From Obrimoposthia wandeli (lineage: Eukaryota): a stretch of 64,000 nt of DNA. Position 1 is the first letter of the stretch. Every line of letters starts with the position of its first letter. This document shows, in pieces, positions 1-64,000 of this stretch. A program made the translations under genes and the position numbers. The stretch is taken from NCBI GenBank assembly GCA_977020255.1, contig CDROCS010006408.1, forward strand, positions 1-64,000. The letters run 5' to 3'. Below the pieces are notes generated by a model. The model was not told the origin of the DNA. It ran no database searches and saw only the letters and a program-made list of their open reading frames with translations.

Positions 1-1124
1 TCCTACGTTAACTAAACTAGTGAGAATAGCGTTTTGGTATTGTGACTTCACGTTAGGATTGAGGGTTTCATCGGTAAAAATATGCTGTTGTAATTGCGCT
101 ATATTATCATGATAAACAGATCTTTACCGTCCCTCCATCACTCGCCACTCGGTTTCAGTAATTGAGCTACCAATAATCAATCGTCTCAAATCATCTAATA
201 ATATTCCTAATGTGGCAGGTGCAATATTTGAGCCGGCAGCGAAAAGTTCGCTCATTGTATCTAAAGAGAACGTCCCCGCTAATTTTTCAAAGATACGGCC
301 GAGGGCTAAGCTGTCAGTCAGTTTGTACATATAATGGTTAGGGATACCGGTGCCTTCCTCATTGAACACCGCTGCTCTGGAACCAATTTGATCATTGAAA
401 AAAGTATTAATCGTTACATTAATGCCACTTTCAGCAAAATAGTTACTTTGCTCGTTATTATTTGCGAAACGCCCCTTGCTTGTGCCCACTCCAAGCAAAC
501 TTTCAATTTCGCTAAATACGCCTTCGCTGCTCCCATTGAAGCCCGCACTGTTGTATGTATAGGTATGCTTAATATCCTGTCTCTCTCCTCCCCCAAATAG
601 ACGTGTAAAAGCGGTGGCTAAATGCCCTCCCAGACTGTGCCCATTAACTGAAATATCACCTACACTTGAAAGAACACCCGTACCTGCAACAGAAGGAGCC
701 AAAGCAAAAGTTTCAGATGCAAAATTAAAGCTCACTTGCCTTGCATCGCTTCCTATCACTGCGGTATTTGCAAGCCACCAATTGATCATGGACACAATTT
801 GTGCGCTGGCAGCACCTGATTTAGTTAAGTCTGCATCCGCAAGAAAATCAGCTAATCCTAAAGAGCCTTGAAATGAGAGATAGTGATTACCATCATTATC
901 TCGCCAAACTGTTGCGTCAAAACCTGAATCAGCTCTGTCCGATGTCTCAATATGGGTTACGACAGCGAAGTTATTGCTGATGTATTCGGCGAGGGCAGAG
1001 AAAGCCTGTCTTCCAGCTGTTTCTTTAAGTCGTCGCGAGTATCTTCATTATCAGTTAATTCGTCTAAAGCATATGTTGCGTCTGCTAATAAAGCATTAAT
1101 ATAAGCATTATTTATAGTCGTCAT
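1..1124 (-). pseudogene. Frameshifted lipase/alpha-beta-hydrolase N-terminal region of a probable T1SS (RTX-type) substrate; runs off the window start
   Basis: ATG at 1124 with AAGGA RBS gives MTTINNAYINALLADATYAL; after a frameshift near 995-1010 the reading ALAEYISNNFAVVTHIETSD..SGFDATVW joins ORF 124..795 (GHSLGGHLA nucleophile elbow). Past the TAA at 124-126 the same frame stays open to position 1. No RTX nonapeptides are visible in the window. Confidence 0.75.
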
Positions 1125-1139
1125 ATAATGTAAATCCTT

Positions 1140-1505
1140 TTATTTATATATAAATTTAACACTGTAGTTATTTCTAAGTTCTGCTTTGGGCTGAATTGGG
1201 CCACACGTTCCCCGATAGGTAATTGGGTATGATTTCACTCCCCCAATAAGTCGGCTAATCCAGCCTCCTCTGAAAATTATTTTTTTATAAGTGATCAATA
1301 TTTCTTTTGTTCTGATATCTTCCCAATCGAAAATAATAGTCTTGGTAAGTCTAGGGTCCATTTTATGGAGATCCTGCGAATCTTTACGTAAAGCCACTGT
1401 TTTCCCCCTCACTTTCTCAGGATAAAATATCAACAAATTCTCCGGTTTACACATTTCCCTGCTCTGATATTGACCCAGAAACTCATCCGCAAACGTTCCA
1501 AACAT
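1140..1505 (-). CDS. Hypothetical protein between hlyD and the lipase gene; N-terminus probably longer and hydrophobic
   Basis: 121 aa ORF; the upstream in-frame sequence reads YLVPEGRRVRWYFGLFVFF before the annotated Met. Confidence 0.5.
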   Translation of the reverse strand: MFGTFADEFLGQYQSREMCKPENLLIFYPEKVRGKTVALRKDSQDLHKMDPRLTKTIIFDWEDIRTKEILITYKKIIFRGGWISRLIGGVKSYPITYRGTCGPIQPKAELRNNYSVKFIYK

Positions 1506-1691
1506 AAAAAATACAAATAACCCAAAATACCATCGAACTCTTCGCCCTTCAGGAACTAAATATTAAACAATCAAATACGACAATCCGTGAATTATTAACA
1601 TCCATATTCCGATAAACATTAATACTATTAATGCAGACATTTGCTCATTCTGTTATTAATCCATTAAAATCCCGTTGTTGAACATCCATCA

Positions 1692-3194
1692 TCACCGCTC
1701 CTTCAACGCCTCCTGTTTCCCCTTCAACAACGGCGCCAAAAAGAATTCAATGATCCGTCGTTCACCTATTTGCACTTCTGCCGTTACCGACATCCCTGAA
1801 ATTAAATTCACCGTTTTACCATTCACCTGAATGGTATTGTTAGCCAACGCTAACTGCATTTTATAAATAAGCCCTTGTTTTTCATCCAAAGTCGCATCGG
1901 TCGATACATTACTAATAGTGGCATCAATCACACCGTATTTAGTGAAGGGGAAGGTATGTATTTTGATTTCAGCAGACATGCCATTATGTACAAAGCCGAT
2001 GTCTTTATTTTCTAAATATACTTCGGCTTCTATGGTTTGTTCAGTCGGGACGATTAACATCAGTTGTTGTGCTTCTGTCACGACGCCACCGATGGTATGC
2101 ACTGCTAGCTCTTGTACTCTACCGGCAACCGGTGCATAGATAATTTGTTTGGCACTGCTATCGCGAGTCTTAATCAGCTCCTCGGTTAAACCTGATAATT
2201 GGCGTTGTTGATCGGTTATTTCTGTCAAAATAGTACTGCTAGTTTGGGCGTTGTGCAGATTAATTTGTTGCTTAAGATCATCGACAACGGCTTGCAATTG
2301 CTTTAAACGCTGTTGCTCTGCGGCCAAATCTTGTTGGATCTGAATACGCTCTTGTGCCGCTTGTAAATACTCTGTTTCTGCGACCAATTTTTCTTTAAAT
2401 AGTTTTTTTAATACCCGGGTACGCTGATTGACAATCGGTAAGGTGAGGCTTAACTTTTTTACCACCGCTTGAGTCGCCATCTGCTCAGCACGGTTTTGTA
2501 GCAAGCCACTGTTTAGCGATTGTAGCTGCGCACGAAACTGTAACCATTGTTGTAAAAGTAACCTTTGGTGTAATTGAATATCAGCCTTAGCAGGTGCTAG
2601 CTCCCAGTTTTGTTGCGAAATGCTATTCATCAAATGTCGTTGAATATCTGTTGTTGTTAGTTGATGGGGTTGTGTGAATAGCGGTGCCTGTTGTGTAGTA
2701 GATGCGTTATCTTTCTTAGCTATTATTTTTTCCTGAAGCGGTTGATTTGATATCAAAGATAAAAATGCTTGATTAACGGCTAATCTAAGTTGGGTACTTT
2801 GCAACTCAGCGGCAAGCCTTTTAGTGTCGGCGGTATTCAGTGTCGAATCTAATGCGATCAGCGGTTGCCCTTTTTTAACTAAATCGCCTTCTACCACAAA
2901 TAACGTTTTGACTAATCCTTTCTCCAAAGGCTGTATTTGTTTTATACGCGCACTAGGGATAATTTTCCCCTCTGCCGAGGCCACTATATTAATATGCCCA
3001 AAATAGGCCCAAGCAACAGCGAGTACTATCAATAACAACAGTGCTTTAGTTAACCAACGCAACAAGGGATTGGGCGGTGCTTCTTGTATCTCTAATGCGG
3101 CCGGTAAAAAGGCGGCTAATTCTCTGCTACTATTTGCATCACCAAGCTTTTCACGGTTAACCCAAGCATCTTTAAAAACGGCAAATGCGCCCAT
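1692..3194 (-). CDS. hlyD: HlyD-family type I secretion membrane fusion protein
   Basis: EFLPAALEIQE-like N-terminus, single TM, long coiled coil, GVVTEAQQLMLIVP, FPFTKYGVIDA, GMSVTAEV..G.RRIIEFFLAPL. Confidence 0.92.
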   Translation of the reverse strand: MGAFAVFKDAWVNREKLGDANSSRELAAFLPAALEIQEAPPNPLLRWLTKALLLLIVLAVAWAYFGHINIVASAEGKIIPSARIKQIQPLEKGLVKTLFVVEGDLVKKGQPLIALDSTLNTADTKRLAAELQSTQLRLAVNQAFLSLISNQPLQEKIIAKKDNASTTQQAPLFTQPHQLTTTDIQRHLMNSISQQNWELAPAKADIQLHQRLLLQQWLQFRAQLQSLNSGLLQNRAEQMATQAVVKKLSLTLPIVNQRTRVLKKLFKEKLVAETEYLQAAQERIQIQQDLAAEQQRLKQLQAVVDDLKQQINLHNAQTSSTILTEITDQQRQLSGLTEELIKTRDSSAKQIIYAPVAGRVQELAVHTIGGVVTEAQQLMLIVPTEQTIEAEVYLENKDIGFVHNGMSAEIKIHTFPFTKYGVIDATISNVSTDATLDEKQGLIYKMQLALANNTIQVNGKTVNLISGMSVTAEVQIGERRIIEFFLAPLLKGKQEALKER

Positions 3195-5463
3195 TAGCCC
3201 TCTCCTTGTTCAGATTTTAGTTGCGCGTTTTGTGCCACATTTGTCGCGTTTAATTGCGCGGCGGCTTGTTTGGTAATCGCGACCGGTTTTAAGTTGGGTT
3301 GATGATTTTGGTAACTGTGCAATTTCGCGTAGTAGCCATTTTGCTCTAATAGCTGATCATGGTTTCCCTGTTCTACTATGTCGCCTTTTTCCATCACAAT
3401 AATACGGTCACAATGCCTAACGGCAGTGAGGCGATGAGCAATGATAAACACCGTTCTGCCATGGCTTATCTGTGTCATGTTATCTTGGATTAAGCGTTCG
3501 GATTCATAATCTAAGGCACTGGTCGCCTCATCGAATATTAAAATTCTAGGGTTGTTGATTAACGCTCTAGCGATGGCTAAACGCTGGCGCTGCCCGCCAG
3601 ATAAGTTACTGCCCTGCTCGCCTATCATGGTATCGTAACCTTCTGGCATTTCGACAATAAACTCATGGGCACCGGCCATTTTAGCGGCACTAATCACTGC
3701 CTCTATAGCAATAGCAGGATCAACTAACGCGATATTTTCGCGGATGGTACGGTTAAATAGAAAGTTTTCTTGTAAAACCACGCCTATTTGTCGACGCAAC
3801 CATACGGTATCTACCATAGACAAATCGACGCCATCAATTAATAAACGCCCTGATTCAGGTACATACAAACGTTGTAATAGCTTGGTAATGGTACTTTTAC
3901 CTGAGCCTGATTTACCGACAAGACCTATCACTTCCCCTGCATTAACTTGCAGTGACAAATTGTGTAGTACCACTGGGCTATCTGTTTTGTATCTGAATTT
4001 AATATGGTCAAAAGTAACAGCCCCTTCTAAGTTGGGTAATCTAGAACGGTTAGGGTTGAACCCCGGTTCACGTGGTGTATTAAGAATATCCCCTAAGCGC
4101 TCGATAGAAATACCCGCCTGTTGGAATTCTTGCCAAAGTTGTACCAGCTTTAATACCGGGCCACTGACGCGACCCGCTAACATATTAAAGGCCACTAGTT
4201 GCCCAACGGATAAATCACCCGCTATCACTAAATGCGCACCCATCCAGATAATGCCTAAGGTCATTAACTTATTGATCAAACCTGCTACTTGGTTCGCAAC
4301 ATTGTTTAAGTTTTGGCTTTTAAACGAGGCATGTACATAACTAGATAAATGCTCTTCTAACTTGCGGCTCATTTGTGGCTCAACCGCCATGGTTTTAACC
4401 GTGCTAATACCCGTCATTGATTCGGTTAAAAACGCGGTATTAGCTGCCCCGTGTTTAAATTTTTCGTTTAATCTATGGCGCAATATAGGCGTGATGAATA
4501 AGGAGAGCAGTACATAGGCAGGGATTGTCGCTAGCACTATCCACGTCAGTGTCGGGCTGTAAAACCACATCACCGCGATAAAGACAAATACAAAAAATAG
4601 ATCAATCACTAAAGTGAGTGCTGTACCGGTAATAAAATTGCGAATCGTATCTAGCTCACGTACTCTGGCAACGTTTTGACCTACTTGACGTGCTTCAAAG
4701 TAGGACATCGGCAGTGCCATTAAATGCTTGAATAAACGCGAGCCCAAAGCGACATCAACTCTGTTAGTCGTGTGACTGAATAAATAGTTGCGAAAACCAC
4801 CTAAAAAAGCTTCGAACACTACCACGATGAAAAAGCCGACTGCCAATACATCTAAAGTGGTAAAGCCGCGATGCACTAATACTTTATCCATCACGACTTG
4901 AAAATAGCGGTGTTACTAAAGCGAATAACTGGGATGTTAGTTGAGGCGATAATGACTTTGAAGAACAGCTTACGATATTTTATCAACGAGGGAATAAACC
5001 ACGTTATATCGAATTTTTGCTGCAGACTTTCTGATAGTCCCAAGCGCCTTGTAACTAAAATCAACTCACCCGAGCACATAGCTAAGAATGCATCTTCAGT
5101 CACCGTCTTAGGCGCTGTTTCTCTTAAGTCATGAATTAAAAACTTTAACTTGCTCTTGGTAGCTCGTTTAGATTTTATTGATGCACTCTCTACCGTTTCA
5201 TCGGTATCAGTAGATACACGCGCAACTATAAAATAACTGCCATCTCGATGTTTAGCGATAGCGGGGAAAACACCGTTTTTAAGGGCATTCAATTTAAGAG
5301 GAATACATTTAGCCTTTAAAGTCAGCGCTTTAGCAGCCTGTAATAGTTCTGTATCAGTAAAATCCTGCCCGCCTATTGCAAACTGATGTCTTAATTGTTC
5401 AGGCTCTGCGGGTAATTGATGAAATCTTGCAATAGCAACTAATGTTTGCAAACCTGTATCCAT
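3194..5463 (-). pseudogene. hlyB: HlyB-family T1SS ABC transporter (C39-like domain, TMD, NBD) split by frameshift(s) at ~4900-4940
   Basis: ORF 4891..5463 holds the C39-like N-terminus; ORF 3194..4894 has Walker [17 protein letters not shown] and Walker B ILIFDE. The junction [11 protein letters not shown](F)QVVMDKV can be rebuilt only by changing frame. Confidence 0.88.
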
Positions 5464-5777
5464 ACTAACTTTTCATTCCTTTGCATAAGTCTTAATAGTG
5501 ATAATTCAGGAGGCTGACATAATTAATTCTTAAAATAGCAATGATATAAAGATATTGTGAACATTCATTTCAAGAATCAAAAAATGACAAAATAGTTAAT
5601 GTCTTATTTGCAAGAAGCAAGAAAATCTATTAACAATTAGCACCTTAGCCTCATTAATCCGAACAGTATTTTATTACAATTCAACAATATACAAACCTGC
5701 TACTAGTTATAGGTTTTTCAGGTTTTTTACCCAAAAATCATACAAATCACACTTTTTTGTAAAAAAATGCTTACTAG

Positions 5778-6342
5778 AGAGCTCAGCATAACTCGATCAT
5801 AAATGCCTAAATTTTGATAAAATATGATATGCAAAATTCATTTACGACACAACCCGAGCTTTTCGTGGCGGCTTCAGATTTAGATAACTCTGCAGCTTAT
5901 AGTTCTAAAGAGACGAGAGACACATTAGAAGAACTGGGTATCGAAGATCAAGTTCAGCGAAAAGGTTATCGGAACAACCCGCTGAGTGAGCAGGATAAAC
6001 TTCGTAACGCCGAGATTGCAGTAACAAGAGCAGGTGGAGAACGTCCATTTGCAACGTATAAAACACACTATGGACTAACGCGCACTCGCTTTATGGGGCT
6101 TGCTAAAAATGAGACTTTTTTTGGATTAGCAGCAATGGCAGCAAACATAAGAAAAGGCGCTAGATTTTTAATGCTGTACGGTCTGCCAGAAATGGAAATC
6201 GCAGGATAGATACCTCTAATGTGAGGAATACTGGGAGTTCAAAGGCAGTATGGACGAACAATATCAACATTCTAGCGAGTTTAGACGATATTTTATTGAA
6301 AAACCGACACGAACCGAAAAGGTGGGCCTTATGCAGAGCTTT
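5778..6342 (+). mobile_element. Internally deleted IS5-family element (565 bp)
   Basis: 14 bp imperfect terminal IRs AGAGCTCAGCATAA / TTATGCAGAGCTTT, flanked by TTACTAG direct repeats (5771-5777, 6343-6349). ORF 5829-6209 fuses a short N-terminus to the transposase C-terminus (AYSSKETR..RAGGERPFATYK..RFMGLAKN). Confidence 0.8.
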
Positions 6343-6350
6343 TTACTAGT

Positions 6351-6409
6351 CATTGCTGTCCGGTTAAAAAGTGCAAGTTCTCTAACAAAAATTAAACAGG
6401 CCCCTAAAG
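6351..6409 (+). mobile_element. Degenerate, internally deleted copy of MITE family A
   Basis: Left end CATTGCTGTCCGGTTAAAAAGTG matches the other copies; decayed right end AAAAATTAAACAGGCCCCTAAAG. Confidence 0.6.
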
Positions 6410-6773
6410 ATTAATAGTGATAAATCAGCAATCCAAGATAAGAATTTCCTTTATGCTAGTAGCCAATATCAGCGCTAAAAAATATGCTTTTCAGTTGTTT
6501 CGAAGCCTCTACTATTTCCATGTTGTTGAAATTCCACACGCGCCAAGAACATGGCTACTTCTCTTAATGTTGCTTAAAGCCGTCAGCTATGGGAAATCTC
6601 TTAAAGTGAAAACCGCCTGATTCAATCACATATTTCCACTTCCAACTTAGGTAAATTCTGATCGAACAACCATGCAATGGAATGAATGGTGTATTGATGG
6701 TAAGATATTTACGTCTAGGGAGCGAGATGACTAACAACCGTTGAAAAATTCATGTTATATTAGTGGCTAAAAT

Positions 6774-8000
6774 TTAAAAATTTGAGGCTACACTTAAGCT
6801 ACCCTTGGAGCTTTCATCTATATGTGTAGACCACCAAGCCATATGCTCTGCCCTAGGTTTCAAATATTTTGAACGGTTATAAGCTTTACGAATAGTATTT
6901 TTGTCTACATGAGCAAGCGCAGCCTCAATTACATCTGGATTAAAATCCTGTTCGTTTAATGTGGTACTCGCCAGTGCTCTAAATCCGTGAGCAACTAATC
7001 TATCTTTATAACCAATACGGCGTAATACTTTATTCACCGTTTCTGTATTAATATTCTTTTTAGGATTAGTACGAGAAGGGAATAGATAGTCATTATGGGC
7101 TGATTTTAAAGTTTTTAAAATCTTAAGTAAATTTAGGGTTTCTTTCGTTAGCGGTATGATGTGCTCACGTTTCATTTTCATACGTTCGGCAAGAATAATC
7201 CATAAGCTATTTTCAAAATCAATTTCTGACCACACTGCTTTTGCGGCTTCATTTGATCGAGTCATTGTATGCAGTTGCCATTCAATTAAGGAGCGCGTCA
7301 CCATGTTGAGGTTAGCTTGATTTAATACACGTAATAATTCAGGTAATTCTTCTGGTGTGATAGTAGCCATGTGTTGCGAAATTGGCTTTTCAAACGCGGC
7401 CTTTATACCACTTAAATTATTTGTGGTAATTAATCCTGTATTGACTGCAAAAGTCATTATTTCATTAATTCGCTGAGCGAATCGTCTAACAGTTTCCAGA
7501 TTACCTGACTTCTCAACCTTTTTTAATGTAGCAATAACTAAAGGAGCGGTTAAGTGTGTAATAGGATGCTTCCCTAGAGAAGGAAAAACATGTAGATCCA
7601 ATGATCGCCATATATCTTTAGCGTAATTATTTGAAATGGATGGCTCTTTAATACCGAACCAACTTTGAGCAACTACTTGAAACGTATTGTTATGGATTTC
7701 TTGTTGCTTTAATTTTTCCTGATCTTTCACTACTTTAGGGTCAATGTCTTTAGCAAGAAGTTCGCGCGCGGCTTCTCGCTTTTCTCTTGCATTGGCGAGA
7801 GATACCTCTGGATAGTTAACTAAGCCAATATTTGTACGAACTTTAGTGAATAGCTTTGAATATTTTAAAACCCACGTTTTTGAACCGATCGGCTTTATTC
7901 TTAACTGTAATCCATTGCCATCACTAAGGGTGTATTCTTTGTCTAAAGCCTTGCACTGCTTGACTTGCGTGTTAGTTAAGGGAGCAATTTTTTTAGCCAT
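6774..8000 (-). CDS. P4-type tyrosine recombinase (genomic-island integrase)
   Basis: Arm-binding N-terminus (LSDGNGLQLRIKP.GSKTW), catalytic R (MTRSNE), HGFR, LAH and Y (AYNRSKY); lies next to the tRNA 3' end. Confidence 0.93.
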   Translation of the reverse strand: MAKKIAPLTNTQVKQCKALDKEYTLSDGNGLQLRIKPIGSKTWVLKYSKLFTKVRTNIGLVNYPEVSLANAREKREAARELLAKDIDPKVVKDQEKLKQQEIHNNTFQVVAQSWFGIKEPSISNNYAKDIWRSLDLHVFPSLGKHPITHLTAPLVIATLKKVEKSGNLETVRRFAQRINEIMTFAVNTGLITTNNLSGIKAAFEKPISQHMATITPEELPELLRVLNQANLNMVTRSLIEWQLHTMTRSNEAAKAVWSEIDFENSLWIILAERMKMKREHIIPLTKETLNLLKILKTLKSAHNDYLFPSRTNPKKNINTETVNKVLRRIGYKDRLVAHGFRALASTTLNEQDFNPDVIEAALAHVDKNTIRKAYNRSKYLKPRAEHMAWWSTHIDESSKGSLSVASNF

Positions 8001-8100
8001 GATGTACCACTGGGTTTTTTGAAATATTTAGTGGTGATGTACCACTGGGATTCAAATGGTACATTAAAAAAAGCTGTTGGTACAAAAAATGGTACAAAAA
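8001..8100. promoter_or_regulatory. Probable integrase arm-type binding repeats
   Basis: GATGTACCACTGGG twice (8001-8014, 8036-8049) and TGGTACA repeats (~8057-8096) between the integrase start and the tRNA. Confidence 0.5.
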
Positions 8101-8207
8101 TGTTGGGATGGTGTGAGATGCTATGGGATCAAAAGGGACACTAAACATACTTTACGATTGATTTTAAAGAAGTTTTTAGATGTAAAAGACTAGAATAGGT
8201 AAAAAAA

Positions 8208-8295
8208 TGGCGGTGAGGGAGGGATTCGAACCCTCGATAGGTTACCCTATACACACTTTCCAGGCGTGCTCCTTCGGCCACTCGGACACCTCACC
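8208..8295 (-). tRNA. tRNA-Ser (GGA anticodon), CCA encoded
   Basis: Reverse complement GGTGAGGTGTCCGAGTGGCCGAAGGAGCACGCCTGGAAAGTGTGT...GGGTTCGAATCCCTCCCTCACCGCCA; long variable arm. Confidence 0.96.
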
Positions 8296-8890
8296 GCAGT
8301 ATAGATATTATATTTAACGTCAATTCTATGTTTGACCTTGCAGTGATAGCTGTGTATCTCTGCCTTGTATTAAGCTCGATATTTAAAATAGCCGAGTGTC
8401 AATTCAAGAGCTGCGTATCCTACCAGATTTTTGATAAACAACAAGAAATTTTGATGATGAATACAAAATATTTCACTATTGGTACTTGTAGTACATTATC
8501 ACTAAACAAAGCCACTGAGAAAACACCGCCACTGATTGTTAATACATCATTTATATAGCCAGATATAAGCTATTCGATTAGCACTGTTGCTTCAATTATT
8601 AATCATTTTGATCACTATTTATACGTGATTTACGCTCTATGCTAGCTAGATAAACCGACGTGATAAATAAAACCTATCAGCAGTAGAAATTATTTTGAAT
8701 TAGACATATGCTCAAATATGACGACAATCATTAATTGATCATATTTTAAAAGCTTGTAGCTAAGCAAATTAGTAATTGATAAATCAGTAAATTCGCCCTG
8801 CTCTTTTAATAAATGCGTTTACTGGATGCCTAAATCATTTACATCATCGTTGCAGGCTTCATATTCATTCAACTGTAATAAAGGCCGTTT

Positions 8891-9679
8891 ATGGACACTA
8901 ATATTTCACCTTACGCATTGCGCCAACTTATTCGCAAAGGCGAGTTTAACAGTCATACCTCGGGCTTTTCACAAGGCTTCGTACAAGGCAATTTAGCGAT
9001 TATGCCAAAAGAATGGGCTAACGAATTCCTACAGTTTTGCCAATTAAATCCAAAACCTTGCCCTATTGTGGGTATGTCGACGAATCCTGGTGATTTCTTA
9101 TTGCCAGATTTAGGTCAAGATGTTGATATTCGTACGGACATTCCTCGCTACCGCATCTACGAAGATGGTGTGATGACCAAAGAAGTTAGCGATGTTAAAG
9201 ATGTTTGGCGTGATGATTTAGTCACTTTCTTGTTAGGCTGCTCATTCTCATTTGAAGAGTCATTACTTGCAGATGGCCTTGAAGTGCGTAATATCACTGA
9301 AAAAGTTAACGTACCTATGTATCGTACCAATCTTGAATGTAAGCCTGCGGGGCGTTTTTCAGGTACTACTGTGGTCAGCATGCGGCCTATGAAGCCTAAA
9401 GATGCAATTCGTGCCATCCAAATTTGTACGCGCTTCCCGTCAGTTCACGGCGCACCGTTACACTTTGGTAGCCCGCAAGATATTGGCATTAGCAATATTG
9501 ACCAACCTGACTTTGGCGATGCTGTTACTATTAAAGAAGGTGAAGTTCCGGTATTTTGGGCTTGTGGTGTTACTCCGCAAGTGGCAATTGAAAACGCTAA
9601 GCCACCTTTTTGTATTACACACAGCCCAGGCTATATGCTAGTAACAGATATACGTAACAGCTCACTCGCTATTTTATAA
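8891..9679 (+). CDS. DUF1445 / YcsI-family putative hydro-lyase (D-glutamate cyclase N-terminal-like)
   Basis: [78 protein letters not shown]. Confidence 0.88.
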
Positions 9680-9695
9680 TTCTCGGAGATTTACA

Positions 9696-10445
9696 ATGAC
9701 ACAACCCGTAAAACTTAAATTAAATTGTGATCTAGGCGAGAGTTTTGGCTCTTGGACAATCGGCATGGACGAAGCTGTCATGCCTTATGTCGATCAAGCA
9801 AACATTGCCTGTGGCTTTCATGCAGGTGATCCGTTAGTGATGCGCAAAACATTAGCACTGGCTAAAGAGCATGATGTTTGCGTAGGTGCACATCCAGGCT
9901 ATCCTGATTTAGTAGGCTTTGGCCGCAGATCACTTAATGCCAGTGATGCTGAAATCCAAAGTTTCGTACAATACCAAATGGCTGCATTAGATGGCATGGC
10001 TGCAATTCAAGGGTTAACAATGCAATATGTTAAGCCCCACGGTGCGCTTTATAACGATATGATGTCAAAAGATCATGTTCGCAGCAGCATCATGCAAGCC
10101 GTCGCGAATTACCACCGACCTGTGGTATTAATGCTACAAGGCACACCTGATGCACTTTTACATCGTGCAGAGGCTGAAAAATTTGGCTTAGATATTTGGT
10201 TCGAAGCGTTCGCTGATAGATGCTACGAAGACGATGGCCGCTTAATGTCGCGCACTAAAGAGGGAGCAGTCCACTCGCGCGAGAAAATGCTAGCTCAGGT
10301 GCAGCAGCTTTGCGCAACGGGTACTGTTATTTCGGCATCAGGCAAGGAAATTCAATTACATGCAAATACCTTATGCGTGCACGGTGACAATATGGCGGGT
10401 GTGAATGCCATTTCTGAAATACGTCAATTGATTTTAGGAAACTAA
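9696..10445 (+). CDS. pxpA: 5-oxoprolinase subunit A (LamB/YcsF family)
   Basis: LNCDLGESFG, ANIACGFHAGDP, GAHPGYPDL.GFGRR, YVKPHGALYN, EAFADR.Y, TLCVHGD. Confidence 0.93.
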   Translation: MTQPVKLKLNCDLGESFGSWTIGMDEAVMPYVDQANIACGFHAGDPLVMRKTLALAKEHDVCVGAHPGYPDLVGFGRRSLNASDAEIQSFVQYQMAALDGMAAIQGLTMQYVKPHGALYNDMMSKDHVRSSIMQAVANYHRPVVLMLQGTPDALLHRAEAEKFGLDIWFEAFADRCYEDDGRLMSRTKEGAVHSREKMLAQVQQLCATGTVISASGKEIQLHANTLCVHGDNMAGVNAISEIRQLILGN

Positions 10446-10449
10446 GCTA

Positions 10450-11127
10450 ATGCATGTTGAAATAGCCGGTGAAAATTCGCTGATCATTTACTTTGCTGAT
10501 GAAACAAGTGCGCAAGTTTCAGCGCAAGTCCAACAGACCATGCTGCAATTAGAAAGCTTATTGCTAGGCCACGTAATTGACATGGTGCCATCTTACGCCT
10601 CGTTATTAGTTATCTATAATCAATTTAGTACTGACCAATATTTTGTGCGTGCATGCATCAAGCAAGCTTTACAAGAAATAGACCAAGGAGAAGAGCAACA
10701 AGGCAAAATTGTTGAACTTCCCGCTTACTACAGCACTGAATCAGGCCCTGATTTACAACAACTTGCCACTAACGCCAAGCTCAGTATCGATCAAGTAATC
10801 GAAATTCACACTTCGATGGAATACCGCGTTTACGCCATCGGCTTTGCACCTGGTTTCGCTTATTTAGGCGAAGTTGATCCACGCATAGCGGCACCGCGTT
10901 TAACCACACCTAGGCTAAAAGTACCTAGAGGCTCTGTCGCCATTGCCGATCGACAAACGGCTGTTTATCCCGCTGTATCCCCTGGTGGCTGGAACTTAAT
11001 TGGCTTATGCCCTACCCGCATGTTCAACCCACTAGCACAGCCTTCAATGCCTGTACAAGTGGGAGATAGAGTCAAATTTATTGCGATTGAACGCGCCCAA
11101 TATTTAGCACTGGGAGGAGAGCTATGA
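10450..11127 (+). CDS. pxpB: 5-oxoprolinase subunit B
   Basis: VPSYASLLV.Y, GPDL, YRVYAIGFAPGFAYLG, GSVAIADRQTAVYP..SPGGWNLIG. Confidence 0.92.
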   Translation: MHVEIAGENSLIIYFADETSAQVSAQVQQTMLQLESLLLGHVIDMVPSYASLLVIYNQFSTDQYFVRACIKQALQEIDQGEEQQGKIVELPAYYSTESGPDLQQLATNAKLSIDQVIEIHTSMEYRVYAIGFAPGFAYLGEVDPRIAAPRLTTPRLKVPRGSVAIADRQTAVYPAVSPGGWNLIGLCPTRMFNPLAQPSMPVQVGDRVKFIAIERAQYLALGGEL

Positions 11128-12062
11128 GCGCCTTTAAAGTTTTACAACCAGGATTACTCACTTTAATTCAAGACGCAGGGCGTTTTGGCCAACACCGTAT
11201 CGGTTTAACTAATGGTGGACCACTAGATGCCCGCGCCTTTAATTGGGCGAATCGCTTATGTCAGAATCCAGTCAATAGCAGCACACTTGAAATCAGCATT
11301 GGTGGGCTAATATTAGAGGCGCAAACTCAAACCTACATCGCGGTAACGGGTGCGCAAATCCCATTAAAAATCAATGGTCTTGAAGTCCACATGTGGCAAA
11401 CCATTAAAATTAGTGAGGGCGATAAAATCGAGTTCGGCTTTGCAACTGCCGGTTCACGAGTATATTTAGCAGTCAGCAATGGTTTTGATGTAGAGCATTC
11501 TTTTACCAGCGCATCAACAGTAACAAGAGAGAGCATTGGCGGCCTATCCGGTACTAAGTTACAGCAAGGTGACATGTTGCTTTGTAGCAGAGTAGATAAC
11601 GCTCCTTTACTCGCACTACCCGCGGCTGAAATCCCTAGCTACTTAGAAGAAATAAAACTAAGAGTAATATTGGGTTACCAGCATCAATCCTTTGACAAAG
11701 TACAACAACAGTTATTTTTTAGCAGCCAATACCAGCTCAGCGATAAAATGGATCGCATGGGCTTTAGACTGCAAGGCCAGCAAGTTAAATCGACCATCAG
11801 CGGCATGTTATCTGAAGGAATCTGCCACGGCGCTATTCAAGTGCCTGCTGATGGACAACCTATTGTATTATTAAACGACAGGCAAACCATTGGCGGTTAT
11901 CCGAAAATTGGCTCAGTCATCGCTTTAGATACAGCCAAACTAGCCCAATTAATGCCCGGCAATAAAGTACATTTTGAGCAAATAACCATAGAAGATGCTC
12001 ACAACATTAATCATTTAGAAAATCTGCGTGACAACAGTATTGAACTAATCGACCTAAGCTGA
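11124..12062 (+). CDS. pxpC: 5-oxoprolinase subunit C (biotin-dependent carboxyltransferase-like)
   Basis: LIQDAGRFG, GPLD..AFNWANRL, DRMGFRL, GAIQVPADGQPIVLLNDRQTIGGYPKIG. Confidence 0.92.
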   Translation: MSAFKVLQPGLLTLIQDAGRFGQHRIGLTNGGPLDARAFNWANRLCQNPVNSSTLEISIGGLILEAQTQTYIAVTGAQIPLKINGLEVHMWQTIKISEGDKIEFGFATAGSRVYLAVSNGFDVEHSFTSASTVTRESIGGLSGTKLQQGDMLLCSRVDNAPLLALPAAEIPSYLEEIKLRVILGYQHQSFDKVQQQLFFSSQYQLSDKMDRMGFRLQGQQVKSTISGMLSEGICHGAIQVPADGQPIVLLNDRQTIGGYPKIGSVIALDTAKLAQLMPGNKVHFEQITIEDAHNINHLENLRDNSIELIDLS

Positions 12063-12081
12063 TGATCAGCGTGGAGATAGC

Positions 12082-12933
12082 ATGACGAACCCTATTTTAG
12101 ATGAAGCAGCCCTTAGTAAAAAAATTGAAGATCTGCTGGTAAAACGTAACCTTCGTGGCATGAAAACTGTGCAAAGCGCTTTGCAAACAGGCTATTACTT
12201 ACGTGCAGCACGCATTCTTAGCAAATGCAAAGGCCACGTATTAATTGGCACTGGTTTCCCTGTAATAGATACGTTTGAAACCGATGGTCCCGTTGGTGCT
12301 ATAGCCCTATATAAGGCATTAGAAACGTTAGGCGCCACACCAATTATTGTGTGCGGCCCACCTGTTTCTCAAGCATTAATGCAAGATTTTAGAGTACATG
12401 AAATTCGTGTTGGCGAGCATCAAGAACGCACTTTAGAAGCATTTAAGGCGCTTTATCATTACAACCCTGATGCTGTATTGTCGATAGAACGTCCGGGGCA
12501 AGCAGCTGACGGTGGCTATTACAATATGCGCGGTGAAAGCATAAGTGAGCGCACAGCTTGCTTTGATACGTTCATTAACAACGCTAAATGCCCAACGATA
12601 GGTATCGGCGATGGCGGCAATGAAATTGGCATGGGGAATATCACCGCAGCTTTGCAAGATTTAGACATTGTTAGCGCCACCACTAAAGTGGATGAATTGT
12701 TGATTGCCGATGTTTCTAACTGGGGTGCTTACGGTATTATGGCTATTTTAAGCGTTTGGAATAATATTGACCTCTTAGATAAAGTAAATCTAGAAGAGAT
12801 TCTTATGTACCTTTCAGGTCACGGCAGTGTCGATGGCGTAACACGCAATAATGAACTGACTGAAGATGGCTTAGATTTCAGTGAGGGTGAATCTGTTATT
12901 TTAGAGCTACGCCAATTAATTGGCATGGCGTAA
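12082..12933 (+). CDS. DUF4392 protein (D-glutamate cyclase C-terminal-like domain)
   Basis: TGFPV..TFETDGPVGA, IERPG.AADG.YYNMRG, TIGIGDGGNEIGMG, VSNWGAYG, DGV. Confidence 0.85.
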   Translation: MTNPILDEAALSKKIEDLLVKRNLRGMKTVQSALQTGYYLRAARILSKCKGHVLIGTGFPVIDTFETDGPVGAIALYKALETLGATPIIVCGPPVSQALMQDFRVHEIRVGEHQERTLEAFKALYHYNPDAVLSIERPGQAADGGYYNMRGESISERTACFDTFINNAKCPTIGIGDGGNEIGMGNITAALQDLDIVSATTKVDELLIADVSNWGAYGIMAILSVWNNIDLLDKVNLEEILMYLSGHGSVDGVTRNNELTEDGLDFSEGESVILELRQLIGMA

Positions 12934-13069
12934 TTTGTAATGATTAGTGCATAACCATCGATAGGTACACTTAGTAATGCCTATCGCTCAGGCGACTTGG
13001 TTTTTTGTTTATAATCAATCTTTCTAATTTTCTTGTGATTACTCATTTCTAGCTGTTGCACCCAACTGC

Positions 13070-13951
13070 TCAAAGCTCTCCCATTATTTCACGCGCTGAA
13101 GCGGCTAATAACTTGGGTAGCTCGCGCTCCTCATCTAATCTCCAACTACAGCAAAATTCCAAGTTTAAAGGCTCTATTTCGCAATCAATTCTATGTAAGC
13201 TACCGCTGTTAATTTGCTGTTCAACTAATGGTAAAGGTAATAGCGCCAAACCTAAGCCTTGCTCTGCCAAATTAATCAAGCTGGCTACTGAACTACAGGT
13301 ATGAATCACTACCTCTACAGCTTCATTTTTAAATAGCTGCTGTAAATAATGCCAAGGAACCGTGTCACGCGGAAAACTAAGAATCGGTTTTTCGGCCAAC
13401 TGCGCAATACTCCATGACTTGCGATGCTCACACAGCGCTGTACTGGCTACCCATACTTGCGGGTAACTACAAAGTAACTCAGAAACCAAAGCACTGTTAA
13501 CGCCTTGCTCTTGCACCATTAAACTTAAATCTATTTGGTGTCGCTGTAATTGCTTGGTTAAAACTGGCGTAACATCACTGGTTAATTCAAAAGATATATG
13601 TGGATGCAATTGTTGCCAGCGCTGTAGCAATGGAGATAACCATAAATGCGCCAGCGTATCGGCAATTCCTATTTTCAAATTGCCTTTCATTAGTTGTTGC
13701 TGCCCTGCTTCTACTTTCATTTTTTGGCTAATCGCTACAATGTTTTCTGCATAAGCCAGCAATGTACTGCCTTTCTCTGTTAAGTGAGTACCACTTTTAC
13801 CACGTCTAAAAAGTAATACACCGAGCTCGCTTTCAAGCGCAGTGATACGCGCAGATAAGGCAGGCTGACTGATATGTAATTGAACAGACGCAGCTCGAAA
13901 ACTACCTAGTCTGGCCACCTTTATGAAAGAAGACAGGTTGCGAATTCGCAT
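13070..13951 (-). CDS. LysR-family transcriptional regulator, divergent from the aminotransferase
   Basis: GSFRAASVQLHISQPALSARITALESELGVLLFRR HTH followed by a substrate-binding domain. Confidence 0.92.
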   Translation of the reverse strand: MRIRNLSSFIKVARLGSFRAASVQLHISQPALSARITALESELGVLLFRRGKSGTHLTEKGSTLLAYAENIVAISQKMKVEAGQQQLMKGNLKIGIADTLAHLWLSPLLQRWQQLHPHISFELTSDVTPVLTKQLQRHQIDLSLMVQEQGVNSALVSELLCSYPQVWVASTALCEHRKSWSIAQLAEKPILSFPRDTVPWHYLQQLFKNEAVEVVIHTCSSVASLINLAEQGLGLALLPLPLVEQQINSGSLHRIDCEIEPLNLEFCCSWRLDEERELPKLLAASAREIMGEL

Positions 13952-14229
13952 ATTTTTACTCCTAAAGACACAAAAACTATTGATTAGAACTGCGGATAAC
14001 TTGTGATAAAAAAATCACCCATATAATTAAATAGTAATTAATATGGAATTATAATCAAAAAACCATAATAAATACTGTCTAAGTCACAAAAGTAGATTTT
14101 TTTTATTTTATTTATGCAATGCTTGCAAACATAACACTTTTGGTCAAACATGTGCGTCCAATTATTTCGGTCGTAGAAAAGAGTTTGACTGTTTGTCCTA
14201 CGACTAAAAATATACAAGAGAGGCAAACA

Positions 14230-15096
14230 ATGAGCACAGCATATCTTAACGGCGAATACCTACCTTTAGCAGAAGCCAGAATATCCCCATTAGATCGCGG
14301 TTTTCTATTTGGCGATGGCATCTACGAGGTTATCCCTTATTACAGTGGCAAATCTGTCGGTTTGATTCCACATATTCAGCGCATGATAGATGGTTTAGGC
14401 GCAATAGAAATCAAATGTGAAAAAAGCCTCAATGAGTGGATAGTATTACTAGATGATTTGATCGCCAAGAATGATGGTGCGAATAGTAACCTTGGTGTTT
14501 ATGTGCATGTTTCTCGCGGTACTGATAGCATTCGTAATCACGCTTACCCAGAAAACGTTGCACCGACCATTTTCTGTTTTACCTTCGCAATTAAAGACCC
14601 TGAGCCAGTTGATAGAAACACTGCCACAACTTACACCGTGACCACCACTCAAGACTTACGCTGGAAACGCTGCCAGATCAAATCTACAGCACTGCTAGGC
14701 AACGTTATGCACTATCAGCAGGGGCACGCTTCTGGCAACCACGAATGCTTGCTATACAACGCTAACAACGAACTAACTGAAGGCAGTTCAGTTAATGCTT
14801 TCATCGTTAAAGACGGTGTTATTGCTACGCCTATCCAAGATAACCAAATCTTACCTGGGATCACGCGTCGCATTATTATCGATAGCATCATTGCAGATGG
14901 CTCTATTAAGTTAGAAGAGCGTACTATCACTATGGATGAAGTACATGACGCCGATGAAGTTTGGATCAGCAGCTCATCTAAAGAAATTGCACCTATTGTG
15001 AAGATAGATGACACCAATGTTGGTGACGGAAAAATTGGCCCTGTTTGGGAAAAAGCTTTTGCTATTTATACCGCGGCGAAATTCACTCATAGCTAA
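14230..15096 (+). CDS. dat: D-amino-acid aminotransferase-like (PLP fold type IV)
   Basis: AYLNGEYLPL.EARISPLDRGFLFGDGIYEV, RW.RC.IKST.LL.NV, EGSS.N.FIV, ILPGITR; ATG at 14230 after AGAGG RBS. Confidence 0.8.
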   Translation: MSTAYLNGEYLPLAEARISPLDRGFLFGDGIYEVIPYYSGKSVGLIPHIQRMIDGLGAIEIKCEKSLNEWIVLLDDLIAKNDGANSNLGVYVHVSRGTDSIRNHAYPENVAPTIFCFTFAIKDPEPVDRNTATTYTVTTTQDLRWKRCQIKSTALLGNVMHYQQGHASGNHECLLYNANNELTEGSSVNAFIVKDGVIATPIQDNQILPGITRRIIIDSIIADGSIKLEERTITMDEVHDADEVWISSSSKEIAPIVKIDDTNVGDGKIGPVWEKAFAIYTAAKFTHS

Positions 15097-15127
15097 ACAC
15101 CATTAACTAATCGTTCATATTTTAAAC

Positions 15128-15151
15128 AGCCTCTCTTAAGAGGCTTTTTTA
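15128..15151 (+). terminator. Probable intrinsic terminator after the aminotransferase
   Basis: AGCCTCT-CTTA-AGAGGCT stem followed by a T run. Confidence 0.6.
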
Positions 15152-15322
15152 TGACTAAAATACTAGCCTCAGTTTGCCTGCTAAGTGATAGAACCAGCTA
15201 ACACCTTAGTCTTTTCCACTTTTTATTAACTTAGGCATCTGATGTAAGCCTTTAGCACTAGGCTTATATTGTAGACAAAAAAAAGCCGCTTATTCAGCGG
15301 CCCAAAAAAAGAGATAAAACAT

Positions 15323-16555
15323 TTAGTCTGCTTGTCTACGCAGGAATGCTGGGATGTCTAAGAAATCTAGATCTCCAGTACCTGTTTTCTTCATAGGCTG
15401 CTGTACGGGCTCTGGAGCCACCTCAACATGCTCTTGTAAATGCGTACGACCATTGTGACTACGTGTTTTATTTTTAACCGGTAATTCCATTTGATGCTGT
15501 GAATAATTACCCGTTACATTTGCACGTACTGAAGTTGATGCTCCACCGCTAGCAGCTACTTTCACCTGCTCAGTTTCAACTTTTACAGCTGATTCAGACT
15601 GTGCAACTAAACCGGTTGCAACAACAGTAACACGAAGCTCATCTGTCATTTCTGGATCTATTACTGTACCGACAACCACAGTAGCATTCTCAGAAGCGTA
15701 CTCTTCGATGATTTGCCCCACTTCTGTAAACTCACCTAAGCTTAAATCTAAACCGGCTGTAATATTAACTAAGATGCCACTAGCACCTTTCAAATCAACA
15801 TCTTCGAGTAATGGACTTTTAATAGCGGCTTCAGTTGCAACGATAGCTCTATCATCACCTTTAGCACTGCCTGTTCCCATCATCGCCATGCCCATAGAAG
15901 CCATCACAGCACGTACGTCAGCGAAATCGACGTTAATCATACCAGGACGGGTAATTAGATCAGCAATACCGCGCACTGCGTTTGATAACACGTCATTTGC
16001 CGCATTAAACGCATTGATTAATGAGCAGTTCTTACCCATCACTTGCATGAGCTTTTCATTGGGAATGATTATTAAAGAATCGACATGATCTTTTAATTCG
16101 TTAATGCCTTCTTCGGCGATGCGCATGCGCTTACGCCCTTCAAAAGGGAAAGGCTTAGTAACGACAGCAACCGTTAAAATTCCTAAATCTTTTGCCACTT
16201 CAGCAACGATAGGTGCAGCACCTGTACCTGTACCACCGCCCATACCTGCTGTGATGAAGACCATGTCCGCACCTTCAATCATCTCGGCTATCTGAATACG
16301 ATCTTCTTGTGCAGCTTGACGACCTACTTCAGGATTGGCTCCAGCGCCTAAACCTTTAGTTAGCTCACCTCCTATTTGAATAACAGATCCAGTAGACATG
16401 CCATGTAGAGCTTGAGCATCTGTGTTAGCACAGATAAACTCAACCCCTTCAATATCAGTCGTTAGCATATGCTGCACAGCATTTCCGCCACCGCCGCCTA
16501 CACCTAAAACTTTAATTACGGCGTTATCTGGTAGACTATCTGCCAGTTCAAACAT
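15323..16555 (-). CDS. ftsZ: Cell division protein FtsZ
   Basis: [19 protein letters not shown] tubulin signature, [10 protein letters not shown]-terminal [12 protein letters not shown]. Confidence 0.99.
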
Positions 16556-16741
16556 GATCTATCTCCTTTGGGCTATGCCCTTTTTCAATCTCATTTGGTC
16601 AGAGAATGCAAATTTTGCAAATTAAACTAGTCTGTATCTAAAACCCAGTTAATCGATTTGCTCAATAATTGACTTACAACCTGCTCAACCAAATATCTTA
16701 TTGTTCGTTGTGATAATTTGTCGACCTAAAGTGACAAATTA

Positions 16742-18049
16742 CTAAAAATTTCCAGTCAGCCAAGTTTTAAAACGACTCATTACACCTGGCTGATTACTCT
16801 TAGGCCTTACTACTTTGTTTGGCGCTGCTGACATTAATGTGTCAGGTGATATCGGTTTATTTATCTCAACAGTCGGTCTTGTTGGTGATGCACTACTGCC
16901 TTGCGGCTGATCATCACGGGCATAATGCAAAAGCCCTATACTCGTTGAGAAAATGGGATTTTGTAATATATCACCCATTCCATTAACACCTTTTGGCATC
17001 GCTAATCGCACTGGCATATGAAATATTTCTTCTGCTAGCTCAACCGCACCTTCCATTTTGGAAGTACCACCGGTTAAAACAACCCCAGCTGCCACTAAAT
17101 TATCGTACCCACTGCGACGTAATTCATCTTGCACTAACGTAAACAACTCATCGTATCTTGGTTCAACCACTTCCGCTAATGCCTGTCTATTTAAATCTCT
17201 AGGAGGGCGATCACCCACACTAGGTACTTTTATAGTTTCATCAGCACTTGCCAATTGCGCAAGACAGCAAGCATATTTCACTTTTAATTGATCAGCATGA
17301 AAACTCGGCGTTCTCAATGCCATTGCTATGTCGTTGGTCACTTGATCTCCAGCCACTGGAATCACACCCGTGTGACGAATAGACCCCTGTGTGAAAATGG
17401 CAATGTCAGTGGTTCCCCCACCAATATCGACCATACAAACACCAAGATCTTTTTCGTCTGCTGTTAATACAGCATATGACGATGCTAACTGCTCTAAAAC
17501 AACACCATCAACTTCTAAACCACATCGACGTACACATTTCTCGATATTCTGAATAGCATTAGCAGCGCCGGTGACTAAATGCACTTTAGCCTCTAGCCTA
17601 ACGCCAGACATACCTAACGGCTCTTTTATACCTTCTTGATGATCAATCAAATATTCTTGAGGCAAAATGTGAATAATGCGTCTATCTGCTGGTATCGCCA
17701 CTGCACTTGCCGCATCGATTACCCGCTCAAGATCAAAATCGGTTACTTCGCCTTCTCGTACCGCAACAATACCGTGGGAATTCTGACTGCTAATGTGGCT
17801 GCCTGCGATCCCAACAGTGACTGAATGTATCTTACATCCAGCCATTAATTCTGCTTCTTCTACTGCGCGTTGTATTGAGCTAACTGTCGACTCAATATTT
17901 ACAACAACGCCTTTCTTTAATCCCTTTGAAGGATGTGAGCCGACACCAATAACTTCAATTTGCCCGTCGATTGAAATTTCTCCAACCAAACAAACTACCT
18001 TTGAAGTTCCGATGTCTAACGCAACGATCATATTATGCTCAATATCCAT
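16742..18049 (-). CDS. ftsA: Cell division protein FtsA
   Basis: ALDIGTSKVV, LKKGVVVNIE, DIGGGTTDIA, VLTGGTS, C-terminal amphipathic RFKTWLTGNF. Confidence 0.98.
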   Translation of the reverse strand: MDIEHNMIVALDIGTSKVVCLVGEISIDGQIEVIGVGSHPSKGLKKGVVVNIESTVSSIQRAVEEAELMAGCKIHSVTVGIAGSHISSQNSHGIVAVREGEVTDFDLERVIDAASAVAIPADRRIIHILPQEYLIDHQEGIKEPLGMSGVRLEAKVHLVTGAANAIQNIEKCVRRCGLEVDGVVLEQLASSYAVLTADEKDLGVCMVDIGGGTTDIAIFTQGSIRHTGVIPVAGDQVTNDIAMALRTPSFHADQLKVKYACCLAQLASADETIKVPSVGDRPPRDLNRQALAEVVEPRYDELFTLVQDELRRSGYDNLVAAGVVLTGGTSKMEGAVELAEEIFHMPVRLAMPKGVNGMGDILQNPIFSTSIGLLHYARDDQPQGSSASPTRPTVEINKPISPDTLMSAAPNKVVRPKSNQPGVMSRFKTWLTGNF

Positions 18050-18327
18050 TCACTAAACCGCTTGGTATAAAAAAATAAAAACTTTCAATATATATTTTAG
18101 GATTATACGCCAGACTTTAATATAAATCAGTAAATCATCGAAAATAATATTAATACGTAATGTACAAAAAATCATCAAGGTATACCAGTTCTTTTGTCAT
18201 TTAATTAATATTAAGCATTTCTATCGAAGCCTTATATATTAAGGAGTCTAGCTTGGTCTCTAAAAACTCCAGCATTTTATTTCTATTATATTGGCTAATT
18301 AAAACATTAGTTAAAAATAACCAAAAT

Positions 18328-18442
18328 AATCAATAGCGAATGTTGATTTATAATATAAAATCAAATTTTGATATTGATTTTATATGCACAATCAAAACTT
18401 ACTTTTGACGATTTAATGAAAAATCAAACGCCAATATTGATT
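18328..18442. repeat. Four phased AATCAA-N9-TTGA(TT/CG) palindromic units, period 31/31/32 bp
   Basis: AATCAA at 18328, 18359, 18390, 18422; TTGA at 18343, 18374, 18405, 18437. Confidence 0.7.
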
Positions 18443-18521
18443 ATATTTTATTCATAAAACTATTAAAATTGGATTAATTTCATTCATAAAAAAGCGTATT
18501 TTTTTAAAAAAACTACAAACA

Positions 18522-18566
18522 CACACTATGTAGTGTATTTATATATAAATAACACTACATATAGAA
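18522..18566. promoter_or_regulatory. Paired operator-like palindrome (tandem NrdR-box-like, or RccR/HexR-like)
   Basis: CACACTATGTAGTG (18522-35) and CACTACATATAGAA (18553-66) start 31 bp apart; together they form ATGTAGTG-N17-CACTACAT. Confidence 0.5.
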
Positions 18567-19073
18567 ACCAATAATTTTTTAGCTTATAAAATTTGAAAAT
18601 TCAGAAATTTATAGTTAAAAAGGTATCTTTAAACAGTTTTTTAACAGTATTTCAAACATGCACTTGTAGTGCATTAGTGACAAAACATACTTTTGAGACG
18701 GCTAACTATTTTTGTAAGCTCAGCCTGAGTACAATCTAATAAATTTCTTCATGTGCGTTTTTTGAACGCATAGAGAATCTTATGCCAGCAATAATTATCT
18801 GCATAATTCGAAAAAAAATATTAACACTGTAATTTTTTTGCTTATAAATAGGCACCAAAGCCTCATGACATTGTTTACGCCCAATAATGTAACGTTGAAT
18901 AATCTACGCTAGCATTATCCATAATCCATATTAAATGATTATTTACACCAGCGAGATTAAATTAGAGGTTAGCTTACTACGCTGTTTCACTCATTTTTGC
19001 TTTGACTTGATTGGCATTAACTATCATTGGTAAATTGTTTGCATAAACCTAGCAATAGATGCTCAGCTTCGTC

Positions 19074-19115
19074 TAATGGGTAATGGGTAATGGGTAATGG
19101 GTAATGGGTAATGGG
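19074..19115 (+). repeat. (TAATGGG)6 heptamer tandem repeat
   Basis: Six exact copies followed by TAGG. Confidence 0.95.
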
Positions 19116-19283
19116 TAGGATAGGTCAAAGTATAAACACCCGCTACAGTGCTTTATATCCCTAACACAAATGGAATCGATACTGGGCTGGCTAATATCTA
19201 AGCCGAGCCAGCTTAATGAACACAACCCACTGCAAACACGTTTAATTGCTTACAGTTTACAACTCTATTAGTTACGCAAAGAT

Positions 19284-20774
19284 TTATTTATCTATTGAAG
19301 GTTTCTCTAAATTCATCACAGTTTCGGCACCTTGGGTTAGCTCAGAGGATAGCTTCTTTTTACCACTTACACCTAATTTAGTTAAATTATTAGCTTGGTT
19401 AACCAAGTTGCCCTTACCTGTTGATAAGCGCTTATAACTGTCATCGTAAGCATTTTGTGCTCTATCAAGATGTTTACCTAGATCATCCATCGACTCGACA
19501 AAGCTCACAAATTTATCGTACAACTCAGCGCCGCGATTAGCGATCGCTTTGGCATTTTGATTTTGCTGCTCAAAGCGCCATATGTTTTGCACTGTTCTTA
19601 AAGTGACTAATAAAGTAGTAGGGCTAACTAAAATAATATTGCGCTGAAAAGCGTAGCGAAACAAGCTTTGATCGTGTTCAAGCGCCAGCATAAAAGCGCC
19701 TTCAACTGGCACGAATAACAGTACGAAATCTAAAGTGCGAATATTATCTAATTTCTCATAAGACTTTTGACTTAAGCCACGAATATGATTGCGAATAGAT
19801 TGCACATGCTCGATTAAATGCTGTTCTCGCCCTGTACTATCATTACCACTACAATATCTTTCATAACCTGTAAGGGAAACTTTAGCATCAATGATCATAT
19901 CTTTTTCATCGGGCAGCCTAACAATAACATCTGGCTGATATCGCTTACCTTCTTGAGTCAAAGATACCTGGGTTTCATATTCATGGCCTTTGCGCAAACC
20001 AGACTCTTCAAGCACTCGTTCAAGAATAACCTCTCCCCAATTACCTTGAACTTTACTATCGCCTTTTAAAGCTTGCGTCAAATTCATGGCCTCTTGGCTC
20101 ATTTGCTGGTTCAGCTGCTTTAAATGATCAATTTGCTGATACAAGGCTTGTCTATCACGCGTTTCTTTATCATAAACATCTTCAACTTTTCGCTTAAAGT
20201 CACCAAGCTGCTCACGCAAAGGATTTAATATATGCGCAATAGACTCTCGGCTATCCTTACTAAAATTGGCTGTTTTATCTTCAAAAATCTGGTTAGCTAA
20301 ATGCTGAAAATCTTGCTTTAGCTGATCACGCGCTTGATTAAAGAGCTGAGATTTTTCTTCACTCACTTTGCGCTCACTAGAAAGGCGTACCTGCAGTTCA
20401 GTAATTTGGTTATTGGCACCTGCCAGGCGCTGTTGATACTCCACCAATTCTAGTTTTATTTTTTGCTTTTCTATTTCAGAGACTTCAAACACCGCAACTT
20501 TTTCATTTAGCTGCGCATTGCTAACTTGCTCTTGATGTAAAAGCTGTTCAACAGATATATTTTTGAGCTGCTGTTTTTGATTTTGTTGGCGCTGAATCTC
20601 CAGCTGATAGTTGATGTTCTTTTCTCTATCTTGTTGCAACTGCAGCTTGAAGTTTAACTGTTGGCGTTGCTTAGCATTTGAATACAATGACCATAACAAT
20701 AACAGTAGGCTCAGCAAAAAAGCCGCAAGTGCACCTAATACAGCACTTTGTATATCAATTTGATTGAGCAACAT
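19284..20774 (-). CDS. rmuC: DNA recombination protein RmuC
   Basis: N-terminal TM and coiled coil, QGNWGEVILERVLE.SGL, PDVIVRLP..K.MIIDAKVSL, DFVLLFVPVEGAF, LVSPTTLLVTLRTV. Confidence 0.93.
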   Translation of the reverse strand: MLLNQIDIQSAVLGALAAFLLSLLLLLWSLYSNAKQRQQLNFKLQLQQDREKNINYQLEIQRQQNQKQQLKNISVEQLLHQEQVSNAQLNEKVAVFEVSEIEKQKIKLELVEYQQRLAGANNQITELQVRLSSERKVSEEKSQLFNQARDQLKQDFQHLANQIFEDKTANFSKDSRESIAHILNPLREQLGDFKRKVEDVYDKETRDRQALYQQIDHLKQLNQQMSQEAMNLTQALKGDSKVQGNWGEVILERVLEESGLRKGHEYETQVSLTQEGKRYQPDVIVRLPDEKDMIIDAKVSLTGYERYCSGNDSTGREQHLIEHVQSIRNHIRGLSQKSYEKLDNIRTLDFVLLFVPVEGAFMLALEHDQSLFRYAFQRNIILVSPTTLLVTLRTVQNIWRFEQQNQNAKAIANRGAELYDKFVSFVESMDDLGKHLDRAQNAYDDSYKRLSTGKGNLVNQANNLTKLGVSGKKKLSSELTQGAETVMNLEKPSIDK

Positions 20775-20778
20775 TTAA

Positions 20779-21129
20779 CTACCAGTAATTATATAAAGCG
20801 ACAGCACTGAGCAAAGTCGGCACGATCATAATGAGTAAACTCCATTTACTACCCAGCAACTTTTGCAGTACTAATATATGCACCATCGGAAAACTGACAA
20901 ACATACACGATAGTGGTAAAGCCCAATGTAAATTCTTAAAGCCGTATGCCATCGCACCGATTAAGGTAACCGCTGCAATATTACCCGCCATTACTACAAA
21001 CAAGGCACCGTTGTTACTGGCAAAAAAACCTTCTCTTTGATCTTTTGGCAATTTATTTAATACACCGGCACTAAGTGCGGTAGACATAGAAGCAAAACCT
21101 GCTACTAAAAAAAGAATCATTGGATCCAC
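20779..21129 (-). CDS. Small hypothetical membrane protein
   Basis: 116 aa, several hydrophobic segments, 4 bp upstream of rmuC. Confidence 0.7.
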   Translation of the reverse strand: MDPMILFLVAGFASMSTALSAGVLNKLPKDQREGFFASNNGALFVVMAGNIAAVTLIGAMAYGFKNLHWALPLSCMFVSFPMVHILVLQKLLGSKWSLLIMIVPTLLSAVALYNYW

Positions 21130-21574
21130 AAATATACCCTCTACTATATTAATAAAAATTGCCCAGCATTACTTTGCAAACATTAATAATGCTGATGGCG
21201 GCCGTATTCTAACATCAAGGTGAATTTTATCTATCTTAAAACCTTGCTAGTGTTGATTGTAACTAATTTTCCTCTCAACACTTGAGCAACCCAATGCTTC
21301 AAGATACACGTTTTTAAATAAAGGCGGCTAGTTATTCCAAATAGCGCTATTTAGAGGCGTGTGAATTGGCCCTGTGAAATATTCGCAGCCGATATCTGTT
21401 TTTGCAAACTAACTTAGTCACTAAGCTTATCTAAGCTCGAGCCACAATACACAAAAAAACTACTATAACCGTTAAGACAATATTTGTAGCTGCACTAGCT
21501 TAATTTATAAAGAAGTATCGTTGAGCAATTTTTAACAATCAAATCTTTAAATAACCCCTAATTATCACTATGAT

Positions 21575-24500
21575 GTGAGCATGACTCAAACAGCGCCTAA
21601 GCGCCCAAATGCTATTGTTAAAAAGCTAAGCTATACCATTTTAGCTACGTGCCTATTAGTGGCGTTCATTTATGCCATTGCTCCATTTCTGATTGAAAAA
21701 ATATTAAAGCAACAACTTGCTCAGCTAGGTTTTGAAAGCCAGACTACCGTTTTACACCCAACCAACAATCGGTTCGAAATTGCTTCGCTACGCTTAAAGA
21801 ATACAGATAAAAAGCTACCTTTTAATCTAGTTTTGCAAGATATCATTATTAACTATGATTTTTTTGAGTTAATTTCACAGCAAAAAATTAGCAATATCAA
21901 AATAGCGAAGCTCAGTGCTAATTTTTTAGAACTTAAAAACCCCGCCAGCTCTAACCCTGAAGCCTCAAAAATACTACTAGAAAGCATCTTACCTGATCAA
22001 TGGTTTGCGCAATTACCCATACAAAAACTGACCATTGATGAAATAGCCATCAGTTGGCAAGTAGACCCTACCTTTAATGCAAAAGTTTCAGGATCACTTA
22101 CCCTAACACCCAAATCATTGCTTACCTCACTGAACTACTTTGAAAACCAACAGCGCTATGTTTCTTTCACAACTCAGTTGAATAGTGACAACTCATTTGA
22201 CCTTAAAGTTTTAGGTGTGGATAAAGGTAATGCAAGCCCAACAAAGCTTAGTTACCACTTTCAAGGCCAGCTAGCACTTAAAAATCAATCAATGCTGTTG
22301 GACATTGCACAAAGCATCAGCTTTGATCAGCTTAAGATACAATCGCAATGGCTAAAAGGTAAGTTAACACCACTGCAGGCGACATTTCTTGCTAGCTCCA
22401 GCGCCAAAATCGATTTACAACACCACTTTAATTTGCCATTAAAAAGCGCTTATTACCCCTTTTCACTTAATAGCTTAAAAACACTTAAGAATCGTAATCA
22501 GTTCTCTATACAATTGAACAACACTTCACCTAATTTACTATTAGCAAATGCAAACCTAAAGTTAGACGCAGTGCAGCTTGTTACCAGTGGTTCAATGACG
22601 TGGGAAGACCTGCAATTAAGCTTGTCGCTAAATTCTGATAGTGAAGTAAAACTACAAAAACTCAGCAGCCAACTAACTAGAACCAACGAATTAGCTTTAA
22701 AATTAGAATCAAACCTACAGGCACAATGGCCATTCAATAAAAATATAAAATGGCAGGAGATAGAGATTAGCCCGGCGAACATCAGTATTACGGCCCTTCC
22801 TTGGCAAACAGAACTTGCCAGTGTTTCACATGCTCCTTTAGTTGTGTCTATCAGTGATATTGATTTAGTCATGCAACAAGCGACAGTTGATTACCGAATC
22901 AGTACGCTAAATTTCACCAGTAAAACTGATACCCAAAGTACTAAAACGACTAAGATTCCCTTTTCTCAGCTTAATACTGATTTAGCAGGCACAGCCACAT
23001 TAAAAGATAATTTCATTAACCTACGCGTTAATAAAGCATCTAAAGTAAACATAAAGAACTTTGCCACCAGCGATTTAAATACAGCACATATAGAAGTTAG
23101 TAATAATAACGATATACGCCTTAGGTATAGCATAAACGATAAAAAAGTTTCACTTAGCAATACCGATATCTCTTTTAATGCAACTCAATGGGAAAGCCTA
23201 TTTGGCAGCATTAGTCATCCACAACTAGCTTTAAAATTCTCTGATATTGATTTTACCACCCACAGCGCAAAACTGGATTTTTCACTTACGGATATCAAGC
23301 TCAACGCTAAACAGCTACCTTTTAAGCAAGCTAAAATAAATGCTCAAGGGACGATAGATTTAAGCCATAACAAAGCTGCTTTGACTATTAACAAAGGCCT
23401 ATCCCTTAAGCTTAAAAGTTTGGCTTTACCGAATGTACGCAGCAATAGCTTAAATTTAAAAACTCTCAGCCCAATCCTCATCACCGCACCTATTACCCCA
23501 GAAAAGCCCATTGCAGATTTGAAAAGCATTAACATAAAGCCGCTTAAAATGGTTTTAAATGGGAGCTCTGTAAAAATAGCTCAACACAGATTGAGTTACC
23601 GCAGCTTAGCAGTTAACTTAAAGAAATTGAGTTTACAACCATTAGCCATTAAAGCTGACACAAGACTCACGCGCCTGAACTTGCAAAAGGATAATTTAAT
23701 AAACGATATTAGTATTAGCAGCCAACATTCTCTGAAAAAGAACAGTTATTACGCTAATACGGCTATCACCAGCAAATCATTGAGATTAGCTATTAATGCT
23801 AAAATAACAGCAGGCCAAAAGTTTAGAAAAGTTAATGCTAGCTGGCAGCTCAAACCAATTGATTTAACAAAATATACTCAGCAAAACATCAAAGATGTAC
23901 TACCCTCTTGGCCAGATGATTTACACTTCACGGCAGGCACTTATCAACAAAGCGGTAAATTATCGAAAACAGCTAAAAAAATAACCGCGCAAGTTAACCA
24001 TCAGCTAAATGATTTATTCTTAATAAAAGATAAAACCATTATTAGTAATTTCAATTCAAAAAGCCAAAGCAGTTATAAAGATAACAAGTTATCTCAAATA
24101 GGAAGCTTGCAAATAGATGCCATTGATAATGGCATTGCCATCACCAATATTAGCACTAAATTCAAACGCTATAACTTACTACAAGATAGCCGCTCACTGC
24201 ACTTAACTGATAGCAAAGCCCAAGTGAAGCGCGCAACGGCCAGTGTTAAAAAACTGCTACCTCATTCAAGAATTAATACACCACAAGGCAAAGCCACCTT
24301 GAGGTTTAAAATATTTACCACTAAATAATGTTTAGCATTAGAGAGCCAACCCAGCCTTACAGGTAGTGGTATTTTGCAAGGCAAGCTACCTTTTCGTTTT
24401 TCTGGAAATAAATTTTGGGTTAATCAAGGTACTATCAACAGTACTAAAAATGGTTTTATTCGTTACCAAGCTAACGAGAGTATTAAAACTTATGCTAAAT

Positions 24501-24763
24501 CCAATAGCGGTTTAGAAACTGCTCTGAATGTATTAGACAATTTCCACTATGATAATCTTTCAATAAACGTCAATTACACACCTGATGGTAAGCTGCTATT
24601 AGCCAATAAACTATCTGGAAATAACCCCAGTTGGCAACAAGGACAACCCATAAAATTTGCTATTAACGTAGAAGAAAACGTCTTACAACTATTGAAAACA
24701 TTGCAGTTTAGCGACCAGTTAACAGAAAAATTACAAAACAAAATTCAAGAATCAACACAGTAA
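21575..24763 (+). pseudogene. ydbH: YdbH-family intermembrane lipid-transport protein, interrupted by frameshift(s) at ~24300-24335
   Basis: 917 aa ORF plus ORF 24374..24763 (GKLPF..G.I..T..G.IRY..ALNVLDNFHY..L..NYTPDGKL); LALESQPSLTGSGILQGKLP is read in a shifted frame; followed by ynbE/ydbL-like genes. Confidence 0.7.
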
Positions 24764-24889
24764 CAGGAACTAGTATTACCTCTAGTGATCTTAAGCTGTC
24801 ATTGACCCATACTGAGCAATTAAGCTACCCTTTAGGAAAATCACCTATAGCAACTTATCTTGCTCTTAAGACAACAGACTTCAACCTAG

Positions 24890-25048
24890 CAGTCTGTCGG
24901 GCTTGGCCGATCGTAGTGAGAACAAGTAGATTTTGGATAGATTTCTTGGCCTTTTGTGGCGAATAGCGAGCTATTTAACGAGAAAAAGTAGAAAATATGG
25001 CTAAATTCTGATTTTTCGCAGTAGATTAGTGTTAAGTCCGACAGGCTG
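24890..25048. mobile_element. MITE family B (159 bp), IS5/IS1182-like ends
   Basis: IRs CAGTCTGTCGGGCTT / AAGTCCGACAGGCTG; CTAG duplicated at 24886-89 and 25049-52; no ORF. Confidence 0.75.
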
Positions 25049-25159
25049 CTAGACATAACTTATGCAAGATAGCCACTTTAAGTACGGGCCATGCATAGTT
25101 GTTATAAGCTAACGATTACATAAGCTTAGTAAAACACTAAGCTTCACCAGGAGAGTTTT

Positions 25160-25378
25160 ATGTTTGACCTACAAAGCACTATGAGGCAATTGAGCTTTAA
25201 TAGATGCATTTTTTTAGGCTGCTGCTTGGCGATCGCGGCGTGCTCGCCTACTATTGCCATCGAAACACCTAAAGAACCGATTACTATCAACCTTAATGTT
25301 AAAATTGAACATAAAATTTTAATCAAAGTCGACAAGCAAATTGACGACCTATTCAGCGAAAAAAGTGACCTTTTCTAG
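25160..25378 (+). CDS. ynbE: YnbE-family lipoprotein
   Basis: Lipobox LAIAAC then SPTIAIETPKEPITINLNVKIEH.I.IKVDK..DDLF. Confidence 0.88.
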   Translation: MFDLQSTMRQLSFNRCIFLGCCLAIAACSPTIAIETPKEPITINLNVKIEHKILIKVDKQIDDLFSEKSDLF

Positions 25379-25388
25379 GAGGAACAGC

Positions 25389-25748
25389 ATGATAAATTTA
25401 TTGAATACCACCAAAGCAATTTTTGCCACCGCGATAGCAACAACATTACTGCTACTTTCTTTCAGCACTGCAAGCTTTGCCCTATCTATGGATCAAGCAA
25501 AAGCACAAGGCTTAATTGGCGAAACCAACTCAGGCTATTTAGCCAGTACCAAAGCCAACCCTAGCGCTGCGGTTAAAGCTGTTATTAGCTCAATCAATAA
25601 TCAGCGTAAAGTAGCTTTTACTAGTAAAGCTACTAAAGCGGGTGTTAGTGTTACTGTAATGGCTAAAAGAGTGGCTCAGCGCTTATTTGAAAAAGCAGCG
25701 AAAGGCGCCTATTTACGCGACGCTAGCGGACAATGGTTTAAAAAATAA
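25389..25748 (+). CDS. ydbL: YdbL-family (DUF1318) protein
   Basis: Signal peptide, AKAQGLIGE..SGYL, INNQRK, A.KG.YL....G.W.KK; AGGAGG RBS. Confidence 0.85.
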   Translation: MINLLNTTKAIFATAIATTLLLLSFSTASFALSMDQAKAQGLIGETNSGYLASTKANPSAAVKAVISSINNQRKVAFTSKATKAGVSVTVMAKRVAQRLFEKAAKGAYLRDASGQWFKK

Positions 25749-25977
25749 GTTTTATAACTTAATGCTCTTCTATTAATGGTAGCAGTTAACGAAGTTAGCT
25801 TGATCACCACTAGATATCGATGCCAGCAACAACTAAGCACTTTCATCTAGTGGTGTACCTTTCAATCATTCTACCGCCCCCTACGATCTTGATAAGGCTT
25901 GATATCAATAAGCCAAGCAACTCAGCAAGATAGCCAAGCACTGCCTTAACCGCCTATTCTAAAAATTTCACCCACTA

Positions 25978-26985
25978 TTATAAACGCACGCCTATTTTAC
26001 CAAAATGACCACCACTGCCTTGATAATCAATCGCTTCTGATAGTTGTGTAAAGTCAAATACTCTATGGATAATAGGTTTCATTTTATGCACTTGCATTGC
26101 TTGTAACATACGCTGGTACATAGCTTTTGAACCCACCTCTACTCCTTTAATATTAACTGCATTGTACATAATTTCTGCAGTATCCACGGCTCCTTCAACC
26201 ACACCTTGAATAGCCCCTATTTGCGCGATAACACCTCCTGTACGAATGCATTTCAATGACTGATTTAGATGACTGCCACCGACTACTTCGGCAATAAAGT
26301 GCACCCCTTCGCCTGCGGTAATCTCCCGTACTTTATCTACCCAGTTAAGCTCTGTTTTATAGTTAACTAGATGATGAGCACCCAGCTGCTTCACTTGATG
26401 GAGCTTCTCATCACTACTTGAAGTTACAATCACTTCACACCCCATCATCAGTGCAAACTGCATTGCGAATAGAGACACGCCTCCTGTTCCTAATATTAAA
26501 ACGCTATCACCCGGCTTTAGTTGAGTTTGCTCTACAACAGCATTCCACGCAGTCAAACCTGCACAAGGCAGCGTCGCGGCTTCTTGATAGCTTAAATAAT
26601 CAGGTATTTTTATAACCGCATGACAATTAAAGACTACATACTCAGCTGCTACGCCATCAGTACTAGGTCCACCTGGAGATCCTTGCAATTTTAAGGGTGT
26701 CATATCACCATCTTGCCAGTTGGGCACAATCAAACTTGTGACACGGTCGCCAATAGTTAGATTACTTACCTCAGACCCTACCTCGATAATTTCTCCTGCC
26801 CCATCTGCAACTGGCACCCGCCCTGCTTCTGTCATCTTCCAACGGGTTATGCCATTAACCACTAAATAATCACGATGATTAATGGCCAGTGCATGCATTT
26901 TTACTAATACATCATTAGGCCCACATTTAGGTACTTCCTGCTCTAATAGGTGTACCTGATTATCTTGAATTTGATACATTTTCAT
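25978..26985 (-). CDS. MDR-superfamily NAD(P)-dependent oxidoreductase (zinc-type ADH-like)
   Basis: VPVADGAGEI, AATLPCAGLTAWNA, VLILGTGGVSLFA, GHFGKI. Confidence 0.88.
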   Translation of the reverse strand: MKMYQIQDNQVHLLEQEVPKCGPNDVLVKMHALAINHRDYLVVNGITRWKMTEAGRVPVADGAGEIIEVGSEVSNLTIGDRVTSLIVPNWQDGDMTPLKLQGSPGGPSTDGVAAEYVVFNCHAVIKIPDYLSYQEAATLPCAGLTAWNAVVEQTQLKPGDSVLILGTGGVSLFAMQFALMMGCEVIVTSSSDEKLHQVKQLGAHHLVNYKTELNWVDKVREITAGEGVHFIAEVVGGSHLNQSLKCIRTGGVIAQIGAIQGVVEGAVDTAEIMYNAVNIKGVEVGSKAMYQRMLQAMQVHKMKPIIHRVFDFTQLSEAIDYQGSGGHFGKIGVRL

Positions 26986-27261
26986 ATTGTTTCTCTATAG
27001 TTGTTCTTCATATAAGTTGCGCTATACAGCACTGATATTCTTAACTTCAACAATCATCAGATCATGGTTAGCCAATTCAGCATAATCAAACCTGGGTTAT
27101 CGTTAAGGCTTATTAAGAGACATACTACTCTTTCTTAATTTAATGATAATCGTATAATATGGCGATACTTTATGTCCTATAAAGACATAATATTGAATAG
27201 ATACATTTAGCGATATACTTCATGCGGATAATGAGCAAAGCAGGACAAAGGGGCAGTCAAA

Positions 27262-28257
27262 ATGGCAGTGCAAGGGGAACGTAAAACAATAATAAGCGAG
27301 CAAAAATTGACACCCGCAGCAGTAAGTCACAAACTCGATCATATTCATCTAATGCGGTTATTTATTTTAGTGGTGCAACACGCTTCTTTTTCTAAAGCAG
27401 CCAATCAGCTAAGCATTACTGCGACTAAAGCTTCTAAGGATATTCGTCATTTAGAACAGTCGTTGCAAACAACGTTATTAAATAGAACAACACGATCTGT
27501 AACTATGACTGATTCTGGCATAATATTTTACAACAGTGCCTTACAGATTTTAGAAATACATCAAAAAATGCTAGATAGTATGCAAAGTTTAAAATGCAAC
27601 CTAAGCGGTGAACTACGCATTAGCGCACCTAGCTTATGGGGGAAAATTGTTTTAACACCGATCATTCTAGCATTTAAACAACTCTACCCCGAAGTGGCTT
27701 TAATTGCCCAATACTCAAATCAGTTAGTTGATATTAAAAAAGAAAACATACACATCGCTTTTCGCAGCACCCTGCTATCAGATGAGCCATATATCGCGCG
27801 TTTTATACAACAAGATAACTACTCACTGTGTGCTAGTCGTGGCTATTTACAACAACACAGCACCATAAACACTCCCGAACACTTAGATCATCATCAATTT
27901 ATAACGCTGGCAAATTACACTTCAAACTCAGAACATTTAATATTCCAAGGGCCTGAGGGGGACATTCACAAGCACATTAAGGGCGAGCTATCTTTTAGTA
28001 ATAAGGAGGATATCTATAAGGCGGTGAAGGAAGATTTTGGCATTGCTGTTCTACCTAGTTATCTCATTTCATCCGATATTAAAAGCGGCAAGCTTGTGAG
28101 CTTACTCGAGCACTATCCACTGAAAAGCTTTAAATTTTATGCACTATTTACGCAAAAACGCAGTGATTCAGCATTGCTTAACACTTTCGTCGATTTCGTT
28201 ATCACGCAAATCACCTCAAACAAAAATACTAATCACACCAGCACTAAAAATAGTTAA
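27262..28257 (+). CDS. LysR-family regulator divergent from the oxidoreductase
   Basis: SFSKAANQL..T....SK.IRHLEQSL.TTLLNRTTRSV, GELRISAP. Confidence 0.9.
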   Translation: MAVQGERKTIISEQKLTPAAVSHKLDHIHLMRLFILVVQHASFSKAANQLSITATKASKDIRHLEQSLQTTLLNRTTRSVTMTDSGIIFYNSALQILEIHQKMLDSMQSLKCNLSGELRISAPSLWGKIVLTPIILAFKQLYPEVALIAQYSNQLVDIKKENIHIAFRSTLLSDEPYIARFIQQDNYSLCASRGYLQQHSTINTPEHLDHHQFITLANYTSNSEHLIFQGPEGDIHKHIKGELSFSNKEDIYKAVKEDFGIAVLPSYLISSDIKSGKLVSLLEHYPLKSFKFYALFTQKRSDSALLNTFVDFVITQITSNKNTNHTSTKNS

Positions 28258-28511
28258 GCTTGCATGATAAATAAATTGATAGGGACTGATGAATTCGACC
28301 TTCACAGGAAAAGCCACTCGCTCGTTTTAAATTGTGCAGGCTGTGAACATTGCATTACAAGCACGAGAGTAATACCATTGCGCCGAATTTGTATTTTACA
28401 TAGAAATTCATTTTAGCGGCTTTTAGACCGCTAAAGAAAATAGTAAATTAATGGTGCTTCCACATAGGCTACGCCAGAATGACAACAATTAATAACGACT
28501 AAAGGCTTTGC

Positions 28512-29048
28512 ATGAAGTGGGATATATCTAAAGAGTTTGATTTTTGTTACGGACATAGAGTGTGGTCTCAAGAGTTAAATATTGAGTTTGCCTTAGATGA
28601 TTGCCTAGCTTGTCGACATTTACACGGACATCAAGGAAAAGTAATTGTGCACTTAGAGGCACCATCCCTAAAAAACGGCATGGTGACGGATTTTAAACAC
28701 CTAAATTGGTTCAAAGCTTTTTTAGATAGTACTTTAGATCACAAATTTATCTTAGATATTAATGACCCACTTTTTAGCACTTTACTGCCGCACTACCAAG
28801 ATAAACAAAACCTAATCCGCGCTGAGCAAGGATACTTCACTCCTGATTTAAGTGTTATTAAAGCAGAACCTATCCATATACAAGAAATGTATCAAGGCTT
28901 TATTATTGTTGATTATGTACCTACCAGTGAAAACCTTTCAGCCTGGTTACTTGGTATTGTGCAGCAAAAAATGGCGAAAATTGACGTCGCGGTATCACAC
29001 TTAGAATTTTTAGAAACGCCTAAAAGCAAAAGTACTGTGTATGCTTGA
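28512..29048 (+). CDS. queD: 6-carboxy-5,6,7,8-tetrahydropterin synthase (QueD-type)
   Basis: CYGHRVW, C-x3-HGH motif (CRHLHGH), GMVTDFKHL, LDHKF, PTSENL, ETPKS. Confidence 0.85.
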   Translation: MKWDISKEFDFCYGHRVWSQELNIEFALDDCLACRHLHGHQGKVIVHLEAPSLKNGMVTDFKHLNWFKAFLDSTLDHKFILDINDPLFSTLLPHYQDKQNLIRAEQGYFTPDLSVIKAEPIHIQEMYQGFIIVDYVPTSENLSAWLLGIVQQKMAKIDVAVSHLEFLETPKSKSTVYA

Positions 29049-29796
29049 TATTAGTGAAATTTTTGGCCCTACTATTCAAGGTGAAGGCAAGCGAGTTGGC
29101 CGCGCTTCAATTTTTATTCGCTTCGCCAGATGTAACTTAAGCTGTGCAGGCTTTGGTGTTGAATACTTAAACCAAGCCGGTGAGAAGAAGCAAGGCTGTG
29201 ATACCTATTATGCGGTAGACCCCTGCTTTAAACAGCAATGGAGAAAGATAACACCGCTACAAATTATCGAAGAAGTCACTCAACTAAGTAGCAAGCTAAC
29301 CTATCCAATCGATATTGTCATCACCGGTGGTGAGCCATTATTGTTTTGGAAAAGGAACGAGTTCCAGCAATTATTACAGCATTTCACCGCTGGAAAACAC
29401 ACCATCACCATTGAGACAAATGCTTCGTTAGATATGCAGTTTACCAAGCCTTATCAGCATGAAATCGTTTTTTCGATGAGTGTAAAGCTTGCCAACTCAG
29501 CAGAACCTGAGAAAAAAAGAATCAACATTACGACTATTAAGAGCATTTTAGATAATACTGTTAATAGCTACTTAAAGTTTGTTGTTGATAAAGCCACTGC
29601 AGATCAAAGTCTTACTGAGATTCAACAAATCACTGCGCAACTACCCACTGTAGATGTCTATTTAATGCCTAAGGGCGATACCGTCGCAAGCCTTAATGAA
29701 AATGATCAAGCCGTAATAGACATATGCGTAAAACACAATTACATTTATTCGGATCGCACTCATATTAGAGTGTGGAATGACGAAAGAGGTGTTTAA
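29041..29796 (+). CDS. queE: 7-carboxy-7-deazaguanine synthase (radical SAM)
   Basis: EIFGPTIQGEG..VGR.SIFIRF..CNL.C ... CDTYYA, VITGGEPLL, IETN, R.HIRVW. Confidence 0.88.
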   Translation: MLDISEIFGPTIQGEGKRVGRASIFIRFARCNLSCAGFGVEYLNQAGEKKQGCDTYYAVDPCFKQQWRKITPLQIIEEVTQLSSKLTYPIDIVITGGEPLLFWKRNEFQQLLQHFTAGKHTITIETNASLDMQFTKPYQHEIVFSMSVKLANSAEPEKKRINITTIKSILDNTVNSYLKFVVDKATADQSLTEIQQITAQLPTVDVYLMPKGDTVASLNENDQAVIDICVKHNYIYSDRTHIRVWNDERGV

Positions 29797-29963
29797 GATG
29801 GCACGGCTGGTAGCTCTAAGTTCTACTAAATTTTAGCTACAAGCTACAAGCGCATCATTTAACTATATTATCCCGCTGTATACAGTGCTTTATTTTAGAG
29901 AAGCTAAACAACTTTTTAAGTGCTATTTTTCAAAATAGCATTATTAATATTAGTGGTTATATC

Positions 29964-30791
29964 ATGAGCAAAAAAGCGATTATTTTCACCATTGATGGCG
30001 TAAGAGCAGATGCCATCCAATTAGCCAACACACCTTATTTAGATAGCAAATTGCTTACTGGCGCCAGCTCGTTTAACGGCCGGTGCATAATGCCTTCTAT
30101 TACAACGCCGAATCACGCTTCATTATTTCGTTCGCAAAGCGCTGAACAGCATGGAATCTTTGATAACTATGATTTAGCTACACAAGATAATACTCATTTA
30201 TCACTGTTCGACAAAATTTATGACAGTGGCAAATTATGCGCGGCTGTTATTTCGTACCTCCCTCTCATGAATGCGTATGGTCACTGCGAGAAACTAAACT
30301 TCGCCTTGCACTCAAATATAAGCATAGGCGTTGAACACAAAATCCCCGATAATTATTACGCCTTACTAGAGCAACATTTAGTAAAAGGTGCCAAGCTAAT
30401 TATTGATAATAACGTTGATCTTGCCCACGTTTACATTGAAGCGCCCGACGTGGTTGGCCATAACAAAGGCTGGATGAGTGATCACTACATTGAATCGATT
30501 GAACAAAGTGATCGCCTGATCGCAAGCTTTATCGAACAACTGGGAGAGAGTGCTAAAGACTGTACTTTTTTTGTAACAACTGACCATGGTGGTCATGGCC
30601 ATGATCACGGCACTGATTGTGTAGAAGATATGACAATATGGTTCATCAGTTTTGGTGACTCTATTAAACAGATGAACATCGATAGTTTTTCAATTCTTGA
30701 TGTAGCGCCAACCATCGCCCACTATTTGGGAGTTGAGCCAGAAACACACTGGCAGGGAAAACCTTTAGACATTTATTCTTTCGAACGCTAG
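29964..30791 (+). CDS. Alkaline-phosphatase-superfamily (phosphodiesterase/NPP-like) metalloenzyme
   Basis: IDGVRAD, PSITTPNHASL (Thr nucleophile position), PDVVGH..GW, TTDHGG. Confidence 0.8.
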   Translation: MSKKAIIFTIDGVRADAIQLANTPYLDSKLLTGASSFNGRCIMPSITTPNHASLFRSQSAEQHGIFDNYDLATQDNTHLSLFDKIYDSGKLCAAVISYLPLMNAYGHCEKLNFALHSNISIGVEHKIPDNYYALLEQHLVKGAKLIIDNNVDLAHVYIEAPDVVGHNKGWMSDHYIESIEQSDRLIASFIEQLGESAKDCTFFVTTDHGGHGHDHGTDCVEDMTIWFISFGDSIKQMNIDSFSILDVAPTIAHYLGVEPETHWQGKPLDIYSFER

Positions 30792-30918
30792 TTTATATCC
30801 CAGTACCTAATTTCCAAAAATATTGATGCAACTAGATCAAAGGCTGCTGCCACTGATACTGTTAATTCGAGCAGCAACTTTAAAGTAACGCACTGTTACT
30901 GTTTAACAAGGATCTAGC

Positions 30919-31824
30919 ATGACCTATGCAGCAATCATCCTAATATTATTTTCTACTGTGCTACACGCTACCTGGAATATGTTTAGCCGAAAGTTTAGGG
31001 CCTCTAGCAGCTCTTTTTGTATCGGCGGCTTATCGGTATGCCTGTTGCTACTACCTCTCAATATTTACTATTTTGATGCATTGCCTAATATAGATAACCA
31101 AAGTTTAAGCATTGTTACTTTGAGTAGCGTATTTCAAGCGCTGTATTTTTACGGTGTGGTTAACGCTTACAAATATGGTAATTTATCGCTGGCTTATCCT
31201 TTGTTAAGATCAATTCCTATCCTAATAGTGCTTTCCTATGCCATTATTTTCGGTGACTCTAAAAGCATTTCAATCGAACTCGTAGCCGGCGGAGTATTAA
31301 TAATCATTGGGTGCATTTTTTTACCTATGCGCCATTTAAAAGATTTTTCAGTGGTAAACTATGCCAATAAAATGATTCTTTTTGTATTGCTTGCAGCACT
31401 AGGTACCGCTGGGTATTCCATACTTGATAGTATGGGCATGCAAACATTAGCAGCCGCTTCACCAGAGAGTCATCTATTTCTGGTATCTGCTACTTATATT
31501 TACTTACAAATACTATTTACCAGCTTGATGCTAGGTGTGATTTCGATTGCCAGCAACCAAGGTAGGCAAGAATTTATTGATGTATTGAAATCAAAAAAAG
31601 CTTTTTCGTTTGCAATCAGTACCATGACCATGCTGTCTTACGCCCCTATTTTAGTGGCGATGAGCTTAGTCACCAATGTCACTTATGTAGTTGCATTTCG
31701 ACAAGCCAGTATCCCAATAGCATTTTTATTCGGCATTATTTTCCTTAAGGAAGCTAGCTATAACATTAGATGGATAGCTGTTATGTTCATTATTATAGGG
31801 TTAGTTACCAGCGCGTTATTTTAG
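30919..31824 (+). CDS. EamA/DMT-family transporter
   Basis: About 10 TM segments, HATWN, YKYGNLSLAYPLLRS, VVAFRQASI, LKE. Confidence 0.85.
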   Translation: MTYAAIILILFSTVLHATWNMFSRKFRASSSSFCIGGLSVCLLLLPLNIYYFDALPNIDNQSLSIVTLSSVFQALYFYGVVNAYKYGNLSLAYPLLRSIPILIVLSYAIIFGDSKSISIELVAGGVLIIIGCIFLPMRHLKDFSVVNYANKMILFVLLAALGTAGYSILDSMGMQTLAAASPESHLFLVSATYIYLQILFTSLMLGVISIASNQGRQEFIDVLKSKKAFSFAISTMTMLSYAPILVAMSLVTNVTYVVAFRQASIPIAFLFGIIFLKEASYNIRWIAVMFIIIGLVTSALF

Positions 31825-31994
31825 AAATTTTAGAGAATAGTCATCCCTAACTCAGTTTAACCGCTATTTATAACTGCATTTAAAAACAGCAAGATGACCT
31901 TAGGTGCGCTTGCGATACTAGACTAAACTTCCCCTTGTTGCTTCTGGCTCGAAACGCAAAGCCAGTCAATTCATCCGCCTAAATTCTGCACACG

Positions 31995-32194
31995 AAAAGC
32001 CCCAGCAAAACTGAGGCTCTTCTAAACTGAAATCAATTACTTGATTTTAGCTTCTTTGTAGAAACGCACTGACGAATACAAGGATCAAACTTTTTGATCT
32101 CCATATTTTTAAGTCTAGGTACGCTTGTTCTTGTCAGTAGTGTAGAAATGTCGTGGAGTACTAGGTGTGCTGATGATAATAGATCAATACTTTC
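31995..32194 (-). pseudogene. Decayed tandem copy of rpmG and its terminator
   Basis: Aligns to 32235-32430 at a 240 bp offset; 34 nt block 32119-32152 identical to 32359-32392; indels, in-frame stop and no start codon. Confidence 0.85.
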
Positions 32195-32276
32195 TTCTTA
32201 GTTTGTATCTTCACATTCGAATTCCAGACATAAAAAAGCCCCAGTATTAACTGAGGCTCTTTTAAGCTAGTATCAA

Positions 32277-32447
32277 TTACTTGATTTTAGCTTCTTTGTA
32301 CATAACGTGCTGACGAATACGAGGATCAAACTTTTTGATCTCCATTTTTTCAGGCATAGTACGCTTGTTCTTGTCAGTAGTGTAGAAATGTCCTGTACCA
32401 GCTGATGATACTAGACGAATCTTTTCACGATTACCTTTAGCAGCCAT
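32277..32447 (-). CDS. rpmG: 50S ribosomal protein L33 (absent from the ORF track, 56 aa)
   Basis: [56 protein letters not shown]. Confidence 0.97.
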
Positions 32448-32459
32448 GATCTATCCCCT

Positions 32460-32696
32460 TTATACTTTTTCGCCGCGAGCGCGAATTTCTTTAAGAATGA
32501 TATCAATACCTTTCTTGTCGATAATACGCATGCCTTTAGAAGAAACACGTAGACGAACGAAACGATTCTCAGTTTCTACCCAGAAACGATGCCAATGCAA
32601 GTTAGGTAGAAAACGACGACGCGTTTTACGTTGAGAGTGGGAAACATTGTTTCCTGTTACTGGGCGCTTACCCGTAACAACACAAACTTTAGCCAT
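32460..32696 (-). CDS. rpmB: 50S ribosomal protein L28
   Basis: [41 protein letters not shown]. Confidence 0.98.
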
Positions 32697-32953
32697 TTTA
32701 AAAACTCCAATATAGGAACAAGTTACATCTATTCTGATAATTATCGACAATAAAATTTTTTCATTGCCTCAGGTGGAGCGTCCGTAACAATAGACAGAAA
32801 TCCCAAACCAGTACGAATAGAAGCCGCGTATATTACATACTTGATTATCATATAGCTAGTAGCATTATAAAATAATAGACAATTAACCTAATAAGCACTT
32901 CTTTTGTTACTCACTTTGCTCATAGGCTGCTGTTTTAAGCTTTTTATCAATGT

Positions 32954-33628
32954 TTACAACATGCCGCGCTCTGCAAAAGAGACAGGTGTAGTACTACCGA
33001 TAATAATATGATCGATCACTGTGATATCAACCAGTGCTAACGCTTTAACTAATTGAGCGGTGATTTGTTGATCGGCTATAGATGGTTCAGCAATGCCTGA
33101 AGGGTGATTATGCGCTAAAATTATTGCGGCAGCATTATACGACAATGCAGCTTTCACTATCTCTCTTGGATGCACTGAAGCACTATTAATAGTACCTTTA
33201 AATAAGGTATCAAAGCCTAGTACACCATGTTTGTTATCGAGAAATAAACAACAAAACATTTCTCTTTTTTGATGTCTTAATTGAGCAATTAAATACTCAC
33301 GTACTGTATTCGGGCTATCCATTATACAGCCTTGTTCTAGGGTTTGCCTTAAATAGCGTCGATTCATTTCTAACACGGCTTGTAAATGTACATATTTAGC
33401 CACGCCTAACCCTTTACTGGCACAGAACTCACTTTCACTAGCTTCAAATAGCTGCCGCAATCCTCCAAAATCCTTAAGCAGCTTTCTAGCCACATCAACC
33501 GCACTCATGCCTTTTACGCCTGTGCGCAAAAAAATAGCTAATAATTCAGCATCGGATAAACTTTGCGAGCCTTGCATTAGTAATTTTTCTCTAGGTCGCT
33601 CTTGAGCTGGCCAATCAGTAATCGCCAT
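32954..33628 (-). CDS. radC: RadC/YicR JAB-domain protein
   Basis: ERPREKLL..G...[31 protein letters not shown]...PS..D, DHIII. Confidence 0.93.
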
Positions 33629-33987
33629 AATATTCACCTACATTAGGATAATTATCGAACATCTGTTTAGCTGTAAATTTGTAACAAACGGCAATAAAAA
33701 GAACTTCATTGCTATCTTTAATTATAGTACGCCAAGCTGACTACATTAAATATAGTGCGACGACCCTCAGTTTTCATCCTTATTAAACGCCTTTATATAC
33801 AACTTTCTATACTTAACTCTAACTCAAGCTTGCAAGTAAAGCGCAGATGGGATGACTATTTAGGCGTCAAGTAACAACTTAAATCACTTAATTCATTTAA
33901 TTCACTACAGATACTTCGAAAAGCGACTTCATGATGGTATCGTTACCCCAGAAATCCACACCCATCGCATATTAAGGTACTAAGGGT

Positions 33988-35184
33988 ATGCAACGACTTA
34001 CCAACAAACGCATTATTTTAGGTATTACCGGCGGTATTGCTGCCTATAAAAGTGCAGAGCTAACGCGCTTATTTAAAACAGCTGGGGCCGATGTACGTGT
34101 CGTGATGACACCCGCTGCCACTGAATTCATTACCCCTTTAACGCTACAAGCGCTATCTGGTAATATGGTGCACACCACTTTATTAGACCCTGAAGCTGAA
34201 GCTGGCATGGGTCATATAGAGCTAGCTAGATGGGCAGATATAATTGTGATTGCACCCGCTAGTGCCGATTTCATCGCGCGCTTAGAAAGTGGCATGGCCA
34301 ATGATTTGCTGACCACCTTATGCCTCGCCAGCGATGCAACATTGTGTTTAGCTCCAGCGATGAACCAAGCCATGTGGCGCTCCACTTTTACTCAAGGCAA
34401 CGTGTTTCAGTTACTGCAACAGCAAGTAATTTTTTGGGGCCCTAATTCTGGAGAGCAAGCCTGTGGTGATGTAGGCCCTGGACGAATGATAGAGCCTAGC
34501 GAAATTGCTGACTTAACTGCGCAGATGTTTGATAACAACATTCTCGCGGGTAAAACGGTGCACATCACCGCAGGCCCTACCAGAGAAGCGATCGACCCAG
34601 TGCGTTATATTTCGAATCATAGTTCAGGAAAAATGGGCTACGCCCTCGCCGTTGCTGCACTAGAAGCTGGCGCAAAAGTCAAACTTATCAGTGGCCCTGT
34701 TAATTTACCTTGTCCTGATCGAGTTGAACGCGTATCAGTAGAAAGCGCCGATCAAATGCTAGCCGCTGTGTTAAAAGATATAGATCAATGTGATATTTTC
34801 ATCGGTTGTGCAGCGGTGGCTGATTTTAAACCTGCGGTACTTGAAAGCAACAAAATGAAAAAGGGTGCTAGCGATACAATGTCTCTTGCATTGGTTAAAA
34901 ACCCCGATATTATTGCCAGTGTTGCGCAGCTCCCTAACAAACCTTTTGTTTTAGGTTTTGCCGCTGAAACACAAAACGTGCTCGATTATGCACGGCGCAA
35001 GCTTACCCAAAAAAATCTCGATTTAATCGCCGCAAATGACGTGGCCAACAGTGAAATTGGTTTTAACTCTGATGACAACGCACTTACCTTAATTAGTGCT
35101 GATCAACAGCATAACCTAGCACAAACGAGTAAAACTAAACTCGCGCAACAAATTATCCAGCACATCGCCCCTTTAATTAGCTAA
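33988..35184 (+). CDS. coaBC: Bifunctional phosphopantothenoylcysteine decarboxylase/ligase
   Basis: [57 protein letters not shown]. Confidence 0.97.
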
Positions 35185-35197
35185 AGAACCATTATTC

Positions 35198-35653
35198 ATG
35201 AATAAATTACAAGTTAAGATTCTCGATCCACGTATTGGCAGCGAATTTCCACTGCCTAGTTATGCAACCCCTGGTTCTGCAGGATTAGATCTACGTGCCT
35301 GCTTAGAGCAAACACTCATAATAGAACCTGGCCAAACACATCTAGTCCCTACTGGCATGGCTATTCATATAGCAGATCCTAAGCTATGTGCAATGATTTT
35401 ACCTCGCTCAGGCTTAGGCCATAAACATGGTATTGTGCTAGGTAACTTAGTTGGCTTAGTCGACTCCGATTATCAAGGCCAATTATTTGTTTCCGTTTGG
35501 AACCGTGGTGATACAACTTTCACCATGCAAGTGGGCGAGCGAATTGCACAGCTAGTATTAGTGCCTGTGGTACAAGCGCAATTTGAAGTCGTCGATGAGT
35601 TCGATTCTTCTTTGCGCGGTGAAGATGGCTTTGGATCATCTGGACGATCTTAG
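35198..35653 (+). CDS. dut: dUTP diphosphatase
   Basis: [45 protein letters not shown]. Confidence 0.97.
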
Positions 35654-35826
35654 GGCTTTTAACTTTAAAGCGTTTACTTTCAAAAGTTAATTATTCCAAC
35701 ACTATACACTACAGTACTAAGTAAGCTGCATTTAAAGCTATAAATATATTCAGCTAAGCTCAAACACAAGTATGCAATAAAGAGTTAACTCAATTTAATT
35801 TCTTTTTCTTACAAAGGATGTAACAG

Positions 35827-37209
35827 ATGACATACAAGTTAGAAAATTTAGATCACAATATATTTCGCGCCTATGACATTCGCGGTATTGCAGGCACAGC
35901 ATTAACAGATGCTACTGTGTATCATTTAGGACGCGCTTTTGCCACACAGGCAAAATCTGAAGGCGTGAGCAAGTTATGCGTTGCAGCTGATGGACGTATT
36001 TCGAGTCCTCATTTAAAGCAGCTGTTAATTGAAGGGCTATTGGATGGCGGCATGGACGTCAATGATATTGGTTATGTAGCGACACCCGTACTTTATTACG
36101 CAGCACACCATAGCGAAGATATAACCGGCATTATGATTACCGGCAGCCATAACCCTAAAGAATATAATGGTTTCAAAATGATGCTGGCGGGCAACACCCT
36201 CGCTCTTGATGAAATCCAGCAACTCAAAAGCATTATGTTAAGCCAAGAGTACAGTTCAGGCGAAGGTAGCGTAGAAGCTTTAGATATTAGAGCCGCTTAC
36301 ATGCAAAGTATCATCAGTGATATTAAGCTTAAGCGCCCACTTAAAGTCGTTGTTGATTGCGGAAATGGTATTCCAGGGGAAATGAATCCAGGGCTGATAA
36401 AAGCGCTAGGATGTGAAGTAACGCCACTTTATTGCGATGTTGATGGCAACTTCCCTAATCATCATCCTGATCCTGGTAAACTAGAAAACCTTTTAGAATG
36501 CATCAGCGAAGTTAAAAAGCAAAAAGCGGATATCGGTTTGGGCTTTGATGGTGATGGAGACCGTGTCGGCATCGTCACTCCAAAAGGAAATATGGTGTAC
36601 GCAGACAGGCTAATGATGCTGTTTTCGCAAGATGTTTTATCGCGTAACCCGGGCGCTGAAATCATTTACGATGTTAAGTGCTCACGCATCTTAAATCAGG
36701 TTATCACTCAGGCCGGCGGTAAAGGCACTATGTGGAAAACAGGCCACTCACTCATTAAACGTAAAATGCGCGAATGCGGCGCTTTATTAGCAGGAGAGAT
36801 GAGCGGACACGTCTTTTTTAAAGAGCGCTGGTATGGTTTTGATGATGGTTTATATGCCGCAGCAAGATTGCTAGAAATACTCGCCGAAAGCGAGCTAGAT
36901 TTAGATGAAATCTTCGAGCAGTATCCTGAAGAAATCAGCACCCCTGAAATTAACATCACTGTCACTGATGATGAAAAGTTCGACATCATTGCCAAGATGC
37001 AAGCGGGCACTTTTGCAGGTGGTGATATAAACACAATTGACGGAATACGTGTTGATTACACAGATGGCTGGGGGCTAGTACGCGCTTCTAATACCACTCC
37101 TGTACTTGTGTTAAGGTTTGAAGCACAAACACAGGAAGCACTACAGCGTATTCAACAGCAGTTTATGCAACAGTTACAGACAATAAAACCTTCACTAACA
37201 ATAAACTAA
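35827..37209 (+). CDS. algC: Phosphomannomutase/phosphoglucomutase (AlgC type)
   Basis: FRAYDIRG, TGSHNP, FDGDGDR, GEMSGH, LVRASNTTP. Confidence 0.92.
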   Translation: MTYKLENLDHNIFRAYDIRGIAGTALTDATVYHLGRAFATQAKSEGVSKLCVAADGRISSPHLKQLLIEGLLDGGMDVNDIGYVATPVLYYAAHHSEDITGIMITGSHNPKEYNGFKMMLAGNTLALDEIQQLKSIMLSQEYSSGEGSVEALDIRAAYMQSIISDIKLKRPLKVVVDCGNGIPGEMNPGLIKALGCEVTPLYCDVDGNFPNHHPDPGKLENLLECISEVKKQKADIGLGFDGDGDRVGIVTPKGNMVYADRLMMLFSQDVLSRNPGAEIIYDVKCSRILNQVITQAGGKGTMWKTGHSLIKRKMRECGALLAGEMSGHVFFKERWYGFDDGLYAAARLLEILAESELDLDEIFEQYPEEISTPEINITVTDDEKFDIIAKMQAGTFAGGDINTIDGIRVDYTDGWGLVRASNTTPVLVLRFEAQTQEALQRIQQQFMQQLQTIKPSLTIN

Positions 37210-37232
37210 TCACTTTTATAAATCCCTACTAA

Positions 37233-38174
<942 letters not shown>

Positions 38175-38203
38175 AGCATGCTAATGCAGGAATCAAATTA
38201 AAC

Positions 38204-38797
38204 ATGACTGAAACCGTTAAAACATCGCGTCGAGAACAAATATTGCAGTGCCTAGTTGCAATGCTAGAAAATGATCCTGGCGCACGCATCACCACTGCTG
38301 CACTTGCAAAAAATGTAGGGGTATCTGAAGCAGCGCTTTATCGCCATTTTCCTAGTAAAGCTAGAATGTTTGAAGGGTTAATCGATTTTATCGAAGAAAC
38401 GGTGTTTTCTCGCACTAACATTATCACCCATTCAGATACACCCTCTGCCCGCCAATGTGAACAAGTTTTAACACTGGTACTTACTTTTGTAGAGCGCAAC
38501 CCTGGGATGGCACGCATATTGACCGGCGATGCGTTAACAGGCGAACCTGATCGATTGCGCATGAGTATTAACCAATTTTTCCAACGCTTAGAAACACAAC
38601 TAAAGCAAGTATTACGAGAAGCGGAATTAAAAGAAGGATTGAGAACACAAACCACGGCTAGCGCTACAGCAAATCTGATGATAGCGGTGGTTGAAGGTCG
38701 TATTCGCCAATTTGTACGCAGCGACTTCAAGCAGAAACCAACCGCGCAATGGGCTGAACAATGGCCTAGATTAGCGGCGGGGCTTTTTAGAGAGTAA
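38204..38797 (+). CDS. slmA: Nucleoid occlusion factor SlmA (TetR family)
   Basis: RITTAALAK.VGVSEAALYRHFPSKARMFEGLIDFIEET; conserved position after dut/argB. Confidence 0.88.
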   Translation: MTETVKTSRREQILQCLVAMLENDPGARITTAALAKNVGVSEAALYRHFPSKARMFEGLIDFIEETVFSRTNIITHSDTPSARQCEQVLTLVLTFVERNPGMARILTGDALTGEPDRLRMSINQFFQRLETQLKQVLREAELKEGLRTQTTASATANLMIAVVEGRIRQFVRSDFKQKPTAQWAEQWPRLAAGLFRE

Positions 38798-38972
38798 CAA
38801 CTTTATCATTCAGCCCAATAAATGCCTGCAATATAAAATGGGCTGCTTTATATTAAGCAGCTCATTTTAACTGTGCAAACTTAGCCTTCAGCAATTAAGT
38901 GCTGATAGGGAATAACAATGGAAACCTAATTAGTAATCTCTTTAATAACCTCTTTAATGACCAAGCTTTCTG

Positions 38973-39758
38973 TTAAACACCTAGTAAAGCAAACCATCCC
39001 ATAGAGTCTGCGTATTTAAGCAACATAGAGAAACACATGACGACCACAATGCCTTTGATATAACGCGGATTAACGATAAACAAGCAATGCGCTCCTAGCC
39101 AAGCACCCAACACTTGCCCTACCATCATTAATAGCCCCACAGCCCATACCACTTGCCCTGCCATAATAAAAACTAGCAATGAGGCCAGGTTCGTCGCAAA
39201 ATTCAATGGCTTTGCCTGCGCTGTCGCTGCAATCAAACCAAAACCACGCATAGAAACCCCTGCTAAGGCGAAAAAGGAGCCGGTACCCGGACCAAACATA
39301 CCGTCGTAACAGCCAATGGCTGGCACCACACTCATTTGATATTTGTCTTGGCTAATTTTGGCTTCTCTGCGCTCTTCACTCACATTAGGAGACAGTAAAA
39401 AATAAACACCTATAAACAACAACACAATGGGTATCATCACCGACAATAGCTGCGTATCAACCCACTGAATAATAATAGTGCCTAACACTGCGCCTAAAAA
39501 TGCCGTGAGCATCATATATTTCACATCCTGCTGCTTTACTTTTTTGTTTTTAAACATTATAAAAGTAGCGGTTGCGGTGCCCATTGTGCCTTGCAATTTA
39601 TTGGTACCCAACGCTTGCAAAGGAGGAATTCCGCACATAATTAGCGCCGGCAGCACTATCAAACCACCTCCCCCTGCCAAAGTATCAATTAGCCCGGCTA
39701 TAATAGAAACCACAAATAGGAAAGCCACTAATTCGACTGATAAACCTAATAGATCCAA
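38973..39758 (-). CDS. TSUP (TauE/SafE, YfcA-like) transporter
   Basis: AGLIDTLAGGGGLI, ALGTNKLQ, GCYDGMFGPGTGSF, AKPLNFATN. Confidence 0.9.
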   Translation of the reverse strand: MDLLGLSVELVAFLFVVSIIAGLIDTLAGGGGLIVLPALIMCGIPPLQALGTNKLQGTMGTATATFIMFKNKKVKQQDVKYMMLTAFLGAVLGTIIIQWVDTQLLSVMIPIVLLFIGVYFLLSPNVSEERREAKISQDKYQMSVVPAIGCYDGMFGPGTGSFFALAGVSMRGFGLIAATAQAKPLNFATNLASLLVFIMAGQVVWAVGLLMMVGQVLGAWLGAHCLFIVNPRYIKGIVVVMCFSMLLKYADSMGWFALLGV

Positions 39759-39811
39759 GAGAACTCCTTAAATTAATTATGAACAGTACATGTAAATCAT
39801 GTATTTGTTAT

Positions 39812-39961
39812 CATTGCTGTCCGGTTAAAAAGTGTAAGCACTTTACTCATTGATTTGTGGTTTTCTAGCATAGGTAAATGGGTTTTTTAGCCAAATAACA
39901 CTTGTAGTTAACGTGAAATCAATAAGTTACAGAACAACAGTAATTAAACCGGACACTAATG
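39812..39961 (+). mobile_element. MITE family A, full copy
   Basis: CATTGCTGTCCGGTT...AACCGGACACTAATG; 9 bp TSD ATTTGTTAT (39803-11, 39962-70). Confidence 0.9.
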
Positions 39962-39966
39962 ATTTG

Positions 39967-40530
39967 TTATTTATTCGCTAGTATATAAGTATCTGTAAAA
40001 GGCGCTTGCTCAGATTGCTGGTAAGCAATTAGCTCTACCGCTTCACCTAGATGAGTGAACTCGTTTGCTGCTAGGCAAAATTTAGCAGAAAACCCACTAC
40101 TTACATGATGCTGTTGATTAAAGGTACTAATCACTAATCTTCCATTTGGCGCTAACAAATTCAGTAGCTGCTTAATTAGCCTAATATCAGGCTTAAAGCG
40201 AAACATACAAATGTTAGTGTATTTTTCTAACAGCGCTAACGAGGATAAATCATCCATATCAAGGCATAGCGTTTTAAGCTGCAAGCCTTGTTGCTGAGCA
40301 AAGTTACTAAGGTTTTGTAACCCTATGTTTGCAACATCTAACGCTGTTACTTGATATTTATCGAACTTGCTTAAATGTAGCGCAACGGCACCTTCACCAC
40401 TGGCAACATCCAATGTTTTCCCCGCTTGTAAAAAGTGCATATTATCTAATAAGGCTAAGGGGGCTTTTGGGGCTTGCCGCCCTTCTTGACGGTATTTGTT
40501 ATTCCACTTTTTTCTATCATTATCTGACAT
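39967..40530 (-). CDS. Class I SAM-dependent methyltransferase (TehB-like)
   Basis: KWN.KY, TLDVASGEG, VTALDVANIGL, LAPNGRLV. Confidence 0.8.
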   Translation of the reverse strand: MSDNDRKKWNNKYRQEGRQAPKAPLALLDNMHFLQAGKTLDVASGEGAVALHLSKFDKYQVTALDVANIGLQNLSNFAQQQGLQLKTLCLDMDDLSSLALLEKYTNICMFRFKPDIRLIKQLLNLLAPNGRLVISTFNQQHHVSSGFSAKFCLAANEFTHLGEAVELIAYQQSEQAPFTDTYILANK

Positions 40531-41091
40531 ATAACACTTTCCGTTGGTTACTCACAGTTATTTACTTGGCGCTATCTAAACAGTGGAGTTAATGATTGCC
40601 ATGCGTGCAAAAAATTCTTTAAAAGATCACTACAGTTCCCGCATAACACCTTTTTGATCAAAGAGCGAACAGTGAAATTAATGTATTTTTGATTTATCTC
40701 ACATACTTTCAATTTATACGATTTTCAAGTTACTTTTCACCACAGCTAGCTATATAATCTCGCCGCTTAATTTTCACTGGACAACTGTTCTTGATTCAAA
40801 CCCACAAATTAAAGTGGTGCAAATCAGCTCACCGATTGTTCAGGTTTTTATTGCTAGTGTCTAGCCGCAAACAGGTATTTACCACGATCTTTTCATTCAT
40901 TCAATGTAAACATAAATAGGTGTTTTCAGTGAGCTAGGTAACTAAAGGTTACTTCTACCGCTTAATTTAGCGAGTTTGATTTAACTTAGATTGAGCTCAA
41001 ACCTATCTATATATGTAATGATGAATCGCTATGTTAAAAGCTTGTGAATCGCTATGTACTAGCACTTATATATTTTGGAGTTTGTTAAATC

Positions 41092-42582
41092 ATGCAAGAA
41101 TTTGTAAATCTTATGAATGGTATTATCTGGAGCCCAGCACTCATTTATTTGTGCTTAGGTACCGGTCTGTTCTATTCAATTATGACCCGTTTTGTACAAG
41201 TACGTTTAATTAGTGAAATGTGGCGTTTACTGTTTTCAGGTAAAGCTTCAAAGGCGGGTATTTCCTCTTTTCAAGCATTAGCAGTATCTCTTTCTGGTCG
41301 TGTAGGAACAGGTAATATTGCAGGTGTTGCAGCGGCAATCGGTTTCGGTGGCCCTGGTGCTATTTTTTGGATGTGGGTTGTGGCCTTTTTAGGTGCTGCA
41401 ACTGCTTATGCGGAATCAACCCTTGCTCAAATATACAAAGAAGAGCAAGAAGGTCAATACCGTGGCGGCCCTGCCTACTATATTGAAAAAGCCATGGGAC
41501 AAAAATGGTTTGCTTGGATCTTCGCTATTGCCACTATTTTAGCTTGTGGTGTCTTTTTGCCGGGAGTGCAATCTAATAGTATTGGTAACGCGATGGCCAC
41601 AGCCTTTGGCTCTGGCGAAATGATCGATACCGCAATTGGCCAAATCAGCGTTGCTAAGATCATGACAGGCACTGCAGTTGTGATTGTATTAGGCTTTATC
41701 ATTTTTGGTGGTGTAAAACGTATTGCTAATTTTACGCAAGTGGTCGTGCCATTTATGGCGCTTGCTTACATCATCATCGCCTTTGTGATCATCTTGCTTA
41801 ACTACAGCATGCTACCTGATATTTTTGCCATGATCTTCAACGATGCCTTTACGCCAATGGCAGGTTTTGGTGCAGCAATTGGTTGGGGTGTTAAACGCGG
41901 CGTGTACTCTAACGAAGCAGGTCAAGGCACAGGCCCTCACGCTGCCGCTGCCGCTGAAGTTGAACACCCTTCTCAACAAGGTTTAGTACAAGCGTTCTCT
42001 GTATACATTGATACTTTATTGGTTTGTACAGCCACTGCATTGATGATTCTAATTACCGGTGCTTATAACGTACACGGTGCTGGTGATACATTTCTTATAC
42101 AAAACCTAGCCGCTGATGCTGCTGCAAATGGCCCGTTGTTTACACAAACGGCTATCGAATCTGTACTTCCTGGAGTCGGTAATCCTTTTGTTGCTTTTGC
42201 ACTGTTCTTTTTCTCATTCACAACTATCTTAGCCTATTACTATATTGCAGAAACGAATATAGCTTATCTTAAGCGCACACTTAAAATATCAGGTATGACC
42301 TTTGGATTAAAAGTCGTATTAATGGCGGCTACTTTCTATGGCAGTGTTAAAACTGCTGATTTAGCCTGGGGTATGGGTGATGTTGGTGTTGGTTTAATGG
42401 CATGGTTAAATATCGTGGGTATTTTGATTATCTTTGCAATGTCTCGCCCTGCGATAAAAGCATTAAAAGATTACGATCAACAGCGTAAGAATGGCGTAAA
42501 GAAATATACTTTTAACCCGAAAGCATTAGGCATCAAAAATGCTGACTTCTGGGAAAAGAGATTTGAAGAAGAAAACAAGTAA
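41092..42582 (+). CDS. Alanine/glycine:cation symporter (AGCS family)
   Basis: SSFQALAVSLSGRVGTGNIAGVA.AI..GGPGAIFWMW, YRGGPAYY, RGVYSNEAGQG. Confidence 0.93.
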   Translation: MQEFVNLMNGIIWSPALIYLCLGTGLFYSIMTRFVQVRLISEMWRLLFSGKASKAGISSFQALAVSLSGRVGTGNIAGVAAAIGFGGPGAIFWMWVVAFLGAATAYAESTLAQIYKEEQEGQYRGGPAYYIEKAMGQKWFAWIFAIATILACGVFLPGVQSNSIGNAMATAFGSGEMIDTAIGQISVAKIMTGTAVVIVLGFIIFGGVKRIANFTQVVVPFMALAYIIIAFVIILLNYSMLPDIFAMIFNDAFTPMAGFGAAIGWGVKRGVYSNEAGQGTGPHAAAAAEVEHPSQQGLVQAFSVYIDTLLVCTATALMILITGAYNVHGAGDTFLIQNLAADAAANGPLFTQTAIESVLPGVGNPFVAFALFFFSFTTILAYYYIAETNIAYLKRTLKISGMTFGLKVVLMAATFYGSVKTADLAWGMGDVGVGLMAWLNIVGILIIFAMSRPAIKALKDYDQQRKNGVKKYTFNPKALGIKNADFWEKRFEEENK

Positions 42583-42715
42583 CACTGAACGGTAGTATTA
42601 AAACGGGGGATATATCCCCTCGTTTTTAAAACGCTGCTTTTATCAATATTAACTCAATACTAATAAGCAGCTGTTTTGTAATATCTACGAGAGGAAAGCT
42701 AGCTTAAACTAAAGA

Positions 42716-43396
42716 TTAGTTTCTTTTACGTAAAGAAGAGCCTCTAGAATCTAAGTTAGAAAGTATCGCTTTCATTTCATCAGCTTGATCCGCAATTTGC
42801 TTCATCTTTAATGCAGTACGCGCTTCTTTTTCTAATTCGATAGCTTCTTTAATCTTTTTCTCTCTTATGGCAGAACCGGTACGTCCACTGGATAGTTTAA
42901 GTTTAGTTATCGGTTCTTCTTCTACTGCGCTAACAGCAGTTTTGGCAGTAAAGATCTGTTTAACAGGGCCATTTTTGTTCACGCTACTTTTTACTGTAGC
43001 GCTTTTTACTGTAGTGCTTTTTGCTGCCCCAACTTTTACAGCAGTACTTGCCTCTGCTGTTTTAGCAGCAACTTTTCGTTTAGGTTCAGCACCCATACTG
43101 GTTGGATAAACAGCCGTTCTTGGCAAGGATGTTTTCAACCCTTTCAAGCTCGTGCCATCAAACTGTTCCATGGCTTCTTCAAACATTTCTGCCAGCTCTT
43201 CTCGGCTCTCAGCAAAATCGTATTCTTCAATGGTAAAACAGGCGACACCATATTTACGCATATCGCGATAAAGATGCCCTTCGATAGCCAGATCTTTAGC
43301 TAATTGGTACAGAGCCCAACGCTCATCAATGCTATCTTTAGTGGTGCCTACATATACTGTATCGGTGCGGGAATTCTTTATGGTAAAAACGATCAA
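42716..43396 (-). CDS. Hypothetical protein: degenerate GIY-YIG-like N-domain plus Lys/Ala-rich linker and helical C-terminus
   Basis: MIVFTIKN...VYVGTT...ERW.. L...MRKYG...F.IE pattern; low-complexity KSATVKSS region. Confidence 0.55.
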   Translation of the reverse strand: MIVFTIKNSRTDTVYVGTTKDSIDERWALYQLAKDLAIEGHLYRDMRKYGVACFTIEEYDFAESREELAEMFEEAMEQFDGTSLKGLKTSLPRTAVYPTSMGAEPKRKVAAKTAEASTAVKVGAAKSTTVKSATVKSSVNKNGPVKQIFTAKTAVSAVEEEPITKLKLSSGRTGSAIREKKIKEAIELEKEARTALKMKQIADQADEMKAILSNLDSRGSSLRKRN

Positions 43397-43710
43397 AATA
43401 TTTCTCTTATCAATTTAAATGGAAAACCAATCATTAGTTGCTAATGATTATCTCTCTCATTTTTTATAATTTAATCTGCAAAAAAGCCTATTTCCACCTC
43501 CTAATTCCTTATAAGAGCAGCCTTGTGCATCGTTTAAAAATACAACAGGGCTGCGCATTTTAGTCGACTATAAAAAAAACACCAGTACTAAATAGCTTTC
43601 TGAAACTTTAGTAAAAATTGTTTGATTTTACCCCCTGAAAATGTTCGATTTTAAAGTATACTAGCACTGAACTTTTCACTCAAAACTCTCTCTATTATCA
43701 TTACAATACT

Positions 43711-44220
43711 ATGAAAAAAGATATTTCTTACTATTTATCCGGATATTCAGCGCAAATCCAACAGCAAGTAGCAACTTTAGTTGAAAACAAAAAGCTGGGG
43801 ACTTACTTGTTATCCAAATATCCTGTTTGTCATCAAATTAACAATGAGAAACTGCTTTATCAATATACTATCGATTTAAAAAATCAATTCTTAAAAAAAT
43901 CGTCCCCGTTAAGCAAAGTGGCTTACAACGACAAAATTGATGTCATTCATAACGCATTGGGGCTACATACCCAAGTTTCGAGAGTACAAGGTAATAAACT
44001 AAAGTCTAAAAGAGAAATTAAAATAGCCAGTGTTTTTAAAAAAGCACCGCCTGATTTTTTACAAATGATTGTAGTACATGAATTAGCACATTTAAAAGAG
44101 AGCGACCACAACCGTGCTTTTTATAATCTATGCCGATATATGCAACCGCAGTACCACCAAATTGAACTAGACTTACGACTTTATCTAACGCATTTGAATA
44201 CTTTAGGTGCTTTATATTAA
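43711..44220 (+). CDS. YgjP/DUF45 (M48-like zincin) family protein
   Basis: VHELAHLKESDHNRAFY.LC..M.P.YHQ.E.D.RLYL. Confidence 0.85.
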   Translation: MKKDISYYLSGYSAQIQQQVATLVENKKLGTYLLSKYPVCHQINNEKLLYQYTIDLKNQFLKKSSPLSKVAYNDKIDVIHNALGLHTQVSRVQGNKLKSKREIKIASVFKKAPPDFLQMIVVHELAHLKESDHNRAFYNLCRYMQPQYHQIELDLRLYLTHLNTLGALY

Positions 44221-44263
44221 GCTATTTTTTAGTTTATATTAACAATAATTCTATCACTACTAT

Positions 44264-44947
44264 ATGAGCCATTTTATGCTAGCACCGCACTTTATCTTAT
44301 TTTTTCATTACAAAAGTATGCGCCACTACTTATTTTTGTTGGTATCATTTGTATTACTTATTACTTGTTCTACATTCACTTCAGCCCAGGCACTCACTGA
44401 TTTTAAACATTGGAAACAGAAAAACTTTGTCGGTAATAATCAATATGAATTTAGCTTAGAAAAAAATATGCCTATGGTAAGGATAGAATCGAACCAAACC
44501 TCTTCTGGGCTTTTTCTGGAGAAGAAAGTCGATTTAAATAAATCACCTTTTCTAAACTGGTCATGGAAAGTCAGCAATGTACTGCAATCTCTAAAAGAAA
44601 AAACCAAACAAGGAGATGATTTTGCCGCTAGAGTCTATGTATTAACCTCTACAGGCCCTTTTCCATGGCAGAAAAAAACCTTATCTTACGTATGGTCAAA
44701 TTATCAAAAAATAGGCTCAAGCTGGCCGAACCCATACACTGGTAAAGTGATTATGATGGCTTTAGATAGTGGCAAGCAAAAGGTAGGCGAATGGCGTACG
44801 CATCAACGCAACGTACAACAAGATTTAGAAGATGCCTTCGGTGAAAAATATGACCAAATTGATGTGATTGCCATCATGACAGATACCGATAACAGTAAAC
44901 AAAAAGCAGTAGGCTGGTATAAAAATATGTACTTTAGTGATAAGTAG
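44264..44947 (+). CDS. DUF3047-family exported protein
   Basis: Signal-like hydrophobic stretch, P.LNWSWKV, GDDFAARVYV, LSYVWS, IAIMTDTDN. Confidence 0.8.
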   Translation: MSHFMLAPHFILFFHYKSMRHYLFLLVSFVLLITCSTFTSAQALTDFKHWKQKNFVGNNQYEFSLEKNMPMVRIESNQTSSGLFLEKKVDLNKSPFLNWSWKVSNVLQSLKEKTKQGDDFAARVYVLTSTGPFPWQKKTLSYVWSNYQKIGSSWPNPYTGKVIMMALDSGKQKVGEWRTHQRNVQQDLEDAFGEKYDQIDVIAIMTDTDNSKQKAVGWYKNMYFSDK

Positions 44948-44957
44948 TAAACTAATT

Positions 44958-45110
44958 CATTGCTGTCCGGTTAAAAAATGTAAGCCCTCTAACTCATTGA
45001 TTTGTGGTTTTCTATCATGGATATATAGGTATTTTTTAGCTAAAGAGTTTTTGCCGTTAACGTAAAATCAATGAGTTAGAGAGCAACAAAAATTAAACTG
45101 GACACTAATG
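44958..45110 (+). mobile_element. MITE family A, full copy
   Basis: Same ends; 9 bp TSD AAACTAATT (44949-57, 45111-19); perfect internal 15 bp IR at 44989-45003 / 45065-45079. Confidence 0.9.
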
Positions 45111-45224
45111 AAACTAATTACTATTAGACACGGCTTTATGATTTAGTGTTGACAGGTAAATTATTAGTGTCACATTTTCTGACTATAGGCTAGCTGCATT
45201 ACCACCGCGGTATTCTCACTATTT

Positions 45225-45345
45225 TCAGTGCTAAAAGCCCTGCTCGAACAATCTTGCAGCTATAGACATTAATGATCGAATAGAGGTATTGATGCAGCCC
45301 AATGACATCCATTGGTAGATAGCAATACCTTAACTCAACAGTTGT
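45225..45345 (-). pseudogene. Short remnant resembling an IS3-family integrase core
   Basis: With one frameshift reads KQLLS*GIA(Y)LPMDVIGLHQYLYSIINVYSCKIV, like the NQ.WSWDITYLP....YLY.I.D.YSRKIVG motif. Confidence 0.4.
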
Positions 45346-45457
45346 TTAGCAACCGTGACGGTATAACTTTTGACTTTTTATTCAACTTTCTCAGCCCGCT
45401 AAGACTATGATTTAATTGATTGATAAGTACAAGTAATATTAATTTGAAGCTTCCCTA

Positions 45458-45961
45458 TTAGAAATTTAAAGAGATAGGAATAGGCTCACTTACTATACTT
45501 ATTTTTGGGGCACCTATATCATTCCAACGAAATAATGTCACATGCCATTTTTCAGGATCTTTACGTGAAGGGTCTATTAAGCCTACCTCTTGATTACCCC
45601 TTAGTAAATCCGATACTTGCCAACTAGCAGGATCACAGCCTTCTTCAATAGCCGCTCGCCAGTCTTGCCTTGCTAGCGCTCTATAGTCAATGGCATCTCT
45701 ATGCCTTAAATCAACAAGTTGGCATGCTTCAACTTCAAATTTAACTAATACTAATGGAGTGTCTATGCCTTTTGCATACTTACGCATTGCAACACGAGCA
45801 CTTTCTTCATTTACCGCAAGATATAGCGCATCTTGCCCTCGCCTATTATATCTGGCTTCAGGCCTTTCACGAGAATTACGTTTTAATGCTAAAGCAATCT
45901 GCTCAACACTACAGATTTTTACGAACGTCCCAGATATTTCAGTATATGTATTTTCGAACAT
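45458..45961 (-). CDS. RES-domain protein, cassette-like, no antitoxin gene adjacent
   Basis: RYNRRGQDALYLA, LVDLR, SWQVSD.LR, GLIDPSRK. Confidence 0.7.
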   Translation of the reverse strand: MFENTYTEISGTFVKICSVEQIALALKRNSRERPEARYNRRGQDALYLAVNEESARVAMRKYAKGIDTPLVLVKFEVEACQLVDLRHRDAIDYRALARQDWRAAIEEGCDPASWQVSDLLRGNQEVGLIDPSRKDPEKWHVTLFRWNDIGAPKISIVSEPIPISLNF

Positions 45962-46024
45962 ATGATTTCCAGATTATTGCCTAAAACCTAACAGCTTTAT
46001 GCGACAACATTTTAAAACGACCAG

Positions 46025-46130
46025 CACATAACACTAACACCAATAAAACTGCGTGGTAACCTTGATCACTCGTGTGCATTTTATTCCGCAAACAAGTGAC
46101 AAGATTGCGGATCCTTGTTTGTTTTTATAC
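46025..46130 (-). other. attC-like site (106 bp)
   Basis: Minus strand begins GTATAAA (overlapping a stop codon), has a bulged hairpin CTTGTCACTTGTTTGC / GCACACGAGTGATCAAG and ends GTTATGT. Confidence 0.5.
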
Positions 46131-46560
46131 TCGAAATCCCATTGGTTGAAAGCCAATGTCATCCTTTTCACCAGCAGCACCTGACTCAATAAAAGCCAAA
46201 TTGTCTATACACTGGAATTGCGTATATTGATCATCTAAGTGTCATTGCTGTCCGGTTAAAAAATGTAAGCTCCCTAACCCATTGATTTGTGGTTTTCTAA
46301 CTGAGTTAACTGAGCTTTTTCAGCTAAAAAATACTCGGGGTTAGCGTAAAATCAATGAGTTAAAGAACAACAAAAATTAAACCGGACACTAATGTCTAAG
46401 TGTATAAAAATTTGACACACATGCACCTAAAATACCACAAAAGAATGTCCTAAATACTTAAGTGAATGTATTGGAAACAAAGCAGACATTTTTAGCAGCG
46501 CTAGCGGGTATATGTCCAATAGCAGTAGCTTGTTAATATTTTTCTCGATATTCTATTATC
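46125..46560 (-). pseudogene. Degraded GNAT acetyltransferase remnant interrupted by a MITE
   Basis: SIYAIPVYRQFGF..ESG..GEKDDIGFQPM resembles a GNAT C-terminus; the upstream part lies across the 46243 MITE and the 5' limit is approximate. Confidence 0.45.
46243..46394 (+). mobile_element. MITE family A, full copy
   Basis: Same ends; 9 bp TSD TCTAAGTGT (46234-42, 46395-403). Confidence 0.9.
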
Positions 46561-46670
46561 TCAGAAAAACCAATTGCTGCCGTTTGTTAAGCTTCATTAC
46601 ATAGCATTTAAAAAATCGTAGTTCATGGCGAAGCTACGTTTACGCTAGCCGTCGCTGGACGCCATGTAAC

Positions 46671-47423
46671 TTATTTACTTTGAATGCTTATGCATTTTGA
46701 AAATTCAGAATTTGACCGCTGATTTACGAATACGCCATTTCTAAGAAAAGAAATTACCTCACTTATAACACCATCATTTGTCATTAAGAATGGATGAGTT
46801 ACGGGCATTGTAATAAAACCACACATTCCTTCTACCTTGGTACTTTCAACAGAGACTTTACCATCATCTGGATTTGGCAAAAAAGTGGATAGTATTAAAT
46901 TTATTGATTGTGTCCCTGCTATAACACCAAGCTCAAAGTTTACTGGACCAAGATTTTTTGGTACATCTCTATTGGAGGTACCCAGCTCCATACCAGCTGG
47001 CCCATTAATTAATTCATAACCAGGTATGTTCTTAAGATTATCAACCACTTCACTTCCACTATTTGGCGGGCCAAGCATTACTACTCTATTAACATTAGAA
47101 GTTTGATAGTTTTTATAGAATTGACGAACTAAAATACCTCCAAGTGAATGCGTTACATAATTCACTGGTGATGAGTTAGCTTTACTACACTGATACAAGC
47201 CATCATTAACTGCAATTTCTGATAACTCAAAAATATTATTTTTTCTAGAAGGATAATTAACATTAACAACAAAATATCCTTCATTCGATAATTTTGTTGC
47301 AAGCTCTTCCATTGAGTTTGATGTTCTTGCTAAGCCATGAAGCAATACAACACATTCCGCTGATAAAGCTTCAACCGAAATTAGCATCATTAATAACACA
47401 ACTGCGACTGACTTATTCATCAC
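46671..47423 (-). CDS. Secreted alpha/beta-hydrolase (lipase-like), cassette-like
   Basis: Signal peptide, VVLLHGLART, YVTHSLGG, VVMLGPPN.GSEVVD, DDGKVSVEST, HPFLM. Confidence 0.85.
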   Translation of the reverse strand: MMNKSVAVVLLMMLISVEALSAECVVLLHGLARTSNSMEELATKLSNEGYFVVNVNYPSRKNNIFELSEIAVNDGLYQCSKANSSPVNYVTHSLGGILVRQFYKNYQTSNVNRVVMLGPPNSGSEVVDNLKNIPGYELINGPAGMELGTSNRDVPKNLGPVNFELGVIAGTQSINLILSTFLPNPDDGKVSVESTKVEGMCGFITMPVTHPFLMTNDGVISEVISFLRNGVFVNQRSNSEFSKCISIQSK

Positions 47424-47649
47424 TCTCCTTCCAGGCCAACAGATTATCTGTGTGGGTTCTCACTTTCTACAGATAGAAAATCATTATGGCGCCCAATAAT
47501 ATCTATCTAAATAATTGAATCTAAAAGAAATTAATAATATCACTTTGTAGAAAGGTGCACCATCATTGAATACAAGTAATCTTATAGTTGGCTCTCTTAT
47601 AGAAGACTACATTTTTATAGCAGCAATAAAGTTGAAATTTTATATCCCC

Positions 47650-48243
47650 CGCCTATAGCCGAAAAACACCATTAACGTAAGATAAAAGAGGCTTGAGCAA
47701 AGAGCAAAACTGGCGAACTCATATAATAAACGAGCCAACATTGATGAACGCTTGCAATTATTGATGAAAAACCCAGAGTGAATGGTTGGGAAATAGATAT
47801 CGTTATAGGTGTAGCGGGGCTATCGTCACTATTGTAGAAAGATCCTCAGCTTTTCCTTATATAAGCGCATATTTCATGAAAAAGTAGTGCGGCAACCAAA
47901 AGCTGCTAAAACCTTATTAGGAGGGGGTACACGCTATTCCAACGAACAATGGATAGCATACCTTGAGAAGATTACTGAGACTCTAGAGGCTCCTGTGTAC
48001 TGTGCTTACCCATACTGTGCATAGCAGCGTGATTTAAATGAAAACACAAAAGGATTACTCAGACAGTATTAGGTAAAAGAGATTGATTTCAAACAAATAT
48101 TGCCAAGGGAAGTTAAGGCAGTTGTTATTATGCTGTATAACCGCTCCAGAAAGAAACTAGGCTTAAAACCCCAAGTGATTTAATGGATAAACACCTAGCT
48201 TCTATAGTGGCATAATTAGGTTATGCACTTGGGTATTGAATCT
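47650..48243 (+). pseudogene. IS30-family transposase remnant with right end
   Basis: Across frameshifts reads IDER..IIDEKPRVNGWEIDIVIG, AIVTIVER, AYPYCA*QRDLNENTKGLLRQY, NRSRKKLG.KTP; ends TGCACTTGGGTATTGAATCT. Confidence 0.75.
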
Positions 48244-48280
48244 GTGAGTGCGATACAACCTCCCTTACAGCTATTAGCAA

Positions 48281-48772
48281 TCAAGTCCAGCTAAACGCCG
48301 CTGCATCTGTATCACCAGCGCGATGCTTAAGCTGCAAGCCTTGGAGAAAATTTCGCAATACTTGATCTTTACATTCACGGTAATTCTTATGATCTGCTTT
48401 GCGAAAGAAAGCACTTAACTCGTGTTTGCTAATTGGCAGCTCCACTGAATTAAATAGCTCGATAATGTCTTCGCTTTGTAAATTTAGAGCAATTTTAACC
48501 TTTCTGAAAACGATATTGTTAGTAAGCCGCTTCTCATTCTCAACCTCAGCGCCCTCTTTCTTGCCACGCTTTTCAACGATAAAGCCATTCAAAAACGCCG
48601 CCAATGCTACATCTTTACATTTTACGTAATCAGCATCTTCATCTTTTTTTAGCCACTGGCTAATTTCTTCGCGGGTTGTCTCAAGGTTGCCCATCGCAAA
48701 AATAGCAATCATCTTAGAGTCACTTAAATCAAAAACATAGCGCATACGGCGCAGCACGTCATTATTAGTCAT
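48281..48772 (-). CDS. DUF1456 (YehS-like) protein
   Basis: MTNNDVLRRMRY.FDLSD, FLNGFI..KRG, LTNN.VFRK.KIAL, KHELSAFFRK..HKNYREC.DQ.LRNFL.GL. Confidence 0.9.
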   Translation of the reverse strand: MTNNDVLRRMRYVFDLSDSKMIAIFAMGNLETTREEISQWLKKDEDADYVKCKDVALAAFLNGFIVEKRGKKEGAEVENEKRLTNNIVFRKVKIALNLQSEDIIELFNSVELPISKHELSAFFRKADHKNYRECKDQVLRNFLQGLQLKHRAGDTDAAAFSWT

Positions 48773-48957
48773 TAGCTCACTTTCACAATTTTAAAGTTAT
48801 CGAACCGCTATTGTCGCACAAGCAGAATGACATTGCCGCATCTGCATCAAACAGACTGATACTATTTTTCGACGAGTTGGCGATTCTAGGAAATCGCTTA
48901 GGAGTTGAATAGTGATTGTGGCGTGAATTATGGTGGGTAAGGGTCGAATGGCACTGC

Positions 48958-49086
48958 TGTAAGCCTAAGTAGCTCGCGTTACTGATAGCACACCTCGCGG
49001 GCACTCTTATATGCCTTATCGCGCAACCCCTTTTGATGGACTCTGGCAATTTTAGCAATACTGCCAAAATAGTTTAGAACATCCAT
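48958..49086 (-). pseudogene. Remnant resembling the P2-like phage virion morphogenesis (gpS) C-terminus
   Basis: FGSIAKIARVHQKGLRDKAYKSAREVCYQ*RELLRLT, like the IARVH..GLRD......EV.Y..R.LLG motif. Confidence 0.4.
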
Positions 49087-49179
49087 AAAGTAGTTGATAT
49101 ATACATTCTTCATACTCAATACACCACTCAAATCCAAAAGTACGAAGTTCCTCAACACCTTGATATGCCACCACAGTAT

Positions 49180-49389
49180 TTACTAAATTGGCGAAGTGGC
49201 AGGATGCCACGTAGAGCGAGTAGGCCATGGATAACCTTCGCTAACGGTCGTCAATTTAGTAAATTGCGCAGGTGTTTTCAACGATATGGGTGCTTTGTTT
49301 AGTTACTTTCTTTTCACATAAAAGAAAGTGACTCATCGAAGACATACAATTAGAATCAAGCAACTTGATCTAAATTGCGCTTCAACTAG
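49180..49389. repeat. Palindromic intergenic repeat family C, copy 1
   Basis: 15 bp IR 49180-94 / 49248-62, GTGGCA-GGA-TGCCAC hairpin, GTTACTTTCTTTT-CACAT-AAAAGAAAGTGAC hairpin. Confidence 0.6.
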
Positions 49390-49682
49390 AACATAAATCA
49401 ACTGCAAAGCTCCTCTGCTCTCCTCTTAAATTCCTAAATAAATCAGTTAAAATCACTAACCTGCTAGCACGGCACTCTTTTGAAAGTTTCAATTGGCTTT
49501 TAAATAAACGTCTCAACCGCACCTTATCACCGCCAAGCTAATCGCATTAAAGTAGTTGCGCACCACATCCCTGTATTTGCCACCAGCCTTAAATGTAGTA
49601 CAGTTATCTTCAAGCTTCAGGTTATACAAAACCTAGAGCCAGTAATATCAAAAGACAACTTAAATATTAAGCAGGGAAAGCA

Positions 49683-50159
49683 ATGAAGAACTTGATAGGG
49701 GTATTAGCACTAACCACGAGCATGTCAGTTCTAGCCGTAGACGGCTATCAGGATATTTATCTTGACAAAAAAGCAGACATAATTGTTCATGGGGTAATGT
49801 GTGGGGATGATTTAAATAACCTCAACAAATTACAGCCGTCCAATGTATTTACTAACACGCCTAACATCGAGAAAGGCACATATTATTACAAATCGGCATA
49901 TGGTGAGTATTCGCTCACATTTAATACTTCAGAAAATGAAGCTGTTATGGTTCGTGGATTATTAAAAGGGGGAAAAACTTCAAAAGACGATATGGATAAA
50001 AAACTATGTATCGTAAAAGACGTTGCAGGACTACCAAAAGCTTTAAGAGGATATTTGAATAAAGTGACTATAAAAGCAAACGATAACAATCGGGAACAAA
50101 CCATGAAAAATTACGAGCTCATTGCGGGTAAACCCGCTTATGCAAAGGGTAAATACTAA
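49683..50159 (+). CDS. Hypothetical secreted protein
   Basis: 158 aa; signal peptide MKNLIGVLALTTSMSVLA; two Cys; no family recognised. Confidence 0.75.
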   Translation: MKNLIGVLALTTSMSVLAVDGYQDIYLDKKADIIVHGVMCGDDLNNLNKLQPSNVFTNTPNIEKGTYYYKSAYGEYSLTFNTSENEAVMVRGLLKGGKTSKDDMDKKLCIVKDVAGLPKALRGYLNKVTIKANDNNREQTMKNYELIAGKPAYAKGKY

Positions 50160-50225
50160 TCCTATTTTGTGTTATTTGACCTCGATTCCCAGCTACGAAA
50201 CGTCAGGGTATTAGCTATCGAACAA

Positions 50226-50363
50226 GTCCGTCATTTTAAGTAAATTGCTTAAGGGTTATCGGTGTGCTTTCTTTGGTTACTTTCTTTTCACATAATAGAA
50301 AGTAAACCATCGAAGATACACAGCTACAAACAACAGATTTGATATAAACTTGGCTTAAACTAG
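50226..50363. repeat. Repeat family C, copy 2 (direct repeat of ~49246-49389)
   Basis: GTGCTTTCTTTGGTTACTTTCTTTTCACATAATAGAAAGTAAACCATCGAAGA matches copy 1. Confidence 0.6.
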
Positions 50364-50708
50364 CCCTAAATATGCTGCTAGAGTTTTAAATATATAAATA
50401 ACCATGAATAGCACTGAGCAAAACCTAACAAATATAAGAAAATACTAATTTATCCAGTGCAAGCTCTGCTACACCACCATGTAAAGGTGTACCGATACAC
50501 TCTCTTTTAACACGCTATGATGCTTATTTTTTCTAACTGCTAATCATTTACCAAACAAAGATCACATATTATCTTTAATCCTATACCTGAATTGGAATCT
50601 TGGCTGAAGTTATCCAATAACTACACTCATCAAAGTGAAGATACAAAATGGTATGATTACGCATCGCTGATAAGACATCACTTGGTTTTAAATTACCTAT
50701 AACACGCT

Positions 50709-52364
50709 CTAACTTGGCTGACGACAATAAAAGAATAAATCTAGCTCTGCTTGGTAACTTGCTGTAGTGATATCAAGCAAGCCAAGCATTGAATGAAATA
50801 AATTATCTTGTGAAACGGCCTTCTTTGCACGTTGCGCTAAACAACCGCTATCTATGTTAAAACTACGCGAAAAACCTTTTGACATCCAAAATAGCATTGG
50901 AATGTGTGTTTGTTCAGTGGGTGCCATAAAGTAAGGTAGTCCATGTAAGTAAACATTATCCTCACCTAATGACTCACCGTGATCAGAGAGATATAGTACA
51001 CTCGCATCGTACAGCTTTTGCCGACTCTTAAAATAATCGATCACCGAGCTAATAAAGAAATCAGTGTAGAGAATACTATTGTCGTAAGCATTGCGCAGCT
51101 CTTGCTTTGTGCAATCACTGAGATTTGTTTTTTCACACACAGGATTAAATTTTGCAAAAGCAGGTGGATAACGTTTACTGTAAGCGGGGCCGTGACTGCC
51201 TATCTGGTGAAAAACGAGTACCACTTTATCAGCGGCTTTTTCAAGAAAACTATCTAATTTATCAAGCATTGCGATATCGAAACAACCTTGCTCGGTGCAA
51301 GCTTGATTCCCTTTGAAATGAAGTTGGCTTTCAGAAGCGACACGATCACAAACCCCCTTACAGCCGGAATTATTATCACGCCACAGTACATCGAAACCAG
51401 CCGTTTTAAAGACATCTAACAAATTACCCCGTGATTGACGATATTGATCACGAAAGTCCACTCTCGCTTTGTCAGAAAACATACAAGCAACCGATACTGC
51501 CGTGGTTGTACCACAGGAACTAGCTTGGCTAAAATTAACAATATTTTGCACAGCCAGTGCTGGGTTAGTGTTGCGGTGATAGCCATTAAGAGAGAAGTTA
51601 GCCGCTCTTGCCGTTTCACCAACGATGATTACCGAAACAACTTTTTTACTGCGTTTTTGCCAACTAGGTTTTAATTTTGCATCTTGAGCAATAGACGTGA
51701 ATTCAACGTTATTTTTCTCATACGCGCCTGATAAATAGCGAACACTATAATACAAATAATTGGTAGGAGTAGCCAAATAGCGAATTTCACGATTATCGCG
51801 AAATGTCATTGAATAGTCTTTATAAAAACTACCTAGTGCAATCATGATAGCAAACGTTGTCAATACGATCGTCACGCTTGAGTATCCAACACTTTTTTTA
51901 AGGCTTTGGTAACGAACACGAACAAAGTATATAACGAGCGCAGGTATGATGCCGCTCAATATAAAATGTAACATAAGATTGATGTTTATTAGATCAAATA
52001 CTTCCCCTGCATTGGTTTCTACTGCATTTTGAATCATCGTTTCATCGATAAGCACGCCATAGGACTCTATAAAATAGCTAGCTAACGCCGTTGATAATAA
52101 AATCGTAATCATGGCGGGTTTGTGCAATTTTGGGAATGAAAAAAACGAAACGATTATATTAGTACAACCCGCTAACAGCACGAGAAAAGAGAATAAAAAA
52201 AACACATTGGATAAAGTATTTGGTAAATATAAATCAGTGAGTAGCCGCCAAAGTGTTTGGTTGTAGAACAGCGCTATAAACACCGAAAAGTATAAATTAA
52301 GACTTGATTTAGCCACACTAAAACTTGATTGATTAGCAAAATTTTTAAGCAGAGCATTAAACAT
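50709..52364 (-). CDS. eptA: Phosphoethanolamine transferase (EptA/MCR-like)
   Basis: 5 TM N-terminus, MIQNAVETN..E, VGETARA.NFSLNGY.R.TNP, SCGTTTAVSV.CMFS, HQIGSHGPAY..RYP, SDHGESLGE..YLHG. Confidence 0.9.
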   Translation of the reverse strand: MFNALLKNFANQSSFSVAKSSLNLYFSVFIALFYNQTLWRLLTDLYLPNTLSNVFFLFSFLVLLAGCTNIIVSFFSFPKLHKPAMITILLSTALASYFIESYGVLIDETMIQNAVETNAGEVFDLININLMLHFILSGIIPALVIYFVRVRYQSLKKSVGYSSVTIVLTTFAIMIALGSFYKDYSMTFRDNREIRYLATPTNYLYYSVRYLSGAYEKNNVEFTSIAQDAKLKPSWQKRSKKVVSVIIVGETARAANFSLNGYHRNTNPALAVQNIVNFSQASSCGTTTAVSVACMFSDKARVDFRDQYRQSRGNLLDVFKTAGFDVLWRDNNSGCKGVCDRVASESQLHFKGNQACTEQGCFDIAMLDKLDSFLEKAADKVVLVFHQIGSHGPAYSKRYPPAFAKFNPVCEKTNLSDCTKQELRNAYDNSILYTDFFISSVIDYFKSRQKLYDASVLYLSDHGESLGEDNVYLHGLPYFMAPTEQTHIPMLFWMSKGFSRSFNIDSGCLAQRAKKAVSQDNLFHSMLGLLDITTASYQAELDLFFYCRQPS

Positions 52365-52561
52365 AGAACACCCAGTTCAATTATAAAAGCCAACGAGATA
52401 CCCATCGCTTTGTGAAAGTAATATGAAGTTGAGGCATCGAAATTAATATGACAGCATCATCAATGTGAATTTTTTTACACTCTAGAACCGCTATATGAGC
52501 TAATCTCTTCAGGCTTTTAGCAGTGATTTATACTAAGCCCTAATGGTTCCAAGCGTGATAA

Positions 52562-53548
52562 TTAATCATGCAACCATTCAAGATTATCTCGGTTGGGATG
52601 ATCAGCCATTTGTTCAAACAGCCATAAGCAGAAATCTTTGGTTTTGGGTCTTATCTCTTGGACAGGAAGCACTAAATAAAGCCCACAATCAGCTTGCATT
52701 GAATGCGGATGAACCTGCACTAGTTCACCAGAGTCTAAATGTTCAAAGAAATAGGAATCCAAACCTAACATAATCCCCATTCCCGCCAGTGTCATATCTA
52801 GGGCCATTGTCGAATTATCTGACTCAAACGTAGATAAGACTTCGCTATCTATCACGCCTTGCTCGTTAAACCATTGATTCCATCCTTCTTTATAACCAAT
52901 AGTATTAATTAGTGGCAACCGCTGGATCTGTGCTAGATCAAAATATACACCTGTATCTAGCTCTCCCTTTATATCAGCTCCCATGTCTAAACTAGTATCT
53001 ACATTTGTATGCAGTGCTACAAAATCAGCACTGGCAACTGCCACCCAATTTTCCTTAAGCACACGCTGCACCGATAAGCCCCGATAATTATCATAGCCGT
53101 GGCAGAGTTCTACATCTATGCCCTCTCGTGGAAAACCATCATGCCAAATGGTTGTTTGTAAACGCATTCGATATTCGGGAAAAGCGGCAGAAAAACTGGC
53201 CAATTTAGGCACCAGCCAACGCTGTGCAAAAGAAGTACCACACCGTACTTGCAAAAAAGATTGATTAGGCGTTTCAAACAATTCTTGAGTGCTTAACTGC
53301 ACACGATTAAAAGCTTCTGTTAAAACCATTAAATAAGATCTTGCGATATCGGTTAATTGCAGTTTTCGAGAGGTGCGAATAAACAGTGAAGCGCCTAAAT
53401 ACTCTTCTAATAATTTTACTTGTTGGCTGACTGCACCTTGGGTAACGTGCAGCTCTTCAGATGCTTTAGTCAAACTTTGCAATCGGGCCGTCGCTTCAAA
53501 TGCTTTAAGGGCGTTTAAGGGCGGCAGGGATTTTTTGGATTTTTGCAT
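52562..53548 (-). CDS. LysR-family regulator (GcvA-like)
   Basis: LPPLNALKAFEATARLQSLTKASEELHVTQGAVSQQVK.LEEYLG. Confidence 0.9.
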   Translation of the reverse strand: MQKSKKSLPPLNALKAFEATARLQSLTKASEELHVTQGAVSQQVKLLEEYLGASLFIRTSRKLQLTDIARSYLMVLTEAFNRVQLSTQELFETPNQSFLQVRCGTSFAQRWLVPKLASFSAAFPEYRMRLQTTIWHDGFPREGIDVELCHGYDNYRGLSVQRVLKENWVAVASADFVALHTNVDTSLDMGADIKGELDTGVYFDLAQIQRLPLINTIGYKEGWNQWFNEQGVIDSEVLSTFESDNSTMALDMTLAGMGIMLGLDSYFFEHLDSGELVQVHPHSMQADCGLYLVLPVQEIRPKTKDFCLWLFEQMADHPNRDNLEWLHD

Positions 53549-53616
53549 ATTGCGACTTCTCAACACATTTAACATTTTAAAGAGTTAATTTTAATGACTT
53601 ATTTAACAGTGTATTT

Positions 53617-53768
53617 CATTAGTGTCCGGTTTAATTTTTGTTGTTCTTTAACTCGTTGATTTTACGTTAACGACAAGTGTATTTCGGCTGAATAAATCCA
53701 ATTTACTATGCTAGAAAACCACAAATCAACGAGTTAGAGGGCTTACACTTTTTAACCGGACAGCAATG
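53617..53768 (-). mobile_element. MITE family A, full copy in reverse orientation
   Basis: CATTAGTGTCCGGTTT...AACCGGACAGCAATG; 9 bp TSD AGTGTATTT (53608-16, 53769-77). Confidence 0.9.
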
Positions 53769-54128
53769 AGTGTATTTATAAAAATTTACCAGGCTCCTAG
53801 TATACCCATGCTTATGCTTAAATCTATGCGATTAAATACACTTGCATTTATCTCTTTAGTCACAATACCTTCCGTTTAGAGATAAGGACCTGTGCATAAC
53901 GTACAGAGCGATAATAAAACAAGGTAAAAAGCGCACGCAGTGTACAGTCATTACTGGGGTTATGAGCATTAGTATGCTCCCTTCTTGAGCATTGAGCCTA
54001 TTTTTAATGCTCTATTATTAATCGCAGTTATCATACTTTCTGGGCAAGCTATGCTGAAGTCTCAGACTACTTAATCAGCCAAATATGCGCTTATTTAAGA
54101 GCATAATGCAGTTTTATAAGCAACTCAT

Positions 54129-55529
54129 TTAACGCGGCCAATGGGTATGTTGGTAATCAATCACAAAATGGTGTTTGTGCTGAGTTTCCAAATGCTGGTG
54201 TGCATGACTATGAAGTTTATCTTCATCCGTAAAGTCATGCGTATGATCACTGTGATGGCCATCAGCGTGAGAGTGCCAATGTTCATGTTCGACGGCTGGA
54301 TGAGTATGTGTGATTTTTAATATATCTTGTTTAGGCCAAAGCCATAACACTTGTAAGGCAGCTACCAGCGCAATACTGGCCATCACCCAAAAGCTTAGTT
54401 GTACTGAAAAGGTGGCGCTAAGCCAGCCTGCCAAAGGATAGCAAATTAGAAAGCCTGCGTGAGATAGGGAAAATTGGGCAGCAAAAAGCGCTGGGCGCTG
54501 CTGCTTAGTACTCGATATTTTAAGCAAATTGCCAACAGGAGTTTGTACTAAAGATAATGAAAAACCTAATACCATATACAGTAATATCAGCGCGTTTAAA
54601 TTAGGTTCTAAGCTACCTAACCCTAACAATATTGAAGCGGCTAGGGAACCAGCTAACATAAGATTACGTATGCTAAAAATGCATAATAATTTAGGGACAC
54701 TGATGGCACCTATCACGGAACCGATGCCTAAACCGATATACACAAATGCCAGCGATTGTGCGGTTAAGTTTAATTCTCCTCGAACATAAACCACTGTATT
54801 CACAATTTGCATCGCCATCACCGCTGCAACCGATATATTAATCGCCAATAGTGCACGCAGGCGTGGTGTTCCTTTAAAAATCTGCATGCCCTCACTTAAT
54901 CGCTGTAAAAAATTGCTTGGGGCTTTATCTTGATCTCGCTTAGGAAGCTGGCATTGCGTTAATAACAAAGCGGAGACGATAAAAGTCATAGCATTGGCGA
55001 TGAAAAAATCACTGTAGCTGGTCATCATCAATAAAAATGCAGCGATACTTGGGCTTAAAATATTTTCTAAATCATAGGCTAAGCGTGATAAAGATAACGC
55101 TTTAGTATACTGAATATCATCGGATACAACCTCAGCAATCGTTGCTTGAAAGGTCGGGGTGAATGTTGCTGAACATAAATTTAGGAGTAATATAAGCACA
55201 TATATTTGCCAAATAGCATCCACAAAAGGCAATACCAAAACAATTGCAGCACGCACTAAATCGAGCACTATCAATAATTTTTTACGGGCCAAATGTATTA
55301 CTATTGCATTAGCAATAGGCGAAAAAAGCACATAAGCTAACATTTTTAGTGCCAGCGCCGTGCCCAATACAATACCCGCATGATCCCCAGCTAAATCATA
55401 GGCGAGCAAGGCGAGTGCAATAGTGGTTAAACCTGAGCCAAACAAAGAGGTAATTTGTGCAGCATACAAAAGGCGAAAGCTTTTGTCTTTTAAAGGGCTA
55501 AATAGCGCGAATAACCAGCTAAAATCCAA
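54129..55529 (-). CDS. MFS transporter with His-rich C-terminal tail (NreB/NrsD-like, probable Ni/Co efflux)
   Basis: FRLLYAAQITSLFGSGLTTIAL.LLAYDLAG, ALSLSRLAYDLE, LFAAQFSLSH, tail HTHP..EHEHWHSHADGHH.DH...H.H.FVID..H.HWP. Confidence 0.8.
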   Translation of the reverse strand: MDFSWLFALFSPLKDKSFRLLYAAQITSLFGSGLTTIALALLAYDLAGDHAGIVLGTALALKMLAYVLFSPIANAIVIHLARKKLLIVLDLVRAAIVLVLPFVDAIWQIYVLILLLNLCSATFTPTFQATIAEVVSDDIQYTKALSLSRLAYDLENILSPSIAAFLLMMTSYSDFFIANAMTFIVSALLLTQCQLPKRDQDKAPSNFLQRLSEGMQIFKGTPRLRALLAINISVAAVMAMQIVNTVVYVRGELNLTAQSLAFVYIGLGIGSVIGAISVPKLLCIFSIRNLMLAGSLAASILLGLGSLEPNLNALILLYMVLGFSLSLVQTPVGNLLKISSTKQQRPALFAAQFSLSHAGFLICYPLAGWLSATFSVQLSFWVMASIALVAALQVLWLWPKQDILKITHTHPAVEHEHWHSHADGHHSDHTHDFTDEDKLHSHAHQHLETQHKHHFVIDYQHTHWPR

Positions 55530-55701
55530 TGTAGATGCCTTTTATCTTTAATATAAGCGACTATTATCAAAGAAACTATTTAAGATGTAAATAAAGAAAA
55601 AGATTTCATATTTTAATTTTATGTTTGTTTACATATAACTGTTTTTTCATTGCTTACTTTTAATTTGGGAAGTAGCGAATAAGTCCCCAGATGTTCCCTG
55701 T

Positions 55702-55800
55702 GGATAACTAAGCGGTTAAATCGAACTCAGTGTATGGCCGGCCCTACAAGCGCTAGCGCCACAATACAATATTGCACCCTTTACGCCAGGGGCGTTAGGG
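55702..55800 (+). other. Isolated attC-like site
   Basis: GGATAAC-TAAGCGGTTAA ... GGCCGGCCC..GCGCTAGCGCC ... TTTACGCCAGGGGC-GTTAGGG. Confidence 0.45.
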
Positions 55801-56051
55801 ATTTCAATCAGGTTAATACCCAAAAGTATTTTCGAATACATGGTGATGCACTTATTATATGAACCAAATTTGAATTCAGGTGTTTAATAGTCATCAAAGT
55901 AGACTTTAAGCTATTCGATATATTACTCTAATGGCTGCTGATGAAGCATATAGCAAAGCTACGTAGAGTTTTTTTGAAAACAACTGAATCAAGACAACTG
56001 AAAAACTTTTAGCAGATAAACTGTTTAAAAGTAGCTACACAGCATCGATAA

Positions 56052-56134
56052 TTGGATTTTTTACCAAATAACACTTGTGGTTAACGTGAAATCAATGAGT
56101 TAGAGAACAACAAAAATTAAACCGGACACTAATG
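56052..56134 (+). mobile_element. MITE family A, right half only
   Basis: CCAAATAACACTTGTGGTTAACGTGAAATCAATGAGTTAGAGAACAACAAAAATTAAACCGGACACTAATG. Confidence 0.8.
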
Positions 56135-56174
56135 ATCTTCTCTAAAAAATTGCATGTCACCACTAGTCGTACAT

Positions 56175-56202
56175 AAAAAAAGCGCCTATATGGCGCTTTT
56201 TT
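56175..56202. terminator. Intrinsic terminator downstream of aceF (bidirectional shape)
   Basis: AAAAAAAGCGCC-TATAT-GGCGCTTTTTT. Confidence 0.8.
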
Positions 56203-56225
56203 GCAGTAAGGTAGCGCTACACTAA

Positions 56226-57890
56226 CTACAACACTAACCTTCTTATGTCACTTAACAAAGCATTCAGGTAAGTCATGAAACGACCTCCATCACTACCGTT
56301 AATTGCTCTATGATCATAAGAAAGACATAGAGGTAGCATTTTACGCGGCTCAAATTCTTTACCATTCCAGCGCGGTTTAATATCTGCTTTCGACACACCT
56401 AAAATTGCAACCTCAGGAGTATTAACAATGGGCGTAAACCCTGTTCCGCCAATACCGCCTAAGCTTGAAATAGTAAAGCAAGCGCCTGACATTTCATTAA
56501 CAGTAAGCTTACGTGCTTTTGCTTTGCCTGCTAATTCGACAGCTTCGGTTGCTAGTTGATAAATGCTCTTTTGATCAGCGTTTTTAATCACTGGCACCAT
56601 CAACCCGTTAGGCGTATCAACGGCGATACCAATATTAATATACTTCTTGAGTACTAAGTGTTGTCCGTCTGCATGTAACGATGCATTAAATCGAGGGTTT
56701 TCTTGTAATGCTTTTACCACTGCCTTAATAATAAATGGCATGGGTGTCAATCTAACGCCTGATTTAGCAGCTTCATCTTTCATATCTTTTCGAAACACTT
56801 CTAAATCAGTGATGTCTGCTTCATCAAACTGCGTTACATGTGGCACATTCAACCAAGAACGGCTCATGTTATCACGTGTTAGTCGCGCAATTTTGCTCAG
56901 TTTTTCCAGCTCAATTTCACCAAACTGACTGAAATCAATTTCGGGTACTTGCGGAATACCTGAACCGGATAAGACAGAAGTAGCCGCAGGTGCACTAGCC
57001 GCTTTCTTTAACATCTCTTTTACAAAAGCTTGCACATCTTCTTTAAGAATACGTGCACGTCGCCCTGTACCAGTTATTAGTGTTAAATCTACACCGAATT
57101 CACGTGCCAAGATACGAACGGCAGGGCCCGCATAAAGTGTTGTTTGGTTCTTTTGATTTAATGCAGTTTTGGTATCGGCAACGACACTAGGAACTGCTTT
57201 TTCCGGCGCTTTAGGCGCAGCTGTACTTGGTGCTGTCGCAATAGGAGCAGCGCTCACAGGCACAGCAGCTACTTGAACTGAGCTAACTTCTAAACTTAAA
57301 ATCAAGTCGCCGGTACTGCAGGTAGAGCCTTCTTGCATAGCAATACTTTTCACAACACCCGTTTTCGGTGATGGCACTTCCATTGAAGCTTTATCAGTTT
57401 CAACAGCAATTAAGCTATCGCCTTCTGTAACACTATCACCAACAGCTACCATAATTTCAATAACATCAACATTTTCTGCACCGGATAAATCAGGTACTTT
57501 AACCTCTTCAGTGCTGTTACTAACAGCGCCAGTTGAAGGCATAGGTACTGCTTGTGGTGGTGTAGATACTGCCACGCTTTCTTCCGTCGAAGCTTCATTG
57601 CTAGCCGTTTCAGTTATTGCCACTTCTTCAACAGGTTTCACTGTTGATTCCGAGGCAGCACTTATCGTAAGAATTGCATCGCCAGTATTACAAGTTGTCC
57701 CTTCTTGCATGATGACTTCTACCACTGTGCCACTTTGAGGCGCAGGTACTTCCATGGCTGCTTTATCGGTCTCTACAGCGATTAAACTATCGCCTTCACT
57801 AATGACATCTCCTGCCTTTACCATTACTTCAATAACATCGACATCTGCTGCGCCGCTTAAATCAGGCACTGAAATTGTAATTGTAGTCAC
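56226..57890 (-). CDS. aceF: Pyruvate dehydrogenase E2, two lipoyl domains
   Basis: Two VETDKA lipoyl motifs, AGPAVR..ARE.GVDL..I.GTG E3-binding domain, YDHRAINGSDGGRF; likely GTG start at 57890 after GAGGA. Confidence 0.96.
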   Translation of the reverse strand: MTTITISVPDLSGAADVDVIEVMVKAGDVISEGDSLIAVETDKAAMEVPAPQSGTVVEVIMQEGTTCNTGDAILTISAASESTVKPVEEVAITETASNEASTEESVAVSTPPQAVPMPSTGAVSNSTEEVKVPDLSGAENVDVIEIMVAVGDSVTEGDSLIAVETDKASMEVPSPKTGVVKSIAMQEGSTCSTGDLILSLEVSSVQVAAVPVSAAPIATAPSTAAPKAPEKAVPSVVADTKTALNQKNQTTLYAGPAVRILAREFGVDLTLITGTGRRARILKEDVQAFVKEMLKKAASAPAATSVLSGSGIPQVPEIDFSQFGEIELEKLSKIARLTRDNMSRSWLNVPHVTQFDEADITDLEVFRKDMKDEAAKSGVRLTPMPFIIKAVVKALQENPRFNASLHADGQHLVLKKYINIGIAVDTPNGLMVPVIKNADQKSIYQLATEAVELAGKAKARKLTVNEMSGACFTISSLGGIGGTGFTPIVNTPEVAILGVSKADIKPRWNGKEFEPRKMLPLCLSYDHRAINGSDGGRFMTYLNALLSDIRRLVL

Positions 57891-58037
57891 TACTTGTATC
57901 CTCATATCTTTGAGAAATAGCCACACAGATCAAGTTTAATCCATGTAGCTTATTCTCTTAACCTTTACCAAAAACGCTAATTCGCATCATTGATCTTAAA
58001 GATCCATTTGCTATTGAAACTTAACCCTTGGTCGGTC

Positions 58038-60719
58038 TTATATAGTCCAAGGTGCAACTTTTTCAGGGTCAATATTAAATTTCTTCATGGCTTTAGCGAC
58101 CACAGTACCGGTTAGCTTTCCCTCTTCTTGCAAAGAGCGAAGCGCAGCAATCACAATGTAATAGCGATTTACTTCAAAGAATTCACGTAACTTATCACGC
58201 GTATCTGATCGACCGTATCCATCAGTTCCTAATACTTTATAACGCTGTGGTATATATTCACGTAATTGATCAGCAAATAGGCGTACATAATCTGTCGCAG
58301 CTATAACGGGTTCTTCACCTGCTAAACAGTCTGTAACATAAGCGGTACGCTGCTCAGCTTCTGGATGTAATAAGTTCCAACGCGCTACTGATTGTGCTTC
58401 ACGGCGTAACTCGTTAATAGAAGTGGTACTCCAAACATCTGATTCAACATTAAAATCAGCGCGTAGGATTTCAGCAGCAGCAAGAATTTCGTTCAAAATA
58501 GTACCGCAACCGATCAACTTAACTTTTAAATCAGCCGACTTACCTTCATCCAACAAATACATCCCTTTTATAATGCCTTCTTCAGCACCTTTTGGCATAT
58601 CAGGATGTGAGTAATTCTCGTTCATAGTAGTGATGTAATAGAAGCGATTTTCCCCTTCTTGATACATACGTCGTGTACCATCTTGGATAATAACCGCTAA
58701 CTCATAACCAAATGTTGGATCGTAAGAAACACAGTTTGGCACCATTTGTGCCATTATGTGTGAATGGCCATCTTGATGTTGAAGACCTTCACCATTTAGG
58801 GTTGTTCTTCCAGCGGTAGCTCCTATTAAGAAGCCACGTGCCTGCATATCTCCAGCAGCCCATATAAGGTCCATAACACGCTGGAAACCAAACATAGAAT
58901 AAAAGATATAAAAAGGAATCATCGGACAAGCATTGTTAGCATAAGATGTTGCACAGGCCATCCACGCTGACATTGCTCCCGCTTCGTTTATGCCTTCTTC
59001 TAAAATTTGACCCGTTTTTGACTCTTTGTAATACATAATTTGATCAGAGTCATGAGGTGTATACTTTTGCCCTGCTGAAGAGTAGATTCCCAATTGACGG
59101 AACATGCCTTCCATACCGAAAGTACGTGCTTCATCGGGAATAATTGGCACTATGTGTTTACCAACCGTTTTATCTTTAAGCAGCGTATTCAATACTCTGT
59201 TAAAGCCCATTTGGCTAGACATAGTACGCTTACCACTGCCTTTAAGACTGTTAGCATAATCCGCTATTGGTGGCACTTCTAACTTAGGAAATTCAGTACG
59301 TCTTATTGGGTAAGAACCGCCCAAACTTGCACGGCGCTCCATCATATAACGCATTTCTGCTGAGTCAGATGAAGGGCGATAGTAAGGCATACCTTTGAGC
59401 TGTTCATCAGCCAACGGAATATTAAAGCGATCACGGAAATCTTTAAGATCATCCATCGCTAATTTTTTCATTGAATGCGTATCGTTTTTAGCCAGTCCAG
59501 ATTTGCCCGTGCCGTAACCTTTAACAGTCTGTGCCAGAATAACCGTTGGCTGACCTTTATGATTCATTGCTTCATGGTAAGCGGCATATACTTTGTATGG
59601 ATCGTGCCCGCCACGGTTGAGCGACATAATTTCGTCATCGCTCATATCCTTTACCATTTCTAGTAATTCTGGATACTTGCCAAAGAAATGTTCACGTGTA
59701 TAAGCACCACCATTGGCCTTATAATTTTGCAACTCACCGTCACAAACTTCATCCATGCGTTTTTGTAATAATCCGTGTTTATCTTTAGCAAATAATGGGT
59801 CCCAATGACGGCCCCATAAACACTTAATAACATTCCAACCAGCACCGCGAAAAGCGCCTTCTAACTCTTGTACTATTTTACCATTACCACGAACTGGGCC
59901 ATCTAGTCTTTGTAAGTTACAGTTGATAACAAAAACTAGGTTTTCTAATTTTTCAACGCCAGCGAGTGATATAGCACCTAAAGATTCTGGCTCATCACAT
60001 TCACCATCACCTAAAAAAGCCCAAACTTTACGATCGCCACGGTTGATCATTTCACGGGCAGATAAGTAGCGCATGACATGTGCTTGATAAATTGCCTGTA
60101 TTGGCCCTAAGCCCATTGATACGGTAGGGAACTGCCAAAAATCAGGCATGAGCCAAGGGTGTGGATAAGAGGGTAAACCTTTACCGTCTACTTCACGGCG
60201 AAAGTTATCTAACTGATCTTCAGTTAATCGCCCTTCTAAGTATGCGCGCGCATAGATACCTGGAGATATGTGACCTTGGAAGAAAACCATATCGGCATCT
60301 TGGCCACTTTCATTTTCATTACCGCGGAAAAAATAGTTGAAACCAACATCATAAAGCGTTGCTGAAGATGAGAAACTCGAGATATGGCCACCGAGCCCTT
60401 CATCATTATCATTGGCACGCATTACCATAGCCATCGCGTTCCAGCGAATAAAAGATCGAATGCGGCGCTCTACAAACAAATCACCTGGCATACCCACTTC
60501 ATCCATCGGCTTGATGGTATTGCGATAGGGAGTTGTTAAAGCAAAATTAGTACCAACACCAAGGTCTTGGGCTTTGCGCCCTAATTGGCTTAAGATATAT
60601 TCAGCGCGTTTATCACCATCGTTATTGGCAACAGCTTCCAGAGCTTCTAACCACTCTCCTGTTTCCGCTGGATCAATATCGTTAATCATATCTTTTTGCA
60701 CATCGCTATCTACACTCAT
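58038..60719 (-). CDS. aceE: Pyruvate dehydrogenase E1, homodimeric type
   Basis: GGHISSFSSSATLY, GHISPGIYARAYLEGRL, FPTVSMGLGP, GDGECDEPES, GRTTLNGEGLQHQDGHS. Confidence 0.98.
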   Translation of the reverse strand: MSVDSDVQKDMINDIDPAETGEWLEALEAVANNDGDKRAEYILSQLGRKAQDLGVGTNFALTTPYRNTIKPMDEVGMPGDLFVERRIRSFIRWNAMAMVMRANDNDEGLGGHISSFSSSATLYDVGFNYFFRGNENESGQDADMVFFQGHISPGIYARAYLEGRLTEDQLDNFRREVDGKGLPSYPHPWLMPDFWQFPTVSMGLGPIQAIYQAHVMRYLSAREMINRGDRKVWAFLGDGECDEPESLGAISLAGVEKLENLVFVINCNLQRLDGPVRGNGKIVQELEGAFRGAGWNVIKCLWGRHWDPLFAKDKHGLLQKRMDEVCDGELQNYKANGGAYTREHFFGKYPELLEMVKDMSDDEIMSLNRGGHDPYKVYAAYHEAMNHKGQPTVILAQTVKGYGTGKSGLAKNDTHSMKKLAMDDLKDFRDRFNIPLADEQLKGMPYYRPSSDSAEMRYMMERRASLGGSYPIRRTEFPKLEVPPIADYANSLKGSGKRTMSSQMGFNRVLNTLLKDKTVGKHIVPIIPDEARTFGMEGMFRQLGIYSSAGQKYTPHDSDQIMYYKESKTGQILEEGINEAGAMSAWMACATSYANNACPMIPFYIFYSMFGFQRVMDLIWAAGDMQARGFLIGATAGRTTLNGEGLQHQDGHSHIMAQMVPNCVSYDPTFGYELAVIIQDGTRRMYQEGENRFYYITTMNENYSHPDMPKGAEEGIIKGMYLLDEGKSADLKVKLIGCGTILNEILAAAEILRADFNVESDVWSTTSINELRREAQSVARWNLLHPEAEQRTAYVTDCLAGEEPVIAATDYVRLFADQLREYIPQRYKVLGTDGYGRSDTRDKLREFFEVNRYYIVIAALRSLQEEGKLTGTVVAKAMKKFNIDPEKVAPWTI

Positions 60720-60917
60720 TGAGCATTCTTCCCATTTTTTAACATAAAAAAAGCCCTTCGATTACTTGTCAAATTTAACTCACTTAAACATACATATACC
60801 GAAATAAATCAGTAGTTTAGTTCGAAAAATCAGATCAACTTCGACTGGCTTGTTTTTATAGTTAGATGATTAAAGATCTATGATTCAAGCCTTGGCCTAA
60901 ATCGTCCTTAAAAAATT

Positions 60918-61004
60918 TGTAGTAATACTACATTTTATGACCTCAAATGTCTATATTATCGGTATATTCGCGGCGGTAAAAAAGGAATATGTAGTATTAA
61001 TACA
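60918..61004. promoter_or_regulatory. HexR/RccR-type operator candidates upstream of aceE
   Basis: Palindrome TGTAGT-AAT-ACTACA (60918-32) and near copy TGTAGTATTAATACA (60990-61004). Confidence 0.6.
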
Positions 61005-61672
61005 AACAAAAAAACAAATAATTTTCAACTATTATGCAGAATTAACCAGCAAAAACAGCAAAATTTACACGCGACCTAAAATGTAATAGACGATGACAGA
61101 GCTTAACCATTTAATAACTGACAATAATCATAACACTGCTTAAAGGCCATAGGCGCATTTTGTAACCTGAACTTGATCCTAAACAAAATCCAATAGCTGT
61201 TATTTCTTATCTACACAAAACAAACTCTTTCAAGCTTAACTTTTTACCAAACATTACTCTACTGATATACCTTGCTAAACCCGATTTTTACATATTTATA
61301 GTAAGAAACCCGGGCGCAAAGTAAACAGTGGCGGCAAAAGCCAACAAAAGTTACGCACCACTACCTTTAAACTTAGCAACAAAAATGTATATAATATGCC
61401 AGCCCTGCTTCGCAATTCAATTTATCTTTACCAAGATATTTTGGGGTGTTAGATTGCTATACGTCAGCGTTAACCACCACACATCTTTCAGCTATTACTA
61501 ATCATTTAAAATATTACAGACCGCTTGAATGATCGTAGCGAAAAAGCAGAGTTAGCATTGGTTTTGACGTTATATTTTTGAGCGCAATTGAAATACTCTC
61601 AAGATAAGTTATTCTAAGTCTGCTCAGTATATTTTATCCAATTAATTTAAGTCATTAGATATAGTAGATAAT

Positions 61673-62146
61673 ATGGACTTCTTTGAACAAATAAATAAGC
61701 ACGACTGCATTTACTTAAGTAACCTTAGTGAACCTGAAGATAATTGTCTACGCCTTGTCATTGAAGAAGGTAGTTTTTCTGACGATGCTAAACCAATGGA
61801 TCCTTTCATGCGAGAAGTACTAGGGCTCGCTGCTGCTGATGAAGATAGTAAGTGCATGTATGAAATATTATTCAACAATTACGTTTGCTACACCGTTTTA
61901 GACCAAAACTACGCGGCCACTGAAGAGAACCCAAACCTGCAAAGCAGCATTTTTGAATTCCACAGCCAATCCAACTATTTAAGTTATATTTTACAGCATA
62001 GCCAATTAGATTCCACACAGAGCGACAGCTTAAAACACTATAAATTAAAATGCTTAAACCATATTATTGATATCGCTACATTTGACACACCTCTCGTCAA
62101 AAACATTGGCAGCAGATCAGCCAGTAATGGCATTAGTCTATTATAG
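61673..62146 (+). CDS. Hypothetical protein
   Basis: 157 aa acidic ORF; YEI.F.NYV.Y.V.D..Y and F...SQS.YL.YI......KHY.L.CL.HIIDI patterns; no function assignable. Confidence 0.7.
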   Translation: MDFFEQINKHDCIYLSNLSEPEDNCLRLVIEEGSFSDDAKPMDPFMREVLGLAAADEDSKCMYEILFNNYVCYTVLDQNYAATEENPNLQSSIFEFHSQSNYLSYILQHSQLDSTQSDSLKHYKLKCLNHIIDIATFDTPLVKNIGSRSASNGISLL

Positions 62147-62244
62147 AGATGCATATGAATAATGTATCGAGCCATCTGGTAAGTTAGGCTAAGGATAATT
62201 TAATAGCAGAGAACAAAACAATTCAACAAACCACTTTTTAGGTC

Positions 62245-62272
62245 AAAAAAAAGATCGCAATGCGATCTTTTT
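62245..62272. terminator. Intrinsic terminator after sspB (bidirectional shape)
   Basis: AAAAAAAAGATCGCA-A-TGCGATCTTTTT. Confidence 0.75.
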
Positions 62273-62289
62273 AATTTGAATTAGCTACT

Positions 62290-62691
62290 TCATTTTACAA
62301 CTTGTAACTTTGGTCTTTTAGGAGGGCTAGGCTCAGGTGGTGTAGGCTCAGCATGATCAAAAAATTCAACTCCTGGCTCCATACCAAAACCCATCCCCAT
62401 GCCGCTTTCTTTAGCGTAAATAGCAACAACAGCAACCATTGGTACATATACGTTCATTGGCACTCCTCCGAAACGAGCATTAAAACTTACCGCGCCTTCT
62501 GCCAACAATAAATCATGAACAGCTGTACTGTTGATATTTAAAACTATTTGCCCGTCTGAAACAAATTGCTCAGGCACCATCACACCTTCTATAGTGGTAT
62601 CTACAACAATATGCGGCGTGCACTGATTATCAACTAACCATTCATAAAGCGCCCGCAATAAATATGACCTACTCGGATTCAAAATTTTCAC
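62290..62691 (-). CDS. sspB: ClpXP adaptor SspB
   Basis: PSRSYLLRALYEWLVDN.CTPH, V.DGQIVLNI, F.ARFGG, C-terminal RPKLQVVK. Confidence 0.95.
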   Translation of the reverse strand: MKILNPSRSYLLRALYEWLVDNQCTPHIVVDTTIEGVMVPEQFVSDGQIVLNINSTAVHDLLLAEGAVSFNARFGGVPMNVYVPMVAVVAIYAKESGMGMGFGMEPGVEFFDHAEPTPPEPSPPKRPKLQVVK

Positions 62692-62998
62692 CTTATTACG
62701 CTAATCACTATCTCTAAAAAATTTATCTGTTAAAGAATCTAACTTAACCAGATAGGGATTATATTATTCATATCCATTAATGTCTCGGATATAAGTATTC
62801 AATTACTTAATGTCTATGCTCGAGTTTAGTGCCGGCTTCAATTCACTAAACACACATTCAATGATAATTCACAGTGGATAATTATTCACGCCAGCCCAGA
62901 AAAATCCTAATTTAGACTCTAGCTTACATACTAAAAAGGGATGTAATACATCCCTTTTAAATAATAATTCAAATAAATTTGAATTTTAATAGCTCGTA

Positions 62999-63631
62999 TT
63001 AATAACGCAACTCACGCTCATATTCAGATAGTGCTTCTTGGAAGGCTTCTCTATCAAAAAGTCTATTCATATATTCAATAAGATGCTCACACTGATCTTC
63101 TGGAAGCTCGATGCCCAATGACGGCAAGCGCCATAGAATAGGAGCAATACAACAATCAACTAGTGTAAACTCTTCACTCATGAAAAACTCTTTCTCAGCA
63201 AAGATAGGAGAAATAGTTACCAAGCTATCACGCAACTGCTTGCGCGTGGCTTCTAAGTCTTCAATTGAAAGCTTACCGCCTAATATAGCATCAACTAACA
63301 CACACCAATCTTTTTGAATACGGTGCATATAAAGACGACTTTCAGCCCTAGCAACCGGATAAACTGGCAGCAAAGGTGGATGAGGGAAGCGCTCATCCAA
63401 GTATTCCATCATTACATTTGGCTCGTATAATACTAGCTCACGATCCACTAATGTAGGAAGACTGTTATAAGGGTTCAATGAAGCTAGATCTTCAGGAACG
63501 TTGTCCGCATCACAATCATTTATTTCTACTGCAACACTTTTTTCCGCCAGTACTATACGTACACGGTGGCTGTAGTGATCTGACCCATCAGAATAAAAGG
63601 TCATGGAAGAACGTTTAGTCACAACTCCCAT
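62999..63631 (-). CDS. sspA: Stringent starvation protein A (GST-like)
   Basis: KRSSMTFYS....[54 protein letters not shown]. Confidence 0.97.
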
Positions 63632-63739
63632 CGAAGTCCCCTCGTTAAGTATTCGCTAAAAAAAATAAGCGCAACCCATAACGGGTTGCGCTCACTAAAG
63701 ATGTACACTATATCAGAAAGCTAGCTTTCGGTAATCCAA

Positions 63740-64000
63740 TTAATGGATATCGCGCCAGTATTCTTTCTTCAAAGCATAAGTAAAGAAGAAGAAAATAAAC
63801 AAGAAGATAAGTACGTTCACACCCATAGATTGAGACTTAAGCGTGTGTGGCGCACCAATATAACTCATGAAATTAACTAAGTCATAGATAGTTCTGTCAA
63901 ACTGTTCAGTCGTTTGCTCGCCAGAACCTTCAATAGAACTGTAACACCCACCGATTTCGATACCGGTTAAAGGATCTATTTCAGTAACATTTTCAGCTAA
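63740..64000 (-). CDS. petC: Cytochrome c1 C-terminal part (partial, 5' end outside the window)
   Basis: EQFDRTIYDLVNFMSYIGAP....SMG..VLIFLFIF...YALKKEYWRDIH; directly upstream of sspA. Confidence 0.92.
   Translation of the reverse strand, partial: LAENVTEIDPLTGIEIGGCYSSIEGSGEQTTEQFDRTIYDLVNFMSYIGAPHTLKSQSMGVNVLIFLFIFFFFTYALKKEYWRDIH

Follow-up and report, generated by a model that had tools for sequence, protein, structure and literature searches.

Background

The D-glutamate cyclase of mouse, DGLUCY, joins a DUF1445 and a DUF4392 domain in one polypeptide, and chiral standards of both forms identified its product as 5-oxo-D-proline, with no glutamate racemase activity detected (PMC5339696). 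PxpABC is the prokaryotic ATP-dependent 5-oxoprolinase, and in B. subtilis a DUF1445 gene, ycsI, lies within the pxp operon; the initial annotation of the DNA described here had relied on these three statements, all of which we could confirm. In Bacillus and Staphylococcus, D-glutamate can be supplied, in place of the glutamate racemase MurI, by a route made of Dat and Alr. For D-glutamate catabolism by DgcN-DgcA, PMC12363236 cites Yu et al. 2023. That route reportedly consists of N-acetylation, racemisation and deacetylation. No publication on the bacterial function of DUF1445 or DUF4392 was found in the searchable literature, nor any discussion, in the literature searched, of the DUF1445 gene of Bordetella-type pyroglutamate clusters.

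Organization of the locus

The window, meaning the whole stretch of 64,000 nucleotides that was analysed, contains a D-glutamate / 5-oxoproline gene set carried by a marine bacterium. The open reading frame list places five genes on the + strand between 8891 and 12933: DUF1445 (UPF0317, 'putative hydro-lyase'; 8891..9679), the 5-oxoprolinase subunits pxpA (LamB/YcsF; 9696..10445), pxpB (10450..11127) and pxpC (11124..12062), and DUF4392 (12082..12933). They are separated by 16, 4, -4 and 19 bases, the negative value being the 4-base overlap of pxpB and pxpC, and the tight operon originally proposed is thus borne out, all gaps being 19 bases or less or overlapping. A LysR-type regulator gene with HTH_1 and LysR_substrate domains (13070..13951, - strand) follows 3' of DUF4392 on the opposite strand, divergent from the gene of a D-amino-acid transaminase, Dat (14230..15096, + strand, 288 aa). 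The intervening control region and dat leader (13952..14229) shows conserved blocks in an alignment of five close relatives, gave no match to an Rfam family, and has a predicted fold that is not significant (z -0.5). Downstream of dat, a terminator-like hairpin (15128..15145, + strand) was indicated by a consensus scan only. No RNA run was found that contains the locus. The true start of dat is almost certainly the ATG at 14230 rather than position 14119 of the long reading frame (14119-15096), judging from the GAGAGG that precedes this ATG, from orthologues that begin at an ATG aligned with it, and from the extra 37 codons of the long frame, for which no homologue offers a match.

Conservation of the arrangement

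We collected 80 loci at 52-91% DUF4392 identity, and nearly all have the same gene order, with DUF1445-PxpABC complete upstream in 50 of 64. Among the 75 related gammaproteobacterial loci with enough flanking sequence, 54 have Dat immediately 3' of DUF4392 in the same orientation, often with overlapping genes and across several orders, and a further 10 have it no more than 7 kb away. By comparison, none of 15 DUF1445-Pxp clusters without DUF4392 has Dat beside or near it (64/75 vs 0/15, p 2e-10), a statistic which, like the other associations given below, ignores shared ancestry and draws on many genomes that are incomplete MAGs. In 27 of 58 loci the next gene after dat encodes an alanine racemase (alr), and Dat and Alr go only with DUF4392-containing clusters. 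To judge from gene order, the unit, consisting of the five genes of the operon and a dat presumably under LysR control, is conserved across marine Gammaproteobacteria and in many genomes extends to DUF4392-dat-alr. Recurring in dozens of genomes, the arrangement is far beyond chance, and the earlier view of these genes as one functional unit stands. The expected co-occurrence of dat with the operon is strongly supported, usually within the same transcription unit. LysR is conserved only in the closer relatives, 21 of the 75 loci having an orthologue no further than 6 kb on the 3' side of DUF4392. Loci of the window's kind (type I) have no conserved transporter. Related clusters on two contigs (C5702 and C3517) have TRAP, DUF1445, DUF4392 and PxpABC genes without Dat, and in one locus (L062) a YdiJ-like FAD/Fe-S oxidase replaces Dat.

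The encoded proteins

The three 5-oxoprolinase subunits match PF03746 LamB_YcsF (PxpA, E 8e-90), PF02682 CT_C_D (PxpB, E 7e-67) and PF02626 CT_A_B (PxpC, E 1e-84). PxpA passes the NCBIfam subfamily model NF003816 (339 bits, cut-off 213), PxpB the equivalog TIGR00370 (173, cut-off 146) and PxpC the domain model TIGR00724 (262, cut-off 230), PxpC falling below its NCBIfam equivalog (239, cut-off 500). A D-specific PxpABC, one of two options raised earlier, is unlikely, since the operon pxpA is the only copy in 4 of 5 related genomes checked; pxpA or pxpBC is sometimes located elsewhere in a carrier genome.

DUF4392 (PF14336 GLUCM-like_C/DUF4392, E 8e-71) matches PDB 4DWZ/5GKX at E 3e-30 and, by these similarities, is a homologue of the C-terminal half of the animal D-glutamate cyclase and of TON_0340. 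All six metal ligands of TON_0340 (E66, D68, E136, D177, E181 and D262) are kept, so the di-metal site appears intact and the protein is a candidate Mn-dependent D-glutamate cyclase. One genome (G288) encodes DUF4392 in fusion with an Asp/Glu/hydantoin racemase domain, a fusion also reported for Thermovirga (PMC5339696), and in one locus (L099) a Mur ligase adjoins it. Elsewhere, DUF4392 occurs in unrelated contexts, for example with class-V aminotransferase and aldehyde dehydrogenase genes.

DUF1445 (PF07286 D-Glu_cyclase/DUF1445, E 7e-67; 'putative hydro-lyase' equivalog NF003969, 415 bits, cut-off 324) matches PDB 3DB9 and 2PIF at E 1e-85. It is a homologue of the N-terminal half of the animal cyclase and a candidate 5-oxoproline-side enzyme. 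Two invariant cysteines, Cys117 and Cys225, occur in 85 of 86 homologues, the sole exception having both replaced together by Ser, and in the AF2 model (pLDDT 92.8) each sits at a strand-to-helix junction, at a helix N-terminus. In a structure search the DUF1445 fold showed no likeness to any known racemase, and only members of its own family (Z 32) and, at Z 9.8, an NrpR-like ligand-binding domain scored above Z 5. DUF1445 is present in 44 of 401 genomes, and PxpA in 37 of these 44 as against 79 (22%) of the 357 without DUF1445 (p 7e-16); in 19 of the 44 the two lie within 10 kb. Where PxpA is missing, a fused OPLAH-type 5-oxoprolinase was found in all five DUF1445 genomes checked, 3-6 kb away in four. 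A TRAP binding protein adjoining DUF1445 matches PDB 2PFZ (E 1e-96), which we take to be of the DctP6/7 type. Binding proteins of that subfamily bind 5-oxoproline (PMC13274462). In these surroundings, DUF1445 emerges as a general partner of 5-oxoproline degradation, whether by PxpABC, by the unrelated OPLAH-type 5-oxoprolinase or alongside pyroglutamate-type TRAP transporters. The two cyclase halves had been noted to bracket pxpABC; this is true of the present operon, but it is a special case and not a rule, since DUF1445 alone accompanies both 5-oxoprolinase types, and pyroglutamate transporters, in genomes without DUF4392 or an adjacent dat.

The aminotransferase (PF01063 Aminotran_4, E 2e-43) has D-amino-acid and D-alanine aminotransferases as its top PDB matches (E 2e-50), and its best NCBIfam matches are D-amino-acid transaminase models, although below their cut-offs (246 vs 320; 222 vs 277). 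With counterparts of Y31, R98, H100, K145, E177 and L201 of the Bacillus enzyme all retained, it is by sequence a canonical D-amino-acid transaminase.

MurI was found in only 14 of 59 carriers (24%), compared with 299 of 396 sampled Pseudomonadota (76%, p 2e-14), and the same holds within one order (6/21 vs 94/120, p 1.5e-5); the two MAGs nearest to the window do contain it. In two genomes no alanine racemase other than the operon alr gave a strong match. On both grounds, Dat and Alr look like the cell's own supply of D-glutamate and D-alanine, and the recycling of peptidoglycan D-amino acids suggested earlier becomes doubtful. That carriers mostly lack MurI suggests that they handle D-glutamate in a manner not described before.

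A possible D-glutamate node

The most coherent single pathway leads from D-amino acids through D-glutamate and 5-oxoproline to L-glutamate, although which way it runs and the part given to a racemase are our inference. Dat would interconvert D-glutamate and 2-oxoglutarate, using D-alanine/pyruvate, with Alr, where encoded, connecting D-alanine with L-alanine; in most carriers, because MurI is missing, the cell probably has no source of D-glutamate other than Dat. DUF4392 would then cyclise D-glutamate to 5-oxo-D-proline in an exergonic step, as in the fused animal enzyme, DUF1445, the candidate for the missing stereo-inversion, would act as a 5-oxoproline racemase that yields 5-oxo-L-proline, and PxpABC, as the genome's only 5-oxoprolinase, would open the ring to L-glutamate at the expense of ATP. 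The net conversion of D- to L-glutamate would be irreversible and, unlike a simple racemase, could work against a large L-glutamate pool, serving as overflow or salvage for D-glutamate derived from Dat, cell wall release or uptake. As type-I loci lack a conserved transporter, the substrate most likely enters via Dat and not as imported pyroglutamate. We hold this reading tentatively, at somewhat less than even confidence. The mouse enzyme is reported to have no glutamate racemase activity, which leaves a racemase role of DUF1445 unsupported in animals; Dat and Alr alone could feed D-glutamate into central metabolism, which makes the necessity of a lactam route a matter of argument; and the destruction of Dat-made D-glutamate by a cyclase of the same operon risks a futile cycle unless kinetics differ.

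The operon might instead use both enantiomers of 5-oxoproline, PxpABC opening the L form with ATP while DUF1445 and/or DUF4392 run the cyclase backwards, from 5-oxo-D-proline and water to D-glutamate, which Dat and pyruvate would take to 2-oxoglutarate or which would feed murein synthesis, Alr turning D-alanine into L-alanine. No racemase is then necessary, known family activities sufficing for every protein; an Alr right after Dat suits a pyruvate/alanine amino shuttle, DUF1445 does accompany pyroglutamate TRAP transporters, and salvage of 5-oxo-D-proline to D-glutamate would be valuable in MurI-poor carriers. The equilibrium of D-glutamate cyclase, as textbooks have it, favours the lactam, although ATP-free reversal is feasible where the D-glutamate pool is small and drained. 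Since type-I operons also lack a pyroglutamate transporter, the scheme gives no distinct role to one of the two DUF proteins, and the strict tie of DUF1445 to two unrelated ATP-dependent 5-oxoprolinase types goes unexplained, we regard this alternative as rather unlikely.

Improbable, in our view, is a set of housekeeping neighbours without a common pathway, kept adjacent for no other reason than the co-regulation of functions related to glutamate: PxpABC and DUF1445 for ordinary 5-oxo-L-proline repair, Dat and Alr as peptidoglycan precursor enzymes of bacteria that have lost MurI, and DUF4392 in some other small-molecule role, such as the weak Mn-dependent phosphatase reported for TON_0340. 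Only copies of pxpA and alr in the operons of several genomes, the scarcity of MurI, pxp genes located apart from the operon and the unrelated contexts of DUF4392 would all fit, but TON_0340 shows very little phosphatase activity in vitro (kcat/KM 190 per M per s), the often overlapping DUF4392-dat adjacency is very specific across orders, and the animal DUF1445-DUF4392 fusion is a D-glutamate cyclase, linking exactly the two metabolite sides seen here. We give very little weight to the idea that PxpABC is a paralogue for another lactam or for 5-oxo-D-proline, with the DUF proteins processing the same substrate. Such a paralogue in P. putida is required for butyrolactam and not 5-oxoproline (bioRxiv 10.1101/2021.12.09.472016), and the equivalog score of PxpC and the oxidase in place of Dat in L062 agree with it; against it, PxpA and PxpB pass their cut-offs, a sole pxpA presumably serves universal 5-oxo-L-proline repair, and a D-specific prolinase paired with a D-glutamate cyclase would be a futile cycle.

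Comparison with known systems

With mammalian DGLUCY (C14orf159 / 9030617O03Rik, EC 4.2.1.48) the locus shares PF07286 and PF14336 and the DUF4392 metal ligands, D-glutamate being the implied substrate here through the tie to Dat. However, the two domains are separate proteins with three genes between them, accompanied by an ATP-dependent 5-oxoprolinase and a transaminase, and whereas animals with DGLUCY excrete 5-oxo-D-proline, an enzyme able to reopen the 5-oxoproline ring is co-encoded here. The PxpABC operons of E. coli (ybgJKL), B. subtilis (pxpA-ycsG-ycsI-pxpB-pxpC) and C. glutamicum (pxpTABC) agree with the window locus in the three subunit families and in their order, and that of B. 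subtilis shares the DUF1445 gene as well; the window locus differs in having no transporter gene, in the additional DUF4392, Dat and often Alr, and in carriers that mostly lack MurI. Bordetella-type pyroglutamate loci (LysR-DUF1445-TRAP(DctP6/7 type)-5-oxoprolinase) likewise place DUF1445 and LysR next to an ATP-dependent 5-oxoprolinase, but they include a pyroglutamate transporter and lack DUF4392, Dat and Alr. DgcN-DgcA follows the same logic as the proposed route, the amino group being masked as an amide, the centre inverted and the amide unmasked to give L-glutamate, yet its proteins are unrelated, and here the amide would be an internal lactam and the unmasking driven by ATP. Finally, the Bacillus and Staphylococcus route likewise employs a canonical D-amino-acid transaminase and an alanine racemase, which here occur in Gammaproteobacteria, fixed in an operon with both cyclase halves and a 5-oxoprolinase.

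Gene content and organization of the locus

Five genes follow one another closely on the forward strand and encode a DUF1445 protein (8891-9679; PF07286), PxpA (9696-10445; LamB/YcsF), PxpB (10450-11127; CT_C_D), PxpC (11124-12062; CT_A_B) and a DUF4392 protein (12082-12933; PF14336), with intergenic gaps of 16, 4, -4 and 19 bases. Beyond them lie a LysR gene on the reverse strand (13070-13951), whose product has both the N-terminal HTH_1 and the LysR substrate-binding domain and reaches no equivalog-level NCBIfam name, and a forward-strand gene for a fold-type-IV aminotransferase (Dat). ORF calling, Pfam and NCBIfam searches bear out the gene list of the initial annotation. The long ORF of dat spans 14119-15096, and its true start is almost certainly the ATG at 14230, which is preceded by GAGAGG; homology begins there and the starts of orthologues align to the same ATG. 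The dat leader (14110-14229) is conserved at the DNA level among close relatives and contains an inverted repeat, GTCGTAG...CTACGAC, at about 14170-14205. As a candidate regulatory RNA it has no Rfam match and a predicted fold no better than that of shuffled sequences, and promoter and terminator scans of the locus also scored no better than shuffled sequence. Among sequencing runs, matches to the locus were contigs alone, with no RNA run.

To the left of the operon are a tRNA-Ser(GGA) gene (8208-8295, reverse strand) and a P4-type integrase gene (6774-8000), and to the right, within 15323-20774, are ftsZ and ftsA. We rejected the possibility that the operon is part of the neighbouring mobile island, since the island extends leftwards from the tRNA-Ser and integrase genes, away from the operon, and relatives show synteny between the operon and ftsZ. 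The island itself, at the tRNA-Ser(GGA) gene, lies in 1-8295 and includes a transposase fragment (5814-6209), a gene for an HlyD-type protein (1692-3194) and a C39-peptidase ORF (4891-5463) followed directly by an ABC exporter ORF (3194-4894). Because C39 peptidase and ABC exporter are normally a single protein, this pair may represent a split or frameshifted bacteriocin-type exporter. On the other side, ftsQ was not found ahead of ftsZ and ftsA in 15323-20774, and a 1.2-kb stretch at 18050-19283 is devoid of ORFs of at least 100 aa, the next gene being rmuC.

From its sequence, the organism is assigned to the Oceanospirillaceae/Nitrincolaceae; the top DUF4392 matches (91-98% identity) come from MAGs labelled as such and from 'Osedax symbiont Rs1'. 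The assembly from which the window derives (1.35 Gb) contains DNA of many bacteria.

Properties of the encoded proteins

The closest solved structures to Dat are D-amino-acid and D-alanine aminotransferases (E 2e-50), and alignment to 3DAA shows that the catalytic Lys is retained, as are Glu177, Leu201 and the three residues Tyr31/Arg98/His100 of the carboxylate trap (numbering of the Bacillus enzyme). Dat scores below the NCBIfam cut-offs for D-amino-acid transaminases (246 vs 320 for NF005209, 222 vs 277 for TIGR01121); these two models are still its top matches, with those for BCAT and PabC far behind. The LamB/YcsF, CT_C_D and CT_A_B subunits of PxpABC are encoded together at the locus. 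PxpA and PxpB exceed curated NCBIfam cut-offs, while PxpC falls short of equivalog NF045499 (239 bits where the cut-off is 500) and passes only the domain model TIGR00724. In four of five related genomes checked, the operon pxpA is the sole pxpA, and a D-specific PxpABC was judged unlikely because of this single copy.

The DUF4392 protein (PF14336, E 8e-71), of a family that occurs in several phyla according to the ESM Atlas, matches TON_0340 at E 3e-30. All six acidic ligands of the TON_0340 two-manganese site are kept, E66, D68, E136, D177, E181 and D262 of the window protein aligning with E59, D61, E115, D157, E161 and D246. The sole activity reported for TON_0340 is a very weak phosphatase.

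The DUF1445 protein is a full-length match to PF07286 (E 7e-67), scores above the cut-off of NF003969 and has matches in 3DB9 and 2PIF, both of them structural-genomics entries. Its structure is predicted with confidence (pLDDT 92.8). When this model was compared with 48,161 chains using VIA-align, just two matches exceeded Z 5, 2PIF at Z 32 and an NrpR-like ligand-binding domain at Z 9.8; no enzyme relative was found, nor any kinship to the Asp/Glu, DapF or proline racemases. Cys117 (LGCSFSFE) and Cys225 (WACGVTPQ) each lie at a strand-to-helix junction in the predicted model and are invariant in 85 of 86 DUF1445 sequences, the sole exception having Ser at both sites. A divergent paralogue in which both conserved cysteines are replaced by serine (locus L112, 6512-7336, genome G394) adjoins an export gene of the flagellar or type-III kind (Bac_export_1); its genome lacks PxpA.

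Conservation of the gene cluster

With a single genome scanned for each species, 80 loci were found, at DUF4392 identities of 52-91%, that span Nitrincolaceae/Oceanospirillaceae, Halieaceae, Cellvibrionales, Porticoccus, Colwellia, Rheinheimera, Pseudoalteromonas, Alteromonadaceae and relatives of Thiotrichales, and almost all of them have the gene order DUF1445-pxpA-pxpB-pxpC-DUF4392. In an unbiased clustering of all ORFs over 84 such loci, the most frequent families were DUF4392 (79 loci), PxpB and PxpC (74 each), PxpA and Dat (70 each), DUF1445 (62), alanine racemase (Alr; 33 loci, PF01168 and PF00842, with TIGR00492 over its cut-off) and LysR (23); no conserved transporter emerged among these 84 loci. 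The conserved unit is larger than initially described. Of the 75 loci with enough flank, 54 have dat directly 3' of the DUF4392 gene and in the same orientation, 10 others have it no more than 7 kb away and 11 lack it; alr comes directly after dat in 27 of 58. The expected co-occurrence of dat and lysR with the operon thus stands for dat (64/75, adjoining or within 7 kb) and only in part for lysR, which is nearby in 21 of 75 loci. The window arrangement, with lysR divergent from dat and alr absent, is that of its closest relatives. Reduced clusters also occur, namely PxpA-DUF4392-Dat-Alr alone (L081) and GH3-DUF1445-PxpA-DUF4392-Dat in Pseudoalteromonas, and the pxp genes missing from these clusters are found once elsewhere in the respective genomes.

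Several neighbouring genes deserve mention. Glycoside hydrolase genes lie beside the operon in some Alteromonadales (L084, 6576-8450; L090, 6548-8440; L072, 10940-12103), with a GH3 gene upstream of it in Pseudoalteromonas and a GH18 gene downstream of it in Lacimicrobium, which may hint at amino-sugar or murein turnover. In a Paraglaciecola MAG (L062, 4223-7240), Dat is replaced after DUF4392 by a 1005-residue FAD-oxidase/4Fe-4S/CCG protein, which we take to be a protein of the D-2-hydroxyglutarate dehydrogenase type, resembling YdiJ. The assembly of the window also contains a near-identical relative of it (contig C5358, locus L010) with the order DUF4392-LysR-Dat-ftsZ-ftsA. Two of its contigs from other bacteria, C5702 (L008/L011) and C3517 (L009/L012), carry TRAP(DctPQM)-DUF1445-DUF4392-PxpABC, have a tandem universal-stress-protein gene after this cluster and lack dat. 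DUF1445 and DUF4392 are separated in C3517 by inserted genes for a Cache-domain histidine kinase and a response regulator.

Two separable modules

An even sample of 401 Pseudomonadota genomes contained DUF4392 in 12, DUF1445 in 44 and PxpA in 116. PxpA is present in 37 of the 44 DUF1445 genomes (p 7e-16, a statistic that ignores shared ancestry) and lies within 10 kb of DUF1445 in 19, of which just 4-5 also carry DUF4392. The usual clusters are LysR-DUF1445-TRAP-PxpABC or PxpA-DUF1445-PxpB-PxpC, and in genomes without PxpA the neighbours of the DUF1445 gene encode LysR, a transporter of the TRAP or another type, and a 5-oxoprolinase in fused Hydantoinase_A/B (OPLAH-type) form. Since DUF1445 also partners this unrelated enzyme, we rejected a role as a structural subunit of PxpABC. 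The TRAP binding protein beside one DUF1445 gene matches PDB 2PFZ (E 1e-96); 2PFY and 2PFZ are reported to be the Bordetella DctP6 and DctP7 proteins (Rucktooa et al. 2007). Structures of the DctP6 and DctP7 receptors with bound 5-oxoproline are available, and their genes are near that of a eukaryotic-type 5-oxoprolinase (PMC13274462). DUF1445 is a companion of 5-oxoproline catabolism in general.

Dat and Alr, in contrast, accompany only clusters that contain DUF4392: Dat is beside DUF4392 or within 7 kb in 64 of 75 of these, and none of 15 DUF1445-Pxp clusters without DUF4392 has either gene. Away from this operon, DUF4392 proteins (31-36% identity) are encoded alongside class-V aminotransferase and aldehyde dehydrogenase genes, or adjoining a Mur ligase gene. 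One 2603-residue ORF (L103, 5761-13572, genome G288) combines two DUF4392 domains with DUF4781 and a racemase domain of the Asp/Glu/hydantoin type; DUF1445 and LysR genes are just upstream. A similar racemase-annotated DUF4392 protein of Thermovirga was reported in the mouse D-glutamate cyclase paper (PMC5339696).

Glutamate racemase in carriers of the operon

No match to the curated glutamate racemase (MurI) model TIGR00067 above 37 bits was found in five carriers, three of them complete genomes, and the model was positive in 10 of 14 control genomes; the PF01177 matches in the five carriers are YgeA-like or cysteate racemases. Operon carriers tend to lack MurI, which was detected in 14/59 of all carriers vs 299/396 of other sampled Pseudomonadota (p 2e-14) and, within the order of Amphritea, in 6/21 DUF4392 genomes vs 94/120 others (p 1.5e-5), both comparisons ignoring shared ancestry and including incomplete MAGs. 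Carriers in which dat does not adjoin the cluster have an orthologue elsewhere in the genome, and in two genomes the operon alr is the sole strong alanine racemase match. MurI is present in the two MAGs nearest to the window, and the multi-organism assembly has at least 13 MurI genes on contigs other than that of the window.

A putative D-glutamate route and its alternatives

That the genes of the locus centre on a single pair of metabolites, D-glutamate and 5-oxoproline, is an interpretation firmly supported by these sequence comparisons. DUF4392 is tied to D-glutamate by its linkage with Dat, and DUF1445 to 5-oxoproline by its linkage with 5-oxoprolinases and pyroglutamate transporters. The animal fusion of both domains converts D-glutamate to 5-oxo-D-proline (PMC5339696). 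A linear route would run from D-Ala/L-Ala through D-Glu, 5-oxo-D-proline and then 5-oxo-L-proline to L-Glu: DUF4392 would form 5-oxo-D-proline from D-Glu by exergonic ring closure, DUF1445 would convert it to 5-oxo-L-proline, and 5-oxoprolinase would open the ring to L-Glu at the expense of ATP. DUF1445 is the candidate racemase because only racemisation of the lactam joins 5-oxo-D-proline, the product expected of DUF4392, to the L-form substrate of 5-oxoprolinase, and no enzyme other than DUF1445, which has paired cysteines, is left unassigned. Pulled by ring closure and ATP-driven ring opening, such a route would let D-Glu pass into an L-Glu pool larger by a hundred-fold, something that, by general thermodynamics, a reversible racemase cannot achieve.

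We consider this linear route possible, somewhat short of an even chance. Counting against it are the lack of fold likeness between DUF1445 and known racemases in the VIA-align search, the fact that Dat and Alr alone could suffice for D-Glu disposal, and the product reported for the mouse enzyme, which is 5-oxo-D-proline, in the D form only (PMC5339696). The chief rival, which we hold to be unlikely, has the D branch running in reverse, as an ATP-free 5-oxo-D-prolinase that would supply D-Glu to Dat or to murein synthesis. It is improbable that the genes are unrelated housekeeping neighbours, and more improbable still that the substrate is a different lactam, for which a precedent exists in a P. 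putida PxpABC paralogue required for butyrolactam (bioRxiv 10.1101/2021.12.09.472016). A wider form of the linear route is somewhat unlikely as a whole: in many marine Gammaproteobacteria, D-Glu supply by Dat/Alr would replace glutamate racemase and be coupled to a one-way, ATP-driven return to L-Glu, with DUF4392 as a Mn-dependent D-glutamate cyclase and DUF1445 as a new 5-oxoproline racemase.

Implications and comparison with known systems

The enzyme families at the locus are already known, while the operon, its Dat/Alr extension, the two-module split and the link to missing MurI appear to be undescribed so far. The library of literature searched yielded no statement on a bacterial role of DUF1445 or DUF4392 and no 5-oxoproline racemase. 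If true, the linear route would provide testable activities for two widespread domains of unknown function, one of which makes up half of a mitochondrial enzyme in humans that has been linked to studies of heart failure. Dissolved organic nitrogen in the sea has D-Glu and D-Ala among its major components, and its cycling would gain a further pathway, alongside MurI and DgcN/DgcA, if D-Glu were turned into L-Glu by a dedicated ATP-driven route. That MurI is apparently absent from most carriers would mean that an essential cell-wall step is handled differently in common marine lineages, namely Nitrincolaceae/Oceanospirillaceae, Halieaceae, Cellvibrionales and some Alteromonadales.

The assignment of DUF4392 and DUF1445 made in the wider form of the route would explain Bacillus ycsI, the presence of DUF1445 in pyroglutamate-uptake loci and both domains of human DGLUCY. 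The window locus shares with the DGLUCY-type cyclase its PF07286 and PF14336 domains, but whereas DGLUCY carries both in a single polypeptide, here they are encoded by two genes that lie 2.4 kb from each other, on either side of pxpABC.
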